DNA of 64,000 nt, taken from positions 8,062,001 to 8,126,000 of the forward strand of contig CM097885.1 of the NCBI GenBank assembly GCA_044892525.1, written 5' to 3'. Source of the stretch: Schmidtea polychroa. Taxonomy: Eukaryota. How positions within the stretch are numbered: position 1 is the first letter of the stretch; every line of letters begins with the position of its first letter. This document shows, in pieces, positions 1 through 64,000 of the stretch. A model generated the notes under the pieces. It did not search any database, was not told where the DNA came from, and was given only the letters and a program-made list of their open reading frames with translations. The position numbers were made by a program, and so were the translations under genes.

Positions 1-348
1 TATATATTTTTCAAAATTTTTCTAAGTTAGAACAAAGACGTGTATCCCCCCCCCTGCAAAAATTTTTTATGACTCATACTTTTTCAAAATTTTTCTAAGT
101 TAGAACAAAGACATGTAACTCCTAGCATTAATTTTTATGAAACATTATTATTATTTCAAAATATTACTATTATAATTAATATTATTATTATTGATATTAT
201 TACTATTTAAATTATTATTATTATTAAACATCCTTAGTATTAATAATATTATTTTTTAAAATTATTGAATGACTTTAATATTGCATTTGAATTGCATCTT
301 TCTTTATTAAACTTGCAACTGTATTGCCGCTGTCTTTCTTAATCATAT
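1..348. repeat. Left TIR of element A (partial; 2 copies of the ~75-bp subterminal unit)
   Basis: Reverse complement of 9570-9870 and ~10400-10447. Confidence 0.9.
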
Positions 349-505
349 ATTTTTTAAATTTTTTATTATATTTTAAAAACTATATTTAACTTGCAACAGG
401 TGCTGCTATCTTGTATATTATTTGTCGATTTTTGATATAAAATTAATATAGTTACTTTGTTTTATTTTTAAAATAAATTTACAAAAAATAATTAACTAAA
501 ATTTA

Positions 506-851
506 TTAATTAACACATTCGCAATCGTCATCTTTACATTTCATAACCTTTTCGATGGGATGATCTATACAATCATTTTTAATATTTTCCAGATCTTTAG
601 CTTCATCTATAGGCTCATCAATTTCTTGGGTGTCATTAGTTTCTTAACTATCATCGGTTTCTTCAACTTCCTGATCATCAATTCCAGAATCTTGACTCTC
701 TGATTTATTTAATATGCTAGAAACATTTAATATGTCATCGATTTTTACACCACTTATTTCTGATAGTTTTTCCAAGAAAAAGATGATTATATATTTAAAT
801 AATAAATATTTCGAAAATTAATTAATCATATTAACCTTTTTCTACAGTCAT
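506..851 (-). pseudogene. Degenerate inverted paralog of the small acidic spliced gene at 7688-8040
   Basis: Translates MTVEK...SQDSG...DDDCECVN*. It has an in-frame TAA at ~645 and the splice acceptor AG is lost. Confidence 0.75.
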
Positions 852-981
852 TATTAACAATTTAAAACTAAAATATAAGTTTGTTTATACATTGTCTTTG
901 TTTAGGTTTGCATGTGTTTTGCATTAATATTGCAATTTCATCGTTAATAAAGTGAACAACAAATATGATTAAATACATTTA

Positions 982-1366
982 TTAAATTTCAAATTTTTTA
1001 TACAACAACCAAGCTAAACAATGTTGACCACATGTTTGAGTCAATGGATTTTGAAACATAGTTTTATTATACACAATAGGTTTTCCCATTGTTTGTAGTT
1101 TTGATATCATCAAAGCCGGATAATAGAAACCCATAGGATCGAACACGAATATATTACCAGGTTTCATATATATAGCTATCCAGTGTTCTCCACCAAGATG
1201 AGACGATTGAGTATTGACGATTATGGCTTGATTATTGCTCAAATATGGAATTTTATCGAGAGGAAAAACTCCTACAAATTCATTTCCTAATATTTATTTT
1301 CCAATTTGATTAACCTGAACAGAACTACTTTAATAAATTAAACAGTATAAAAAAAACTTACTCCAT
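982..1366 (-). CDS. Adenain-like cysteine (maturation) protease; short intron after ATG-GA (~1325-1361) and an apparent 1-nt frameshift near 1290
   Basis: Motifs FVGVFPLD, GGEHW (His), FDPMG (Asp) and QNPLTQTCG (Gln/Cys); GTAAGT donor at 1361. Confidence 0.85.
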
Positions 1367-1393
1367 GACAGCTTTCTATATTTCTGTATACAT

Positions 1394-2614
1394 TTATACC
1401 AACACGGTTCTATTTGCAGTAATTTGAACTTCATTTTCAAATACTCCATATATTATAACATGTACTGGTTCTGTAATGGCTATTGCAAACTTTATATCTA
1501 GTCGTAAATTCCCGTTTTGTGGTAATTGACTCTGATTTAAATCAAATTCGGGGGCTAAAACAAATGTGAAAAATGGGTATTTGATTTTAAAATCTTCAAG
1601 AGTTATTCCACAATTCAAATTTTTATCTAAATAGCCAAGATTTCTAACAATACTCTGCATATATGTAGCACAGTAATTATCACTTTCGAAATCTTGAGTA
1701 TATGTTTCTCTATAATCAGTATTTTTCGACAAAGTCAATGATGTAACACCAAAGTTTTTAAAAATTGAGCTGGAAGCTGTATAAGACCCATTATATTGTG
1801 TTTCACTTTGAAATGTTACCAGAATAAAATTAGGCATTCTTCTGTCCCCAAATATTTGTTCTTTATAGAATGACGAAGCACCTTTAGCAATAGCGAATTG
1901 AACAATTTCCTTTGTTTTTAATGGATAAATTGCATGTTTTGAATTAAGACCCAATTGATGACCAGCTAATACTGAGGGATCCACTGGAACTCTTCTTACC
2001 AATAATTTTGCATCAACTAATTGGCATATTGGTGCACCTGTACTAGTAAGAGATAATGCAGAATCTGATCTTTTCAGTCTAATGTGTACATTAACTCCTG
2101 GTAGTAAATATTTCGGTTGATCCATAAAGTCGAGTTGTAATGATGAGCACATAGTGAAAAGCTTTGAGCCTTTAACCCACTTTTTTCTTTCATCATCTGT
2201 TGCTGCATAACCCATAGGAGTAAGACATGTATTTTTAGTATCAGAATTGTAATTTAAAATAGTTTCTATTAAAGCTTTGTGAATGAATGTATTATTACCG
2301 CCCTCAATCTTGATATTATTAAATCCCAACACTGCATCTTTAAACAGAGTATGAAACAGGAAATTGTTCGGTATTACATCTGCATTGGCATCCAAAACCT
2401 TTCTATCTTTATCTACAACCTTGATTTGAACAGTCAATAAAGTATCGTTCAAATCTAAATATTCAGTTTGCGAACCATTAATATAAAACTCGATATCATT
2501 TCTACTATCAGTAATTGAATTCATAGGAAAAACTTCCTCAAATGCCCCAAATTCGATTACTGCTTGAGGCGATGGTCTATCAAATATACATAATTAGGAT
2601 TTACCACAAATCAT
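1394..2614 (-). CDS. Major capsid protein (double jelly-roll, Polinton/adintovirus hexon-like); premature TAA at codon 7 (2594-2596)
   Basis: MICGKS*LCIFDRP..., IEFYING..YLDL, QPKYLLPGV, GNLRLDIKF..., ITANRTV. The ATG overlaps the TGA of the upstream gene. Confidence 0.85.
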
Positions 2615-2973
2615 TTTGCAAATATAGTTCCATGTCCTTTCATTCGTTGGTTTATACGTGATATTCCATGTCCTTTACGTTTTGGAGCTGGGGCTGGAGG
2701 CGTATCTTTTTGAAACATACCAGCAACTCCAGGTAGAACCTTCCCTAACTCAGCTAAAGCATTTGTTTTTAGGGATGGTAAAATATTCTGTTCATTCATA
2801 ATCACGTCTTTAGCAGTTTTCATACCAAAATTACCAATACATTTAAGAATAGGTAATGCAAATCTCCCTATTGTTTTTAACCAACCTGATCCGTACTGTT
2901 TACCAACGAAATATGGTAATTCACCGCCAGATTGCCTATCACTATACATACTAATAATATCTGAATTAGCCAT
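2611..2973 (-). CDS. Conserved Polinton/adintovirus small virion protein (QxGG...QxGxG followed by an amphipathic helix)
   Basis: RQSGGELPYFVGKQYGSGWLKTIGRFALPIL; located between penton and major capsid genes. Confidence 0.7.
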   Translation of the reverse strand: MANSDIISMYSDRQSGGELPYFVGKQYGSGWLKTIGRFALPILKCIGNFGMKTAKDVIMNEQNILPSLKTNALAELGKVLPGVAGMFQKDTPPAPAPKRKGHGISRINQRMKGHGTIFAK

Positions 2974-3977
2974 CTACTTTACGAAAATGTAATGTCAAAT
3001 GAGTTTTCGAATCTTTCGGAAAGTTTATAAGTTTTCCACTATCATCACGAATATTTATTTCTATATTGTTTATACATGAGCTTGAAATTGGTAAATACAT
3101 GGGATTATCTATATTTATATTGACAACTTCGTCGTGTTCATATTTTCCAATCCACACTGATTTCAAAAGAGGAACACTGGAATCACCGACAATGATGGGC
3201 TCAATAATATTAGTATATATGAACATTTGTTGATGATGTTCCAGTATTCTTGGTTTACGTATACCAGCCGATTTCTCCCGATATTGTTGCTTCTCTAATC
3301 CAAGTGTATTTGTCAAATTTTTATCAAATGTAACTTCGCGAATGTCATCATTCAAACTGAAGGTAAATAGCAAATCTTTCACAATGTCCAAACTTTTAAA
3401 TATGTGTGAACAATTGGACTTTAAATATTTAAGTAGCACATCAAGTTTATCAATATATAATTCGTCAGCAAAGGTGAATGATTCTTCAACTTCATTATTA
3501 TATGACACGGATATTTTGATTTCTTCTTTCATTACACTGTTTGCTTCAAATAGACCAAAGCGTAATAAATATTCTGTTTCCATAACTTCATTTTTCAACT
3601 TATTGCAACCCATTCGTTTGGCATCTTCAATAGTTTCGAATATTATTGTAAATGGTTTAAAATCACAACTAATATTTAATCCCTCCTTGTAAAACATATA
3701 GCAATGCTGATCTAATATTTGATTTGGAATATGATATGTTTTATCATAATTACTGATACAAAGATACCACTACATGTTTTCATAGCATTCCTTTTGAAAT
3801 CAATCTTACATTGACTATAAAATGGAAATGTGTTGTACACGAATGTAAAATCGTGCAGTGCAACTTCCCAGTCACCATTTAAAGAAATCGGATTCTGGAG
3901 ATTGACCATGAATTTACTGGCTTGATTATATGGATGAATTAATGGGCAGCTATTGCTAGGTAAAATAGTATAAAAAT

Positions 3978-3981
<4 letters not shown>
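2966..3981 (-). CDS. Minor capsid protein (penton), split by a frameshift near 3760
   Basis: N-terminal FYTILPSNS..N..SKF...L..PISLNGDWEVAL; C-terminal FIYTNIIEP.IVGD..VPLL..IEINIRD..G..I.F..LTLHFRK. Confidence 0.85.
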
Positions 3982-5229
<1,248 letters not shown>

Positions 5230-5290
5230 TACAACAAGAAGATTTAATATTAAATTTAATGTCGGGTAATGAAGGATTAGCACCCATTGT

Positions 5291-5785
5291 TTATGATCGA
5301 CTTCCTATTATTCCACCTAATAATGATATTGCTAAAGGTATCAATGCACCGATAAATCCCCCTTGTTGTTTATATATAATTTTTCTCATTTGTTGACGAT
5401 TTTTATTATTTACTAATGATAACAAAGGTTTCCTATGTTTACTCAATAATTGCTTTTTAGATTTACTGATTTTAATCTTGCCTTTGACTACGTTAAGTAT
5501 AATATCGAGTAAATCATCGACAACATAATTTGGAAATGATTGCAAAATACTGTTTCTTTTCATACTTGGTGCCTTTAACAATGTATTAAAAAACGGGAAA
5601 CTCCGATGATTTTTAACAATTTTTACACTCTTAGTGGTTTTACAATTAGGTTTAGGTTTAGGATTTTTCGAAAAAAGATTCATTGCAGGAAAATTTTCTG
5701 TAAAAAGTTCTTTAGATGGAGTATAACTAGTTGTTGGTGGAACTATTGGTTGTTTTTTATTTGATATCCTTGTTTTTGAAAACAT
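5291..5785 (-). CDS. Basic core protein with C-terminal QxGGF + hydrophobic tail (Polinton/adintovirus-type, probable adenain substrate)
   Basis: LNVVKGKIKIS..KK.LL.KHRK.L..L...KQQGGFIGALIPLAISLLGG. Confidence 0.7.
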   Translation of the reverse strand: MFSKTRISNKKQPIVPPTTSYTPSKELFTENFPAMNLFSKNPKPKPNCKTTKSVKIVKNHRSFPFFNTLLKAPSMKRNSILQSFPNYVVDDLLDIILNVVKGKIKISKSKKQLLSKHRKPLLSLVNNKNRQQMRKIIYKQQGGFIGALIPLAISLLGGIIGSRS

Positions 5786-5891
5786 GATTTATATGTTTTG
5801 AACTTTGTTTTGAACTTTGTTTATAATCGATGATTTAATGAGCTCGTGCTCAATTTGTATATAAAGACTAATTTTCATAAATGATTTAATA

Positions 5892-6329
5892 ATGTTAGCA
5901 AATATAAATTACCGAAGAACTTTTGATGTATCGAATATGAGGTTCCCATTAGGAAAACCCCAGCAAATTATCAATAGAAGCGGGAAATATCCGATAATAT
6001 TTTTCAAGAATGGTAAATGTAGAATCATGGGATGTAAGAAACCTTTGGATATTAATAAATTACAATATCGAATAAATAATTTCAAAATCCAATCAATTAC
6101 CGTTACTATGGATATGGGACATAGTATCAATCTATATAACATGTCGAAAAAATGTGATTGTATGTTTGAACCGGAATTGTTTCCGGCACTAAGACTATTA
6201 AAATATAACCCTATATGTGTCAACGTGTTTGCTAGTGGAAAGGTTGTCATGCTGGGGTTGAGAAATTTAGAGTATAGAGAATTTGTTGACAATGTTCGAA
6301 ATGAGATAATTTCATTGGTCGATTTCTAA
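5892..6329 (+). CDS. TATA-box-binding protein (TBP)-like protein
   Basis: Two TBP-like repeats: IIFFKNGKCRIMGCK and FEPELFPAL...VNVFASGKVVMLG; TATATAAA upstream at ~5858. Confidence 0.75.
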   Translation: MLANINYRRTFDVSNMRFPLGKPQQIINRSGKYPIIFFKNGKCRIMGCKKPLDINKLQYRINNFKIQSITVTMDMGHSINLYNMSKKCDCMFEPELFPALRLLKYNPICVNVFASGKVVMLGLRNLEYREFVDNVRNEIISLVDF

Positions 6330-6401
6330 TTGGTTAATTTCTAATTGGTTATTGATTGATTTAAACAAAAGGTTTTTTGTTTAGAATTCATTTATTTCAC
6401 T

Positions 6402-6819
6402 ATGTACAAAATTCCAAGCGCAGCAAATCTAATGAAAGATATTGATGACTATGGTAAATTTATAATTTTCATTTTCACATTTTCTTTTTATATTTATTAT
6501 TTTAGAAAAATATTTAGAAGTGATGTTGAATCGGATAAAATATTATTACCCGCAAATTACAGAAATAATCAAGGATAGAGAACCTGAAATCATTCCGGAT
6601 CTGATATTCTATGCCACTCAAATTCGAATCATGGAGGTATTCCATCAATTCCTATGGGATCTGAAGATCAGTAGGACCATGAAACAAATGGAGCCGGAAT
6701 ACCAATGCATCATCGGATGCTCATGCTGTGCCGATCGATATCGGCGATATGTTGAATGGGAGTTAGTGAAAACTCTGAGAAGGTTTCACTACTCCCGGAT
6801 TGTAGATAAAGGATATTAA
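6402..6819 (+). CDS. Hypothetical protein, two exons (intron 6454-6505), CxxxCxCC motif
   Basis: MYKIPSAANLMKDIDDY|EKYLEVMLN... joined in frame; AATAAA at the stop. Confidence 0.65.
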
Positions 6820-7143
6820 TAAATGTATTTTTTGTTTCTATCGTGTTTTTTATATTTGAAATAGTAATAAATAGTAATAATATAAATAGTAATAATAATA
6901 GAAATGGAAATAATATAAATAGTAATAATATGACCCATAAATAATAATAAAATATAAATAATAATAAAACATAAATAATAATAAAACATAATAATATGTC
7001 ACATTAATAATATGAACATAAATGTAGCATTAATGCAAATGACATACAAATTTAAACAATGACATGCTATAATCTAATTAGTTGATAGGTATGAGTCAAA
7101 GGTATAAAAACCCTGTAACATTTCAATTTAATCATTATTCACT

Positions 7144-7554
7144 ATGACCAAGAAAATTTCATGCACCGAAAAACCTAAAGAAATGGTACAACCAGTTCAA
7201 ATGTTCCACAATTATAAAATGTATTTTTTGAAAGAAGAAATCAATATGAAATTGGTTGCACCAGTCAAGCTAATTCCAACTAAATTTCAATTCTTATCCG
7301 GCACGCTTTCAATGATTGATGTCAAAACTATTGATGATGTTTTTAAACGGTTAGATTCGAATCTATCGTGTAATCAACATGCATGGTTCAACAATAGATA
7401 TGCAAGATTTTATGATGCTTTTGATGAAATCAGTTTCAAAGAAAATGAAAATTGGTATATAACAATTGCAATCCAGGGATATAAAGTTGATAATAATGAT
7501 GTATATTCTCCTATTTGGAAAATTATGTCTGCTAGACTTTTACAAATATTTTAA
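7144..7554 (+). CDS. Hypothetical element protein
   Basis: 136-aa ORF with TATAAAA ~40 nt upstream and AATAAA downstream. Confidence 0.6.
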   Translation: MTKKISCTEKPKEMVQPVQMFHNYKMYFLKEEINMKLVAPVKLIPTKFQFLSGTLSMIDVKTIDDVFKRLDSNLSCNQHAWFNNRYARFYDAFDEISFKENENWYITIAIQGYKVDNNDVYSPIWKIMSARLLQIF

Positions 7555-7687
7555 TGTTATATTTAATAAATGTATTAGTCATATTTGTTTTTCTCTTTAT
7601 TAATTGCAACATAAATGCAAATGACATGCAAATTTAACAAAGAAAAATCTATAAACAAACTTATAATATAGTTTTAAAGTGATGAAA

Positions 7688-8040
7688 ATGACTGCAGAAA
7701 AAGGTTAACATGATTAATTAATTACCGAATTATTTATTATTTAGAATTTGTAATCAACTTTTTGTTGGAAAAGTTAGCAGAAATAGCTGGTGTAAAAATT
7801 GAGGACATATTATCTATTACAAATGCCTTAAATATCGGTTGGATAGTTGAGAGTCAAGATTCAGGATTTGATGATGAGGAAGAAACTCAAGAAATTGATG
7901 ACGAAATCTATGAACCTATAGATGAACCTATAGAGGAACCTAAAGATGAACCTAAAGATAATATTACGAATGATTGTATTGATCATGTCGTTGAAAATAT
8001 AATGAAATGTGGAGATGACGACTGCGAATGTGTTAATTAA
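7688..8040 (+). CDS. Small acidic protein, two exons (41-nt intron 7704-7744)
   Basis: MTAEK|EFVINFLLEK joined in frame; diverged paralog at 506-851. Confidence 0.7.
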
Positions 8041-8110
8041 TAAATTTTAGTTAATTATTGTTTGTAAATTTATTTAAAATTTTATTTAAAAATCAAACAA
8101 AATAACTATA

Positions 8111-8637
8111 TTAATTTTTATTTAAAAATCGGGATAAAACATACAAAATAGCAACACCTGTTGCAAGTTTTATATAGTTTTTAAATTTCATTTTGTGTTC
8201 ATCGATTTTCTTCGCATTTCTGGCGAGTTGATTCAGTACGCCCCATCCGCCATTGGCTTCAATCCATGGTTGAAACTTTGACTTGATTATCTAGAAAATT
8301 AATATTAATAAAATATAGATTATAAAAGTATTACTTCTTGAGACCACTGATTATAATGTTCAGAGTCCCATAAACTTTTTTCTATTATAATCTTCATATA
8401 AGCGAACCCTACTAGTATTCGGGTCCACTTCATCTCATCGTCACATAGGCAGTTAAAAATCCTATGAAAATAGAATTTTTTCGTTTCGAGGCAATCGGAA
8501 TTGAGCATATCCTCATAATCGATATGATTTCCTTCGATAATATTTTCGGTCCGGTCGACCAGGAAACTGAGGCTTTCCACAATCTTCTTGTTGATAACTT
8601 CGCTTAAAAGATTTTCCATAAAATTTGGTTGAGACAT
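8111..8637 (-). CDS. Bcl-2 family protein (~160 aa), two exons (44-nt intron 8291-8334)
   Basis: BH1-like LCDDEMKWTRILVGFAY; BH2 QPWIEANGGW; C-terminal anchor KLATGVAILYVLSRFLNKN*. Confidence 0.85.
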
Positions 8638-8742
8638 TTCTACAATAATTTAAAATATGATGTTTTATTTATACTAATACCGTAAGATTTTGATTGGTTG
8701 ATAGACTATAAATGTAAAAGAAAAGTTTTGATTTGATACACC

Positions 8743-9213
8743 ATGAAAACTATATTCATATTGCTAATTATTATAACGAGTGTGTGCTCACACAATACAA
8801 CAATAACAGTGGAGTCTTTTAATAAGTCAATATGTGTTTTATATATTCTCAACAAACCAAAATGGTCAAAGCATCCAGGAAAAAGAATATCTCAAAGATT
8901 GGAGAATTTAGAAAACAGTTATGAACTATCATTTGCATATATACAAAATATAAAAATTAAATTGATTGATCATATTGAAGTTTTCAATAACTCTAATGTT
9001 GAAAATAAAAAGAATATGAAAATTATTGATAAGAAGTATGATTATTTGTTAAAAAAGACCGAATTATTATTAAGAGAAATTCAAACAATCAAAGGATCAA
9101 TAGAATATCTGAAAATCAATTCAACGTTACCAATTTCAAACAATATTGCTGCGAATACTAGTACATCAATATTTAGTTTACCTTTGTTAATCTTGCATTA
9201 TTTTATTGTTTAA
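8743..9213 (+). CDS. Secreted/surface protein: signal peptide, coiled coil, hydrophobic C-terminus
   Basis: MKTIFILLIIITSVCS; heptad-like centre; STSIFSLPLLILHYFIV*; TATAAAT upstream. Confidence 0.6.
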   Translation: MKTIFILLIIITSVCSHNTTITVESFNKSICVLYILNKPKWSKHPGKRISQRLENLENSYELSFAYIQNIKIKLIDHIEVFNNSNVENKKNMKIIDKKYDYLLKKTELLLREIQTIKGSIEYLKINSTLPISNNIAANTSTSIFSLPLLILHYFIV

Positions 9214-9429
9214 ATAAATGTATGTTTTGTTGATTTGTTTAATAATACCCTTGCGAGTTGTTGAGCGTGAGCAGTACCCTTGTGACATTGTTTTGGTCCA
9301 CTTTGAATTCTAAGTCAAAACAATATTTATTCTCCAATATGGAGATTATAACGTGCAAGACTTGCTCTTGGTTTTTAATAGATTTTTTAATCAATAAATT
9401 TTTAATCAGTTATTTGTTATTGATTTAGA

Positions 9430-9532
<103 letters not shown>

Positions 9533-9569
9533 TTTAAATAAATTGAAAGATAATAGGTTAGAAAAAAAA

Positions 9570-10640
9570 ATATGATTAAGAAAGACAGCGGCAATACAGT
9601 TGCAAGTTTAATAAAGAAAGATGCAATTCAGATGCAATATTAAAGTCATTCAGTAATTTTAAAAAATAATATTAAGGATGTTTAATAATAGTATTAATTT
9701 AAATAGTAAAAATATCAATAATAATAATATTAATTATAATAGTAATATTTTGAAATAATAATAATGATTCATAAAAATTAATGCTAGGAGTTACATGTCT
9801 TTGTTCTAACTTAGAAAAATTTTGAAAAAGTATGAGTCATAAAAAATTTTTGCTATGGGGGGGGGGGTTACATGCCTTTGTTTTGACTTAGAAAAATTTT
9901 CAAAAAGTATGAGTCATAAAAAATTTTTACTATGGGGGGGATACATGTCTTTGTTCTAACTTAGAAAAATTATGAAAAAGTATAAGTCATAAAAATTTTT
10001 TTGCAGGGGGGGTGGGGATACATGTCTTTGTTTTGACTTAGAAAAATTTTGAAAAAGTATGAGTCATAAAAAATTTTTACTATGGGGGGGATACATGTCT
10101 TTGTTCTAACTTAGAAAAATTATGAAAAAGTATAAGTCATAAAAATTTTTTTGCAGGGGGGGTGGGGGATACATGTCTTTGTTTTGACTTAGAAAAATTT
10201 TGAAAAAGTATGAGTCATAAAAATTATTGGCTATGGGGGGGGGGGGGTTACATGTCTTTGTTTTGACTTAGAAAAATTTTGAAAAAGTATGAGTCATAAA
10301 AATTTTTTGCTAGGGGGGGTGGGGGGATACATGTCTTTGTTCTAACTTAGAAATATTTTGAAAAAGTATGAGTCATAAAAATTTTTTTTTTGCTAGGGGG
10401 GGGTACATGTCTTTGTTTTGACTTAGAAAAATTTTGAAAAATATATATGACTCATGCTTTTCATCCGACATGATGGGTTTGAACCGTCGTAGAACAAAGA
10501 CCATGAGTCATACACACATATATGATACACCCACATGACCCCTGACTCACCCTCTACACGATGAGTCATCAATCGATGAGTCATCACTGAAAAGTGATGA
10601 GTCATAGGTCTTTGTGCCAGCGGGCTCACATCCACCTACT
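9570..10640. repeat. Right TIR of element A, with ~9 tandem 73-79-bp units (TGAGTCA + G-run)
   Basis: Units start at ~9793, 9870, 9943, 10020, 10093, 10171, 10250, 10329 and 10406; ends CCTACT at 10640. Confidence 0.9.
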
Positions 10641-11260
10641 TTAATGAATTTAAAACATTTCGACGAAAATATGATACGAGAAAAAGCAACTATTTTATAT
10701 AAAGAATACCCAGATGATCTTGAAAATGGTCCAATCGACGAATGTTTACATTTTAAACATGTAAATTTAATATCGGATAACTTAACAGCATTATCTAAAT
10801 CTGAGCAAATTTTAAGAACAATAATTGAATCGCAAATTGAATGCACTTTTCCGAATATAACAACAGCTCTACGAATATATTTAAGTATCGCCTGTACAAA
10901 TTGTAGCGAGAATGGTCGTTTTCAACTCTCAAGAGAATAAAAAATCATCTAAGATCATCTTTAGGACAATACAAATTAATTAATTTAAGTATTTTGTCAA
11001 TAGAATCGAATGTCTTTGAGAAACTGTATCACAAGAAAATTATAGATATATTTGCTAAAAATAAATGCCGCAAAAGACATATTTAAATTAAAATTTAATA
11101 TTTAATTCACATATTTATATAAATTTTTTGAATTTTGTTTTGCGTAAATACATTTAAGTTTTGAATTTTTGAAAATAAAATTGAATTTTTATAATAAAAG
11201 TATGTAGGGGTGCAAAATTTTTTTTAGCCCAGGGCGCTCAAACTTATTAATACGGCCATG
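10641..11260 (+). mobile_element. hAT (ZMYM1-like) transposase C-terminal dimerization-domain relic and right end; insertion target of element A
   Basis: TFPNITTALRIYLSIACTNCSE/RSFSTLKRIKNHLRSSLGQ..L..LSILSIE; end ...TACGGCCATG. Confidence 0.8.
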
Positions 11261-12589
11261 AGTAGGTCAGAAATTAATTGTTGATAAAATAAGTGTCGAA
11301 AATTTGTGTTAGATAGGAAAATTAATTTTTCATCTATAGTCACGACGCATTACGATCCCGGTTCATTATTATTAACAATTTTAGTGATGGCAAGTACCTT
11401 GCAAAACTAAGAGGTCTAATATATTGCCTTGGTTTGATTATCCTAAAATCTTAAAAGACTATTGGGAAAAAAGAAAGACAGGTTTAACAGGTAAAAGCCA
11501 CTAGGTTTAATTATGCCGTTGTTACCGCTGTTAGAATTTTGGTAGGTTGAGTTAAACATGTGAAAACCTTAAGACTGATGCTAAATGATAAATCTTGATA
11601 GGGTCTTATTTATAGATTCATTGAAACATAGACTACGATATTTATTGTTGAAATTATACTGAATTAGTAAATGTCCTAAACTATTGTAAAACATTCCATA
11701 ATCAATTTCTGCTACTTCTATTAATCATATTTAATTTAATTTTATACAAGTTTTTATTTTAGATATAATGTCCGATTTTGAATATGAACTTTATAATTTC
11801 AGTTTTGGTTAAATGTTATTCAAAATTAAAAACGCTGATATAAGGTTTCCGATAAAGAAGGGTCATAAATGCAAAATTGGGTATCTATGGTACTTTTTTG
11901 TATGTATGAGTCACAATCGTTTATATAGTTTAATTTAAAAGGATTCAAGATGGGAACAATGTTTATGATTTAGTTAGTTAAGGGTGCGATATAAAGGTTA
12001 TGAGGGACCGCTTTAAAAAGGTCAACGGGATTGTTTGTTCAAATGTAATGAATATGATTATAATAAAAATGTAGCATATAAATCATACAAACACATTGTA
12101 CATGTGAGGTGTTTTCAGCTGAGAGTTAAATATTTCAAAAAATTATTAAGATAATTTTAAAAGATAAATAATTGACTATTTAAAATAACTTTGAAAATAA
12201 TTTTTTAATCGGATCGTTTTTAAATACATATATTTTAAATATCGAAATTTTAATAAATGGTTTTTTGAAATATTTTATTTAACGCTGAAAATTTGTTTAG
12301 AAATTATACAATATTTCATTAAATAAATACTTAGAATTATGACGTTAACTTTTGAACCGGATTTAAAAATTAATTTAGAAGATGTGTTAGCAGCTTCTAA
12401 TAGTACACATATTTCTATTAAACAATTTAAAGTCTGTTGTGGAAAAGCATTATATATAACTTAATTTGAAAGAATGATAACAGTACTTATGACTCAATTA
12501 AATAAGGGTTGATAGAAAGTGGGAAAAGAAGGTTACTTTAAATAAGTCAAAAATTATTGCTAGTGTTTAATATTTATCGGTTTTCCTTG

Positions 12590-14060
12590 AGTTTCTATTT
12601 TATGCTTCAACAGCTTTGTGTAGCCAATGTCCCATTTATCAGCCATAAAAACATTTTGATTCTTTTTTATAATATCTAGTTATATCGGGTTATTTATCTT
12701 TAAAGTATTCTTTGCTTTTTGAAATCGTTCCATCTCCGTTATTGTCTTCCCAAATTTGGCTTTGATACTGCATATGTGGTCTTGCTTCGTTTTCTTGACT
12801 TCTTCTACTGGCAACTATAGTTGTATACCAAATTGTTTTTGCAGCTCTATACCACCAATTACCTCTGGGGTCATATATCTTACTATCGTAAACTTTACCC
12901 TTCTTTTCCTGCCATTTATTCCTATTTCTAATATTGCTTTACCTTTCGTTTCTAAAACACTATTATATGCACATCTCAATGTATCAGTCGTTGTTGTTAG
13001 TTCTACATCTTTAAGTTTTTCAAATTTGCTCCAAATCATGACATTTACTGTAGCTCCTGTATCTACCAAGCATCCCATCTTCTTGTCTTGTATTCTAATA
13101 ATTACACTTGGTCGGCCTTGTATTTTATGATAACAAATAATATCATTTTTCAATTCATCTATTGTGAGTATTTGTATTTTTTCTCTTTCTGCAAAATCCT
13201 TTTTATGAATCTGTTTACTTTTCTTATTACATTATTTTCTTCTTCCGTTACCTGCGTATCTATCACATCTTTTCTATCTCCTCTTCTATCGGGGCGTTGA
13301 TATTTGGGTATTCTCTGTATTTATCTTCTATTCTTTCATCACTTGGTTCGTCTATGAATGCTACGTATCTCTTGTCTGCTTGTCTTGTATCCTTTCTAGT
13401 TCCTTGATAACTTTGCCCTGCTTCGTATCGCTCTTGTTTTCTTCCAAAATTCTCATTGATTCTCCGATATCTCATTCTCTCCAAATTTGTGTAACAATCT
13501 GCCTCTTTATGATCTCCCAAAATACACCTCGTACACCTTATTTTTTGACAATCTCTTCTCACGTGTCCCGGGGTACCACACGCATAACATTCGACTACCT
13601 TTCTCTGCATCTGTGAACACTGACTTCTTTCATGTCCTTATCTTCCACATGTAGATCATGTAACTGCCTTCCTTGTTATGCAATATCTACTCAAATGTCC
13701 TACCTTGTGACATGTCAAACATTCGTTCTTAATTCTGTTCGGTCTTTCTTCTTCATACTCTCTCGGTTCGTTATTATATCTTGGTGATACAATATTTTAT
13801 TGCTTGATTTGTTACCGCGTCTCAAGACAAGAAGTAACGCGTCTATAACTTCTTGTTATATTCTGTTTTGGACTTTTTTCTCTCACTGCATAGATCTCTT
13901 CTGCAACTATACGAGATTCGTAACTTCTTGATTTCTTTCTTCACTTCTGTTGTTCCTTTGATGTCACTTTGACACAATTCTCGCTTTAAAGTCTTCTCGG
14001 TTGCACAGTGTAACAGCAGATATTCTGTTAAACTTTCTTTGTTTAACTCATGCCTCAATA
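12590..14060 (-). pseudogene. Degenerate Ty3/Gypsy gag (CCHC knuckles) and aspartic protease
   Basis: CLTCHKVGHLSRYC, CYACGTPGHVRRDC, CTRCILGDHKEADC; CLVDTGA; stops and frameshifts. Confidence 0.85.
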
Positions 14061-14082
14061 TTTCATATGATAGTATAATGAT

Positions 14083-14444
14083 TAGGCTTGCCAGGTGTAC
14101 GTTATTTGAACGTACCGTAAGTTATTTTGGCTTACAAAATAAGAATGTACGTTATTTACGGAATTAGTGAAAAAGTACCTAAAGGTACGTTTAATTACTG
14201 ATTATTTTTTGGTTTGTTTTGTTATAATATAATTTTTGTCCAGTTCAACTTTAATGAAGCAGCGTTTATGTATTCTTAAAGTCTTATTTCTGGAATATTT
14301 GTTAGAAAAAAGTATTTAAATGTAAATCTTCTTTTAATTTTATTTAAGATCTATATATGATAGAAAAAGAAATTGGTGTTTTTGGAATTTGTGCCATAAA
14401 ATTTTTGTATGTACGTTTTTTCGAAATTTTATCTGGCAAGCCTA
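14083..14444. mobile_element. hAT-type MITE
   Basis: TIR TAGGCTTGCCAG / CTGGCAAGCCTA; 8-bp TSD ATAATGAT on both sides. Confidence 0.85.
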
Positions 14445-15562
14445 ATAATGATAGTAAAATATTTATCGTGCTCCTCGCTCGTCTGTCTATAAGACATAGC
14501 AGATTGTGAATTTTTAAATTTTATAAATTTTAAGCGTTGAATAAAATATTTCAAAAACCATTTATTAAAATTTCGATATTTAAAAATAATTTACTAATAA
14601 AATCTTGTTTAATTTTTCATTTTAAAAAATTCAACTTAAAAATGTTTTTTTTAAAAAAGTTATTTTAAATAGTCAATTATTTATCATTTAAAATTATTTT
14701 AATAAATCATTGAAATATTTAATTCTCAGCTGAAAACACCTCACAACTATCACACGTTTTCATAACTATTGCACAAGTAAAAAAATTTACCATTCTATCT
14801 TCTGTCTGTAAAATATGACATTATGTTTGAATAATTTATTTCACATGCACTGTCGATTATATTATGACCAACTGTTTATAGAGCGATAGGCTGTAGGCTG
14901 TCTGGATGTCTGGATGATGAATTTCATGTCAAGGTCGACGGGCGGGACACATAAAATAAAGAAGATATGAAAGGGTTAATCATTCATGCCCCACTTCTTA
15001 AAACGTCATTGAAGTAGTCTATTAAACGTGCCAACCTTCGCTAATTTAATTCTAAGCATTAGTTTAGTATTATTTTGTACTCAACTGAACTGATGAACCG
15101 TATTTTTTTTATTATAAAATGCTCATTCACGACTGAATATAACAACGTACATAAAATTATTTCATCGACCGCTATTTTTGCATACTGGCAATACTGGCTA
15201 TCTAAGTTTGACAGCTACTTTAAAGGGGCCGGTGGCCCATATGACTTTTGAAAATACTACGATAGGACAAGGTATAAAGAAGGTTTGGAAACACTGCATT
15301 AACTGGTCATTCACAATCATGTCATACATAATATTCATTTTAAGGGTTAATTACGCCAGATTTCCGATCGATAATTTTATTCCTTCTAATCTAGTAATTT
15401 AGTACCTCCTCCCAAAATGATATTTTTTGTATTTTATAAATTACAAAATTAAATGATAAATTTTATTTAAAAATTGAAATATATTTTTATATAATTTTAT
15501 TACTAGCCAATTTTTGGAAATTGTTTATTTATATCGAAAATAGCGGCGATTTTGAAGGATAA

Positions 15563-15868
15563 ATGAAAATTTTGTTTTTTGCTAAATCAAGGGAATTAGT
15601 TGGAACAAAAGAAGCAGAAATCAATTTTCCTGATGATAGATATAGATATAAAATGCTAAAGAATTATATTAAATCACAATTCCCTATGTTTCTTTAGTTT
15701 AATAACATTCGGTACAACTGATTTTATTTTTTCAGGTTGCAGGAATATTTAGATTGTTGTGTATTAGCTTTGAATGCCGAATATTTGGATTATAAAAATG
15801 AAGAAGTTGAAGTTCTATTGAAAGACGATGATGTAATCTCTGTGATACCGCCAGTCAGTGGCGGTTGA
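15563..15868 (+). CDS. MOCS2A: Molybdopterin synthase sulfur-carrier subunit (MoaD-like), two exons (intron 15688-15735); missed by the ORF track
   Basis: MKILFFAKSRELVG...VISVIPPVSGG*. Confidence 0.9.
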
Positions 15869-18583
15869 ATTAATTGGAAATTTTATATTGAAATTTAATA
15901 AATTTTTACATTTTGTTTCATTTTAATAAAATGCCGAATTGTCAGATTTTTTCATTGACAACTCAATTAACAATTTTTGATTTTGGTTACTTTATCTTTC
16001 TAATCTTTATCTCGTAATTTGGTGAAATTTTAATAAGAATTATGCGTTCACAGTGTATTTTTGCTTTAGCGTATAAATTTTATATCTTGACAAATCACGT
16101 TTTAAAATTTTTACCAGTTATTTATTGTGAACTCTTAGATTTTTTCGAGTTATTCCATGGGTGCAGGGTACTGAGGAAGTGCATAAACGGCAATTGTTTA
16201 AAGCAGTGTTTCCCACCGACAGCAATTCCGGGCCCCTAAACAGTTGTTAATCGTACAACGCATAAAGTAGCAGATGACGTGACCTGTGCGTGTGTCCTAT
16301 AGTACACAAATGATACGCATGGTTTCAGTATCAGTAATCATGGTTAGCAAGTAGCACAGCTTTTAATTCCAGCATTAAAAAAATCAAAATTTTATTTAGT
16401 TTATTTTTGAATATTGATACCGATGTTGATCCAATTGTTGATGTTCGTTCAATTTATTCTGATGGCATTCAGATGCTTGAACTTTAAACGGATTGTAGTT
16501 AAGTTAACTTAAGTGTCAGTAATATTATATTTAAATACATAACAAATCGAACCCGGGCCCCTGAGCATTTGCACCTTTTGCGCCCCCCTCTCGGAGAGCC
16601 TAGCCCTACCTAAGCCTTTCAAAATTCAGTTGAACTATCAACATTGGTACTGTGTCGTATGGCTGAATACTCGAGAAAAGCGAGCGTACGTTGGTAGTCG
16701 TAGAAAATTTGGGTGGGTTCGCAAGCTGTCGATAGATGGACTTCAATCAGGTCCCTTTATCTTATATTATACTAATTCGAAATCGTGAATTAAAGCCAAA
16801 TGAAATTGTGTCCTATGCCATAATATTGATTAAAAAATCTTTCAATTTTCAGGTGAACAACAAATCACAACGTGAAACAAGTGTTGGATGATGAGGTAGA
16901 CCCATCACCACATCTACCTTGGATAAATACGACAGAACGGGTCCAGAAAAGTATAGAGTGAACGTGTATGCGGTGGAGCGGATATAACAAAAGGACAATT
17001 TCCCAGTAATCAAATTGTCAAACCAGTGATTCAATGACTTATATATGATCAATTTATGACTCTATGTCTATCCTTATTTATATTAGATGTTTCATTTCTT
17101 GAATTAATTACATCCATATTTTTAAAAACAACACAAAATCTTTCTTATTTAAACTATCTCTGTTTTTAGCTTTGAGGATATTTTCGCAAGAATAATTGAA
17201 TAGGGAATATTCGTACACGAGCATTCAATAAATATTTTATATTTTAATTTTCAATCATTCTTAGATATATTTAATTTATAATTTTAATTTATAATTTTAT
17301 TATCTGCTTTTATTATATCATTTAAATATATTTAAAACTGGAAATTAAATACTTATTCTATTTATTTACTTTTACAATTTATCCAAAACATTATCGAACT
17401 TTAATTTTATTTTTGGATTTTACGTTATATGTGGAACTTAATTATCTCTGTATAAATTTTATATGTATAATTTATTTTATTTGTAGTGTTTTATTTTTAT
17501 AATTTATTTTATTGGGGTCTTATCTCTTTGTAGTGTATTATGAATAATTTAATTATCATTATAAACATAAAAAATAAAACTTAATTATAATTTGGGAAAT
17601 TTTGGAAAAAAAAAATTTTTATAGTATTTTTTTAATTTTCTTTTTATTAATAATTTTTTTCTTGTTTTTTTCCTTACATTCTGCACTCTTTGTCATAGCT
17701 CCTTCGTATGTAAATACGAGCCCTAACATTCCGAATTAATTTGATAATGTCCATCGTATGTAAATATGATCAACAACCATTCTTAATTTTTTACATTATT
17801 AATTATTTATTTTACTTATTATTCTTTTATTTTCGAGTTGGCAGATTTTTCAAATGCGTTGTTTCTCTCTTAAGTTTGTAGAACTACACATCGCCGCATC
17901 AAGGTTCACTTGGAATGGTTGGTATGCTTACCAGGTATCAAATTGGATACTTAGGACCGCGGATTTCACAGATCGCATATCGATATCTTACGAAAAGGAT
18001 AAAGTAAAGTTTCGTAGGCAAACTCGTGGGGAGGAGATTGTAAAGATCAATTGATTGGACGGACTAACGGCGAGAGAATCGGTATGGTTAGATTATAAAT
18101 CAGTCAATAGCGTATTCGGTTCTAGTTATATACTATAGTCCGAGGGAACGGCAAAGTGACAAGTGGTACGAAGTATTTGAGGAGATATTACCTCTTAGAC
18201 AACCGGTAAACAAAAAATAGTCAGGGAGAACATGGTGATACATCCCGTGATGTGGCAACATCTTAGACAATTACCACCTATCAGACAAATATCTTGTCAG
18301 ACGACTCCAAATCTGACGAATTGTTGTGATTGCAATTCCCTCGCTAACTTCAAAGTAGGATACATTCTGAAAGTACCCATAGGTGTATGGATCACGGTAT
18401 CGGCAGTATTATCATTAGTGACCACGCTAATAGCTATGGGCATTTGGACCAAGCTGTATTTTAAAAAAGCTATAAACGCCTTCGAAGGAGTGCTGATGTC
18501 GAAATTATGACAATTACAGACTCCCCGAGGGAAAAATCATATATGAATATATATTATATATATTATTATATACATATTATATA

Positions 18584-18621
<38 letters not shown>

Positions 18622-19464
18622 TCTATATTTATGTAGATCTTCAGGTAGCAATAAAATCTAGCATATGTAGTTCCTTTATAAGAAGACTCATGCATATCTT
18701 TTCAGCCTATTAGGGTATATTAGTATATCTGATATTTTGGTTAATCATTTTTATTTCAGGAATGTAGGGTTATCAAATATCCCAATACCAAGAAAGACAT
18801 AGCATTATATGTGCTAACACCCTACTCAAGGAGAAGTTGATTTATAAAAATTTTGAAAAGCAAATAACCGAACAAAGTAGAAAGGGGCAACGGCATTGGT
18901 TCTACGGCCATTGCTCAGGTATTCCCAACAACTTTAAATTTGACGATGCTCCAAAACGCCAAATGATAATAACAAAAATCCCGGACAAGCAAAATGTCAG
19001 CATCTTCGACAATCATTACAATCCAACCAAATCATTCAAATTAATGAACATTTATTGAACAATAACATTTACATTCTGTGAATATAATTTTATGTGGACA
19101 TTAATTGAATATTTAACATTTTGATTCTGTGCAAACATTATTTGAGCTTGTTTATTTATGCTTGCATTGTATATTATTTAGTTTTTTTTATTTTTATTTT
19201 TATTTTTATTTTGTTTTGGCTGCAATTATCTTGTCTTCACCGCTTTAATTTTCGGGACGCAAATCTTGTTAGAGGGAAGACATGTTTGGGTTCAGTAGGA
19301 GCCAGAATAAGGACATAAAGAGAATTTAGGAAAGGTGGTCAATCCTAAGTTGCATTTTGGATTGAATTTGTGAATGTGGTTAACTTGGTGAATTGATTTT
19401 TAATTGATTTGTTTTTATGGTTATGAATTATAATTGATAGAAAAGAAAAGAAAGTTAAAGTTTT

Positions 19465-20199
19465 ATGTCAGTTCGAAATTTGCAAACGTTTGATCCTTTT
19501 ACTGAAAGTGAAGATAGACGGTCTTATCGGAATCTATATAAATCTTATATGTCGAGTATGTCAGAAAAAGCTTCTATTTTAAAAAGTTTGATCCATCAAA
19601 TACAAAAACGGTTTTATCGAAATCTATATAAATCTTATATGTCGAGTATATCAGAAAGAGCTCCTATTTTAGAAAGTTTTATCCATCAAATAGAAAACAT
19701 ATATGGTCTTGCCAGTAATCTTCAGGTAGAAGGTGCGACAGATGAATTAAAATCATCACCAGTGCGTCGAATGTTATGTTTAATTATTATAATCGACTTA
19801 GTGATATGTGTTCTTCTTTGGATAATATATTTGCAGCAACATCCACCTCTTATTGACAATTTGAAAAAGGAAGTTCTCAATTATACTTTTAACAATTCAT
19901 TATTCGATATGACCGTTTTATCCGGTTGTAGGTTTTTGTATTTAGAAATCGCTTATGGTTGTGTTAAATCACAATTTCCTTGGTATATTTCTGTATCTAC
20001 ATTAATTACCAGTGTGTTGTCCATTATTAAACTGGTTCTTAATATGGTTAATGATCGTGTTGTATATAAATATTTAATGATAATTCTTTCATTTATCGCC
20101 GCATGGATTGAAACAATATTTTTAATTTACCGTGTTTTGCCAAAAGAAAAAGTAGCTGAAAGGACCATGGAACACTATAGATTTATTTCTCAGCAATAA
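19465..20199 (+). CDS. Intronless MENTAL-domain (STARD3NL/MLN64 N-terminal-like) membrane protein
   Basis: SPVRRMLCLIIIIDL...LLWII, SLFD, YLMIILSFIAAWIETIFL..RVLP.E; four hydrophobic segments. Confidence 0.75.
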   Translation: MSVRNLQTFDPFTESEDRRSYRNLYKSYMSSMSEKASILKSLIHQIQKRFYRNLYKSYMSSISERAPILESFIHQIENIYGLASNLQVEGATDELKSSPVRRMLCLIIIIDLVICVLLWIIYLQQHPPLIDNLKKEVLNYTFNNSLFDMTVLSGCRFLYLEIAYGCVKSQFPWYISVSTLITSVLSIIKLVLNMVNDRVVYKYLMIILSFIAAWIETIFLIYRVLPKEKVAERTMEHYRFISQQ

Positions 20200-23118
20200 A
20201 GGAATAAATTATATAGTATTTAAAAAATTACTTAAAATAGAAATAGACTACTATAATAAGAATTAGAGTAAAAATAGTAATTAAAAATTACTACATTTAG
20301 AAATTAAACAAAAATAGTATTTTATTAAATAGGTATACCTATATTTAGTAATTAAATAATTACTATAAATAGAATTATTAACTTTAAATTAATATAAATA
20401 GTAATACAAATTTGAGCAGAAGGACAAAAAATTAGATAGACAAATTTGCACCTACAAATTTAGATCGAGAGAAGTAGTCTGAAAAACTCTGAAGAAATTA
20501 GAGAGAAATTTAGATTTTAATTAGTATAACTCAAGATATTGATTTGACGAGAAGGCTCACAATAAACCAGATACTAGTGGTGTTATACTCAAAACTAAAC
20601 AACTGTCTAGCAATCAATATTGATTTAACATATTATCGGAATTTCACTTTGTAAATTATTTTTCTGCTATAATCAACCTATTTTGGGTTTTCTTATAGTT
20701 GCTCGTTGGAAATTAATTGCACCGAAGAAATTCGTTAGTGAAGAGATCATTCAATTGAATTCGGTAAATTTTTAATTAACTTTTCTAAATATTCGGGAAC
20801 TCAGCGTCAGTATACACTTTTGTGGCTGTATCGTATTTGGGTATTAGTTAAAATCTTATCCGCTTCTAGGATTAAGACTATCGCGCTTAAAATCTTGGGA
20901 ATCACTCTCATCTTTTTCTTTGCACCTATATCGGGTTGTTGGCGCATTTAGGGCCAGCCTTGATTCTTAGAAGTAATTTTTAGGGTGGTTTGAATAACCG
21001 ATATCTGAACGTTAACCGATATCACCGTTCACTTACTTAGCACCAGTTTTGTTTTTATTATTTAATAAGTTTTATAATCTATTTAGTTTGAAATAAATAT
21101 TTGCAAAAAACCATATCGTTATTTATTTATTTAATAAACATATATCATACACGCAACCAATCAATCTCAGTAGAGTCAAAACTTTATCTGTGTTAGATTG
21201 AGTACCGCATTGAACCTAACACAATTAAGCCGTCATTTTTAAGAGCATTTTATTAATTAATCGCATTTAATAAATTGAGTGTCCCTTACTGCACATACCT
21301 CGTCCTAATCTCCATCAGCTTCTGGTACGGATGTGTGTGACGTTTTAGGCATTGTTTTCATTTAGAAAATGACTATTTTCTGCATATATCTTGGTACATG
21401 AAGGTGCAAGTCTAATTTCTCTCCCCTTCATTACGGCACAAGCAATGTCTTGAAAAAGATCATTTTTTCGTTCTCCTCTGCTCACAGTGGTCATTTAGTG
21501 TACCTATTGATCTAGAGAAGTATGTTGGTGATATACCTGCTTCAGCTATATGCTACCTCACCGGGATTGTCCTGCGTTTTTGCACACTTTCTCACCGTTC
21601 ACTTACTTAGTGTGTATGTTCCTACACGGAAGGTTTATTTAAACCGGGAAATGTGGTAATGGATTCACATTTGACACTCACTCAACTTTCCTAATGTATT
21701 TGTATTGCTAGTATATCGTGTAACTTCATAACGAGTTTCCAGTGAGCTCACGCTTCCCATTAGCTCGGAATTCCCGTTACGGATTAATTAACTTTAACTA
21801 ATTTGTTTTTACGTTAAAATTTTCCGCATGAACCCCTTATTAAATTTTCATTATAATTTCTGAATTTGTCTTTAAATTTGGCGTTCAATCATACCCGTTT
21901 CCCTGTTCAATATTGATTTTCGATTTTTATTAAATTTTAATTAATTTTGTACTTTTGTTGTTCCGAGCTTTTTATTGATTTTAATAATATTTGTTACACT
22001 TTCCTTTTATTCTTTTCCTTAGGTTTTTAATACTTTTAATACCCACTAATTTTTTTCTCAACAAATGTGTGTTGGGTGGAGCTTTTTATGCTGTGTTATG
22101 TAATTACTGCAAAATGTTTATTTGTTTAACGTCTCTGTCTGTTAAGTAATAAGACCTCATTCACGTTATCTTAAAAGGATAGCTTTCATTTGGAATAATT
22201 TTTGAGCGAAAAAAAATGTGATTTTATGTCGCTATTTTTACTAATTTCTATACTTATATTTTACAGCTGATAATATATGCTATATAAAAAAATAAAAATA
22301 TATTATCATTATTCCTGCATGTTAGAAAACCACTTAATGTACGTGCCCGTGACATATACGGGCGAACATTATATTTACTTATGATATTTACGTATAGCGT
22401 GTTTATAACGTGTTGTTTGAATTGTTTAATTATTTAATTTTTTTGAATTACTTTCTTTATTATATTATTTTTATTATATTATTACACAAAATTCAAAATA
22501 AATGTGTACATTAAGTGGTTAACAGTTGTTATTATTAAAAAATATATTATAAAGTGATGATTTTTTGGGTTACAGTATTAAATGTTAAATAATTAAATGA
22601 TAATTTAAGTATTTTGCTGGGAAGTATATATTTAATAAAATGAAAGAATTTTCAACTATAAAAATATTATTTTTCAATTTCCTGTACCTTTTTCCATAAT
22701 GGTTAAATCATAAACTAAATCAAAAATCTTTATGAGGAATTTTAAAATTTATTTAAATTAAATTCCCCTTAATATTCAAAACTAGGTCATAGAAACTTAC
22801 GTTTATAAATAATATCGTAAAATATTTATAAAAAAAGTCATTATTACTTTGAGTTTTCAGTATTATGACAACAGATTTAACTTTAGATAAAAATAAATAT
22901 CCACCAATTTTTTAAGATAAACATTTAAAATTTATCTATGAAATTAATTCTTTTTCAAATTTTCAGAGCAAAATAACTAACAAATCTATTATTAAAATTG
23001 AAAATAACGGTGTAATAAAGAAAATGTACTTTAAATAGTTTAGTTTAAATAATACTTCAGATATAAATTTAAAATTAATAAAAATTGTTATTTTTAATGA
23101 ATTATTATTTTTTTGAAA

Positions 23119-25093
23119 ATGAATGATGATATTAATCGGATTATGAAATGTCTAACATTGTCAGTACATGAAAATGAAGTAATTACTTTTTCAAATTTAA
23201 TTAATGACATTTTAGTTATTAAAAGTTTTTAAAAAATGATTTTAAATCCACATATTTATTAAGATTACGAATCTCCAAAGTTTATCATGGGCTATAAACA
23301 AATTAGAAAATTTTCCAATGACTTTTGATGTATTGGATCAATCCAGAATTGGCCAAACATTGCAATCAGTTCGTCATTCAAAAAAGATCTCAGCCGATAT
23401 CAGTGAACGAATCAGATATCTAATCAAGTGTTGGCGTCGATTGCTCGATGTCAATTGCCAATCAATCATTCCAAATGAAATCCGAAAAGGTTTCTCTTCA
23501 GTTAAACCACCTGAAATGAATGGAATTAAAAATGGTTATATCAAAGAAAAAATTTCATCAGACATAAAAAATCTTAATGGAATTAATCACACGAATTCTC
23601 TCGAAATAATAAATCATTCTGAAAATGAAAGAGTTCCCATATCAGATCAAAATACTAATAAAACTGATGAAATTAATTCTACAGAAATTATTGAGAAAGA
23701 AGCATCGGAAAATGAATTGCCTAATTGTAATGAAAATCAACAAATTAAAGAAAGTGTTTTAATAGAAAATAGCATTTGCAATGAATCGTTGGAGTTGGAA
23801 ATTACTGCAAAAATCACATCAGAACAAAACCCAATTATTGAACCGGTTCCGGAAAATGTTACACTCGATGGTTCATTTAACAGTCAAACGAACCAAGAAA
23901 ATATTTGCCAGGAAATCGAGCAACCGAATTTGAGTGGGGTCGTTGATGAAAATGTCGCTTTAAATAGCGAATCAAAATCGACCAATCGAAATCAACTCGG
24001 TAAGCCGAAACTGAAATCCACGAAAGAATTGCTAGCCGATTTTTCAAATCTCATCGATACCGACACGAAAAACAAAATCCTTTTGGACAAAATCACTCAA
24101 GAAGATGACGATCCTGTTTCTTATCATCCAGAAGAGTACAAATTACGGGAAATTATCCAACAGAAACATCTTTTCGTTGAATCCCCGACAAAAATCACAC
24201 TAGACGAGAAACAGGAAGAGGAACGAGAAATCAATGAAGAGATCGACAGAGTCATTGAACGAGTAATCGAAACAAAAAAAGAAACGAAATGCGACAAACT
24301 GCTGAAGAGATTCCAATCAATTTGTGGAATCCAGCCGACCCTCATCATAAAACCAATGGTTCCCTGGAAAAACCTCAAACGAGGAATCGATTGCTCATCG
24401 CCTTACATCAAACTGTCGAAAGTCAGAAAAATCGACGAATCCGAAAACCAACCGAAATACTCAATTGCCGATATCAACGATCTTTTGCAGACATTCGAAA
24501 TGCGTGCCCAGCGAAAAGACTTGATAACTGCGGCAATCCAAGAACGAAAAGAAATCAAAATCGTCGACAACACTCAATCGATAACCGATTTGTCATTAAA
24601 ACTCAAATTGAAAATACCGCCCCAGCAGCAAAAGAAAATTAAAATACTCAAAATCAAAAAACGAAAAAAGAAAAAGAAGAAAAAGAAACAACCTAAACCA
24701 AAAATCGTTATTAAAAAACCCCGTAAACCAGTAGTGAAACCGAAACCTCCGATAACAAATTTCCTGGACGACTTTCCTAAATTGCCGGAATTGATGGAAA
24801 GTGTTGAGGAACTAATTGATGAAGATTTTTCAATTAATCGACAAGAATTTCTCGATTCCGATGACCACATCAATCGGTTCACATACGAAACCGTTGAAGG
24901 TTATAACTGCACCAAACATACTCAATCATCAGAATTGTTAAAATTGACCCAAATGTATTCCTTGTTAATTGATGATAATTATCTTCACGTTTTCCCTTGG
25001 GTCGATTTGGAATATCCAGCCAAATCGACGTTTTCATCCGAAGCCGATCAAATCATCCAAACTGCTCTAGATTTATCGCAATTGTATTCTTGA
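23119..25093 (+). CDS. MED26: Mediator subunit 26-like; exon 1 23119-23178, exon 2 23264-25093
   Basis: TFIIS-N/LW domain LENFPMTFDVLDQSRIG...LIKCWRRL; C-terminal LHVFPWV; in-frame GT-AG splice. Confidence 0.75.
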
Positions 25094-28000
25094 TAGGCCC
25101 TCTCCCGAGAAGAGTCTAAGAAAAATGCATTTAATGACCGATTTTAGTAATATTTTTCAATCTCCAAGCATCTATAAATTTGTATAGAAAGATTATTCAA
25201 ATCCTGTATCTATATGTTGTCAATTTTGTACAAGGTTTTTTAATATGAAAATAAAGATTTTATTTTTCTTTCTGGTTTTTATTGATAAACATACAGCGGT
25301 AATATTCTGGTTTGTTGGACGATATTTATACGTAATCTGAGATGTTTACATCTTGTTTTTCACTACTGGATCAACTTTGTTCATTTTGTCATTGTTGCAC
25401 AGATTTTGGTTTTTTTCATTCGAAAAGCATCCGCATCATTAATGATATTAACTTTTGTAATTAAACCATTTCTAATCCTCATATTCTCCTAGTATTACTG
25501 ATGGATTATCATCGACTACATTATTGATAAATTAATATTTATTTAAAAACATTCAATATAAGCCATCTTTCATTCCACTTTTACCGAACCCCACCGTACA
25601 ACCTCTAATAACATTTGTCCATTAAAGCAAATATAAAAATATGAGCTGATTTTTTAAAATTTTATTCAGAATTTTGCTCTAATAAACAAAACACTTGTGT
25701 GAATGAGTTGCTTAAGTAGCATTCAATGTCCAGTGGGGTGACGCATCCGACGCATGTCATTTACTCTTGATAAATGCACAAAGCGGAATGAACAAACTCG
25801 AGAACCAACAAATATAAATGATAAATTTATTATATAATATATTATTTAAGAGAATTCGTAACAAATTGATATAAAATACAAGTTTCATTCCAAGTAAAAT
25901 AAAATCATAATTTTTAGGAAAAATAAATTCAAATTCCCAACTAATTGAACAGAAATTGCTGTAAAAGAGATTTTTTATTTAAACTATCATATCAAATTCT
26001 TTCTACAAAATAATTGGAAAATCCGAAAAATATTTCAAAAAATCAAAATATAATAACATTCCAAATTGTTGGTCATCATTATTGAAACAAAAAATCTTAA
26101 ATTAAATGGTTAAAAATTACAGTTGTCGTAAAAATTAAAATGTTTAATTTAATTTTCAAAAATTAAGCAGATTAAAAATGGTGAAAAATTGAAAATAATT
26201 TGCCTGAATCAACATTACATACAAATCAAACGTACTAACCTCATTTGTTAGCCAATCAATTTTGAACACGTAATAAGCATGGATAGAATATTTTTTTTCA
26301 AATGCACACACAATTGATTGTCCATTTCAAATCGATTACTAGCTTAGAAATTAAGTAGGTGAATAATGACGTTACTTATCCATGATTCTTAATTAATGTT
26401 TTATTAAAAATGCCTTGATAATAATGATACCAAAAGTGCATCAAAGTACAATTATTAGTGGCCTTAATGTCATTAAATAAAAGCTTTAATAATAAAAAAA
26501 ATTAACCAATAATAAAGGTGTGTGTGTTATTAACAAATATGACAATAAATAAGGGTATTAATAGTAAGTCGAAACTACATTTGAAATATAAAAAACAATT
26601 ACGAATGTTTCCCAAGAAATTTTTGATGTTTATCACAATGAAATATCTAAGTTAATTAATTTTTTTTGTACTAAAAATTGTTTTACGACTAAAAGAATTA
26701 CATAAAATTAGTTGTATAGTTTTTGGCTAACAAAGCCAATATGATGTCATCTCATTCGTCAAGTTCTACCCCTTTAAAAATCTCTGGCTTATTTATTTAA
26801 TTATTTAAACCCGATGCCAGAAATGCACCAATCAGACTCGTAGCGGCTAACAACTGTAGTGTTGGGCTAGAACTGACTTCTAGAACCAAACTTCTAATTG
26901 TGACTGAAATGCGTAGGTACACAGCATGCAAAAAGTGTAGTTAAATAGTAAAAATACACCAAATAAACAATATTAATTAAAGGAGAAAACAACAAAAGCA
27001 TAAACACAAAAATTAAATAAAATTATACAAGAGCAAGAAGTTATGCAAAATCTAACTCAAAAATAACCAAATAAACATAGAGTTACAAGAAACAAACTCG
27101 AATAACTTAAAAGATGGTAAAAACAGTAAAGAATTCCAGCAAAACCCAGAACATTCCATAAAAATGGCGATGACCATCATAAAAGCTACCTTAAACAATA
27201 AAATTTAGAAAAATAAATAAATTAGTAATACAAATAAAAATTCGTAAAAAGAAATTCATAAAACATCAATTAGAATAAAAATTAAATTAAAAGTAAAATA
27301 GAATGTTCTGGAACCGTTCCAAATCCATCATGGACGTAAAAATAACAAGAAATAATTAAAAAATAAAAATTTAAAAATAAAAATAAAAATTATGGCACTA
27401 AAATTGCCATTAAAAATATCAAAATTACAAAATAGAAAGTTCTGGAATAAAAAGAATTCGAGTTTGTTTTAATGCATCAATACATACACGTGTACAAAAC
27501 AGGTATATATACCAACGCATTTTCGTCACAATTCAGATATTTTTGTATGCCAAAAATTTTTATCGAAGCTTTGAACAACACTGAAAGTAAGGATTGTTGA
27601 TTAATTTCATTTTTATTTGTGTTTCATTATTATTAGGTTTATTATATATTTTAACCTGTTGACTTTTAATTCTACTATTACAGAACAAGAGTGACCAGCG
27701 TCGTCGTGAACGGATGGCATCCACGACGCTGATCAGCCTTGTTTCCAACTGATAGTCCACACGCACACAATCGAGTCTACGACCCTATATGCACAAAATT
27801 TCATGTTTTTTTTTAACCGGAAGGTCGCCACGAACAAATGGTTTCTAACCAGGAGTAGGGCGGTAAATCCATCCAGGTAGTTGGCATAGTCGCAGGGACT
27901 ATGCGGACGAAATAAAATTTGGGAAATTAATCGCGGGAAACATAATACAATAAGGCCTATCGTACCGTATTCAGTTGAGTCGGGAAAGTAGGAAAATTTT

Positions 28001-28416
28001 AATTAAATCGACCTTTCGGTAAATCACATACATAAAATGCACACTCAAATATCTTATAGGAGACACATCAGTAGGAAAATCTAAACGGGAAATGTCCCAG
28101 ACTTAAATTATTACAAAGGTTCTCAAGTAGTCGGCTAATTAGACAAATTTCTAGAATTAATATCTTTAATCTTAACTCATTAACTCTAGCAATCTAACCA
28201 TGATTATGATAAATGTAATCTATTTCCCGTTCGATGGTGACCGAAAATCATCTTGTAAAATTATTTATCTTTATATATACACCTTTTAAATTACTAACTC
28301 CCGGTCGATGGTGAACTAAAAACTTCTCGAAAAATCAGATAGCTTGATGTCGTTAAAATTTACTAATCCCCGTTTGATGATGAACTGAAACCAATAAAAT
28401 TATTTACTTATATATA

Positions 28417-29101
28417 CCATTTCCCAGAGAAAAGTAAATTTTTCCCAATTAAAAGTAAATTTTTCCCATTTAAAAGTAAATTTTTCCCATTTAAAAGTAT
28501 AGTAATTTAAACAAAAATTATTTATTATAACAAGTAAATATAAATAAAACAAATATTATTACAAGGTTCATAAGTAAGCATTAAATTTTATTTACACGTG
28601 ATGGTAAGGCAAACCTGCAGCTGCATTTGTTATATTTCTAGACATTAGCCTAAAAAATCCTGGTGCATCATCAGAAGTCACTTGTGTTGATGCATTAGTA
28701 ATCATTTGAGATAGATTTCCAACATTTTCTGTACTTAACATTCCACGCACAATACATTTTTATTTTCGAAAAAGCGGATTCAATCGGATTAAGCATGTAG
28801 GAATATGGTGAGAGAAAATGATAAATGAATCATGTCTGTCTGTTAAATTTTCTTCTTCCATTATGGTTTTAAAAACTTTATTCCTATGCTATTTTGGCGG
28901 TAAACATATTTTAACAGAACATAATATTAAAACACATTTTCAATATTTTTTTAAATTTTAAATTAATTTTTGTTATTTATGGTTGCAATTTAAAATTTAC
29001 TTTTAATTGGGAAAAATTTACTTTTAATTGGGAAAAATTTACTTTTAAATGGGAAAAATTTACTTTTAATTGGTAAAAATTTACTTTTCTCTGGGAAATG
29101 G
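28417..29101. mobile_element. Foldback-like MITE with TA flanks; TIRs built of 20-bp tandem units
   Basis: CCATTTCCCAGAGAAAAGTAAATTTTTCCCAATT... and its reverse complement; TATA on both sides. Confidence 0.8.
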
Positions 29102-30516
29102 TATAACAACCTAATGGTATTCAATAATTATATATATATATTTTTTAATTATACGAGGAAATTTACTCACAAAAATAGCTGGATTTTGTCTATTTAAGGG
29201 TAATCCGAAGAAGCTGCTTGCCAAGCATTGGTGAGGTAAATTACAAATGTATATATATATATATACCTGGACTATGAAACACCATTATGATATGCATTCC
29301 AATTTATAAGAGAAGTTCGATTATATTTACCAAAAAATGCCAATTTCAAACTGCATGAAATGTTGTGACTACACAGCTTTTGTTATGACCAATCCAATAA
29401 TCTGCATCGCTTAAGAAAATCAAACACCCACAAAGTAAATAGTAAATAGCCAAATACACATGAATTTATATTGCAAACCGTAGAAAATTTTTTAAAGGAT
29501 TGTAATTTCCCTTGAATCGTGAACGATATAATCCCCATCTTTGTTCTTGAATTCCTGCCTCAACGTGGGAGAGTAGCCAGTAGTTCTAGATGCACTTTTA
29601 AAGACTCGACTGACGGAGGAAGCCCTGATGAGCTTGGTGGTAAGAGATCCAATAATGCACCCAAATTGATTAGATTGAAATAACATACCTGGGAAACTTT
29701 AAAATGATCAAACCAATTAGTAAGTAATAACATAATACATTAATGCACCAGGAACCCATCCAATTTGATAAGAAATAAATCTAAGAGGTCCTATAGAATC
29801 TAGCTTCGTTAATTACTATTTCAATTAATAATTACATTGCATTAATATGACTTCGACTGATAATCGATTTGTTGATCAACAAGTTTTAAAATGGTGCCCA
29901 TTTTTCATTGTGGTTCAAGATTAAAACAATTTGTGGTTTCACTTAATTTAGTAAATACTATAGTTTTAAAAAACCCTTAATTAGTCCTATTTAATTTGTA
30001 TATAAAACTGAAATAAGTGGGAAATTCACGTTTTGATGCTTGCTACTTTAATTTACGCTCTCCTTTTATATTTTATAAAGATCGCGACTAATAGATAGTT
30101 CTAGACGAAAAATTGAGTTCATATAGAATCACGGGGTGACCCAATTGGTTTAGTATACCAAGTATAATTTCTAACAGGATTATCATAAATATTTTTAGTT
30201 CACAAAATTAAATTATTATTTGAATTAATATGGAGTAGTACAGATGGATTAAATAATTAACTCGTTTATGTGGTAGAAGTAGTAAATTTCTAAATACCCA
30301 AATAAATCCCCTGAATTTAGCTGAAAAGTCGGAGTAGCTGAATCGTACCCGAAGCCCCTCCGGTTCACAAGGGGCCTTGATTATTAGTTGGATACGTGTC
30401 ATATTCGAGGCTGGAATATAAAGTCATGCTAAAAAACCCTTAGTTAATGCGAACCCAAATGAGTAATTGAAGGTCGGGTATGAAATATTTTAATATTCTT
30501 TCCCATTTTTACAGAC

Positions 30517-31965
30517 ATGTCCAACTCTGAACAAAGAACCGTACAGGCGGGTCATTCGGTAACCAACCCAAGCCTCGAACCAACTCACGAGGGAACGGAC
30601 GAAGCCGTGCAATTACGGATGGACGCAGAAATCGCTCGCCTAAGGTCCCGGTGGATATGGTATAAAATCCATGATTGGACTTACCAGAACGTAGTTCCAG
30701 TGACTCCGAAGGTAGAGCCGTATCTCAACTATACGTCATTGGCTCTGCTCGACGCCTTCGACGACGCGAAGAGAGCGGTGGATCGACTGTACAGGCTCGA
30801 AACAGCAACCTTGGCCGGCGAGCTCGAGGATGTTGATGGTTACGCTCGAGCTCAATGTCATCCTAAGCGGACCGCAGCCCTTCGCCGTGGGCTGGAATAC
30901 CCAAGAACTTCCCCGTGTGGACCGAATCGGCAAAGAAAACGCGGACGACCACGAAAAGGCACCAGTTTCACCAAGGAGATTGGGACGAGCAAAGATTAGG
31001 ACTCATAATCAAAAATTGTACAGCCTGAAATGATTTTGTTGCTAATTTACAGTGCGAATCATGTAATATGATGAATGTTTCTATAGTACCTTATATGTCT
31101 CGGCAGTTCATGTTGATCTAACTGCTTAGTTCTGTTCTGGTCACCCCTACTAATCTCATTATTGATATCGTTTTATTTTGATCATCTTCTTTAACCAGTG
31201 TTATTATTGACGATAATTTTCTTGGTTCAATTGTTTATTTATGTATTAATTATCAATACTAATTCCATTGTATGCATCGTTTTGACTTCAATGACTTCTT
31301 TTAACGGGAGCCATTGTTACCACCGACTATAATTTTCCGTAGCGTTGGCCATTACGACCCGTCCTATAAGCTTTGGTAAAATCCATAGAACTAGGTCTAG
31401 ATGTGCGCAGAGGGGAGCGGTGACGAAGGGACGACATTCATTTAGCATTAATAACGTGCGTCACTTAATGCTGAAGTAAAAATTTCTAATGTCGTTTATT
31501 TTAGTGTTGAAACTCCTGGAAGAAATGCGAGCAGATAGAGAGCGGGCGCAACAACAAGTGGAAGAATACCGGGTCAAGTTAACACGAATCAAGGCCCATT
31601 GCCGTAATTTCGAGAGCACCTGGTTCCCGCCCGCAGAGATGAAGAAGCGGCTGAAACTCATCACTCAATTGCAACTCCAGAGTGCCCAAGATCAAGTTGA
31701 GATGCGGGCCCTCCGCTTGAGAGTGAGAGAGCTGGAGGTCAAGGTACACCAACAGGACCTTGATCGAGGGGTCATTTCCAAGATCCGACCCATGAGTGAG
31801 CTGCTCCACCAACCGAAGGAATGCGCAGCGTCGAAAATCCCGAAGAAGAAGATCCGGCCAGGCAAAGCGGCGCGGGCGAGAATCCGACAAGCCTGCCAGG
31901 CCCAATTGACACTCCATGCTACGGTGTCAGAGGCTGCACCGAAAAAACCGACTTCAACCCTATGA
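30517..31965 (+). other. GC-richer ORF or exon pair of unknown family; 31489-31965 is related to 48042-48236
   Basis: FESTWFPPAEMK versus YEGTWFSPTQMK. Confidence 0.4.
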
Positions 31966-34894
31966 GTTCTGATTTTGTGTTATGAATAAATATTACGGGT
32001 GTATTCATATCTGGGCATTTCGAATTTGCCATAATGTTGATTTTCAGAATGGGGACTAAAAGAAATCGGACATAGGCCTTCTATCGGCAGTCCGTGAACT
32101 CCAGTGGGTGCTAGACAATTATAGTATGCTAAGAATGCTCACTTTTTGCTAGTACCCAAACCCTTGATACAGTACCAACGTTGATTACTCAACGGGTATC
32201 AAGTGGTCAGCTATAAATTGTATCCTGGGTTACGCTGGAAACAGCAGGAGTAGGTAGAAACTTTGAAAGTACCTGTAACCCACCAGTAGCATAAAAGTAC
32301 ATGTTTTGACCACTATATGGGTACTGGTCGTAAGGGTATTGGTCACACTAAACCCCCATTTACCAATTAACTAGTTACCTTGTACGAATAACTAACAGCA
32401 AATCCAATCAAGAAATTAACAAATATCAACCTACAACTATATGACAACAATCAGTTAACAACAATGTACCAACTACCAAGTACAAAATACCAACAACTTA
32501 GTATCGTCAACCAGTAACTTACAAACACGTATTTACAACCAGATACTTACAACTTACAACTAGCTACCAATTACTTCTAACCAACTAGCATCACATAAAA
32601 ATAATAACAATTAAATATAAAATATTCTTCAACACATACACTATCTTCTTGTCATCATCTACAACTAAACTCTATCAACCGGTTACCAAGTACTAACAAC
32701 CAAGTACTTACTAACAAATACCAACAACTATGTACTAACAAATAGATCTTTAAAAGAAAATCCTCTTCACTTGAAAAAAAAATTGGATAAAATATTAATT
32801 GAACTCAAGGTATCAATAACTATGTAAAAATTGATTAAATCATTGTAAAAATTTAAATTATTCAAAACATACTAAATAAATATCATAAAATGTAATTAAT
32901 GGACAAGAAAGAACTTTAAATTTTAGTCATTAATAATCCAGTAAATAAATAAATACTGATCATTCAAGTTAATATGAATCAACTAAGATAATAAAATAAT
33001 AAGAATTTTGAAATAAGATCTAATAGATAATTGATTTAGATTGAATAAATTAATTGAAATAAATTAATTTTAATTATTTTTTAAAAGTTATACATGTATA
33101 CTCAAATTGATTGATTGATTGATCAAAATATTCAAAAAATTCAGTATAAATTCATTACAATTATCAAAGTCGTCAATCTACACTAAAAATAATTATCATT
33201 AAATTCCAAAAGAGACTGATATATGCCAACTAATGATATCATCTAATAAATTTAAATGACAATATTCTACCATTTGTTATATCCAAGCCAATTCTCAACT
33301 AAAATCATCAAAAAAGCATTAAATTTCCCTAAATATATCAATATTTAAAGATTGATATTTTAATGATAAGTACTCGTAAAAGATCATATATTCCCGTCAG
33401 ACTAATGAGATTCCTTAAAATTCCTTTAAATGACTTTATTTCTAACCTTAATTCATATTATTACAAATATTTCACTAAAATCATATAAAATAAATTTGCT
33501 CAATAACCTTAAATAATTTATAAAATTGTTGTGTTTTAGCTAATTCAAGTCAGTAACCTCTGACTCATCGTGTCCTCTTTATCAAAAACAATAAACTACC
33601 CAACGTATATTTGAATCACAGAAATATATTTCTCTCAAAAATAAATAATCAATAACCAAAGTTGAAGTTTGACCGATTCTCCGCTTGCTGTTGATGCTTT
33701 GACAAAAGATAATATTCACCTTTTTATTCCTTAACTTCTCTTGACCAACGTTTTCCTTTTCAATTTGATTTCATTCCTTTCCACTTTTTATGTATCTCCT
33801 ATTCTATCTTTTCTTTTTCCCTAAGCTCCGTAATTCGTCTTTTCCCTTTACCTATCTTCGTTTTCTTCTTACCACAGCTAAGGCAAAATGCCGATTATTT
33901 TGAATTTCGACTTTGCTTTTATATTGGAATATTCACTTTGATTAATCGGTTTTTGACATGATTGCTCCTATCTGACAATGGTTTGACTACCAGTTCCTTG
34001 AGCTTTGTTTGAACCATATCATGATTAATTGGCTCCCTTTGCTACTCTTTTGTAATAGTCCTAACTTTGTTTGTTTCCATTAATCATGCTGTCATATCTC
34101 GCTAACATCAACTATAAAAAATTACCAATGAACACCTTAAACACCAAATTAGCTAAAATAAATCATTAAAACAGAAGACCAGCACCCTTACGACCAGTAA
34201 CTTTACGACCAGGGGGACAAAACATCCTGTCGGATAAACTCAGAGTATATATAATAAAAAGAATTGACAATAACTCCATCAAAAATGAATCAGTCAAATT
34301 ATCACAAATTTTACTAAAAAAATCTTATTCTAAAGTGGTAAGCAATTGTAGGATAAAATAAAAAAAGAATTATTTTTTGATAAATTTTGATAAAATTAAC
34401 AATATTATTTTCAGGTAGTAAGAATCTTCAATAGAGCGAGGAAATTATTCATTGAACAGATTACTCTATGATAAATTAATAATGAAATTCAAAATGGTGA
34501 AAATAAGTGGTAGAATTATTCATTAGCGGATTATGGGAGGTAAATGAAAATATACTGAGAAGTGGCATAGATAAGATGAAGGTGGATAAGAGGTGATGTA
34601 TATTAATTTAATTAATTAAAAATATTTTACTAAAAATTATCAAGTGCATAGAAATATTTAGTACAATTTTAAAAGAAATAAATGTAAGGAGAATATAAGT
34701 GATTAAATATTAATTAGTGGAATGTCGAGAATCGGGGCTATAAGTGAGGAGGATATATAATTTAAATTATTTCTAATATATGAGTTACTATCGAATAAAA
34801 ATATTTTAATAACATGTTATTGATAGACATTTATTCTGATAAAAGGAGTGTTTAATCCTCAAATGACTATTAGTTAATTGAATAGTTAATTAAA

Positions 34895-35590
34895 AAATTT
34901 GAACCTTAATTTATTTTAATTTTAAAATTTGGACCTTAATTTACTTATCTGAACCTTAATTTAATTTAATTTAAAAATTTAGACCTTAATTTACTTTAAT
35001 TTAAAAATTCAGCCCATAATTTACTTTAATTAAATTTTTAGACTTTTAATTTACTTTAATTTAATAATTTAGACCTTAATTTACTTTAATTTAAAAATTT
35101 GAACTTTAATTTACCTATTTATCCTTAATTTACCATACTTTTTTTTATTGAAGATCCTTTTTGTATTGAAAATCCCAGGACCAAAGAGACCCACCCAAAT
35201 TTACATAGAAAATTCTTTGACTTTTTATTGAAGACCCCGTTTTTGTATTCAAATTCTCAGGATCGAAAAATTCATGCTTTTTTAACGAGAATCGGATTTT
35301 GTATTGAAAATCACCAGGACAAAGAAGACGCCCTCACTTCAGTCAGAGAAATCCTAGCTTTTTTCTATAAGACTTTTTTTTTGTATTGAAATTCCCAGGT
35401 TCCATCGAGACCCCCTCACTATAGTCAGAAAAATCCTGGCTTTTTTTATAGACCCTTTTTTTGTATTGAAAATCCCAGAAAAAATAAGTGTAGCCCACTG
35501 CAGCGGTTATGTAACCAAAAAATAAAAAGAAAACTTATGCAGCAGACCATCCACCGGCAGGTTGCTGCAGCGGGCTACTAACTACCTACT
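34895..35590. mobile_element. Diverged right terminus of an element related to element B
   Basis: GTTGCTGCAGCGGGCTACTAACTACCTACT versus ATTGCTGCCGCGGGCCACTAACTCCCTACT (61897); same ~30-bp TTACTTTAATTT repeats and GAGACCCACCCAAA / CCCTCACTATAGT motifs. Confidence 0.75.
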
Positions 35591-38500
35591 AACGACCAAC
35601 TAATAAACTAATAAAATAACAGAGACACGAAATCAAAAAATACATTAATTTAAATAAACCAGACCAACTGTGATGCTGGTTCTTCAACCGCTCGGTTGAC
35701 ATTAAGGTCGAAATGTGGTGGGCTTCTTCACGGGTTTGTCGCCGGAAGATGACAGAGAATTGAAGGAAAAGTGTGATATCATAACACATCTGTAAAATTT
35801 GAACCTAAATTCAAATTGAGAGAATCGTCGAGTAGAATTAAAGTATGTACAGGCAGTGATTGAGGCGTCGGAAGTCTGAAGTCGTTAAATATTCTGTCTG
35901 CCAAAGAATCACATAATCACGAAGATATAAAGAAAATTTTGTTGAATTCTTTGAGTTTGAAATTTCATGACATTATAATGCTTCATTTTATTCCACACTA
36001 GCACGTTCCTTCCCGTCTTCAGAATAAAGTAGGGAAGCAATCACAGATAGTTCTGAACAGACAATTCCAACCGAGCACTGGAAGATCCAGAAAACTTTCT
36101 TTGAGTCATTTGTAATATCGTGACAAAATTGATCAGGTAACACCATAAAGTTGTTTTGGATGTCTAAAATACATGAGAGTCTATTGCATTAGCAAAGAGA
36201 GCATAATGTACTGAATATCATACGCTGAGAAATGCGCCAGATTCGATTCATGAGATCAATCGGATGGTAGATATTAGTAGTGATAACACTAGGCAAAATT
36301 TACAATACCAGAGATAAGCTATATAACAGCTTTATTCACATTTCGATTAAACAAAACATTCGTTTAAATAACAAAAAATAAGAAGAGACAAGTTTTTGAG
36401 TGTATATTTTATTAAATAAAATTTATGGAATTATTTTGTGATTTGAAAACAGATATTAATGTTCTAAACGGATGAGAATCCTAATATTCCTCATAGAAAA
36501 TCTTAATGTATCTTCGTGTATCTTCGCGTAATAATATCCACTAGCGCAACTTGGGAAGACAACGTGGTGGAGTTGTTCGATCTCGAGGCCTTATTCGCCG
36601 AAGCAACAGCCGATAAGATACGAACGGCTTCCTTCGAAATCTGAATGTTGTAACTTGAACTAACAAAACTAATTCTCATAAAATGATCCTTCTTTAGTTA
36701 TTGTTAATGATGTGACGGAAAATGTTTTCTTTTGATGTTAATAAATTTTGTGTAGTCAATGGTGATAAATTTCGAAATTAGAAAAGTGTGCCTGAAGAAG
36801 CATCAATGAGGTGCTTAGTTGACGTTATGTTTATTTAAATGTATCGGTATAATATAAGAGAATAGTTCCTTGCCCCGGAGTGTAGAATATAATCTAGACG
36901 TAAGTCCTTCCATCGGCGGTCAAATGGAGTGAGTCAGAACAGGACGAAGGAGTAGTCCTAAGGGAGGGGCTCACCTGCTTTTTCCTGTTTCGCCCTCATG
37001 ATACATTACCAACATGATGCGAATCATCTGTATCACGACGTAAGTACAGTCATTGTGGCGTACCGTTTAGGTTGAAAAATTTGAGAACGTAATGATAGTG
37101 AAGGACCATCATCCCCTGACAGTTATAAACTCTTGTGTCAACCAGGTGGCGTGAAAACAAAAGCTAATATTTGACAATGGGTTGATAATAACCATTAATA
37201 AAAACACAACTCTGTTAATTTCAACAACCCTGGAGGCAGGTAAAATCTGAAATCCATTATCTTTAAAACTTACAGACTTATCGGTTGTCATTTCTCTAGG
37301 TTCAGTATTTAATGCTCTAAAAAAATCAATTATAGGATAATTTATTTTTCTGATTAATAATTCTTGTGCCAGACCATTTCCTTGTTTTATTTTTTCATGT
37401 TTTATATTTTTAAATTCAAATTCAATTACCATTTTTCATTATTAAAAATAGCTTGCAGTAAAGATGTGATCTGAGATTTTTTATGCATGCCAGGTTGTAA
37501 ACCGGCAATTGTTGAGGGTTGTGGACCCAACAACAATATTGCCGTAATAATTAGATGTAAGGCTGGCTCCAATTGTGTGCATCAATATGGATTCAACGAT
37601 TTTAGTCACCATTACAACAAAAAAAAGTAAGGGGCTACAATGCATTATTAAATATAATTTAAATATATCATATCATGAAATAAAATTGCAATAGAACATC
37701 GTTATTCGTAATTTTGTTGGGAAAAATCTTTCGGTATAAAGAGTGAATTGTGACTAAAATGCGTCGATATATATTTCCTATTTTTGGTGTGCAAGTGCAC
37801 TGATGCACTAAAACAAATTCGAAATATTCTAATTTTAACTAGTCTCAAATCTTAATTTTTATCGATTTAAATGGCGAATTTTGTTCAATAAATTTTTGCT
37901 TTTATTTCTTAAATTTTTTTTGAATTTTTTTTATTAAATTTACCTCCATGATAGATATGGGAAATTCCAGAACATCCCATGCTATTTTAACCTAATTCTT
38001 ATTTTAATTCCCTTTTTATTAATTCATTTTATGATTTTTTGTTATTTTAAAACTTAAATATTTATATGATGGATTTCGCCATTTTGATGGGTTGTTTTGG
38101 ATTTTTATTCAAATTTTTTCTTTAAATTACGTTTCGTCGTGATTTTATAGAAATTTCTTTACTTTTACGGAACTCCAAAACTTACCCTATACCGAATGGG
38201 CAAATTTTGACTGATACAGAGCCAACTCGGCGCAGTGATCCTTTCGTTGGATACACAATACCTTCAGTCCCTCCAGCAGTACCACTTCCCGTTCTGTCAA
38301 CAAGCATAGTGATAAATCCATAGGTGATCGACTTGTGTGTCGCAACGACTGTCAATAAACATCCGATCCAGAAACCAAAAATAAAATCGATGCGGTGAGC
38401 AGTCCGAATGTTAAGCAGCGAGTAAAGAATGCAATTGCCATCAGTCAACTTCATGCCCAGGAACCTCCACTCGACACCAACGAGATGATATTTACTGTTG

Positions 38501-39478
38501 ACATATTAACGACACCCTGTTTAACTTAGATGAGGTTCTGGCCGATTCTATTTGGCATAAATTTTTCTTTTAGCAATGTAGTTTAGGTATGTTAATTGGC
38601 ATAGTGTCTTCCTGATTTCTTTTGTTTTGAACTTGGAAAAATTCGTTCGTAAGATAGAAACTGGTGAGTAATTTGCTGTTTGGTGAATATTTTTCAGAAT
38701 TGATATTCTGGAAACTCGAACTCGTTAATTTCTCTTCGTCAAATATTGTTGTTGACGTAAGCTCTTCTATTGGTAGTCCAGAAGCCAAATAGAGAACGCA
38801 ATATAGAATAGTCATAGTAATGGAGCTCACCTGTTCATAGGCTCTGGATCATTGTGTACATCATCAAAATGGCCACAACATGGATACACAGATGGAAAAT
38901 GAAAGTCGTGGACGTGTTTAAGGTATCTTAGAGTAAATTCTTTTCAGTGTATTTAGACATCACTGGTAACATTAGACAATATTTTTTTACCTCTTATTTT
39001 TAGTGTACTTAATTTTTGAAAAATTTAAAGAGACAGCCCCGTACACAACTGAAGCACTAAAAAAACATTACAAAACGTAGTATAAAATAAAAATGTTAGT
39101 TGGGAAATAAACTAAATCTAATTTTCCCTTTCATTAAAAAAAATCATCATCATATCACAATACCAATGAGAGGATATAAAATCTATATAAAAATTAGCAG
39201 TTGATGGCAGAAGATGCAACAATCAAAAGAGGCTATGGAATCGACATCATAATTAAATTCATAATAGAATCTTAACCTCATTGAAGTGTCCAGAAACACA
39301 ACAGGAGCAACATCTTATATAAATAAATATAAAAGGAGGAACCGTAATTAGCAATCCGAAAAATTGTAAAATATACATTTGTAAAAAAATAACTTAGAAG
39401 TTTTATTTCTCACAAAGAAAAGACAAAACACCATAATAATGTATTAAAAACAATATAAATAAAAATTCCACATTCACA

Positions 39479-39700
39479 TCAGGTTCCGGACTCCTTTTGA
39501 TGCATCACTCTCAACTCATCCAATACATGCGAATTCAACAGAACAGTGCGCCACCGGTCTTTTAAATTGACATTCGTTCTTTTTGATCTTTTGAAATATT
39601 TATTTTTGATTTCGTGCCATTGCAATCCTTCCTGCACACCTTTATATAAGCAAAACGTTTCGTGTGATGTCCATCGATTTTTCCCTGGAACCATGTGTAG
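39479..39700 (-). CDS. TRF-type (telobox) Myb domain exon or fragment
   Basis: RWTSHE...LYKGVQE..QWHEI...F..RTNVNLKDRWR. Confidence 0.6.
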   Translation of the reverse strand, partial: LHMVPGKNRWTSHETFCLYKGVQEGLQWHEIKNKYFKRSKRTNVNLKDRWRTVLLNSHVLDELRVMHQKESGT

Positions 39701-42529
39701 CAACATAATACTATGTAAGCATTTTTTGTTTAAAACGAATAAAATATTCAAGACTTAAGGAAATGTAGGTCAAAGATAAAATGGTATAGGTCATTACACA
39801 TCATATGAACCACGAAAGGAAGACAGGTTAAAGCTTGTTTAATGTCAATTTAAGTTTATTTTCTCATTTGACTTTGTTTAAATAAAGTAGTTTTATCAGA
39901 CCGTTAAATATGTATGGATTTAGTAAATATTTTAATAGTAGCAAAGTCAAATTTTTTGATTTAAAATTTTCCCTAATCCAAAACGATTTATATTGTGGAT
40001 ACTTGTACCAGGTATTGATAAAGCAACTATTGTTAGTATACTCGGTTATCATGATAATCCAAGAAGTAATCGGCAAATATGAGATTTGAAACGAATTTGT
40101 AAATAAATTTCCAACTGGAATCCAAAATGTTGTAAGAAACTAGGGAAAAGGTTATAGGAGAAAAATTGGTTAGAAATTCAAAGAAATTGTTGCAGTTTAG
40201 AAGTTTGAATGCTATTGTAAAAATAAAAGTTACTGACAATAAAATTCGATAAAAACGAATAAGAACTACTTCCTCGCCTAATGTTTACTAAAACTTGGAT
40301 ATTCAGAAAGTGTATCTAGTGTTTGCTTTTAGATATTGAAGGAGTGATTATAACGAACCAATAACTAGATAAATTCTGGTAAGGACGTACATGAAGGAAT
40401 AGACTAATGATAATGATGTAGAGGTAAGACTAATGGAAATGGTAATAACACCTTTACGATGATCCAACAGGAACTATGATGAATTTAATCAAAGCTATAC
40501 TTACTTTAGATTTCAGAAAATTGAAACCCTTGGAAACAGAATCACCTCAAAGATTTAATAGTAAGACTTTTAATGAAATATTACAATAAGAGCAATGTTT
40601 GGAAATAACATGTATTGATAATACTTGAAAAAGACTAAGGAAACCCAGTATTCCGCATGTCACATAACAGTAATATAAACTAGATATACAAAGAAGTGAA
40701 TGCAAAAATATATAAGTTTAAGCGTTCACTTTTTTCGACAACAGTTGCCTATTAGATGAACCAATAGGATGATAGATAATGACAATATACAAGTACTAAA
40801 AGCAAATAGCAATACAATTGTTTTCAAAAAGATCTTTTTATGCATGATATGATTTCCACCGAGAAAATCCAGGAATTCATTTTGTTACTGCTTGGACAGA
40901 TTTTTTAACATAAATCGATAATTTCAATTTCCATAGAAATTATAATTTAACATAAATCAATGAATTGGTATAACTGCACATTATATTGATTTTGTAATTA
41001 AAAATCGATAAAATTTATCGATTTTAATTTAGTGAGCTTTAATAAAACACTCTTTTCCCCTCCTTCTCATGCAGGTCTAATTTGATCGATATTTATACCA
41101 AGTATCAATAGTTACCGATCGATTTTTTATCTTTTCCTTGACTAGATAAATCATTATGCGTACCCCCTGCCTCGATAACACTTCCGCCGCTATCACTCAG
41201 TTGGCGACAGGACGATATGCTAATTGGATGGGATAAAATCGGTGTTGACGTCACAGGAAATTGACCCATGTCAGTCGAGTTGGAACCGAGGATAGGCTGT
41301 ACATCTATGACGTTATGATTACGTGGAACGAACCGACAATCGATTTACCTGAATCCAAATCGATATCACCACTCCTTAAAATGAAAGTATTAATTTATTA
41401 GCCATGAAATTCGATAATTATTATTATTATTACGAACCTTTCTGAACATTGATTGCAAACTGCCGGTTTCACTAAAATAAAAAATGATAAATTTAAGAAT
41501 GTATAAAGAATAAAAATGTTGCTGAAAATTCTTGAATATCAAGGAGAACAAGTGAAAATGTATTAAACAGGCAAAGTGAAAGTCCAAAAGTTGCAAGAGC
41601 AGATAAAAATATGGAGAATGACCTAACCGAAAAAACTGCTGATAAAAGTCAAAAACAAAAAAAAAGAATAAAAATAGTCTTACAGATAAGAAGTGAAGAA
41701 AGTTTTTCATATTTTAAAAACGTTTCTTGGATTTCATTTCCTTGATTTGCCGAGAAAATCGGGGAATCGATATTCTAAAATATAGAAAGCAAAAATCACA
41801 AATGAAAATTCATGATTTGATGTTACATTTAAAAAATCCGGGAAATTAATTCCGGGATTATTTTGCAGCAGTTGGCAATATCTAGTGAGATCTAATGGGA
41901 ACGAATTACTGGGAAATTCAAATCAAAATTCAAACCATCTTTACAACGAACTTGATTGGCTAATATCAACTGCAATTTCCGATACATTTCCATTTCATCA
42001 AGGCCTTCCATTGACGCCAAAGAGCACAGAATCTAATATAGAATTATCCATTCACACTATTAGAGTCGTTTTTGGAAATATTTAAGCCGCAAAAATATGC
42101 ATTTATTTAGTATTAATTTTATTGGCATTGGTGAGATTTTTGTGTTTACCTTGCTTAATAGAGTCGTTTTAATTTTAGGGGGTGTCCTCAAATTTTCAAC
42201 TTTAAACAATTTTCCATGATAAATTCATCCAGCTGACTTTTTACTTTATTTTTATACTAAATTCATATTGGATAACGTTATGACGATCCAAAGCAACTTT
42301 TTTGAGTTTATTCTAGGAACTTGGCAGGCTATTCCATACTTTAAAGATAAATTGATTTTTCTTGTTGCAATTAGATAATCCCAACCATTTATAATTATAA
42401 TTAAAATAGAAATACATATTAATCATTAAATAACTTGTACATATCTAATTGCTTTTTCAAATATTTATAACAAATAAAATTAACTAAAAATTCGACACTA
42501 ATTAAATTGCAATAAATGGAAACTTTCAA

Positions 42530-44316
42530 GTATTGTGAATTATCGAGCCCTTAGCGATAACACAAATTAAAAAACTGTAAAAAATGAAACTTTTGCAGAC
42601 TCCGCGATAATTAATAAACTAAAAATTGCAACAAAATGAACCTTTGCATCAATATGAATTATTGAGCCCTCGCGATAACTAATAAATTGGAACAAATTGA
42701 ACCTTTGTAGCATTATGAATTATCGAGCCCCCGCGATAACTAATAAAGTGCAACAAAATGAACCTTTGCATCATTATGAATTATCGAGCCCCGCGATAAC
42801 TAATAAATTGCAACCAATTGAACCTCTGCAGCATTATGAATTATCGAGCCCCCGCGATAACTAATAAATTAACAAAATTGCAACCAATTGAACCTTTGCA
42901 GCATTATGAATTATCGAGCCCCCGCGATAACTAATAAAGTGCAACAAAATGAACCTTCGCATCATTATGAATTATCGAGCCTTCGCGATAACTAATAAAG
43001 TGCAACAAAATGAACCTTTGCATCATTATGAATTATCGAGCCCCGCGATAACTAATAAATTGCAACCAATTGAACCTCTGCAGCATTATGAATTATCGAG
43101 CCCCCGCGATAACTAATAAATTAACAAAATTGCAACCAATTGAACCTTTGCATCATTATGAATTATCAAGCCCCCGCGATAACTAATAAATTGCAACCAA
43201 TTGAACCTTTGCATCATTATGAATTATCAAGCCCCCGCGATAACTAATAAATTGCAACCAATTGAACCTTTGCAGCATTATCAATTATCGAGCCCCCGCG
43301 ATAACTAATAAATGAACAAAATTGCAACAAATTGAACCTTTGCAGCATTATGAATTATCGAGCCCCCGCAATAACTAATAAATTGCAACAAATTGAACCT
43401 TTGCATCATTATGAATTATCAAGCCCCCGCGATAACTAATAAATTGCAACCAATTGAACCTTTGCAGCATTATGAATTATCAAGCCCCCGCAATAACTAA
43501 TAAATTGCAACAAATTGAACCTTTGCATCATTATGAATTATCGAGCCCCCGCAATAACTAATAAATTGCAACCAATTGAACCTTTGCAGCATTATGAATT
43601 ATCAAGCCCCCGCGATAACTAATAAATTGCAACCAATTGAACCTTTGCATCATTATGAATTATCAAGCCCCCGCGATAACTAATAAATTGCAACCAATTG
43701 AACCTTTGCAGCATTATCAATTATCGAGCCCCCGCGATAACTAATAAATGAACAAAATTGCAACAAATTGAACCTTTGCAGCATTATGAATTATCGAGCC
43801 CCCGCAATAACTAATAAATTGCAACAAATTGAACCTTTGCATCATTATGAATTATCAAGCCCCCGCGATAACTAATAAATTGCAACCAATTGAACCTTTG
43901 CAGCATTATGAATTATCGAGCCCCCGCAATAACTAATAAATTGCAACAAATTGAACCTTTGCATCATTATGAATTATCGAGCCCCCGCAATAACTAATAA
44001 ATTGCAACCAATTGAACCTTTGCATCATTATGAATTATCGAGCCCCCGCAATAACTAATAAATTGCAACAAATTGAACCTTTGCAGCATTATGAATTATC
44101 AAGCCCCCGCGATAACTAATAAATCGCAACCAATTGAACCTTTGCATCATTATGAATTATCAAGCCCCCGCGATAACTAATAAATTGCAACCAATTGAAC
44201 CTTTGCAGCATTATCAATTATCGAGCCCCCGCGATAACTAATAAATGAACAAAATTGCAACAAATTGAACCTTTGCAGCATTATGAATTATCGAGCCCCC
44301 GCAATAACTAATAAAT
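42530..44316. repeat. Tandem satellite, 61-bp unit with 70-bp variants
   Basis: AATTGCAAC[AC]AATTGAACCTTTGCA[GT]CATTATGAATTATC[AG]AGCCCCCGC[GA]ATAACTAATA repeated roughly 28 times. Confidence 0.95.
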
Positions 44317-47300
44317 ATCTAATATATCAAATTTCATAGTTTGATAATTTTTGTTTGCATTAATAAAAATAAATTCCCGTAACTATGCAAATAATCCTTA
44401 ACCACAAACACGAAGAATATGCACAAAACAAAAAATACCCAAGAAAAACGAAATTAATTAAAAATATTATTTAAATAATTTCGTCCGATTAAGTCAAAGA
44501 AATCATTAAATAATAAAAATATATTATTAGATACCTGTTTAAATGTCGAAGGTGCGCATAAATAAAAGACACCTTGAAACATTTTAATTGCATCTTTAAA
44601 TTCTTCCAAAATACATTTCAATGAGTTTTTTTCATCATTCACAACGGCTTTCTTGTAATGATGTAAGTAATTCAAAGGAAACACTAGTCAAAAATTACCT
44701 TGATGTTAGCAACATTATTTTCAAAAGCTTTTACAATACAATTCATGTTTTTAATATTTTTCGAAAATCTTTGAAGAACTTTCAATTGGTTTTCAATAAA
44801 AGAAACATCGTGCATAATTGATTGTTCAATGAATCGTAAATTGTGTGAACAATAACCAGAATCTTTATATTTTAAGCTTAAATATATCCAATTTGATTTT
44901 ATTATAATAACTAAAAATCTATATTTTTCAAAATCATTGCTGTTGATACAATTTATCGAAGTAAAATAAACTAAATCTGGAAGCAGTAAAATTAAATCTT
45001 CAATTAACTAACCACTTATTTTGGAAATTTCATTTACATTAAAATCCGATTTTTGATACAAGTAAAATAAGGAGTCAATAATTGACATTTGATTTTTAAA
45101 TAAAAAAATGAATATTTAAACAAAACGTTAAAAAAGAATTATATTGAGATTTAAGTTATTTGTAAAATGTTTTATAAAATTTAAGTATTAATTTAATTAA
45201 ATAATTTTAGAGTTTTGTACATTGTACATTTTACAGTGATTTAAATAGTATTGTAAGAAATGTGTAATATTTAAATTGTAAATAAATGAAATAAATGTAT
45301 ATTAAATTTCCAAAAACTTTGAATTCGATTTATATTTTGGTTAGAAGTGTAGGGTTTTTTGAATTCCTAAAAAAGTTTTTTTTCACTATTCAATTGTTAT
45401 TATTCATAAATATGAAAATGCCGACCTACTTTTCCCAAAGCAATCGCATTTATTCGATTTGCCATTTGGCACTAGTGTTGGGCTGAATTACTAGGTTCGA
45501 ATGATTTGACACTGAGTCGGATGTGGAGGTAAGGCCTGAGACTAAATTGGATGAAAAGGAAGAAAAGGTCAGAATAAAAACAACTTAGCAAATAAATTTG
45601 ACATCGAACAAATTAAATAAACTAGAAAATAAAGAAAATCTGTTTTATATAAATATCATAAGAAATAGGAGTAATCAGAAAAACAAGATATTAACCACGA
45701 ATAATTGACAAAAGGGGAAAATAATTTAATAAAGAAAAAACCAAAGTTGAAAACGGGAAAAATTAAATAAGAACATAAAACACATAAAATATCAACCAAA
45801 TTAAGAAAAATGGAGAAAATGAATGATTACACACATAAGATCTAGCAGAAAACCCACAAAAATTATGTAGAAAATAAGAAATAAATAAAACAATGAATTA
45901 ATAAAATAAAAACAAAATAATACATAATAAAAACAAATTAAAAATAAAAAATAATAAAAAATGAACAAAATACAACACAGCTTAGTCCTGATTGGACCAA
46001 AAATAGTATGTAATACAGAAGCTAAGTCATTACATTAACTCCACAAAAATTTATACAGACTCAACTCTAACAAATTGACTACAGCTCATTACGAATCAAG
46101 GACAGACATCATTCAACAGATATACGAAACTCATCTCAGCGAAGAAACTATTCACGACAGATAAATTGAGGAACAACTCAGGAACACTTACATCCGATTT
46201 AGACTCAAAACCTTTGAACTAACTGCTAAAAGATCCAAGTAATAATGTTTGATTACTTTTATGAATTGGTAATAATAGTAAGTTTCCATGTGTAAAATTT
46301 TAACCAATAAATTAGTTCAATGATGGACAAATTTGACTTCATCTTCTTCACGGGACTGGTGACGATACTGTCTGGAAGCTTCGATCATGATGTCGATGAA
46401 TTGAATGCAGAACCAACGATGGATTGGAAATATGAATGAAGGATGAACCAAAATTGTCGAAAATGAATATGAATTGATGATATACAGATGATCAATAAAT
46501 GCCATTGAGAGAATTTTTGAAACATGAAGAAAATCGAATCTCTTGCAGGAATTGTGTGGAAGATATGAAGGATTTTGAGAGAAGAAATGATATTATAACT
46601 TGATAAGTAATGCCAAAAAATGACTTAGTAACGACGAGGATGAACATCATGATTGGAATTCAAATGGCATGGTCGCCAGGTAAATTAATGATATTTGTTT
46701 TTAGTTATTTAATTAGAAAATATTTGATATATTCATATATTTTATTGGTGATTTTCATGATATTGATTTGAGTTCCTCTGTCTATCGTGACGGTGTGAGG
46801 ACGGTGGGTAGCAATACCGGTGGTCCTCAGGTGTGTCACGGTAAGTGGAAAGACTCCGAGGTAGATAAATAATAGTTGGAGGAACAATTTGAGAGAATGC
46901 TGAGGTCTTCATTGGATCGTAATAGACAAAAAAACCATTTTATAAAAATCCGTAACGAAGTCATCAGCCAGAGCAATTACTCAGAGCGAATGTCGGCATT
47001 TAATTGTTTACCACCATAGATAGGGGAAAACCCAACAAGGCAATTTTCGGAGCCAAGTAATCGTCGATTTCCTATTTCTATAGATCTGCAGAGAATCACA
47101 TTTACTCGCCATGAGTCGAGATAAATCCACTTGTTCGTGCTAGATGAAAATTTTCCAACAATCTTAGACAAAACGACTATCATTCATCGGACTCCAATAT
47201 TCCTTTCGCTAGCTTGGCATTCACATCCATGAATTCGTCAGGGAATCCATCGTGTCATTACAATTCACCATCTGCAGATAGTGCCGCATTCGACCAACAT

Positions 47301-48789
47301 CTGATATCTCTATTATGATAAATATAAACATTTATCGCCCGCGAAATCTGCTAGAAATATTGTCTAGTCCTAAAGCAATTGACATTAAGATAAACCATCT
47401 CGATCACAGCAAATGCTAATTATCACAAAAGTTGTCACCGTCTTCCTTATCACAATCTGCAAATTTGACAATTAGAGAATCACCGATAGAAATAAGTCCA
47501 ACCAGTTAAATCAATATAAATTCCTCTGACAAGAGATAAAGATGAACAATTTATCTTACACGCAATATTACTGATTTTAATAAATGTCACACAGCGACAA
47601 AATATTAGGCGACTAAATCATAGTCTAATGGATGGAATAAACATTGTACAATGAACATAATTATGTACGGAAAGGGGAAATTATATTAATTTCGTTAATG
47701 TTTATCGAGGTGAATAAATTTAATTTATTAATTAAGGTATAATTACTTGGGCAAATGACCCTCCCCGTATATACTATAGATGATTCAAATAAACTTGATC
47801 GTAGGGATCCCAGTCATTATAGAATGTAAATAATTTGTAAGAATAAATAATAAAATTTTTCGATCAAATTTCCACCCGACTATTTTTCAGTGTTTAATGA
47901 TGAAATTTATTCTAAATGAAATTTATTATATTTTCCTTTAGTAGTATAAAGTAAAAGAGAAGGGGTTATTGTTATGAGTTTGGTTCGCTTCACTAATACC
48001 TCTTTCTAGTAGTATTCTGATTATGTAAATTTCTTTCAGTTATGAGCGAGCCAAATTTACATACAAAAGGACTCCAACCGTGCTTTTCTTGCGCGGACAA
48101 AAACGAAGACATTCGTAAGCTTCATGAATATATCGAGGCTCTCAAAAAACGTATAGAAACTTACGAAGGCACGTGGTTCTCCCCGACACAAATGAAGGAG
48201 GAGAAAACAAAAATCTTGAGACTGAAGCACTGTTGAGACAGTCTTCTAGAAAAGAGCCGATGTCAGCGGCTAACCATTAAAGCCCAATCGGAGGCGCTTC
48301 AAAAAGTATAACCCGACTCAGAAATCCTAAAGAGAGTGCGAGAGTACCCCATCCAAGACGGAACAAACGTGTTCCCCATTCATCATCATAATGACGAAGT
48401 GCCGCAACCATCAACGAGTTGCTTGGGGCACGGATTCCAGTTCTCGCCAGTAGGGAGTTAGTGGCCCGCGGCAGCAATAGGGGGGGGGGTAAAAAATGTT
48501 GCAAACTTTTGATTGCATAACTTTTTCCGTAGACATTTTTTGATTACATAATTGTTGCCGTAATGCCCAATGTTTTCTGGGATTTTAAATACAAATTTTT
48601 TTTTTTTTTTTTTTTCAATAAACAAGCCAAGGATAAATATTATTTGGGTGGGTCTCCTTGGTCCTGAGAATTTCAATAGAAAAAGGTAGTCTTCAATAAA
48701 AAAGCATGGATTTTTCACACTATAGTGAGGGGATCTTCTTGGTCATGAGAATTTCAATAGAAAAGGTGGTTTACATTAAAAAACGCATA

Positions 48790-49440
48790 GTAAATTTTTA
48801 AAATAAAGTAAATTATGGGTCTAAAATTTAAAAATAAAGTAAATGATGGGTCTAAAAATTTAAGTAAATCAAGGTTCAGATTTATTTTTGAAATAAAGTA
48901 AATTATGGTCTAAATAAGTAAATTATGGGCTAAGATTTTTCAATTAAAGTAAATAATGGTTCTAAAAAAATTAAATTACAGTAAATTATGGTCCAAATTT
49001 TTAAATTAAAGTAAATTATGGTTCTTAAAAATTAAATTAAAGTAAATTATGGTTCTTAAAAATTAAATTAAAGTAAATTATGGTCAAAATTTTTGAATTA
49101 CAGTCCAAAAATTTAAATTAAAGTAAATTATGATCCAAATTTTTAAATTAAAGTAAATAATGGTTCTAAAAAATTAAATTAAAGTAAATAATGGTCCAAA
49201 TATTTTAAATTACAGTAAATAATGGTTCTAAAAATTAAATTACAGTAAATAATGGTCAAAAATTTTAAAATTAAAGTAAATTATGGTTCTAAAAATTAAA
49301 TTAAAGTTAATTAAGGTCCAAATTTTAAAATTAAATAATCAATGGTAAAAAAAAATTTAAATTAAAGTTAAATAAGTAAATTAAAGTAATAATTTTTAAA
49401 TAAGTAAATTAAAGTAATGTAATAAGTAAATTAAAGTAAG
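48790..49440. repeat. Subterminal ~30-bp tandem repeats, left arm (mirrored at ~60895-61550)
   Basis: AAATTAAAGTAAATTATGGTYC units. Confidence 0.85.
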
Positions 49441-49625
49441 ATTTTTAAATTTATTAACAAAAATAGAAGGTGTTTGAGAATTGAAATTTTTTAATGGAAA
49501 TTTTAATGAATTATTTTTTAAGTAATTTTTAATAGAAATTTTTATGAATAATTTTCAATGGTAATTTTTAATGGAAATTTTAATAGAATAATTTTTAAGA
49601 TAATTTTTAATGAAAATTTTTATGA

Positions 49626-49684
<59 letters not shown>

Positions 49685-49871
49685 TAATATTAATAATATA
49701 TCAACCAAATACTATACAACACATAAAAAATTAACTAAACACATAAAAATAACTAGACACATAACAAAACATATAAACATTAACTAAACACATAAAAATG
49801 AACTAGACACATAACAAACATAAAAATTTACCAAATAACAAATGTAAAGATATAAAATTTATTCAATAAAA

Positions 49872-52800
49872 TTAGTCCTCATCGGACAAAATAACGTCAT
49901 CGATATCGATGTCATCTTCTCCAAAATCTTCATTTAATTCTTCCTCATCTTCTCCATCATTTTCTCCACCATTTTCTGAAACATTTTCTGCAACAATTTC
50001 TCCAACATTTTCTCCAATATTTAATTCACTTAATCTTACATGCCCATATGCAAGACTAGTATTTTGCCCCACCCAAACCCTTTTGTCATCTTTGTTAGTT
50101 AGTGCTATTTTTGTGTTTTTAATTGTAAAAATTTGATGATTTTTGCTTGTTATTTTAGTCTGAGGAACCGAAAAAATCTGGTTAGTGTTATAACAATCCA
50201 GGTATGACTGATGTTTTATGTCACCACCTTTCAATGTTACACCTTTAGCCTTTTTTGTTTCCTCATCACCCAACAAGCTATAACATTTAGGTCTAAGAAA
50301 AACCCACTCCTTATATTTAAGACCTTTATTCTCGTCTTTGAACTTTCCAATGACTGAATCAAGGTTCTTACTATATAAGGAATGACAACTATTGTAATTG
50401 GAAGTATCCAATAAATTATCTCGAACCATTGCAGGTAAAAGAACCTCAAGTTTGCAGTTAATGACTTCGAGGAAAAAAGAATCTGTATCACCTGCAACGA
50501 TATTAATTTTACAATTAAACTCATTGCGAAATGATTCCAGATCCTTATATTGCAATTCATACATTCTAAGTTTAGATAGATCAAGTACAGATTGACCAAT
50601 GTAACTCGGTCTATCTAAACATATAGAATCGGAATTCAATAGTGCTGCAATTAAATTATCTGCTATTTTAATAGATTTTTTAAAAGTCGGTTTTGACGAA
50701 TATTTAACTAATTTACCGGCAGTTGTACAAAGACGAAGATTCATTCTTCTCTTTAAATTTTCAACTGTTTTGCCGTATAAACTATTATTTAGCAATTTAT
50801 AATAATTTTTATCTAAGCTATTTACGCTTTTTGATCTTAATTCGGTATTTGTATCTATATATTTTTTAAAAATTGGTGATTGCTTAAATCTTACACCCCT
50901 ATTTACACGTGTTACTTTAACACCAAGTTCCAAATATAATTTTAATAATCTCCAATGAATAACATAATTAGATTTTGGAAGATGAGTTAATAATAATTTT
51001 TCAACCTTAGACCCAGCAGGTTTCATTTTTTCAGCAGCTACAGGGAAATCATCCAACTTATCATGAAGCTCAGAAGGAATTACAAGATCAACTTCAAGTG
51101 TGTATCCATAAGACAAAGATTCAAGATTTAAATTCCTACATTCATCCATTATTTTATCAAATCCATCAAGAACCCAACAAAATTCGCCACAAGGTAATGA
51201 TTGACTTAAAGCCCAGCCATAAAGATTATTAATATCTATATATAGTAACTCAGTGTTCTCGTCGGTTTTTACGTAATGCTTATTCACAAAAGTAAGACCG
51301 CCTCTTATTCCACCCTCATAAAAGCTAAACATTTCGTTTTCAGTTATGAGTTCAATTGGTTCATTTAAAGACATTAATGCAGAAGACCAAGACATGCCTG
51401 GAATTCCGAAATAATTCAATGGTTCCAATCTATTGTGAGCAATGGATTTCAACCGAAACTGATGAAAGAAATCAGCCAAAAGAAAACAATCAAGTTTTAG
51501 GTAGATCATCATATAATCTAATAAAGTTACGCAATTAGTTTCTACCCAAATCTCCTGAGCTTTTTCATACTCAAGCTCAGTGACACCCTCCCAGATTGGT
51601 GGTAATTCATAAGTAGTTTGGAGAATATCTAAAGAAGTGGCGAAATTATAAGGGAAGATTCCTTTTTCACTTACTATGGTGCCAGAAAAAGCAGAATTAG
51701 TAAAAGGCAAAGAATTCAAAGTTTTGACTGCTTTAGCCAAAGAATCATTGACAAATTGATACGAATCAATGAATCTTAGGCTAATTTTACCTAAATGAGC
51801 AATCAAAGATATAAATTTTTCCGTAGTTATTGGGATGCACCCTAAATTCCAATTTTTAAATTTATTTAATCCATATTTAAGTATATGGTGCATATCGTAT
51901 CCCTTCAAGTTGTGAAATACGATAGGCAAAATTTTATTTATTTTCCTATTTACGTTACATGTGCTACAAGCTGCACCCAAGTATTTCCCCGTAAAATGAT
52001 CGTGATCTCTAACAGGATCGACGATAGATTTCATACAAAGATAACAAACAGATGCACTAACAAATTGACGTTGTTCAATTTTTGTTAATTTCATCATAGG
52101 TTTCCTACCCATTTTATAATAAAAAGGAAGAACCTTATTTAATGCTATATCCTCTATAGCACTTAAAAAACTCTCGACGCAATCTAAACCTATGAACTGC
52201 TGATAAGATTTAGATCCGTCAAAGTTATTTACAAGTAAAAGACCAGCAGATATTGGCATGTGTCGTTGGAAATGATCATTATCAGAAGGTAAAATAGCCT
52301 CAAAATCTGCATAAACTACAAAAGGAGGAGTTACTGTTTTCGACCAGTCAGTAAACTGTAATAATTTATTTTGAGGGAAGGTGTAAAGAGTTGTTCCTAA
52401 TTGATTACGTTTACATAATATTTCATGTTTTTCTAGTGCGTGTTTATTATTAAACCCATTCAAACACCGATGGCACCATAATGAACGTATGCGTGTAGGA
52501 CAACTAGTGTTGATATGACAATTCATTAACTTATTTAAATTACTTATAGCAACGTAATGGAAATTGTTTCCTTTATTTAATAATAGTAAATTAATTACAG
52601 TTCCATTTAAAACTTTGGAACGATGTATAATATCTAAATGTGGGTGTTTTAATACGTAATTATCTATTAATTGTTTGTTATTGTCATAAGAAAAAACGTT
52701 AATTATTAAGCCTGGATTTTTGGCCTCGAATTTTCTAATATCTTTTAATTTCATGGGTAAGTCCAATGGATTATATATTAATTCAGATAAATTATAACTG

Positions 52801-53651
52801 GATGTCCTATTTTTAGCATAACTACTAACCTCATCATATTTTAAAATAGCTAAAATGCTATATAAAAAACATGAATCATCGGTGTTTTTTATATTAATTA
52901 AACAATATTTATTTTTTAGATAAGTAGGTGTTTCAATGAAACTCCTACCACTTAATCTACTTAGCCTACTTATTTTTGTTATGGTGAAATGTATTTCAGT
53001 GATATTTTTTATATTCCAACTGCTTCCTAACTCAGTAATATTAGTAATTTTCTCATTTAATTCCTTAATGCCTTCATCAAAAAATGATGCAGTTAAAGGC
53101 TTTGCATAATTTGAGATATTATTAACCTTTATTTCCCCGTCTTTTTCAAATTCGATTGTTATTCCGAATTGAATTTTGACGGAGCCTAATTCGTTAATAA
53201 TATCTCGTAATTTTTTTATTAGTTGTTCAGGAAATATTATTTCTTTTATATTTAAGTCGCTTGTATTTAAGCTTAATATTTGATGGGTACCTCTTAGATC
53301 TTTTTGTATTATTGGAACATTTCCACCTATTTGTATTATATTTAATCCATCCCAAGAGTCAAGGGAAATATTATCTAATCCGACCTGGGATTCAACAACC
53401 AATCCATCATGGGATTCGACAACCAATCCATCATTGGATTCCACAAAAGGCAATCCGTCCTGGGATTCAAAAGAAGAAGTATCTAATTTAATTTTTTTAT
53501 TTTTATTATTTTTTTCTATAGTTGAGGGTCTTTTAAAAACACTATCTTTTTTAAAATTAAACCTATCTAAATGATTTTTATGTTTATTATAAAAAACGCT
53601 ATATGTTACGGGGTCACTAGTCTTACATACGGGACATATTTTAAAACACAT
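49872..53651 (-). CDS. polB: Protein-primed family B DNA polymerase (Polinton type), 1259 aa
   Basis: Exo I YADFE; CxxC..RDHDH..TG..CxxCN endonuclease-VII-like insert; Exo II FHNLKGYD; motif A YIDINNLYG; motif B KLLNNSLYGK; motif C GDTDS. Confidence 0.95.
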   Translation of the reverse strand: MCFKICPVCKTSDPVTYSVFYNKHKNHLDRFNFKKDSVFKRPSTIEKNNKNKKIKLDTSSFESQDGLPFVESNDGLVVESHDGLVVESQVGLDNISLDSWDGLNIIQIGGNVPIIQKDLRGTHQILSLNTSDLNIKEIIFPEQLIKKLRDIINELGSVKIQFGITIEFEKDGEIKVNNISNYAKPLTASFFDEGIKELNEKITNITELGSSWNIKNITEIHFTITKISRLSRLSGRSFIETPTYLKNKYCLINIKNTDDSCFLYSILAILKYDEVSSYAKNRTSSYNLSELIYNPLDLPMKLKDIRKFEAKNPGLIINVFSYDNNKQLIDNYVLKHPHLDIIHRSKVLNGTVINLLLLNKGNNFHYVAISNLNKLMNCHINTSCPTRIRSLWCHRCLNGFNNKHALEKHEILCKRNQLGTTLYTFPQNKLLQFTDWSKTVTPPFVVYADFEAILPSDNDHFQRHMPISAGLLLVNNFDGSKSYQQFIGLDCVESFLSAIEDIALNKVLPFYYKMGRKPMMKLTKIEQRQFVSASVCYLCMKSIVDPVRDHDHFTGKYLGAACSTCNVNRKINKILPIVFHNLKGYDMHHILKYGLNKFKNWNLGCIPITTEKFISLIAHLGKISLRFIDSYQFVNDSLAKAVKTLNSLPFTNSAFSGTIVSEKGIFPYNFATSLDILQTTYELPPIWEGVTELEYEKAQEIWVETNCVTLLDYMMIYLKLDCFLLADFFHQFRLKSIAHNRLEPLNYFGIPGMSWSSALMSLNEPIELITENEMFSFYEGGIRGGLTFVNKHYVKTDENTELLYIDINNLYGWALSQSLPCGEFCWVLDGFDKIMDECRNLNLESLSYGYTLEVDLVIPSELHDKLDDFPVAAEKMKPAGSKVEKLLLTHLPKSNYVIHWRLLKLYLELGVKVTRVNRGVRFKQSPIFKKYIDTNTELRSKSVNSLDKNYYKLLNNSLYGKTVENLKRRMNLRLCTTAGKLVKYSSKPTFKKSIKIADNLIAALLNSDSICLDRPSYIGQSVLDLSKLRMYELQYKDLESFRNEFNCKINIVAGDTDSFFLEVINCKLEVLLPAMVRDNLLDTSNYNSCHSLYSKNLDSVIGKFKDENKGLKYKEWVFLRPKCYSLLGDEETKKAKGVTLKGGDIKHQSYLDCYNTNQIFSVPQTKITSKNHQIFTIKNTKIALTNKDDKRVWVGQNTSLAYGHVRLSELNIGENVGEIVAENVSENGGENDGEDEEELNEDFGEDDIDIDDVILSDED

Positions 53652-54616
53652 TTTGACGCTAAAGTTGACTTATTTAACATTTTCATAATAATTTAATAAA
53701 AATAATGTGATGAACCCACAAAGTAATATCATTTTTCATCAAATTGCAAAACAGTAATAACGTTTTCATAAAATTGTAACAAAGTAATAACATATTTCAG
53801 ATAAATTTTCAACAGTTGTAAAATATTTAAGCAAATTGTAACAAGATTAGAAAATATTACAACAAAGTAGTAACATATTTCAGAAAATTTCAACAAATTT
53901 GTAAAATATTTATCAAATTGTAACTAAAATAATAAAAATATTGCAACAAAGTAATAAAATAATAATGGTAATTAAGACAAATCAATACATTATTTCGAAG
54001 ACGGACAACAAATTAAAAAGAATATTGTAACTAAAATAATAAAAATATTGCAACAAAGTAATAAAATAATACAACATTTTAAACTCTAGATCAATCCATT
54101 TTATAGAAAATTAAATTTTATCTATATAATATATGAATAAATATCCAAGGAAATTACGTTAACGTATAATAAATACAAATTTATCGTAAAAACATGTGTG
54201 TATTACACACAAAACAAGATACATAATTTCTAATCAATCCATTTTATAGAAAATTAAATTTTATCTATATATTATATGAATAAAATCCTAAGAAAATTAC
54301 GTTAACTGTATGAAAAATACAAATTTAACATAAAAACATGTGTGTATTACACACAACATACGAGACATATTTTTTAATCAAGCTATTTTATAGAAAATTA
54401 AATTTTATCTATATAATATATGAATAAAAATCCAAGAAAATTACGTTAACCGCGCGAAAAACTACAAATTTATTGTAAAAACATGTATGCATTACACACA
54501 AAGCATCAAACTGAAATTGTAATTGCGCCATGTTGTAGAGAATTAAATTCTGCCTATACATTGTTACACTTAAATCTCGATCAGACATGTGAAAAGAGAC
54601 ATAAAAGAGAAAGAAC

Positions 54617-55703
54617 AGTAGAGTAGTATGATTGGGGCCATCCAGACCAGGTCACCGCCAGGCCACATATACCCTCTCCCCCCCGTGTGTAAAATAATGT
54701 TAATAATAATATTTATACATCAGTAGATAGATCTTGCACTAAGCTTCAAAATAAGCTATCCAATAATAAATTCGGATAATGGGAACGATAACTTTGGGGC
54801 AAACGAAAACCAGGTCACCGCTGGACCACTAATAATTATATGACCTTGAAAATGATTTTTGGTTAAATGTTAATAACTTTGTTAATATTAATGATGATGA
54901 TACCTTCCATGGATCAATCGAAAGGTCTTAGACCGAGCTTTAAAATGAGGTATCGTTTAATAATATTTGTTGGCGGGAACTCTGTATATTTAAATTTTAA
55001 AATATGACCTTGAAAAATTAAATGATCACTTAATTAAAACAAAAAATTAAATTAAAAAATGACCTTGAAAAAAAATGACCTTGGGAATGACCTTGATGAG
55101 TCACGCGACCTTGAAAAAATAAATGACCTTGGAAATAATAATATTTTGAAAAATAAATGACCTTGAAAAATGGTCTCGGTAAAACTTTAATAACTTTGCC
55201 GATGTTAATGATGATGATACTTTCTATGGCTCAATTGAAAGGTCTTAGACTACGCTTCAAAATAAGCTATCTATTAATAAATTCGGATAATGGGAACATT
55301 AATTTTTGGGATGAGAAAAAGTATGTCCCCGCCCGGCCAATTAATAATATTTTGAATAATAATAATAATTTAACGTTGAAAAGATGGTGGTCATCAATTG
55401 TTAATAACTTTGTCAATATTAATGATGATGATACCTTCTATGGATCAATCGAAAGGTCTTGGACTGAGCTTTAAGATGAGGTATCGTCCAATAAAATCCG
55501 TTGGTGGGAACATTAATTTTTGGGATGAAAAATAGTAGGGGCCATCCCGGCCAATTAATTAAAACAAAAAATTAAATTAAAAAAAAAATAAATGACCTTG
55601 ACCTTTTATTTAAAAAAAAAATTTTTTTTCCCGGGGGGGGGGAGGGGGTATATGTGGTCTGGAGGGGACATGGTCTGGATGGCCCACATCATACTACTCT
55701 ACT
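54617..55703. promoter_or_regulatory. Central unit between the divergent polB genes: AGTAGAGTAG...CTACTCTACT borders, ~70-bp diverged inverted repeats, three direct repeats and clustered TGACCTTG
   Basis: Seen directly; function inferred. Confidence 0.5.
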
Positions 55704-56668
55704 GTTCTTTCTCTTTTATGTCTCTTTTCACATGTCTGATCGAGATTTAAGTGTAACAATGTATAGGCAGAATTTAATTCTCTACAACATGGCGCAATTA
55801 CAATTTCAGTTTGATGCTTTGTGTGTAATGCACACATGTTTTTACAATAAATTTGTAGTTTTTCGCGCGGTTAACGTAATTTTCTTGGATTTTTATTCAT
55901 ATATTATATAGATAAAATTTAATTTTCTATAAAATAGCTTGATTAAAAAATATGTCTCGTATGTTGTGTGTAATACACACATGTTTTTATGTTAAATTTG
56001 TATTTTTCATACAGTTAACGTAATTTTCTTAGGATTTTATTCATATAATATATAGATAAAATTTAATTTTCTATAAAATGGATTGATTAGAAATTATGTA
56101 TCTTGTTTTGTGTGTAATACACACATGTTTTTACGATAAATTTGTATTTATTATACGTTAACGTAATTTCCTTGGATATTTATTCATATATTATATAGAT
56201 AAAATTTAATTTTCTATAAAATGGATTGATCTAGAGTTTAAAATGTTGTATTATTTTATTACTTTGTTGCAATATTTTTATTATTTTAGTTACAATATTC
56301 TTTTTAATTTGTTGTCCGTCTTCGAAATAATGTATTGATTTGTCTTAATTACCATTATTATTTTATTACTTTGTTGCAATATTTTTATTATTTTAGTTAC
56401 AATTTGATAAATATTTTACAAATTTGTTGAAATTTTCTGAAATATGTTACTACTTTGTTGTAATATTTTCTAATCTTGTTACAATTTGCTTAAATATTTT
56501 ACAACTGTTGAAAATTTATCTGAAATATGTTATTACTTTGTTACAATTTTATGAAAACGTTATTACTGTTTTGCAATTTGATGAAAAATGATATTACTTT
56601 GTGGGTTCATCACATTATTTTTATTAAATTATTATGAAAATGTTAAATAAGTCAACTTTAGCGTCAAA

Positions 56669-59600
56669 ATGTGTTTTAAAATATGTCCCGTATGTAAGAC
56701 TAGTGACCCCGTAACATATAGCGTTTTTTATAATAAACATAAAAATCATTTAGATAGGTTTAATTTTAAAAAAGATAGTGTTTTTAAAAGACCCTCAACT
56801 ATAGAAAAAAATAATAAAAATAAAAAAATTAAATTAGATACTTCTTCTTTTGAATCCCAGGTCGGATTGCCTTTTGTGGAATCCAATGATGGATTGGTTG
56901 TCGAATCCCATGATGGATTGGTTGTCGAATCCCATGATGGATTGGTTGTTGAATCCCAGGTCGGATTAGATAATATTTCCCTTGACTCTTGGGATGGATT
57001 AAATATAATACAAATAGGTGGAAATGTTCCAATAATACAAAAAGATCTAAGAGGTACCCATCAAATATTAAGCTTAAATACAAGCAACTTAAATATAAAA
57101 GAAATAATATTTCCTGAACAACTAATAAAAAAATTACGAGATATTATTAACGAATTAGGCTCCGTCAAAATTCAATTCGGAATAACAATCGAATTTGAAA
57201 AAGACGGGGAAATAAAGGTTAATAATATCTCAAATTATGCAAAGCCTTTAACTGCATCATTTTTTGATGAAGGCATTAAGGAATTAAATGAGAAAATTAC
57301 TAATATTACTGAGTTAGGAAGCAGTTGGAATATAAAAAATATCACTGAAATACATTTCACCATAACAAAAATAAGTAGGCTAAGTAGATTAAGTGGTAGG
57401 AGTTTCATTGAAACACCTACTTATCTAAAAAATAAATATTGTTTAATTAATATAAAAAACACCGATGATTCATGTTTTTTATATAGCATTTTAGCTATTT
57501 TAAAATATGATGAGGTTAGTAGTTATGCTAGAAATAGGACATCCAGTTATAATTTATCTGAATTAATATATAATCCATTGGACTTACCCATGAAATTAAA
57601 AGATATTAGAAAATTCGAGGCCAAAAATCCAGGCTTAATAATTAACGTTTTTTCTTATGACAATAACAAACAATTAATAGATAATTACGTATTAAAACAC
57701 CCACATTTAGATATTATACATCGTTCCAAAGTTTTAAATGAAACTGTAATTAATTTACTATTATTAAATAAAGGAAACAATTTCCATTACGTTGCTATAA
57801 GTAATTTAAATAAGTTAATGAATTGTCATATCAACACTAGTTGTCCTACACGCATACGTTCATTATGGTGCCATCGGTGTTTGAATGGGTTTAATAATAA
57901 ACACGCACTAGAAAAACATGAAATATTATGTAAACGTAATCAATTAGGAACAACTCTTTACACCTTCCCTCAAAATAAATTATTACAGTTTACTGACTGG
58001 TCGAAAACAGTAACTCCTCCTTTTGTAGTTTATGCAGATTTTGAGGCTATTTTACCTTCTGATAATGATCATTTCCAACGACACATGCCAATATCTGCTG
58101 GTCTTTTACTTGTAAATAACTTTGACGGATCTAAATCTTATCAGCAGTTCATAGGTTTAGATTGCGTCGAGAGTTTTTTAAGTGCTATAGAGGATATAGC
58201 ATTAAATAAGGTTCTTCCTTTTTATTATAAAATGAGTAGGAAACCTATGATGAAATTAACAAAAATTGAACAACGTCAATTTGTTAGTGCATCTGTTTGT
58301 TATCTTTGTATGAAATCTATCGTCGATCCTGTTAGAGATCACGATCATTTTACGGGGAAATACTTGGGTGCAGCTTGTAGCACATGTAACGTAAATAGGA
58401 AAATAAATAAAATTTTGCCTATCGTATTTCACAACTTGAAGGGATACGATATGCACCATATACTTAAATATGGATTAAATAAATTTAAAAATTGGAATTT
58501 AGGGTGCATCCCAATAACTACGGAAAAATTTATATCTTTGATTGCTCATTTAGGTAAAATTAGCCTAAGATTCATTGATTCGTATCAATTTGTCAATGAT
58601 TCTTTGGCTAAAGCAGTCAAAACTTTGAATTCTTTGCCTTTTACTAATTCTGCTTTTTCTGGCACCATAGTAAGTGAAAAAGGAATCTTCCCTTATAATT
58701 TCGCCACTTCTTTAGATATTCTCCAAACTACTTATGAATTACCACCAATCTGGGAGGGTGTCACTGAGCTTGAGTATGAAAAAGCTCAGGAGATTTGGGT
58801 AGAAACTAATTGCGTAACTTTATTAGATTATATGATGATCTACCTAAAACTTGATTGTTTTCTTTTGGCTGATTTCTTTCATCAGTTTCGGTTGAAATCC
58901 ATTGCTCACAATAGATTGGAACCATTGAATTATTTCGGAATTCCAGGCATGTCTTGGTCTTCTGCATTAATGTCTTTAAATGAACCAATTGAACTCATAA
59001 CTGAAAACGAAATGTTTAGCTTTTATGAGGGTGGAATAAGAGGCGGTCTTACTTTTGTGAATAAGCATTACGTAAAAACCGACGAGAACACTGAGTTACT
59101 ATATATAGATATTAATAATCTTTATGGCTGGGCTTTAAGTCAATCATTACCTTGTGGCGAATTTTGTTGGGTTCTTGATGGATTTGATAAAATAATGGAT
59201 GAATGTAGGAATTTAAATCTTGAATCTTTGTCTTATGGATACACACTTGAAGTTGATCTTGTAATTCCTTCTGAGCTTCATGATAAGTTGGATGATTTCC
59301 CTGTAGCTGCTGAAAAAATGAAACCTGCTGGGTCTAAGGTTGAAAAATTATTATTAACTCATCTTCCAAAATCTAATTATGTTATTCATTGGAGATTATT
59401 AAAATTATATTTGGAACTTGGTGTTAAAGTAACACGTGTAAATAGGGGTGTAAGATTTAAGCAATCACCAATTTTTAAAAAATATATAGATACAAATACC
59501 GAATTAAGATCAAAAAGCGTAAATAGCTTAGATAAAAATTATTATAAATTGCTAAATAATAGTTTATACGGCAAAACAGTTGAAAATTTAAAGAGAAGAA

Positions 59601-60472
59601 TGAATCTTCGTCTTTGTACAACTGCCGGTAAATTAGTTAAATATTCGTCAAAACCGACTTTTAAAAAATCTATTAAAATAGCAGATAATTTAATTGCAGC
59701 ACTATTGAATTCCGATTCTATATGTTTAGATAGACCGAGTTACATTGGTCAATCTGTACTTGATCTATCTAAACTTAGAATGTATGAATTGCAATATAAG
59801 GATCTGGAATCATTTCGCAATGAGTTTAATTGTAAAATTAATATCGTTGCAGGTGATACAGATTCTTTTTTCCTCGAAGTCATTAACTGCAAACTTGAGG
59901 TTCTTTTACCTGCAATGGTTCGAGATAATTTATTGGATACTTCCAATTACAATAGTTGTCATTCCTTATATAGTAAGAACCTTGATTCAGTCATTGGAAA
60001 GTTCAAAGACGAGAATAAAGGTCTTAAATATAAGGAGTGGGTTTTTCTTAGACCTAAATGTTATAGCTTGTTGGGTGATGAGGAAACAAAAAAGGCTAAA
60101 GGTGTAACATTGAAAGGTGGTGACATAAAACATCAGTCATACCTGGATTGTTATAACACTAACCAGATTTTTTCGGTTCCTCAGACTAAAATAACAAGCA
60201 AAAATCATCAAATTTTTACAATTAAAAACACAAAAATAGCACTAACTAACAAAGATGACAAAAGGGTTTGGGTGGGGCAAAATACTAGTCTTGCATATGG
60301 GCATGTAAGATTAAGTGAATTAAATATTGGAGAAAATGTTGGAGAAATTGTTGCAGAAAATGTTTCAGAAAATGGTGGAGAAAATGATGGAGAAGATGAG
60401 GAAGAATTAAATGAAGATTTTGGAGAAGATGACATCGATATCGATGACGTTATTTTGTCCGATGAGGACTAA
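56669..60472 (+). CDS. polB: Protein-primed family B DNA polymerase, second copy, 1267 aa
   Basis: Same motifs; one extra 8-aa VESHDGLV repeat and 5 visible amino-acid substitutions versus the left copy. Confidence 0.95.
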   Translation: MCFKICPVCKTSDPVTYSVFYNKHKNHLDRFNFKKDSVFKRPSTIEKNNKNKKIKLDTSSFESQVGLPFVESNDGLVVESHDGLVVESHDGLVVESQVGLDNISLDSWDGLNIIQIGGNVPIIQKDLRGTHQILSLNTSNLNIKEIIFPEQLIKKLRDIINELGSVKIQFGITIEFEKDGEIKVNNISNYAKPLTASFFDEGIKELNEKITNITELGSSWNIKNITEIHFTITKISRLSRLSGRSFIETPTYLKNKYCLINIKNTDDSCFLYSILAILKYDEVSSYARNRTSSYNLSELIYNPLDLPMKLKDIRKFEAKNPGLIINVFSYDNNKQLIDNYVLKHPHLDIIHRSKVLNETVINLLLLNKGNNFHYVAISNLNKLMNCHINTSCPTRIRSLWCHRCLNGFNNKHALEKHEILCKRNQLGTTLYTFPQNKLLQFTDWSKTVTPPFVVYADFEAILPSDNDHFQRHMPISAGLLLVNNFDGSKSYQQFIGLDCVESFLSAIEDIALNKVLPFYYKMSRKPMMKLTKIEQRQFVSASVCYLCMKSIVDPVRDHDHFTGKYLGAACSTCNVNRKINKILPIVFHNLKGYDMHHILKYGLNKFKNWNLGCIPITTEKFISLIAHLGKISLRFIDSYQFVNDSLAKAVKTLNSLPFTNSAFSGTIVSEKGIFPYNFATSLDILQTTYELPPIWEGVTELEYEKAQEIWVETNCVTLLDYMMIYLKLDCFLLADFFHQFRLKSIAHNRLEPLNYFGIPGMSWSSALMSLNEPIELITENEMFSFYEGGIRGGLTFVNKHYVKTDENTELLYIDINNLYGWALSQSLPCGEFCWVLDGFDKIMDECRNLNLESLSYGYTLEVDLVIPSELHDKLDDFPVAAEKMKPAGSKVEKLLLTHLPKSNYVIHWRLLKLYLELGVKVTRVNRGVRFKQSPIFKKYIDTNTELRSKSVNSLDKNYYKLLNNSLYGKTVENLKRRMNLRLCTTAGKLVKYSSKPTFKKSIKIADNLIAALLNSDSICLDRPSYIGQSVLDLSKLRMYELQYKDLESFRNEFNCKINIVAGDTDSFFLEVINCKLEVLLPAMVRDNLLDTSNYNSCHSLYSKNLDSVIGKFKDENKGLKYKEWVFLRPKCYSLLGDEETKKAKGVTLKGGDIKHQSYLDCYNTNQIFSVPQTKITSKNHQIFTIKNTKIALTNKDDKRVWVGQNTSLAYGHVRLSELNIGENVGEIVAENVSENGGENDGEDEEELNEDFGEDDIDIDDVILSDED

Positions 60473-60659
60473 TTTTATTGAATAAATTTTATATCTTTAC
60501 ATTTGTTATTTGGTAAATTTTTATGTTTGTTATGTGTCTAGTTCATTTTTATGTGTTTAGTTAATGTTTATATGTTTTGTTATGTGTCTAGTTATTTTTA
60601 TGTGTTTAGTTAATTTTTTATGTGTTGTATAGTATTTGGTTGATATATTATTAATATTA

Positions 60660-60709
<50 letters not shown>

Positions 60710-62999
60710 TCATAAAAATTTTCATTAAAAATTATCTTAAAAATTATTCTATTAAAATTTCCATTAAAAATTACCATTGAAAATTATTCATAAAAATTTC
60801 TATTAAAAATTACTTAAAAAATAATTCATTAAAATTTCCATTAAAAAATTTCAATTCTCAAACACCTTCTATTTTTGTTAATAAATTTAAAAATCTTACT
60901 TTAATTTACTTATTACATTACTTTAATTTACTTATTTAAAAATTATTACTTTAATTTACTTATTTAACTTTAATTTAAATTTTTTTTTACCATTGATTAT
61001 TTAATTTTAAAATTTGGACCTTAATTAACTTTAATTTAATTTTTAGAACCATAATTTACTTTAATTTTAAAATTTTTGACCATTATTTACTGTAATTTAA
61101 TTTTTAGAACCATTATTTACTGTAATTTAAAATATTTGGACCATTATTTACTTTAATTTAATTTTTTAGAACCATTATTTACTTTAATTTAAAAATTTGG
61201 ATCATAATTTACTTTAATTTAAATTTTTGGACTGTAATTCAAAAATTTTGACCATAATTTACTTTAATTTAATTTTTAAGAACCATAATTTACTTTAATT
61301 TAATTTTTAAGAACCATAATTTACTTTAATTTAAAAATTTGGACCATAATTTACTGTAATTTAATTTTTTTAGAACCATTATTTACTTTAATTGAAAAAT
61401 CTTAGCCCATAATTTACTTATTTAGACCATAATTTACTTTATTTCAAAAATAAATCTGAACCTTGATTTACTTAAATTTTTAGACCCATCATTTACTTTA
61501 TTTTTAAATTTTAGACCCATAATTTACTTTATTTTAAAAATTTACTATGCGTTTTTTAATGTAAACCACCTTTTCTATTGAAATTCTCATGACCAAGAAG
61601 ATCCCCTCACTATAGTGTGAAAAATCCATGCTTTTTTATTGAAGACTACCTTTTTCTATTGAAATTCTCAGGACCAAGGAGACCCACCCAAATAATATTT
61701 ATCCTTGGCTTGTTTATTGAAAAAAAAAAAAAAAAAAAATTTGTATTTAAAATCCCAGAAAACATTGGGCATTACGGCAACAATTATGTAATCAAAAAAT
61801 GTCTACGGAAAAAGTTATGCAATCAAAAGTTTGCAACATTTTTTACCCCCCCCCCCCCCCCCCCCCTATTGCTGCCGCGGGCCACTAACTCCCTACTCTC
61901 GCCCTTAGTCGAACCTATCTTGTCGGGATCAACAAAGAAAGCGAACTCCCAGACGACCTCAATCAAGAGTGTGTCTTCCACGATAGTTAATCATGTCGTC
62001 GAATCTACCCTCTCTGCTCCAAAGAAGCTTAAGCGTACTTCTTCAGCGGAAAAGAATCAAAAGCGTCAAGACACCATTGCGGCATTAGAAGCTTCCATAT
62101 TTGCTGCTCAAACCTCCAATAATATGATTCCCCAACCAAATGTGCCCGTAGGAACGGAAATTTATCGTCTCGTTCCTGCTGTAGAAACCAGAATAAATGG
62201 AAGACGCTCGGCTCCAGGTTGATATCGACGCCCTAATAGCCGAGGGTGAAGTGTTTTGACGATTTTTCGACATCTGATTCGTGAAAAGATTTTCTAATCC
62301 ACTCGAACATTTCTCCGGATATCCTGTGTAATAAACGAACTTGTTGTATTGAGTTAAGTCTGGTTTTGTATAACAATTATACTGTGCGACCTTATCTTAT
62401 TAGTTTTTACTGTACGTCTTTTTGATTTTCTGTTAAGCATCATGTTTGAAATCAATCGCCTGAAGTTTTTCGTTACTAAAGTCGTCCTCTTGGACCAGGG
62501 TCGTACTGATTGAATAAATGAACAGGATAAGTCATTCCATGGCACCATTGAACCTGTACCGAGATTCTGCCAGGAGTAGTTCTACCATAGGAGCTCACCT
62601 GCTGGTAGACTCCAACCCATGTGCGCATTTCTAACGTGTTACATCACCACGGGCACACATGAGGGAGATGATATGCAAGTCATACTGGTTGCTTAGGGAA
62701 CACTCTGAGTACGCAAAAAATTTGTTTTTCCCCTAAGTAACCAACACTAGTGAATGTTGCTAATGTTAAATATATGTATAGTTTTCAGTTAAAATTGAAC
62801 TTCATTTCTAAAACTGTTAATAGTGTGACGAATCTTGAGTGGGACGTCTACCGGTGCAAGTTTCCTATTCAAATTAAACCTTTATTGTCCATAAACAAAA
62901 AGGATTTTGACAACTACGCTTCAAGAAAAACCGTTAATAAATTTATTGATGTTTAAGCAGATTAAGAAATGGACGTCAAAAATAATATTTAAGAACTTG

Positions 63000-63480
63000 A
63001 ATAATGATCTCATATCCATACACAACGCAGAACACTTTATTCAGTTTTGATTACAATTACAAATTGCCACTGTATTTGCACCTTCCTTTCAAAATAATCT
63101 ATAAGGTGGTTTGCCCAATCACCTTTAATAATTTTCTTTAATTTCACTTAGATCATATTTTAGTTTCTCTCGGAGTTTTGCAAACGTTCACAAATTCTTT
63201 ATTGCTTTATTCTACCAACTGGAAATTCGCTTTTCAACAGTTCTCTTTTTATTCTCTGTACTTCAAAACAATTTAATTGCTATCCAACAATTATTCCCTC
63301 ACTTCGGGTCTAATTGCATCAACAATAAGTAAATTGCTCGACTCCGTTTTTCATGCTTTATCTAAACTTATTATAATAATTTAATAATCTCTGGCGCTTC
63401 TCTCACTTTTCAGCAGTCTATACACATCGGGTTTTACAAATTGCTCGGGTGTTCTATTGACTCGGGCTTTCCATTAGATG
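63000..63480 (-). pseudogene. Possible degenerate Gypsy gag fragment
   Basis: LNCFEVQRIKRELLKSE resembles LHCATEKTLKRELCQSD at 13843-14058. Confidence 0.3.
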
Positions 63481-64000
63481 ATGAATAAATTTTCATTAAT
63501 TTTATAACATTTCCTAGAGAGCCATCACTAAGTTTTTATTATTATTTTTGGACTCGTCTCATAATTTGGCGTTCAGCGATATTCATTCCCTATCAATCAA
63601 TATTATTTTTCAAAATTATTTTTATTAATTTTTGCACTTTTGTCATTTCAATATTTTCATTGATTTTATTTGTGTTTCAATTTCTATATTGTGTTTTTCG
63701 ATATTACCTGTACAATGGAGCAAGAAAACCGAAAACTTCACTTTATTGCTTGATTTGGTGATTAGGAAATATATTTTGTTTCTGTATTTGTTTTTCTACA
63801 TTCCATAAAGATCTCAATTAGAGGGGAGGCTGAAAAGTTGCGTTCTCAAAGATGGAGAAAGACTCAACAGAATTCATTATCAAGATTATTTTATACTCAT
63901 CAAGATTATTTTGTCAGAAGTTCAAAAGTGAGTATAAGACCTAATTGTTATGATAGTTAAAATATCATATTTATTCAAGATCAAAAGTCAAAATTGAAAT

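Follow-up and report, generated by a model that had tools for sequence, protein, structure and literature searches.

The window analysed here is the whole 64,000-nt stretch of Schmidtea polychroa DNA (assembly GCA_044892525.1, contig CM097885.1, positions 8,062,001 to 8,126,000 of the forward strand), and it opens inside a 10.8-kb element that lies between inverted repeats and runs from 178 nt before the window to position 10640. The hallmarks of a Polinton/Maverick are present, namely terminal inverted repeats, AG termini and a 6-bp target-site duplication in which the flanks agree at 5 of 6 bases. The features of this window copy are as follows.

1–355, no strand: left terminal inverted repeat, starting with AGTAGG 178 nt before the window
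882–889, minus: YATAAACR box upstream of a small acidic, apparently spliced gene with an inverted twin on the other arm
982–1449, minus: adenovirus-type protease gene (Peptidase_C5 in another copy)
1394–2614, minus: putative major capsid gene, a label we presume; frame broken near the 5′ end, no capsid family in Pfam
2611–2973, minus: small conserved virion-block gene, "pX-like" (label coined here)
2649–2656, minus: ATAAAC box (TATAAACC in the window copy), ~41 nt before the putative major capsid gene
2966–4032, minus: putative minor capsid gene, which we take from gene order to be the penton; two frames in the window copy, no Pfam match
3067–3074, minus: YATAAACR box within the penton ORF; the next gene lies 100 nt downstream
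3978–5229, minus: rve integrase gene, interrupted by an AAT microsatellite at about 4607–4840
4045–4052, minus: ATAAAC box variant (GATAAACA) upstream of the putative penton gene
5060–5287, minus: small conserved Met-Gly ORF, 75 aa, with a Cys-Cys pair, overlapping the integrase 5′ end
5288–5295, minus: YATAAACR box over the core stop codon, ~65 nt before the integrase ATG
5291–5785, minus: basic core-like ORF, 164 aa, labelled from composition and position; no Pfam match
5367–5374, minus: YATAAACR box within the core ORF; the small Met-Gly ORF lies 87 nt downstream
5818–5825, minus: YATAAACR box upstream of the basic core gene, also the junction of the missing ATPase gene
5858–5865, plus: canonical TATA box (TATATAAA), probably a promoter for host TBP; the TBP ATG lies 34 nt downstream
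5892–6329, plus: Polinton TBP-like gene, 145 aa; both lobes present, lobe 1 without H1 and H2 in the model
6401–6819, plus: accessory gene of no family, with a predicted 54-nt GT-AG intron (6453–6506)
7103–7110, plus: canonical TATA box; the SSB-like gene lies 41 nt downstream
7144–7554, plus: OB-fold protein like the T7 gp2.5-type ssDNA-binding proteins
7650–7657, plus: YATAAACR box upstream of the inverted twin of the acidic gene
8320–8637, minus: Bcl-2-like ORF, a weak match under the Pfam cut-off (E 0.019); TATA box at 8666–8673
8743–9213, plus: accessory ORF with hydrophobic N- and C-termini; TATA at 8707–8714, GATTGG at 8692–8697
9563–10640, no strand: right terminal inverted repeat, ending in CCTACT

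The window copy is defective, with no ATPase or polymerase match and with interrupted integrase, penton and capsid frames. In other copies the TBP gene stands head-to-head with a series that runs ATPase, core, integrase, penton, pX, capsid, protease and polymerase; the head-to-head orientation to the virion block described in an earlier sequence-only reading thus holds, although the gene that faces TBP elsewhere is the packaging ATPase, which is missing here. Pfam matches the ATPase, integrase and adenoviral protease of other copies, with rve below its cut-off there and above it in the window copy, and finds no PolB or capsid family in those copies, where ORFs of fitting size and order are present; the capsid, penton and polymerase labels are putative and follow ORF size and gene order. 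One flank of the box at 5818–5825 matches the ATPase-upstream box of one subfamily and the other the core-upstream box of another, and the window copy is a chimera of two subfamilies joined at an ATAAAC box, which may be a recombination hot spot.

Several further observations were made along the way. Window positions 372–995 and 7602–8185 form an inverted duplication, 77–87% identical, with the small acidic gene in each twin behind a YATAAACR box. The Met-Gly ORF recurs at 54–83 aa, with a Cys-Cys pair or a single Cys, overlapping the integrase start in 11 loci, and its sequence looks like that of a lipid-anchored virion protein. Beyond the element, a remnant that we take to be hAT-like (~10644–11100) adjoins its right end, retrotransposon gag zinc-knuckle and protease-like fragments lie at 12815–13610 (minus strand), and a host MENTAL-domain gene, a single 244-aa ORF with a duplicated N-terminal peptide, lies at 19465–20199 (plus strand). 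Related Polintons (L098, L105, L106 and L058) carry phospholipase A2-like, KilA-N, RING and ubiquitin-conjugating (E2) genes, with ATAAAC 35–54 nt upstream of the phospholipase-like genes.

The ORF at 5892–6329 is unbroken on the plus strand and contains FKNGKCRIMG and EPELFPAL...FASGKVV, bearing out the description of an intact 145-aa frame with both TBP repeat signatures. Pfam PF00352 matches it at E 1.6e-15 and 57.1 bits, above the curated cut-off of 22.9, in a match confined to repeat 2 (residues 63–125), and every one of the 35 solved-structure sequences that match the ORF is a TBP or a TBP fusion. An AlphaFold model of the 145-aa protein, built from 99 relatives, has a pLDDT of 95.4, with strands in both lobes and helices in lobe 2 only. 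By VIA the model compares with solved TBPs at Z 12–13 and an rmsd of ~2.5 Å over 141–145 residues spanning both lobes, its residues 1–145 aligning on yeast TBP 66–240; the best non-TBP chain reaches Z 6.1, and Foldseek against solved TBPs gives E 1e-8. Profile and structure searches, the checks that the sequence-only reading had put forward, thus both return the TBP fold, and a two-lobed TBP saddle is confirmed for the modelled product.

In the genome of the window we scored 150 full-length matches to the gene at 95–100% among 4145 candidates, so that at least 150 near-identical copies exist, which answers the proposed check for other copies; further own-genome subfamilies stand at ~58–60%, and six of six own-genome loci chosen by their ATPase alone carry both TBP and box. 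We found 107 homologues at 37–93% identity, and a profile search with an E limit of 1e-10 yields 741 representatives, cellular TBPs among them. Confirmed metagenome stretches number 179, the best 80 of which were fetched and, with one viral contig, make up 81 loci; a Polinton core gene is present in 36 of these 81 and in 25 of the 35 loci of at least 3 kb, and in the metagenome loci the TBP gene lies before the ATPase or after the protease. Longer or fused homologues do not occur among 84 candidates, which is weak evidence. TBP is thus no incidental cargo but belongs regularly to the gene set of a wide Polinton clade, and it is under purifying selection, with dN/dS of 0.17–0.33 in nine of ten pairs and the remaining pair saturated.

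In a tree of 65 rows (row P0180 left out; comparison rows without an identified TRF2), a branch 1.5 changes per site long, with support of 100/100, sets all Polinton-type rows apart from the 11 rows of host, cellular, archaeal and NCLDV-like type. Recent capture of a host TBP is excluded by this long branch. The Polinton TBP may still have an ancient origin in the host lineage, as a topology test does not reject its grouping with host TBP (p-AU 0.32); the phylogeny suggested earlier delivers a separate long-branched clade. A scan of viral contigs with TBP returned one NCLDV-like TBP, L120, which groups with cellular TBPs outside the Polinton clade, and scans of viral contigs with cellular TBP, ATPase and capsid queries, as well as of phage and plasmid collections, returned nothing. 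The host genome looks AT-rich and animal-like, with four large chromosomes. Besides a single canonical TBP it contains no fewer than five divergent TBP paralogues (L133–L138), together with 13 TFIIB-family matches, with open frames of 301–310 aa, in two clusters, some ~7.9 kb apart (G000:C3:38.2–39.1 Mb and C1:23.8–24.2 Mb; L129, L130). The two TFIIB paralogues that we read are intronless and divergent, with no Polinton gene within 3 kb, and a canonical intron-containing TFIIB lies at C3:131.48 Mb.

We then counted residues at functional positions in 135 relatives chosen by HMM, with gaps excluded and in yeast numbering, which was transferred via a plant-like TBP row and is consistent with the model-on-yeast alignment; residue roles other than those cited below follow the TBP structure literature. 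Three of the four intercalating phenylalanines of canonical cellular TBP are kept and one is lost: F116 persists in 114/115, F190 in 129/130 and F207 in 127/127, and the F99 column is Pro in 103 of 108 relatives, a register that may be off by one but shows no aromatic residue either way. The DNA face carries fixed changes (V122 to R, 114/115; T124 to M, 128/128; L205 to N, 126/127), N159 is replaced by Ser or Thr and V161 by Thr or Ser, and the V71 column is Asn in 71/102 and Val or Ile in 28/102. A 28-row alignment shows I194, V203 and L205 all altered; conservation in this alignment is inflated because its loci were selected with patterns containing EPELF, which makes the count over 135 relatives the fairer one. 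These three positions are the ones that gave yeast TBPm3 its changed TATA specificity (PMC1636458).

The C-terminal stirrup glutamates are kept at the sequence level (E188 in 128/130, E186 in 116/130), and such glutamates bind TFIIB in cellular TBP (PMC10005294). The basic H2 patch is gone: the helix is absent from the model, and absent or acidic in most of the 28 rows, being absent in the short clade and mostly acidic in the long clade; this lobe-1 patch is what binds TFIIA, Mot1, Brf1/2 and TAF1 (PMC7221094). A TFIIB profile run over ~100 loci, many of them short, finds no TFIIB-like ORF in loci that carry a YATAAACR-associated TBP; its single match is in L170 (G003:C86), a divergent Polinton in which, as one case, TBP and TFIIB genes lie adjacent at 11774–13041. 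The L170 TBP matches PF00352 at E 1.9e-11 and is without the stirrup glutamates, and its TFIIB gene encodes a zinc ribbon and cyclin repeats.

ATAAAC lies within 120 nt upstream of 59 of 68 virion-block genes (dereplicated, and dropped if the start could not be placed or if less than 120 nt lay upstream), a count that is not an independent test because the box was first spotted by eye in the upstream regions of the same loci. By gene, it precedes 19/19 ATPase, 3/3 core, 9/14 integrase, 8/10 penton, 7/7 pX, 10/10 capsid and 3/5 protease genes. On the reverse strand it occurs before 1 of the 68, with ~6.8 in shuffles, and it precedes 5 of 68 TBP, SSB and polymerase genes. ATAAAC is also the top hexamer found de novo; the base before it is T in 61%, C in 31% and A in 3% of sites, and the base after it is A in 84% and G in 15%, giving YATAAACR. 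Thirteen of 19 ATPase boxes lie 31–37 nt before the ATG, a spacing that resembles that of the canonical TATA boxes of TBP genes (11/27 at 34–39 nt). Boxes in coding DNA fall in different reading frames and use rare codons (ATA-AAC jointly expected 0.083), and eight TBP-clade virion blocks plus two short contigs have 2–10 boxes on the sense strand and none on the antisense strand. The own-family protease gene is preceded by TATAAAG rather than TATAAAC.

Box and TBP also tend to go together across the elements compared. Position 1 of the box is T38:C6 in short-TBP elements and T7:C16 in long-TBP elements, a comparison of two clades only, and L143, which was found through its ATPase alone, has both TBP and box. 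As a small and weak control, four contigs of similar elements without detectable TBP have the box before 0 of 15 virion-block genes; their GC is 0.51–0.59 versus 0.28–0.47, and only one of the four is near-complete; profile searches can miss divergent TBPs, as with the TBP in G003, which was missed and then caught by Pfam. So few TBP-less controls were gathered because the viral-contig, phage and plasmid scans were near-empty. None of the five recognisable virion genes of L170, whose TBP is a divergent one, has the box upstream, and inspection by eye shows no other motif there. Within TBP genes themselves, YATAAACR occurs on the antisense strand at L154:4729, L156:4853, L158:5819, L172:987 and L174:980, which could reflect antisense-RNA feedback or chance.

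The TATA boxes that had been reported at ~5858, 7103 and 8708 are present, at 5858, 7103 and 8707. By themselves they are weak, since the AT-rich window has 165 occurrences of TATAWAWR where 128 are expected, and they gain support from lying 34–41 nt before ATGs and from enrichment before the TBP genes of relatives, where canonical TATA is found upstream in 27/49 (14.4 in shuffles) and CCAAT in 10/49 (1.7). Because they are canonical and precede accessory genes and the TBP gene itself, these boxes are more likely host-TBP promoters than targets of the Polinton TBP. The TBP gene is represented in contigs from sequencing runs that are presumably RNA, uninformatively as to starts, strand and level; these contigs show poly(A) tails after two neighbouring accessory genes, both after an ordinary AATAAA, and one join across the predicted 54-nt intron. 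Poly(T) ends inside the virion block were rejected as transcript ends, as they sit on genomic A-runs and look like internal priming.

From these sequence patterns we propose that the Polinton TBP probably binds YATAAACR through a re-tooled DNA face, recruits host TFIIB and Pol II, and so acts as a late-gene switch. Canonical TATA boxes, in some cases joined by a CCAAT box, would let host TBP transcribe the accessory genes and the TBP gene. The Polinton TBP would occupy YATAAACR, which stands where a TATA box would, and its fixed polar substitutions would tolerate C at positions 1 and 7; as in TBP structures, lobe 1 presumably contacts the 3′ half, the one that carries the C. Docking of host TFIIB, by the kept C-terminal glutamates, is proposed because the elements with YATAAACR show no TFIIB gene. 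Loss of the basic H2 patch would leave the protein free of TFIIA, TAF1, Mot1 and Brf1, and every virion gene would be started from its own box, mostly embedded in the upstream gene. The suggestion of an element-specific transcription factor, made from the sequence at the outset, is supported by the fixed DNA-face changes, the kept TFIIB glutamates and the matching element-specific box.

It is unlikely that the box, as a real promoter element, is read instead by a host factor (host TBP or a paralogue, or a Forkhead protein) or by another element protein, with the Polinton TBP assisting or acting elsewhere. The host does offer candidates, in its at least five divergent TBP paralogues and 13 TFIIB-family matches, and ATAAACA resembles the Forkhead site RTAAACA. 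Host TBP may also use the T form, since a crystal structure exists, going by the title of PDB 1qn3, of wild-type TBP bound to a C(-25) variant of the TATA box. The box is, however, strand-specific and at a fixed distance, with G after the hexamer in 15% of sites; GTAAACA is rare, at 0–1 per contig in 13 of 14 contigs; and the box recurs in elements from numerous unrelated metagenome contigs, while the four contigs without detectable TBP do not have it. As to another element protein, the constant neighbour has an SSB-like fold and no known transcription-factor fold: it adjoins TBP in 21/81 loci, its best fold match is middling (Z 7.4), and the ORF scores only 0.75–0.76 in the ESM Atlas. On the OB-fold result, this neighbour is no longer favoured as a TFIIB or TFIIA partner.

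A decoy for host TBP partners, the second function that had been suggested, would soak up host TFIIB or other such partners and damp host transcription. Strong conservation of the TFIIB glutamates and loss of one intercalating Phe speak for it, yet it fits poorly and we judge it improbable, because the part that is lost is the lobe-1 surface for TFIIA, Mot1, TAF1 and Brf1 (binding roles from PMC7221094) and because it leaves the invariant new DNA-face residues and their matching box unexplained. The conserved DNA face would also suit some other role on DNA, for instance as a repressor of early promoters with a canonical TATA box or as a mark on termini or packaging sites, and KSHV ORF24 binds a replication origin as well (PMC6541308); with YATAAACR absent from both terminal repeats of the window copy and the box tracking virion-gene starts, this is very improbable. 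Close to negligible, and largely refuted, is the idea that the box serves polyadenylation or arises from the encoded protein sequence, with the TBP gene as passive cargo. ATAAAC does overlap AATAAA-like signals, and many boxes are close to where the upstream gene ends; against this, A precedes the hexamer in only 3% of sites, the pre-ATPase box is mostly non-coding and in the own family has no same-strand upstream gene, coding boxes fall in different frames, an ordinary AATAAA precedes both poly(A) ends seen behind accessory genes, and dN/dS is ~0.2.

Binding of YATAAACR by the Polinton TBP itself is thus the reading that we carry forward, and we lean slightly towards a broader statement of it: that a wide clade of Polintons would run the smallest known early-to-late switch among Pol II-dependent DNA viruses, made of a 145–190-aa TBP of altered specificity that is blind to host regulators, its own YATAAACR and host TFIIB, in which TBP and box co-vary between lineages and from which L170 has moved to its own TBP–TFIIB pair. 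If true, the switch could act in trans for thousands of integrated copies, and Polintons would gain direct support as elements that behave like viruses and have a late programme. With a named protein and an 8-bp box in hand, the control of Polinton capsid genes becomes testable, and the box can help to annotate where genes start in such compact genomes. The Polinton TBP would also be a naturally occurring TBP of altered specificity, with changes at the three positions that were altered in TBPm3, and useful for studying TATA recognition.

The surrounding element resembles the Polintons/Mavericks/adintoviruses of Starrett et al. 2021 (PMC8502044) in its terminal inverted repeats, rve integrase, A32 ATPase and adenoviral protease, and in its Bcl-2-like and SSB-like accessory genes. 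A figure legend in that paper labels a "TBP" gene for MELD viruses; the readable text of the animal adintovirus maps (Suppl. Fig. S2) has no TBP label, and the examined portion of the paper describes no TBP family, residue analysis or promoter box. Keyword searches of the Polinton/Bamfordvirae literature found no such promoters, TBP family or TATAAAC box, an earlier mention being possible, and we found no paper that describes the pairing of this TBP family with YATAAACR. The protein shares with cellular TBP/TRF (PF00352) the two-lobed saddle and N69, Q158, F116, F190, P191, F207, E186 and E188, and differs in lobe 1, where H1 and H2 are absent (short clade) or H2 is acidic (long clade), and in the fixed F99P, V122R, T124M, N159S/T, V161T/S and L205N.

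Among viral TBPs, those of NCLDVs and mirusviruses match the model at E 1e-7 and have likewise lost the lobe-1 signature for host regulators; they mostly have their own TFIIB and variable glutamates, whereas in YATAAACR Polintons no TFIIB is seen and the glutamates are kept (viral TBPs after PMC7221094). The vTBPs of beta/gamma-herpesviruses (KSHV ORF24, EBV BcRF1, HCMV UL87) give weak fold matches (E 0.009–0.03). They offer a parallel in operation: according to PMC6541308 and bioRxiv 10.1101/2025.08.25.672222, these too are virus-encoded TBP folds with a more polar DNA face, in which Asn replaces hydrophobic residues, and with a modified TATA box ~30 nt before structural genes, host Pol II being assumed. 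A modified box specific to structural genes is likewise what we find here (59/68 versus 5/68). In the same sources ORF24 is large and multi-domain, belongs to a complex of six members and binds Pol II directly; it is without the TFIIB glutamates and needs all four Phe, whereas the Polinton TBP is a bare 145–190-aa core that keeps the glutamates and is without one Phe; the late box is TATT in the herpesviruses and YATAAACR in Polintons. By analogy, then, the Polinton TBP would work like the herpesvirus vTBP–TATT system without being a member of it, as size, partners and box all differ.

Follow-up and report, generated by a model that had tools for sequence, protein, structure and literature searches.

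A putative spliced Bcl-2-like gene in a defective Maverick/Polinton element

Introduction

Homologues of Bcl2 and IAP have been reported in adintoviruses by Starrett et al. 2021, where three Bcl2 labels are found in Fig. S2 (PMC8502044). We describe a similar gene in element A, which is found in a stretch of 64,000 nt analyzed as a whole (the window). As in adintoviruses, a Bcl-2-like accessory gene is found beside genes for an rve-chromodomain integrase, capsid-like and penton-like proteins and an adenain protease, together with terminal inverted repeats. This likeness is drawn from gene content, and the copy in element A has no polymerase or ATPase. Another difference is that the main text of the adintovirus paper does not mention splicing, whereas the Bcl-2-like gene and the integrase of element A both have predicted introns.

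A second related case is vNr-13, from the herpesvirus of turkeys. It is also a two-exon viral Bcl-2 gene with a C-terminal anchor, which keeps the NWGR motif and the exon structure of the host gene, and shares 64% identity with chicken Nr-13 (PMC7199394). In contrast, the gene in element A contains WTR, its intron is not at the conserved site, and its similarity to Bcl-2 proteins of solved structure is only weak. The gene for vNr-13 is located in inverted repeats (PMC7199394), while element A has a decayed partial duplicate in the opposite arm.

Planarian Burro LTR retrotransposons carry BCL2 and BIR domains, and have been suggested as possible proviruses, which is unproven (PMC6431247). They are also giant mobile elements with a Bcl-2-like cargo. 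As far as descriptions can be compared, BCL2 is a domain of the retrotransposon polyprotein in Burro, whereas in element A, which is a DNA element, it would be a separate gene with splicing. Finally, the cellular multi-motif Bcl-2 family (A1/Bfl-1, Bcl-xL, Bax, Bak and schistosome Bcl-2) has the same order of BH1, BH2 and tail, and gives the best matches in Pfam, PDB and the ESM Atlas. The gene in element A differs from this family in several respects: both halves are below the Pfam cut-off, neither BH1 nor the BH3 position keeps its glycine, and GGW is not followed by an intron.

Bcl-2 as a cargo of Polinton-class elements and viral Bcl-2 genes with two exons are already known. The points of interest here are the non-ancestral intron and the WTR groove. 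Intact vertebrate Mavericks are described as intronless (PMC8097293), and dinoflagellate Mavericks hold introners (PMC11957031). In a literature search with little coverage of subscription journals, we have found no paper which describes splicing in a Bcl-2 gene of Polintons, and none on the BH1 glycine mutant.

Structure of the Gene

The coordinates of the features we have analyzed are given in Table 1. The Bcl-2-like gene is located on the minus strand, and its ATG is at 8637. Exon 1 has 303 nt and a GC content of 0.36, which is 0.33 in exon 2 and only 0.11 in the intron. This intron starts with GTAATA and ends with TTTTCTAG. The predicted spliced product has 160 amino acids; without splicing, the frame reaches a stop after 105. 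An earlier note on this DNA had given the two exons, the 44-nt GT-AG intron, the KWTR and WIEANGGW motifs and a product of 160 amino acids, all of them exact.

Table 1. Location in the window of the predicted gene, its motifs and other features of element A.
Feature	Position	Strand	Remarks
Exon 1, 101 codons	8335..8637	-	Predicted helices, degenerate BH3-position segment, BH1 (KWTR); PF00452 profile positions 10-66
GT-AG intron, 44 nt, phase 0 (predicted)	8291..8334	-	Upstream of BH2, away from the conserved post-GGW position of the family
Exon 2, 59 codons and stop	8111..8290	-	BH2 and C-terminal tail anchor (predicted); PF00452 profile positions 86-100
TATA-like box	8667..8673	-	30 nt upstream of ATG; weak
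BH3-position segment, residues 23-28	8554..8571	-	From alignment to a Bax chain and the homologue alignment
BH1 core KWTR, residues 70-73	8419..8430	-	Thr replaces the Gly of NWGR
BH2 motif WIEANGGW, exon-2 residues 9-16	8243..8266	-	No intron after GGW
Short hydrophobic tail, exon-2 residues 42-56	8123..8167	-	Candidate membrane anchor; basic flanking residues
Right terminal inverted repeat	9563..10640	.	Array of ~77-nt subrepeats; ends with CCTACT at 10640
rve integrase with chromodomain	3984..5226	-	Split by a 238-nt GT-AG intron (4841-4604) filled with (TTA)n
Major capsid protein-like gene	1394..2614	-	Synteny with L008 and L019; no profile match
Penton-like gene	2966..4032	-	Named from its position; split in two frames from about 3748 to 3679, by a frameshift or an intron
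Adenain-type protease segment	985..1293	-	PF00770, E 1e-6
TBP-like gene	5892..6329	+	Common to L008, L009, L019, L026 and L032
Decayed inverted copy of about 7602-8185	366..937	+	Left arm; last ~23 codons of exon 2 (366-434) and an acidic ORF

An open frame is obtained with 16 pairs of GT/GC-AG sites. The donor at 8334 is used in four of them, three of which keep BH2: Besides the acceptor at 8291, two alternative acceptors are in frame, at 8282 and 8276. The acceptor at 8291 has the best pyrimidine tract of the three. It is also the closest fit to the family profile, since it leaves 14 residues between the two PF00452 matches, compared to 19 profile positions. Donors upstream of 8334 were ruled out, as they would cut out residues conserved in the homologues described below. 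The TATA-like pattern found upstream of the gene is not enriched in the window, where 81 are found and 102 expected. A Med26-like gene of the host, also in the window, has an apparent intron of 85 nt (23179-23263) with the same GAA/GTAAT donor context, as read from the sequence. This host is a eukaryote with AT-rich DNA, which also has a MENTAL gene, and is most likely an animal. Of 14 sequencing runs listed in a search, nine from four studies contain part of 7100-9250 and none of them is on record as RNA, which speaks neither for nor against splicing.

Seven homologous ORFs were found for exon 1 (P0001-P0006 and P0127), 64-85% identical, in contigs of 500-1603 nt. Five of the seven belong to a single 90% cluster, and the comparison covers exon-1 proteins only. 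Look-ups of the clusters yielded no names. In all seven, conservation runs to Glu101, the last codon of exon 1, and the ORF ends 3-13 residues later. The residue after the donor codon is Val in six cases, as expected from a GT donor, and Gly in P0127. Conservative substitutions were compared with the 36% expected from single-base changes. Six comparisons gave 10/15, 17/33, 9/15, 10/15, 9/15 and 11/16 (p 0.007-0.048) and the seventh, with P0127, gave 16/36 (p 0.18); the seven comparisons depend on one another, and no mutation bias is included in the expectation. By this measure, exon 1 is maintained in relatives of 64-85% identity.

We have not found the spliced full-length protein in protein collections. 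This is to be expected, since the matches are located on short DNA contigs and their ORF calls run into the intron. No relatives of exon 1 appear among IMG/VR viral contigs or in JGI metagenomes, and the representative protein library gave only P0127. Exon 2 had no match among 52 candidates when it was compared with longer proteins. Its sole match in IMG/VR, L053, was discarded as a chance match of 11 residues within an unrelated ORF. When both exons were compared by tblastn with 52 loci defined by their capsid genes, none of the 52 gave a match (best E 0.22), but L008 and L019 are the only loci which clearly extend to this part of the element, and distant Bcl-2 genes would escape tblastn.

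The gene might have been functional once and be now a silent passenger of element A, or the 44 nt might be a disabling insertion, leaving a truncated product of 105 amino acids or none. Element A is decayed elsewhere, a decayed partial duplicate of the gene is found in its left arm and the protein collections gave no spliced protein, all of which would agree with such a loss. Nevertheless, we consider it quite improbable. The frame is open in both exons and keeps its phase from one canonical splice site to the other, and homologues with identities down to 64% lose conservation at the identical codon, unlike what a copy-specific insertion would produce. The structure with two exons and a GT-AG intron is very probably real, and we infer that the gene is spliced.

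Probable Membership in the Bcl-2 Family

Both exons were searched separately. Among the 24,736 families in Pfam, PF00452 ranks first for exon 1 (15.9 bits, E 0.02) and also for exon 2 (12.3 bits, E 0.27), in both cases below the gathering cut-off for this family, 31.4 bits. The latter E value is equivalent to about 1e-5 if PF00452 alone is considered. As a rough sum, the two scores add up to 28.2 bits. All five exon-1 sequences in alignment A3 match PF00452, with a best E of 8e-4; no conventional threshold is reached.

Searches against PDB sequences give similar results. Exon 1 gave three rows, two of which are Bax and A1. Exon 2 gave 45, and in 43 of them its BH2 is aligned with Bcl-xL. The profile derived from A3 gave 19 rows: 13 are named chains of the Bcl-2 family (A1, Bcl-2 and Bak, best E 0.044) and five are unrelated. 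The remaining one is a schistosome protein, which we take to be a Bcl-2 homologue. In the ESM Atlas, the top three clusters for exon 1 (scores 0.90-0.92) have PF00452 in 46, 29 and 12% of their members, a weak result in which recognition is low; exon 2 had no match there.

Structure prediction was less informative. AlphaFold2 gives an all-helical model for exon 1 alone, with low confidence (pLDDT 63.7, pTM 0.42). A Foldseek search with this model against PDB and BFVD found nothing at E <= 0.001; the Bax core domain was the top match in PDB, with E 2.4. With VIA-align, only generic helical bundles were found (Z <= 6.9). The score was 0.01 when the products of both exons were co-folded as separate chains.

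No single result is significant. Nevertheless, two adjacent pieces name the same family independently and in the right order, which makes chance unlikely. Judging from these matches, the two exons cover successive stretches of a Bcl-2 domain, and a hydrophobic tail follows. The spliced Bcl-2-family gene that the earlier note placed inside element A is supported to this extent, and by homologues which end shortly after the donor, but each exon remains below the Pfam cut-off.

The motifs appear in the order expected for the family: BH1, BH2 and a C-terminal hydrophobic anchor. This anchor is short for a transmembrane helix, with a Kyte-Doolittle mean of 1.79 over 15 amino acids and only 1.19 over 19. 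A BH2-like pattern is found once in the window and never in 60 shuffled sequences, although this pattern was picked after being seen. In the BH3-position segment Leu is kept, Gly is replaced by Val, and the Asp which follows varies among homologues (D/E/N).

Two canonical features of pro-survival genes are absent. One of them is the glycine of NWGR in BH1, which lines the BH3-binding groove. The W, T and R of the BH1 core are invariant in the eight sequences compared (the gene and its seven homologues), so that Thr replaces this glycine in all of them. The other one is an exon boundary directly after GGW, as the predicted intron is located 16 codons upstream of that site.

The Element Which Contains the Gene

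According to its genes, element A is a Maverick/Polinton copy, similar to adintoviruses. It is a non-autonomous derivative, since polymerase and ATPase are absent from this copy, as searched by tblastn with the L008 and L019 proteins. An integrase with rve and chromodomain is present, as is usual in Mavericks/Polintons. The Bcl-2-like gene is located between the core block, which includes TBP-like, integrase, penton-like, capsid-like and adenain protease genes, and the right inverted repeat. The left partner of this repeat runs from 355 off the start of the window, and the left end of the element lies outside.

The gene order of element A is shared by two relatives from metagenomes, L008 and L019, which in addition have a long ORF similar to polymerases and an A32-like ATPase. 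Both have other cargo at the end which corresponds to the Bcl-2-like gene, an E2 enzyme in L019. This ubiquitin-conjugating gene occupies positions 222-719 of L019, within the same accessory zone (PF00179, E 2e-12). Penton-like genes are duplicated in L013, L015 and L019. No loci were obtained from IMG/VR when it was searched for capsids.

Pfam gave no match for the capsid-like and penton-like genes. Both are named from synteny with L008 and L019 and from Polinton motifs, and both are interrupted in this copy. The capsid-like gene has one in-frame stop near its 5' end, when compared with P0007, which is 97% identical and has no stops.

The integrase gene provides a second example of an intron in this element. 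The intronless integrases of L008 and L019 align to 5226-4840 and 4604-3984 without gaps or stops. The intron between these segments is almost pure (TTA)n, interrupts the TDLG-KEF motif and is flanked by repeated TAGGTA. It looks as if it had been gained by insertion at a proto-splice site.

The inverted copy in the left arm is 83-87% identical to the original and occupies the place of the polymerase in the relatives, which suggests an old inverted duplication followed by a deletion. Next to the Bcl-2-like gene and divergent from it, there is an ORF of 156 amino acids (8743-9213) with hydrophobic N- and C-termini. It has no useful Pfam match and none in the 52 loci; it might be a secreted or membrane-anchored protein.

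Function and Origin

Several observations in other systems are relevant to the function of the gene. In flatworms, cytochrome c release is said to depend on Bak and Bcl-2 homologues (PMC8998228). Trichoplax Bcl-2L4 has lost the BH1 glycine; a functional groove was judged unlikely in this case, which was read as an alternative function (PMC8998228). In mouse Boo, Ser is found at the same position and selectivity is changed (PMC8998228). NWGR is also unconserved in Bcl-2 proteins from adenovirus and murine herpesvirus (PMC7199394), and E1B-19K inhibits both Bax and Bak (PMC11209288). Bcl-2 mimics are common in dsDNA viruses, and viral Bcl-2 proteins also target Beclin 1 and autophagy (PMC11209288).

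We moderately favor the idea that the product is a tail-anchored damper of apoptosis, a degree of confidence which applies to the gene structure and the anti-apoptotic mechanism together. The gene would be transcribed in the nucleus by host Pol II and its 44-nt intron would be removed by the host spliceosome. The product would then be anchored by its tail in the mitochondrial outer membrane or the ER, where it would most likely restrain permeabilisation of the Bak/Bax type in the host. Its selectivity may be altered or narrow, owing to the change from Gly to Thr in BH1. The cell would thus be kept alive while the linear DNA of the element replicates and integrates. The apoptosis blocker proposed in the earlier note remains in this form the likeliest function, but a canonical BH3 groove is hard to reconcile with Thr in BH1: Since the change is found in all eight sequences, the presence of such a groove is uncertain.

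This uncertainty leads to another explanation, that the gene has a real spliced Bcl-2 fold which is not a survival factor binding BH3. It might have some other target, such as innate signalling, autophagy or mitochondrial shape, or be a dominant-negative or death-promoting modulator. The invariant WTR instead of WGR and the missing BH3 glycine point in this direction, as do the precedents of Bcl-2L4 and Boo and the action of viral Bcl-2 proteins on Beclin 1 and autophagy. The best exon-1 matches are also divided among A1, Bax and Bak. Nevertheless, BH2 and the tail have a canonical form, and the adenovirus and murine herpesvirus proteins without a conserved NWGR include established inhibitors. 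We consider this explanation unlikely, with the apoptosis damper still ahead of it.

The earlier note took the gene as a sign of a true infectious phase. This does not follow. Planarian Burro LTR retrotransposons also carry BCL2 (PMC6431247), so the gene does not demonstrate such a phase, and the copy in element A is defective. Also, an element which only replicates and integrates inside cells would profit as well from blocked death. The presence of the gene is in fact less surprising than it first seemed, since Bcl2 homologues had already been reported in adintoviruses.

On the other hand, a viral Bcl-2 mimic marking an infectious, cell-to-cell phase of the element family would be compatible with a damper of apoptosis, and adds a claim which this gene cannot prove. 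The family has capsid-like, penton-like and protease genes, and relatives combine them with an A32-like ATPase and a polymerase in one unit. A stop-free capsid protein exists elsewhere, P0007 being the example, and dsDNA viruses commonly have these mimics. Against these points, Bcl-2 does not discriminate between viruses and retrotransposons, element A has neither polymerase nor ATPase and its capsid gene contains a stop, exon-1 relatives were not found among IMG/VR viral contigs, and Maverick virions had not been observed according to a study of vertebrate elements (PMC8097293). We regard this reading of the gene as somewhat unlikely. The Bcl-2-like gene does not settle the infectivity of Polintons.

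The exon boundary after GGW is conserved from sponge to mouse, and is kept in pro-survival genes and in sponge Bak (PMC8998228). Since the gene in element A has no intron at this site, it probably derives from a host gene taken up long ago as a copy free of introns. Its present intron would have been gained later, within the element, like that of the integrase. This is the simplest history; the alternative is that the gene was inherited from a multi-exon host gene of the Bak/Bax type.

A more speculative proposal, to which we give little likelihood, is that element A belongs to a Polinton lineage which gains introns and has maintained its Bcl-2 gene for a long time. With WTR, its groove would have been rebuilt to fit a target which is new or highly selective, and its activity would be gated by host splicing. 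Such a gate is proposed because the unspliced form of 105 amino acids has neither BH2 nor the anchor. If this were true, and in the case of a planarian host, Bcl-2 would be carried by both Polinton and Burro, giant mobile elements which are unrelated, and would serve to keep stem cells alive. The Bcl-2 genes of these elements, if very numerous, would then be part of the control of cell death in the host.

Whichever target it has, the gene illustrates how annotation based only on ORFs misses Polinton cargo that may modulate the host: Gene callers give a truncated exon 1, which is under every Bcl-2 threshold. It is a testable case of a virus-like endogenous element to which host cells may owe their survival. 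As a natural variant with Thr instead of Gly in BH1, it would also be useful for work on groove selectivity.

Other Features of the Window

A second element is located at 48449-61897. It is a near-perfect palindrome with AGTAG/CTACT ends and a 6-bp target duplication (CTCGCC). It contains two almost identical polymerase-like ORFs of 1259 and 1267 amino acids, 46% identical to the one in L008, and has no match to capsid, integrase or ATPase queries. This element complements what element A lacks; the ends of the two differ beyond the terminal motif.

Remnants of other mobile elements are also present. An ORF remnant is found at 10644-10940, beside the end of element A. By a motif, it resembles the C-terminus of a hAT transposase, for which Pfam gave no confirmation. 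Fragments similar to a Gag zinc knuckle and a protease of an LTR retroelement are found at 12800-13610. Finally, a gene with a MENTAL domain occupies a single ORF at 19465-20199; the START domain is absent from this ORF, which has an internal tandem duplication of 90 nt.

Follow-up and report, generated by a model that had tools for sequence, protein, structure and literature searches.

A mobile, high-copy palindromic element with a polB gene in each arm in the Schmidtea polychroa genome: a probable Maverick derivative

Structure of the palindromic element

The window analyzed here is a 64,000-nt stretch of the Schmidtea polychroa genome (contig CM097885.1, positions 8,062,001 to 8,126,000). 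It harbors a palindromic element of 13,449 bp at positions 48449-61897. The relevant features, in window coordinates, are as follows.

1..10640: most of a neighboring 10.8-kb Maverick derivative (C1:8061823-8072640) with ends AGTAGGTAGATGTGAGCCCGC...; not part of the palindrome
48443..48448: left copy of the target-site duplication (TSD), CTCGCC, read from the sequence and equal to 61898-61903
48449..54697: left arm, 6,249 bp, 99.0% complementary to the right arm
48449..48480, plus strand: terminal 32-mer AGTAGGGAGTTAGTGGCCCGCGGCAGCAATAG (genome matches), followed by a variable-length G run; presumed to serve as replication origin and to be recognized by the integrase
48791..49450: subterminal tandem array with a unit of ~31 nt (AAATTAAAGTAAATTATGGTYC type; Tandem Repeats Finder)
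to 49830: more AT-rich repeats after the ~31-nt array (Tandem Repeats Finder)
49872..53651, minus strand: polB copy 1, 1259 aa (open reading frame, homologues, invariant residues, folds)
53652..54697: region upstream of polB copy 1, within the arm; presumed promoter region
54085..54502: 144-bp repeat, 2.9 copies, in this presumed promoter region (Tandem Repeats Finder)
54698..55622: asymmetric center, 925 bp, made of direct repeats (comparison of seven copies)
55623..61897: right arm, 6,275 bp (alignment to the left arm)
56669..60472, plus strand: polB copy 2, 1267 aa, 1254 of 1267 residues identical to copy 1, with one 8-aa gap
61898..61903: right copy of the TSD, CTCGCC (read from the sequence)

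An initial sequence-only reading had described a palindrome that is over 90% inverted repeat, with two full, outward-pointing polB ORFs, a center of ~1 kb, a perfect CTCGCC TSD and no integrase. All of these points held. The arms account for 93% of the element, and both polB ORFs are intact and oriented outward. Global alignment of the arms gave 6221 identical positions out of 6284 (99.0%). Of the 19 mismatches, 13 fall within the 65 nt adjoining the center, and the three indels involve a G/C run (11 nt), an AAT run (9 nt) and a repeat within polB (24 nt). The inverted repeat can be divided into three collinear blocks, 48480-49690/60645-61855 (100% identity), 49635-53446/56898-60709 (100%) and 53377-54697/55623-56943 (99%). 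The element begins with AGTAGGGAG... on the left and finishes with ...CTCCCTACT on the right, with CTCGCC directly outside each end. As is typical of Mavericks, its terminal inverted repeats (TIRs) start with 5'-AG and finish with CT-3'. According to shuffled sequence, the number of chance matches expected for the terminal 20-mer is 0.

The centers of seven copies range from 417 to 1774 bp and share just 68-94% mutual identity. All eight occurrences of TGACCTTG in the window sit in the 925-bp center, and we considered this cluster as a candidate essential element. Copies D and F have it in their centers, as does the window copy, but it was not found at the B and E loci; thus, it is not conserved family-wide.

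Within 48449-61897, no ORF of at least 80 aa other than polB had a Pfam match, and the element therefore encodes no integrase. It has neither ORFs nor space for a morphogenetic module (capsid proteins, packaging ATPase, maturation protease). The single subfamily-2 center that was scanned contained no ORF of at least 90 aa.

The polymerase

The polB product comprises a terminal-protein-like domain, an OTU-like protease, a C2H2/C2HC zinc motif, an exonuclease domain with an HNH/EndoVII-like insert and a polymerase domain. Pfam did not place the protein (P0001) in PF03175 at E ≤1 and matched it to PF02945 weakly; homologues with 50-63% identity bear both PF03175 and PF02945. A sequence search against PDB chains returned 0 matches. 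By eye we read DxE, NxxxYD, YxxxD, DxxxLYG, KxxxNSxYG and DTDS, which we take to be the Exo and Pol motifs. For the model of the N-terminal part, Foldseek against the PDB gave nothing at E ≤0.001, and a wide VIA search returned OTU folds (Z 6-7.1) and little-finger-like folds (Z 5.8-6.6). Taken together, the homologues, these motifs and the folds at Z <8 assign the protein to the protein-primed family B polymerases. C261 and H365 are invariant among the aligned family members, as are the HNH-like residues C536, C539, H550, H552, C565 and N566 (23 of 23 aligned members).

The same little-finger-like plus OTU make-up of the N-terminus is described for polinton pPolB in passages of PMC11161782, and the Spodoptera Maverick POLB presented in part of PMC5803895 has the same EndoVII+PolB2 make-up as the polymerase studied here. 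In its combination of terminal-protein-like domain, OTU fold, exonuclease and polymerase, the element polB is of the ordinary insect Maverick type. A resident Maverick that also encodes an rve+chromo integrase, an A32-like ATPase and PF03175 has a polB with 28% identity to it over ~1,000 aa (E 2.5e-90). Among metagenome relatives, integrase lies beside polB at 8 of 77 related loci, mostly long ones. Neither polB on both strands nor inverted repeats of at least 300 bp occurred at any of the 77, most of which are on contigs of <6 kb that are uninformative on palindromic layout.

Of the 22 arms examined, 21 have an uninterrupted polB ORF and one carries a stop. Across a 1.1-kb divergent segment of polB, pN/pS is 0.15-0.22. 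Between the two main subfamilies it is 1.75, a value based on just 14 differences; selection acting on polB in the recent burst is therefore not demonstrated. No RNA run was among those listed as containing the family. Parts of polB are also covered by Logan contigs from runs whose RNA origin is a guess; these contigs are uninformative on expression.

A high-copy family that moves as one unit

Allowing up to two mismatches, the terminal 32-mer matched the genome at 204 forward and 203 reverse sites (control pattern, 0), and the pairs listed lie 13.2-15.0 kb apart. A 44-mer of polB, meant as a query for the junction of a 6.9-kb derivative (see below), also hits normal polB at two mismatches and serves here as a polB count: its 358+347 matches correspond to ~705 polB copies. 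Of the 96 polB places listed for C1 0-102.7 Mb, 74 form 37 divergent pairs with spacings of 4.1-9.2 kb. We estimate the family at roughly 200-350 copies, young and recently active, which amounts to ~5 Mb of the genome.

TSDs were scored in full-length copies with both flanks in hand (n=11; copies A, B, D-K and M), and all 11 have perfect 6-bp TSDs that differ from one another. Both deletion derivatives also have perfect 6-bp TSDs, again different. These results bear out the earlier proposal that the whole palindrome integrates as a unit. Other copies with different TSDs were found genome-wide, and most of them carry two polB genes rather than a single one. The palindromic element is thus confirmed as real, mobile and high-copy.

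Insertion of mitochondrial DNA or of a linear plasmid was also considered and rejected: the window contains no tRNA or rRNA, the contig is 271 Mb in a 781-Mb genome, and a metazoan MENTAL-domain exon lies nearby.

Concerted evolution of the arms

We compared both arms (6 kb each) of 11 copies, the best-scoring polB matches and hence a set biased toward young, intact copies. In every case (22/22) the nearest relative of an arm was its own partner. The two arms agreed in 345 variable columns, in 262 of which the rarer allele is common to at least two copies. The arm-discordant columns comprised 26 one-arm singletons and one shared variant differing between arms. The 1.1-kb divergent segment of polB, which occurs 413 times in the genome, showed the same pattern: it is present in both arms of 15 pairs, in neither arm of 22 and in one arm only of none. 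In addition, a variant otherwise confined to copy G recurs, in both arms, in a second copy that lies elsewhere.

These data demonstrate concerted evolution of the paired arms within each copy. Chromosomal gene conversion between arms, rather than a replication intermediate, could also yield such a pattern. Since both-arm variants are common to copies at different sites, homogenization preceded transposition.

A second fold-back derivative

The family includes a second palindrome of 6.9 kb (C1:179837650-179844571) with arms of 3.47 kb and the TSD CATCTT. Its arms meet within polB, where a natural inverted repeat of 8 nt encloses a 17-nt loop. The exact junction occurs once in the genome, together with one near-identical perfect-hairpin variant at C1:220637899. 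This independent palindrome shows that fold-back is a recurring event, with at least two occurrences in the family. Of the features of copy-back molecules, the inverted duplication of the origin-bearing end is seen in the 13-kb element, and the junction at a short inverted repeat is seen only in the 6.9-kb derivative. The primary center does not display a fold-back junction, and since its 925 bp greatly exceed the 17-nt loop, a simple strand switch is not established as its source.

Proposed integrase supply by resident Mavericks

Elsewhere in the genome, Maverick rve+chromo integrase genes are represented by at least 100 full-length matches with 94-100% identity, most of them without stops. 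The ends of integrase-bearing Mavericks (AGTAGGTAGATGTGAGCCCGC) and those of the palindrome (AGTAGGGAGTTAGTGGCCCGC) have AGTAGG...GCCCGC in common. With only 17 of the first 27 nucleotides shared (manual count), cross-mobilization by resident Mavericks is a plausible possibility at best. Among the 100 termini listed on C1, none belonged to an integrase-bearing element with an identical terminal 32-mer; all pairs are at most 15.0 kb apart and all represent the palindrome itself. A related older end at window positions 35571-35590 was considered in the search for an autonomous partner and had only two genome matches, and a Maverick on C2, examined over 27 kb, had no recognizable ends or TIR. In the neighboring Maverick derivative at the start of the window, the rve+chromo integrase gene is split into two frames (3981-5226, minus strand), and the TSD copies, TTATTG/TTAATG, match at 5 of 6 positions.

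The best-supported reading of the layout is a copy-back replicon with an integrase acting in trans. The sequence-only reading had arrived at a similar idea, which gains from the second fold-back derivative, the at least 100 integrase genes and the related Maverick ends. It has to be amended in one respect, however: instead of one captured replicon, there is a proliferating family of ~200-350 copies.

Proposed origin and alternatives

We propose that the element is a non-autonomous, polymerase-only Maverick derivative that arose by a template-switch fold-back, has two identical ends and is integrated in trans (probability roughly 0.68). While a Maverick was being copied by protein-primed strand displacement, its polymerase would have left the template for the nascent or displaced strand, a few kb inside the end that carries polB. 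Such a switch would place the same end, origin and polB on both sides, with loss of the integrase, packaging and capsid genes. Switching of a protein-primed polymerase onto the displaced strand has a precedent in material presented in PMC4176320. The element's own polymerase, primed by its own terminal-protein domain, could then start at either of the identical ends. The arms might be kept identical in one of two ways. Either the full-length single strand snaps into a 6-kb hairpin with the center as the loop, or the polymerase switches strands inside the palindrome; by both routes, a change arising on one arm would be transferred to its partner ahead of the next insertion. Finally, resident Mavericks would contribute their rve+chromo integrase in trans; acting at the shared AGTAGG...GCCCGC ends, this enzyme would insert a double-stranded copy.

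A more specific version can be put forward tentatively. The element may be a minimal replicon, consisting of two identical origins and a TP-OTU-polymerase gene, that lives as a satellite borrowing the integrase and perhaps the capsids of Mavericks. It might pass through a single-stranded hairpin in each generation, in which case its concerted 6-kb arms would be the first natural readout of the fold-back intermediate proposed for Polinton/Maverick elements.

Alternatively, the palindrome could have formed once and now be passive, with helper Mavericks replicating and integrating it, polB hitch-hiking, and the arms remaining alike through youth and chromosomal gene conversion. Arm-to-arm conversion is well known in large chromosomal palindromes, and the stop in one of the 22 arms and a pN/pS that is not below 1 within the recent burst also speak for this scenario. 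We nevertheless consider this scenario unlikely. The 345 lineage-marking columns, including the 1.1-kb mosaic segment, are on both arms with one shared exception, and both-arm variants recur at different sites. Moreover, singletons make up 26 of the 27 differences between arms, the pattern expected if nothing removes them once a copy has inserted, and polB is intact in nearly all arms and has a low pN/pS over the deeper divergence. Resident Maverick polB, being just 28% identical, may also not recognize the ends of the palindrome.

There is a rather small chance that what is seen in the chromosomes is a side product of an episomal and possibly infectious agent. Such an agent would be a minimal satellite replicon, linear or hairpin in form, that Maverick virions package and integrate. 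A gene content restricted to replication, together with identical end origins, resembles defective or satellite genomes of protein-primed viruses, and the family is also present in sequencing runs from several studies of the same organism label. Yet all the evidence is chromosomal, and neither free molecules nor a capsid association were seen; the Logan contigs of four sequencing runs break up too much within this repeat to reveal empty sites, fold-back joints or the ends of molecules.

It is very improbable that the element is autonomous, with the HNH/EndoVII-like insert of the polymerase polyprotein cutting the target and joining the element to it in place of a retroviral-type integrase. In its favor are the invariance of the HNH-like motif, the missing integrase and the lack of a helper with identical ends among the 100 termini listed on C1. 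However, we know of no strand-transfer activity of an HNH nuclease, and the 6-bp TSD with AG/CT ends is the signature of the Maverick integrase. The same insert is also present in the polB of complete Mavericks having their own integrase (metagenome loci; part of PMC5803895), and passages of PMC11161782 interpret such inserts as invasions of the homing-endonuclease or intein type.

Palindromic chimeras are a known artefact of long reads, and the sequence-only reading had itself raised a fold-back around a single-polB element; this can be practically dismissed, because an assembly error cannot explain a layout repeated hundreds of times in the genome next to perfect TSDs that are specific to each site, with centers that differ among copies and a few private differences on the arms, and because a short contig from a sequencing run (possibly of the source sample) spans the junction of left flank and element with 0 mismatches.

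Relation to known systems

The palindrome shares with Polinton/Maverick elements the 6-bp TSD, the 5'-AG...CT-3' ends, TIRs with subterminal tandem repeats and a TP-vOTU-Exo-Pol polymerase. It differs in having no integrase, packaging ATPase, protease or capsid gene, and in inverted repeats of 6.2 kb each that hold its only gene. Polintons are given in part of PMC10748475 as ranging over 13-25 kb, with TIRs of 100-1,500 bp and TSDs of 5-8 bp. Since the definition in a passage of PMC5499653 demands that a Polinton encode both pPolB and integrase, the palindrome is a derivative rather than a strict member. The sequence-only reading had contrasted it with Polinton TIRs that are far shorter and non-coding, which is only partly correct. 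Butterfly polintons with gene-bearing TIRs of ~2 kb, and hence two gene copies per insertion, are already reported in a portion of bioRxiv 10.1101/2025.02.07.637071, as are derivatives still mobile after losing the core gene polB. Both systems have genes inside the TIRs, but the butterfly elements duplicate hexon and adenain and are otherwise complete, whereas the palindrome keeps only polB and its duplication covers nearly the whole element, an extent that is unprecedented. A repeat library expecting short, non-coding Polinton TIRs would mis-annotate such palindromes, which at 13-15 kb and hundreds of sites are also potential fragile sites and assembly traps. A literature search that did not extend to Repbase reports or subscription journals turned up no description of a Polinton/Maverick derivative that is palindromic and carries polB alone.

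Protein-primed linear replicons (phi29, adenovirus, kalilo, pGKL) resemble the element in producing palindromic or hairpin subgenomic molecules in which the origin-bearing end is duplicated in inverted orientation, as from a strand switch. Such molecules are known for adenovirus and the pGKL plasmids, were reportedly observed for phi29 by Esteban and colleagues in 1997 and by Murthy and colleagues in 1998, and for kalilo a hairpin and a duplex derivative are said to have been described by Vierula and Bertrand in 1992. In contrast to the palindrome, which is known from chromosomal copies alone, those molecules are episomal and short-lived. To our knowledge, none occurs as a chromosomally integrating, TSD-making, high-copy transposon family. 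The present family suggests that defective palindromic genomes of this kind can turn into successful chromosomal parasites, and a replication module evidently can spread without the integration and capsid modules.

The copying of Maverick/Polinton elements has been a paper model since 2006, in which replication is primed by protein and passes through a single-stranded intermediate whose ends pair; a proposed single-stranded 'racket-like' intermediate is cited in a passage of PMC4196379. The palindrome family offers a natural test bed for this model, with hundreds of near-identical, very young copies in which the polymerase is the sole gene. Its palindromic shape would let a single-strand or strand-switch step leave a trace, as the arms stay identical while the center diverges.

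Long inverted arms around a short center are also found in Foldback (FB-type) transposons and other long-TIR elements. FB elements have their proteins supplied in trans; their arms consist of non-coding tandem repeats without a polymerase, and their TSDs are of a different length, whereas the arms of the palindrome encode a polymerase. Bidnaviridae (Bombyx mori bidensovirus), as presented in parts of PMC4061559 and PMC5803895, likewise combine a Polinton-derived pPolB with terminal inverted repeats on a small linear genome, but these are bipartite ssDNA viruses with parvovirus-type capsid genes and are neither palindromic nor multi-copy on chromosomes.

Architecture of the palindromic element

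The Maverick/Polinton derivative at 48449-61897 carries polB as its only recognisable gene and consists of two inverted arms around a short centre.

Features of the element in the window
48443-48448 and 61898-61903: target-site duplication (TSD) CTCGCC, flanking both ends
48449-54697: first arm, 6,249 bp
54698-55622: centre, 925 bp
55623-61897: second arm, 6,275 bp

An inverted-repeat search returned three collinear blocks (100, 100 and 99% identity), jointly pairing 48480-54697 with 55623-61855. The blocks end short of the termini because the length of a G/C run is unequal between the arms; on reading the terminal sequence, the arm ends reach 48449 and 61897. Global alignment of the arms gave 6221 identical positions out of 6284, with 19 mismatches, 13 of them within the last 65 nt next to the centre, and three indels (11, 9 and 24 nt), every one in simple repeats. 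The two outward-facing polB ORFs (1259 and 1267 aa) are identical at 1254 of 1267 positions, and no Pfam match was found for the other ORFs of at least 80 aa. Arm alignment, ORFs and flanks thus agree with a sequence-only reading, which had described a long-armed near-palindrome with two outward polB genes, a centre of about 1 kb, a perfect CTCGCC TSD and no integrase of its own.

The G/C run lies directly inside the terminal 32-mer (48481-48490 and 61848-61865) and differs by 11 nt between the arms. Its length also varies among copies. Both differences may stem from slippage at what is presumed to be the origin, or from homopolymer errors made during assembly. All eight TGACCTTG octamers of the 64-kb window (1.2 expected) are inside the 925-bp centre and on the plus strand. 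The reverse complement, CAAGGTCA, corresponds to the extended half-site that monomeric nuclear receptors of the FTZ-F1/ERR type bind. Of the other full-length palindromes compared, copies D and F also have clusters of the octamer in their centres, and copies B and E have none.

Family size and insertion as a unit

A genome search with the polB protein of the arm (P0001) gave 37 scored matches at 99-100% identity, from 22,127 first-look candidates; most of the 37 form minus/plus pairs 2.5-5 kb apart on C1 (the contig that includes the window), C2 and C3. The terminal 32-mer has 204 forward and 203 reverse genome matches (control, 0). Among the matches listed on C1, it pairs at a spacing of 13.2-15.0 kb, plus two short copies of 6.9 and 9.0 kb. 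A polB-internal 44-mer matches the genome 358+347 times at up to two mismatches. Of the 96 such places listed for C1 between 0 and 102.7 Mb, 74 pair up divergently (37 pairs, spacing 4.1-9.2 kb). The other 22 are unpaired in this count; for at least two of these, a partner exists that the 44-mer missed. By our own arithmetic the family comprises roughly 200-350 elements, or about 5 Mb; the assembly totals 781 Mb, and C1 271 Mb.

The TSDs are perfect and mutually different in all 11 full-length copies having both flanks (CTCGCC, GACCCC, TCCACT, GAAGCA, ATAAAT, TACATA, CGCTTA, TTGGAT, GCTTAG, TTCTAT and AATCAT). A twelfth copy (L005/L006), whose left end is beyond the fetched locus, was left out of this count. 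In the 6.9-kb copy the TSD is CATCTT and in the 9.0-kb copy CACATT, each likewise perfect. Given the recurrent layout and the perfect, distinct TSDs, the palindrome therefore inserts as one unit. The sequence-only reading had already held this from a single copy and had pointed to further copies with two polB genes and different TSDs as the check, and these are now found. A fold-back produced by assembly is rejected by the genome-wide copy number together with the distinct perfect TSDs. The size of the assembly, a host MENTAL exon in the window and the mostly arthropod relatives of the polymerase (below) lead us to regard the palindrome as virus-like and endogenous to an animal genome.

Concerted arms and divergent centres

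The main interest of the family is what its concerted arms tell of replication. In 11 copies we compared the two arms over their first 6,000 nt; this set was drawn from the best polB matches and is biased towards young copies. The nearest relative of each arm is its own partner in 22 out of 22 cases, with 0-6 mismatches within a copy. When variable columns without gaps are considered, the two arms match in every copy at 345; at 262 of these, at least two copies have the rarer allele. The discordant columns amount to 26 one-arm singletons and one shared variant. Indel patterns in simple repeats are less consistent (38 concordant, 56 discordant), perhaps owing to slippage or to noise in the assembly. 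Copy F differs from the other analysed copies at 59 sites, 55 of which fall in a 1.1-kb polB stretch, all on both arms. This segment is a major haplotype (216+197 genome matches). Of the 37 divergent pairs, 15 have it on both arms, 22 lack it altogether and 0 are mixed. A second copy, inserted elsewhere, has on both arms a variant otherwise private to copy G. Both arms of the window copy carry a variant otherwise private to that copy, which two other places have on one arm each.

Since a mutation originates on one arm, these concordance counts require that one arm was copied onto the other before daughter copies were made. After insertion, arm differences just accumulate: 26 of the 27 are singletons. 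The centres measure 417-1774 bp and are 68-94% alike, compared with at least 98% for the arms. Such divergence is as expected for an unpaired loop. The instability for which palindrome centres are known is another possible cause.

Arm-to-arm copying would take place either when a single strand snaps back on itself or when strands are switched within one molecule; its main rival is homogenisation by chromosomal gene conversion. The original Polinton model, cited in PMC4196379, already includes a single-stranded intermediate; for the palindrome, this intermediate would be a hairpin and not a racket.

The polymerase gene

Pfam returned only a weak EndoVII-like match for P0001. PF03175 (DNA_pol_B_2) and PF02945 are found in its homologues, of which 1,797 out of 8,000 scored reach E<=0.001, with identity up to 63%; the nearest protein-atlas clusters are mostly arthropod. 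The polB of a resident Maverick, an element of the same genome that has genes for an rve+chromo integrase and an A32-like ATPase as well, matches P0001 at 28% identity over about 1,000 residues (E 2.5e-90). In 8 of 77 related metagenome loci, mostly those on long contigs, an integrase adjoins polB. The same EndoVII+PolB2 polymerase is described within complete Spodoptera Mavericks (PMC5803895).

An AlphaFold model of P0001 residues 128-440, built with 15 relatives (pLDDT 75.8), was used in a VIA search, which gave middling Z values. Model residues 1-101 matched Y-family little-finger domains (Z 5.8-6.6), and residues 113-250 matched OTU deubiquitinases (Z up to 7.1), which fill about half of the 50 top rows. 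PMC11161782 describes these two domains for polinton pPolB as well. Two residues, C261 and H365, do not vary among the 23 proteins aligned, nor do C536, C539, H550, H552, C565 and N566 of an HNH-like insert. The exonuclease and polymerase motifs were identified by eye. Homologues, folds, invariant residues and motifs together point to a single ORF that would provide a predicted primer, protease and polymerase. PolB inserts of the HNH kind have been interpreted as homing-endonuclease invasions (PMC11161782).

The gene is intact in 21 of 22 arms, with a stop in one. Comparison of the F-type with the remaining copies gives a pN/pS of 0.15-0.22; for the two main subfamilies the value is 1.75 and is based on 14 differences. 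The low values show that polB was under purifying selection earlier in the history of its lineage; the latest burst is too young for a verdict.

The 1.1-kb segment of copy F (L034/L035; arm positions about 3560-4700) is about 5% divergent from the other haplotype and is present in 413 of about 705 polB genes. This mosaic pattern suggests recombination between polB lineages.

Recurrent fold-back and replication

The 6.9-kb copy (L032, C1:179837650-179844571) is a second-order palindrome of two 3.47-kb arms with no centre, each arm ending in a truncated polB. The arms join within polB, at a natural 8-nt inverted repeat (ATATCGTA ... TACGATA) whose loop measures 17 nt, and at C1:220637899, a second place, this junction recurs as a perfect hairpin. 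Fold-back is thus recurrent, and the junction is the signature expected of a polymerase switch to the complementary strand at microhomology. The 9.0-kb copy is without most of one arm.

Work of 1997 (Esteban et al.) and 1998 (Murthy et al.) reportedly found phi29 products with one end duplicated in inverted orientation. We infer that the palindrome arose by strand switching during protein-primed replication, and that its own polymerase would replicate it from two identical ends. The phi29 DNA polymerase is protein-primed and strand-displacing and switches onto the displaced strand, according to PMC4176320, which credits the same two studies with subgenomic phi29 molecules.

Element ends and the possible source of integrase

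Both the gene and the ends of the palindrome are of Maverick ancestry, and Maverick integrases are abundant elsewhere in the genome. In a search with the 362-aa integrase of the resident Maverick, 113 of 138,859 first-look candidates were scored; at least 100 are full-length matches at 94-100% identity, most without stops. Maverick ends of the AGTAGGTAGATGTGAGCCCGC type (18+13 in the genome) have AGTAGG and GCCCGC in common with the palindrome ends but share only 17 of the first 27 nt by our own count. No integrase-bearing element with an identical terminal 32-mer was found among the 100 termini listed. Integration of the palindrome in trans by a Maverick integrase is therefore presumed. The main rival, integration by activity of the HNH insert of the polymerase itself, is given a low probability because complete Mavericks, which encode an integrase themselves, contain the same insert.

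The palindrome resembles Polintons/Mavericks in its TSD, ends and polymerase but, unlike them, has neither integrase nor morphogenetic genes; we therefore class it as a derivative, not as a Polinton sensu stricto. For butterflies, bioRxiv 10.1101/2025.02.07.637071 describes polintons with gene-bearing TIRs of about 2 kb, and also polintons still mobile after loss of polB. A search of mainly open-access literature found no published polB-only palindromic derivative.

Surroundings in the window

The window occupies C1:8062001-8126000 and has about 30% G+C, and no tRNA or Rfam family was found in it.

Other features of the window
1-10640: most of a 10.8-kb Maverick derivative (C1:8061823-8072640) with AGTAGGTAGATGTGAGCCCGC ends and TSD TTATTG/TTAATG
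3981-5226 (-): its rve+chromo integrase, broken into two frames
5892-6329 (+): ORF 61% identical to a C2 Maverick protein
12566-13724 (-): LTR retrotransposon fragments (gag zinc knuckle, protease, RT)
19465-20199 (+): host exon with a MENTAL (cholesterol-capturing) domain (PF10457, E 6.5e-34)
34886-35590: solitary older terminal region

The 10.8-kb derivative is without polB and has its own TIRs of ~75-nt repeats carrying G runs. The C2 protein resembled by the ORF at 5892-6329 is a small protein of the resident Maverick family with a TATA-binding-protein domain (PF00352, E 5e-15; L042:2762-3226), which is unusual Maverick cargo. The LTR fragments are 41-44% identical to a retrotransposon inserted in the same C2 Maverick. 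The MENTAL domain is a metazoan family. The older terminal region is 70-76% like the palindrome TIR and ends, on the minus strand, in AGTAGGTAGTTAGTAGCCCG (35571-35590). This type of end has only two genome matches and is intermediate in sequence between the palindrome ends and the Maverick ends.

What the first reader, a model, noticed from the sequence alone, without database searches (positions are those of the whole stretch)
54617..55703. Centre of the palindrome looks like a nested mini-element with Polinton-like ends, suggesting a copy-back origin
Arm identity drops sharply just inside AGTAGAGTAGTATGA (54617) / TCATACTACTCTACT (55703). Inward of this lie ~70 bp of clearly diverged inverted repeat ending in C/G runs, an architecture like the outer termini (AGTAG start, then a homopolymer run). 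Inference: an older internal inverted repeat let a displaced single strand form a panhandle, and pPolB then copied the polB arm, analogous to adenovirus panhandle end repair. It could also act as an internal origin.
Basis: inference. Interest (0 to 1): 0.7.

Follow-up and report, generated by a model that had tools for sequence, protein, structure and literature searches.

The report
Polinton-type ends inside a giant palindrome
A virus-like jumping element made of two mirror-image polymerase arms carries, at the point where the mirror symmetry stops, an older 1.1-kb module with its own transposon-type ends, the likely fold-back point from which one arm was copied, though that module does not appear to be spreading on its own.

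Summary
Observation confirmed. The host element (48449-61897, 6-bp TSD, two intact pPolB copies) has arms with 6 substitutions in about 6.2 kb. Identity breaks in one step at 54619-54632, just inside AGTAGAGTAGT ends that match the other element ends in the window. The 1,087-bp centre is a 68-bp, 90%-identical inverted repeat around four old direct repeats. Ends and core share a 16-nt motif that is absent from the arms, so it is a module of separate origin. No stand-alone copy was found: no whole genome was available, and in contigs of 4 runs depth falls inside the left border. A diverged relative carries the same junction. Best reading (0.5): an old, fixed relic of a Polinton-type element whose inverted ends primed fold-back copying of one arm. 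Copying by pPolB and use as an internal origin are inferred only; gene conversion or host repair give the same structure. The scan earlier noted several foldback Polinton families in this genome and one in another genome. The notes I saw do not mention an end-bounded centre.

The parts
48443..48448 (+). left target-site duplication CTCGCC
48449..54616 (.). left arm (6,168 bp): outer AGTAG end, G-run, subterminal 31-bp array, pPolB, upstream 30/83/144-bp arrays
49872..53651 (-). pPolB ORF, left copy (1,259 aa), reads outward
54617..54684 (+). inner left end: AGTAGAGTAGT, two 16-nt GC-rich motifs, C-run
54619..54632 (.). support interval of the step in arm-versus-arm identity
54685..55635 (+). 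asymmetric core: four direct repeats of about 160-215 bp (56-78% alike), three ending in the 16-nt motif; A/T tracts; 8 TGACCTTG; no long ORF, no Rfam match
55636..55703 (-). inner right end, 89.7% identical to the inner left end
55704..61897 (.). right arm (6,194 bp), mirror of the left arm
56669..60472 (+). pPolB ORF, right copy (1,267 aa), with EndoVII/HNH-like insert
61898..61903 (+). right target-site duplication CTCGCC

Best explanation
The 1,087-bp centre is an old, now fixed relic of a Polinton-type element (a pair of diverged ends around its own repeat array) sitting upstream of polB in this family. Its 68-bp inverted ends were the fold-back point. A single strand running from one outer end through polB and the centre stopped at or near the far inner end, paired with the near inner end, and was extended back along the arm, most likely by the element's own strand-displacing pPolB. 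The result has a correct outer origin at both ends, so it can be replicated and can be inserted by an integrase supplied by a full Polinton. Shown: anatomy, the step in identity, the end motif, the separate origin of the module, the 6-bp TSD, the junction in a diverged relative. Inferred: the fold-back event, the enzyme, trans-mobilisation.
For: Step in identity at 54619-54632, next to the inner end. End motif found only at element ends, 5 vs 0.16 expected. Inner ends are built of a 16-nt motif that also closes core units u1, u3 and u4 (13-14/16), with no match of 13/16 or better in the arm or the remaining 50.6 kb; core units have no homology to the arm outside the border. Flanks of the unit are inverted, as copy-back requires. 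One contig with 18 substitutions and 6 gaps bridges the left junction, 54571-54717 (X9 record 32), so the junction predates this copy. Both arms share letters that are minority alleles in the family at non-repeat sites 53215/53217/53222 (1-3% in X1), so the arms were copied from each other after the subfamily split. Depth over the right junction relative to polB (0.43, 0.30, 0.019, 0) follows the share of those alleles (about 0.5, 0.2-0.5, 0.01-0.03, 0) across 4 runs. Panhandle end repair is a published model for protein-primed genomes (PMC11886824, passages).
Against: No one-armed parent carrying both inner ends was seen: no genome held, and 0 of 82 relative loci show the end motif or two opposed polB copies, but most are too short to tell. 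The likeness of inner to outer ends is only about 11 nt and the motif was chosen post hoc. Gene conversion or host fold-back repair would leave the same sequence. Three plus-strand relative contigs stop aligning at 54595-54605, 11-21 nt outside the border rather than at it. Contig depth sums are not copy numbers, and relatives' right ends may have been laid on the left end. PMC11886824 itself says direct evidence for panhandles is lacking.
Confidence: 0.5

Rival explanations
1. TIR extension by recombination or gene conversion, as in Galileo: one arm was copied over the other end by homology-driven repair. The inner repeat is only the old limit of the conversion tract and primed nothing.
For: TIR extension by recruitment of internal sequence is described for Galileo, and the same passage mentions Polinton inverted repeats (PMC3573991, passages). 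Butterfly polintons have about 2-kb TIRs holding duplicated genes (10.1101/2025.02.07.637071, passages). Sixteen perfect nt inside the border have probability 0.07-0.13 by chance, so the border need not be AGTAG.
Against: A conversion tract has no reason to stop within 2-16 nt of an element-end motif that occurs only at ends; a plain AGTAG within 20 nt has about 1.2% chance. The contiguous 68-bp stem stayed 10% diverged while the arms are 0.1% diverged.
Confidence: 0.17
2. The inner ends are working ends. A one-armed 7.25-kb molecule (outer end, polB, centre, inner end) is made by priming or cutting at the inner end and is copied back to the palindrome again and again, which keeps the arms identical and the inner repeat diverged.
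For: A 3' end exactly at 55703 would give this product without trimming. The junction is old (record 32) while the arms are 99.9% alike and share subfamily alleles. AGTAG-AGTAG is a short terminal repeat of the kind needed for jumping-back priming (PMC8097293, passages). An unchecked scan note says polymerase-carrying relatives in this genome are also palindromic (e1-8072377).
Against: A single recent fold-back founding one subfamily explains the same data. No loose end at either inner border among 24 of 1,744 rows shown. The inner ends share only about 11 nt with the outer ends.
Confidence: 0.15
3. Host fold-back priming: a double-strand break near the old inverted repeat of an integrated Polinton was repaired by host polymerase into an inverted duplication, which was later excised and spread.
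For: Breaks near natural inverted repeats give inverted duplications through Pol delta in yeast (PMC10622511, abstract). The junction structure would be the same.
Against: The duplication ends exactly at the element's outer ends with a clean TSD. Several separate foldback families with Polinton ends are noted in this genome (unchecked), which points to a Polinton-specific route.
Confidence: 0.1
4. The centre is a currently mobile MITE-like mini-element that recently jumped into this copy.
For: It has TIRs, an end motif, no ORF and MITE-like size. Core repeats are 1.5-3.5 times deeper than polB in 4 of 4 runs, so they also occur in longer arrays or other contexts.
Against: Ends 10% diverged, no direct TSD, no second copy in the window, depth inside/outside the left border 0.61, 0.26, 0.39, 0.81, share of records running on into unlike sequence 0, 0, 0, 0.05, junction present in a diverged relative.
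Confidence: 0.06
5. Fold-back read or assembly artefact.
For: Giant palindromes are a known artefact of long reads (recalled). No contig spans the whole stretch.
Against: Unique flanks with a direct 6-bp TSD and an open host frame across the empty site; arms differ at 6 sites and 3 indels; contigs cover the right-junction bin in 3 of 4 runs.
Confidence: 0.02

Closest known systems
Polinton/Maverick elements with EndoVII/HNH-bearing pPolB (pPolB2-like; 10.1101/2023.08.22.554363, passages)
   Same: Protein-primed PolB with an endonuclease insert, AG-starting ends, 6-bp TSD, total length 13.4 kb; distant polB relatives lie beside integrase and A32-like ATPase genes (L036, L050).
   Different: No integrase, ATPase, protease or capsid; arms of 6.2 kb against 100-1,500 bp; polB is duplicated; a second pair of element-type ends lies inside. 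Assignment to the pPolB2 clade was not tested with a tree.
Polintons with gene-bearing extended TIRs in butterflies (10.1101/2025.02.07.637071, passages)
   Same: Long inverted arms that duplicate core genes.
   Different: About 2-kb TIRs with hexon and adenain around a gene-rich interior; here the arms make up 92% of the element and the interior is a non-coding, end-bounded module.
Adenovirus inverted-repeat-directed end repair and inverted-repeat-derived gutless genomes (Wang et al. 1991 and Steinwaerder/Lieber 1999; titles seen in reference lists; content recalled)
   Same: An internal inverted repeat leads to a genome with the same end region duplicated on both sides of the repeat-bounded segment.
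   Different: Engineered, episomal and helper-packaged; here natural, integrated with a TSD, multiplied in a host genome, and the repeat itself has element-type ends.
Galileo/Foldback elements with extended TIRs (PMC3573991, passages and first part of Discussion)
   Same: Non-autonomous copies with arms extended over internal sequence, internally repetitive ends, internal short inverted repeats in some subfamilies.
   Different: P-element transposase family, TIRs up to about 1.3 kb, no polymerase; extension attributed to recombination or conversion.
Copy-back and snap-back defective viral genomes (PMC13506859, passages)
   Same: Complementary arms made by copying one end, with an unpaired middle.
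   Different: Described mainly for RNA viruses; not integrated; no older terminal motif at the junction.

Membership tests
Polinton/Maverick (whole 13.4-kb element) | protein-primed PolB | tested here: met
   P0001 itself has no Pfam hit at E 0.001; 16 of 29 aligned members hit PF03175 and 28 of 29 hit PF02945; 55% identity over 1,231 aa to P0003; polymerase motifs read by eye
Polinton/Maverick (whole 13.4-kb element) | retroviral-like integrase and virion genes (ATPase, protease, capsids) | tested here: not met
   only the two polB ORFs of 150 aa or more lie in 48449-61897; so a derivative, not an autonomous member
Polinton/Maverick (whole 13.4-kb element) | TIRs and 5-8-bp TSD | tested here: met
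   CTCGCC on both sides; arms 99.1% identical with gaps, far longer than the published 100-1,500 bp
Polinton/Maverick end motif (inner ends) | (AGT)2 or (AG)3 terminal hexamer | tested here: inconclusive
   inner AGTAGA and outer AGTAGG each match AGTAGT at 5 of 6 (motifs from PMC8097293); inner ends share about 11 nt with the two other end types in the window
MITE-like nested non-autonomous element (centre) | terminal inverted repeats, no coding capacity | tested here: met
   68-bp IR at 89.7%; longest stop-free frame 105 codons; no Rfam match
MITE-like nested non-autonomous element (centre) | own direct target-site duplication | tested here: not met
   flanks AAGAAC / GTTCTT are inverted; a copy-back would have erased a TSD, so this does not exclude an old insertion
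MITE-like nested non-autonomous element (centre) | many stand-alone copies in different flanks | tested here: inconclusive
   none in the window or in viral contigs; depth falls inside the left border in 4 of 4 runs; no genome to search; only 24 of 1,744 loose-end rows were shown
Copy-back product primed at an internal inverted repeat | older, imperfect inverted repeat at the junction with identical arms outside it | tested here: met
Copy-back product primed at an internal inverted repeat | one-armed parent holding both repeats | not testable with these tools
   no genome; run contigs are too short; 82 relative loci uninformative
Internal replication origin | terminal-protein-primed initiation at the inner ends | not testable with these tools
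   needs free replicating DNA or an in vitro assay

The most novel reading that the evidence does not exclude
The inner ends are live, captured ends of another Polinton. The element cycles between a one-armed 7.25-kb form with two unlike ends and the 13.4-kb palindrome, rebuilding its second arm by copy-back from the inner end. This would keep the arms identical while the inner repeat ages, would be a natural record of panhandle-primed repair in Polinton replication, and would explain how this genome keeps producing foldback Polinton families.
Probability: 0.15. Interest if true: 0.8.

Novelty: new variant of a known kind. Interest (0 to 1): 0.5.

Why it matters
Polinton replication through a folded single strand has been a model without direct evidence. 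A natural palindrome whose symmetry stops at a pair of older element-type ends gives a fixed, predicted breakpoint that can be checked in every copy of a very abundant family. If the breakpoint recurs, it shows how gene-duplicating arms and foldback Polinton satellites arise, and it extends inverted-repeat-directed end repair from engineered adenovirus to a natural transposon family. If it does not, this is one more case of TIR extension.

Tried and rejected
Whole-genome search for the unit: impossible, no genome held. Unit elsewhere in the window: only self matches and A/T-run noise. Exact patterns of the inner end and of the core repeat in viral contigs: 0 and 0. Single-protein scan of viral contigs: 0 relatives. 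Alignment scans gave 77 + 5 loci; 0 of 82 have the end motif or polB on both strands, and none matches the centre or outer TIR in DNA; close relatives lie on 1-4.5-kb contigs, so this is uninformative. PDB sequence search of the polymerase: 0. Rfam on 53600-56700: 0. Idea that AGTAG is just part of a repeat running across the border into the arm: rejected, no homology outside the border. Older hidden symmetry in the loop: none. Family alleles at 54328 and 54370 (window letter under 1%): dropped, because paralogous 144-bp units carry the other letter. Low depth at 55588-55683: mostly a mask (55555-55657 skipped), not used as evidence of a rare right end; absence of cover there in X3 proves nothing. 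Minus-strand pieces in table 8 were not used because the direction of their record coordinates is ambiguous. A second AGTAG..CTACT pair with a 6-bp match (21169-31151) was taken as chance: ends not complementary. Literature: searches listed no paper on palindromic polB-only Polintons or nested Polinton ends (only the top 20-25 of up to 246 hits were seen, as listings); two searches found no usable text on phi29 palindromes or adenovirus IR vectors, and the 1999 paper is not held. No supplements were read; Repbase entries for non-autonomous Polintons cannot be searched here and may already hold such elements.

Full report
Context. The finding lies at the centre of a 13,449-bp insertion, 48449-61897, that starts AGTAG, ends CTACT and is flanked by a direct 6-bp repeat CTCGCC. 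An open frame of 151 codons runs across the empty site, so this is a real insertion. Each arm carries one long ORF reading outward (1,259 and 1,267 aa). The protein has no Pfam hit at E 0.001 by itself, but 16 of 29 aligned members hit DNA_pol_B_2 and 28 of 29 hit Endonuclease_7, and distant relatives lie beside integrase and A32-like ATPase genes. It is a Polinton-type protein-primed polymerase. No integrase or virion gene is in the element, so it is a non-autonomous derivative.

The observation. The arms differ by 6 substitutions and 3 repeat-length indels up to 54632; all 5 substitutions inside polB change the residue, as expected for neutral decay after a very recent insertion. From 54633 to 54684 there are 7 substitutions and 1 gap (Fisher p 5e-14). 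Beyond that the loop has no more symmetry than shuffles. The best change point is 54632, with support 54619-54632. The inner repeat is 68 bp at 89.7% and folds as a direct continuation of the arm stem around a loop of about 925 nt. The pattern AGTAG(N)GKAGT occurs 5 times in the window against 0.16 expected: both outer ends, both inner ends and a lone end of a related element at 35590. I chose that pattern after seeing the ends, the likeness covers about 11 nt, and the homopolymer is C inside but G outside. Published vertebrate end motifs are (AGT)2 and (AG)3 (PMC8097293, passages); inner and outer ends match the first at 5 of 6.

What the centre is. Each inner end holds two copies of a 16-nt GC-rich motif. 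The same motif closes three of the four core repeats (13-14 of 16), and nothing in the arm or the other 50.6 kb reaches 13 of 16. The core units are 56-78% alike and have no homology to the arm outside the border. Ends and core therefore form one module, old and of separate origin from the arm. This is the layout of a transposon with binding motifs in its ends and subterminal repeats (inference). It has no long ORF and no Rfam match. All 8 TGACCTTG of the window lie in it, on one strand (1.2 expected); six are the full reverse complement of TCAAGGTCA, the Esrrb/Nr5a2 consensus (PMC8451941, passages). The repeats are not independent, so this is a lead for a shared enhancer between two outward-reading polB genes, not a result.

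Is it free-standing? No genome was held, so I laid contigs of 4 of 12 runs (3 studies) on 52900-55750. The family is very abundant (39,993, 3,711, 6,024 and 191 records laid). The tool warns that summed depth is no copy number, so only contrasts are used. Depth inside versus outside the left border is 0.61, 0.26, 0.39 and 0.81: no rise, against what a common free element would give. The share of records running on into unlike sequence is 0, 0, 0 and 0.05, and none of the 24 of 1,744 loose-end rows shown lies at a border; contigs break at branch points, so this is weak. Of 32 pieces shown (of 50,672), one bridges the left junction by 31 letters or more on both sides: X9 record 32, 54571-54717, with 18 other letters and 6 gaps. 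The junction is thus older than this copy. Three plus-strand pieces (records 14, 29, 30) stop at 54595-54605 with 50-161 letters unaligned, so other relatives diverge near, but not at, the border. The core repeats are 1.5-3.5 times deeper than polB, and joints that skip or repeat units (15 of 146 shown) indicate arrays of variable length. Longer arrays or other contexts exist that I could not see.

Arms and subfamily. At non-repeat sites 53215, 53217 and 53222 the window's letter makes up 48-57% of depth in X9, 23-54% in X10, 1-3% in X1 and none in X3, and both arms carry it. At 54487, the one arm difference in the laid stretch that appears among the 40 of 237 rows shown, the family letter is that of the right arm. 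So the arms were copied from each other after this subfamily split. Depth in the last bin, which needs right-end-specific sequence joined to the arm, is 0.43, 0.30, 0.019 and 0 of polB depth and follows the allele share. The palindrome with this centre looks like a multiplied subfamily whose abundance differs between samples. Caveat: how the tool places records that fit two sites is not stated, and relatives' right ends may be laid on the left end. I dropped sites 54328 and 54370 because 144-bp paralogues confound them.

Mechanism. Best explanation (0.5): the module was already fixed upstream of polB; a displaced or aborted strand ending at or near its far end folded onto its near end and was extended along the arm, giving two outer origins; integrase came in trans. 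Sharp homogenisation that spares a contiguous 10%-diverged stem and stops beside an end motif is what this predicts. Panhandles are a published model for homology restoration in adenovirus and PRD1, with direct evidence still lacking (PMC11886824, passages). The adenovirus papers on inverted-repeat-directed repair and gutless genomes I saw only as titles in reference lists; their content is recalled. Rivals: conversion-type TIR extension as in Galileo (0.17; PMC3573991, passages and first part of Discussion), recurrent use of live inner ends (0.15), host fold-back repair (0.10; PMC10622511, abstract), a free MITE (0.06), artefact (0.02). Sequence alone cannot name the enzyme, and the internal-origin idea is untested.

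Novelty. Gene-bearing extended TIRs are known in polintons (10.1101/2025.02.07.637071, passages), and extended TIRs in Galileo. Four searches (listings only) showed no paper on a polB-only palindrome or on nested Polinton-type ends at a fold-back point; Repbase and paywalled papers were not searchable and no supplements were read. Earlier scan notes, unchecked, describe gene-less foldback Polinton families of 10.9-17.7 kb in this genome and a 14.8-kb one in another genome, and one says polymerase-carrying relatives are built the same way. They agree with a real, genome-wide foldback tendency but are not evidence for the mechanism. Verdict: a new variant of a known kind, interest 0.5; 0.8 if the inner ends prove to be live (probability 0.15).

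Noticed in passing
window 34886-35590 (- strand): Lone end of a related element: AGTAGGTAGTTAGTAGCCCG, 18 of 20 like the outer end, followed by subterminal repeats 69-77% like the outer TIR; no partner end in the window.
   Followed up: partly
window 54841-55601: All 8 TGACCTTG of the window, one strand, six as full TGACCTTGA (reverse of the Esrrb/Nr5a2 consensus), plus a TGAGTCA near 55097; possible host-factor enhancer between the two polB copies.
   Followed up: partly
window 1-10500: Another large inverted structure (arms at about 46-937 and 7602-10129) with about 150-bp terminal tandem repeats ending in G-runs, and fragmented ORFs including an rve integrase piece at 4600-5091.
   Followed up: no
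window 28413-29105: 693-bp element with 87-115-bp internally repetitive inverted ends starting TATACCATTTCCC and closing ...GGGAAATGGTATA; MITE-like.
   Followed up: no
window 53386-53470 and 56850-56967: A 24-bp coding repeat in the polB N-terminal region differs by one unit (8 aa) between the arms, and contigs skip this place as a repeat.
   Followed up: partly
window 53652-54616: About 1 kb of 30-, 83- and 144-bp arrays upstream of polB; several homologues have 10-35 more N-terminal residues than P0001, which would fit the spliced leader that an earlier scan note proposes for a sister family.
   Followed up: no
window 42497-44316: Tandem array of about 61-bp units, roughly 1.8 kb.
   Followed up: no
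window 19465-20199 and 23318-25093: An intronless ORF with a MENTAL domain (244 aa, internal 90-bp duplication) and a 591-aa ORF without a Pfam match.
   Followed up: no
window 47000-48448 and 61904-62400: The host site looks like a decayed coding region: an open frame spans the empty site; not identified.
   Followed up: partly
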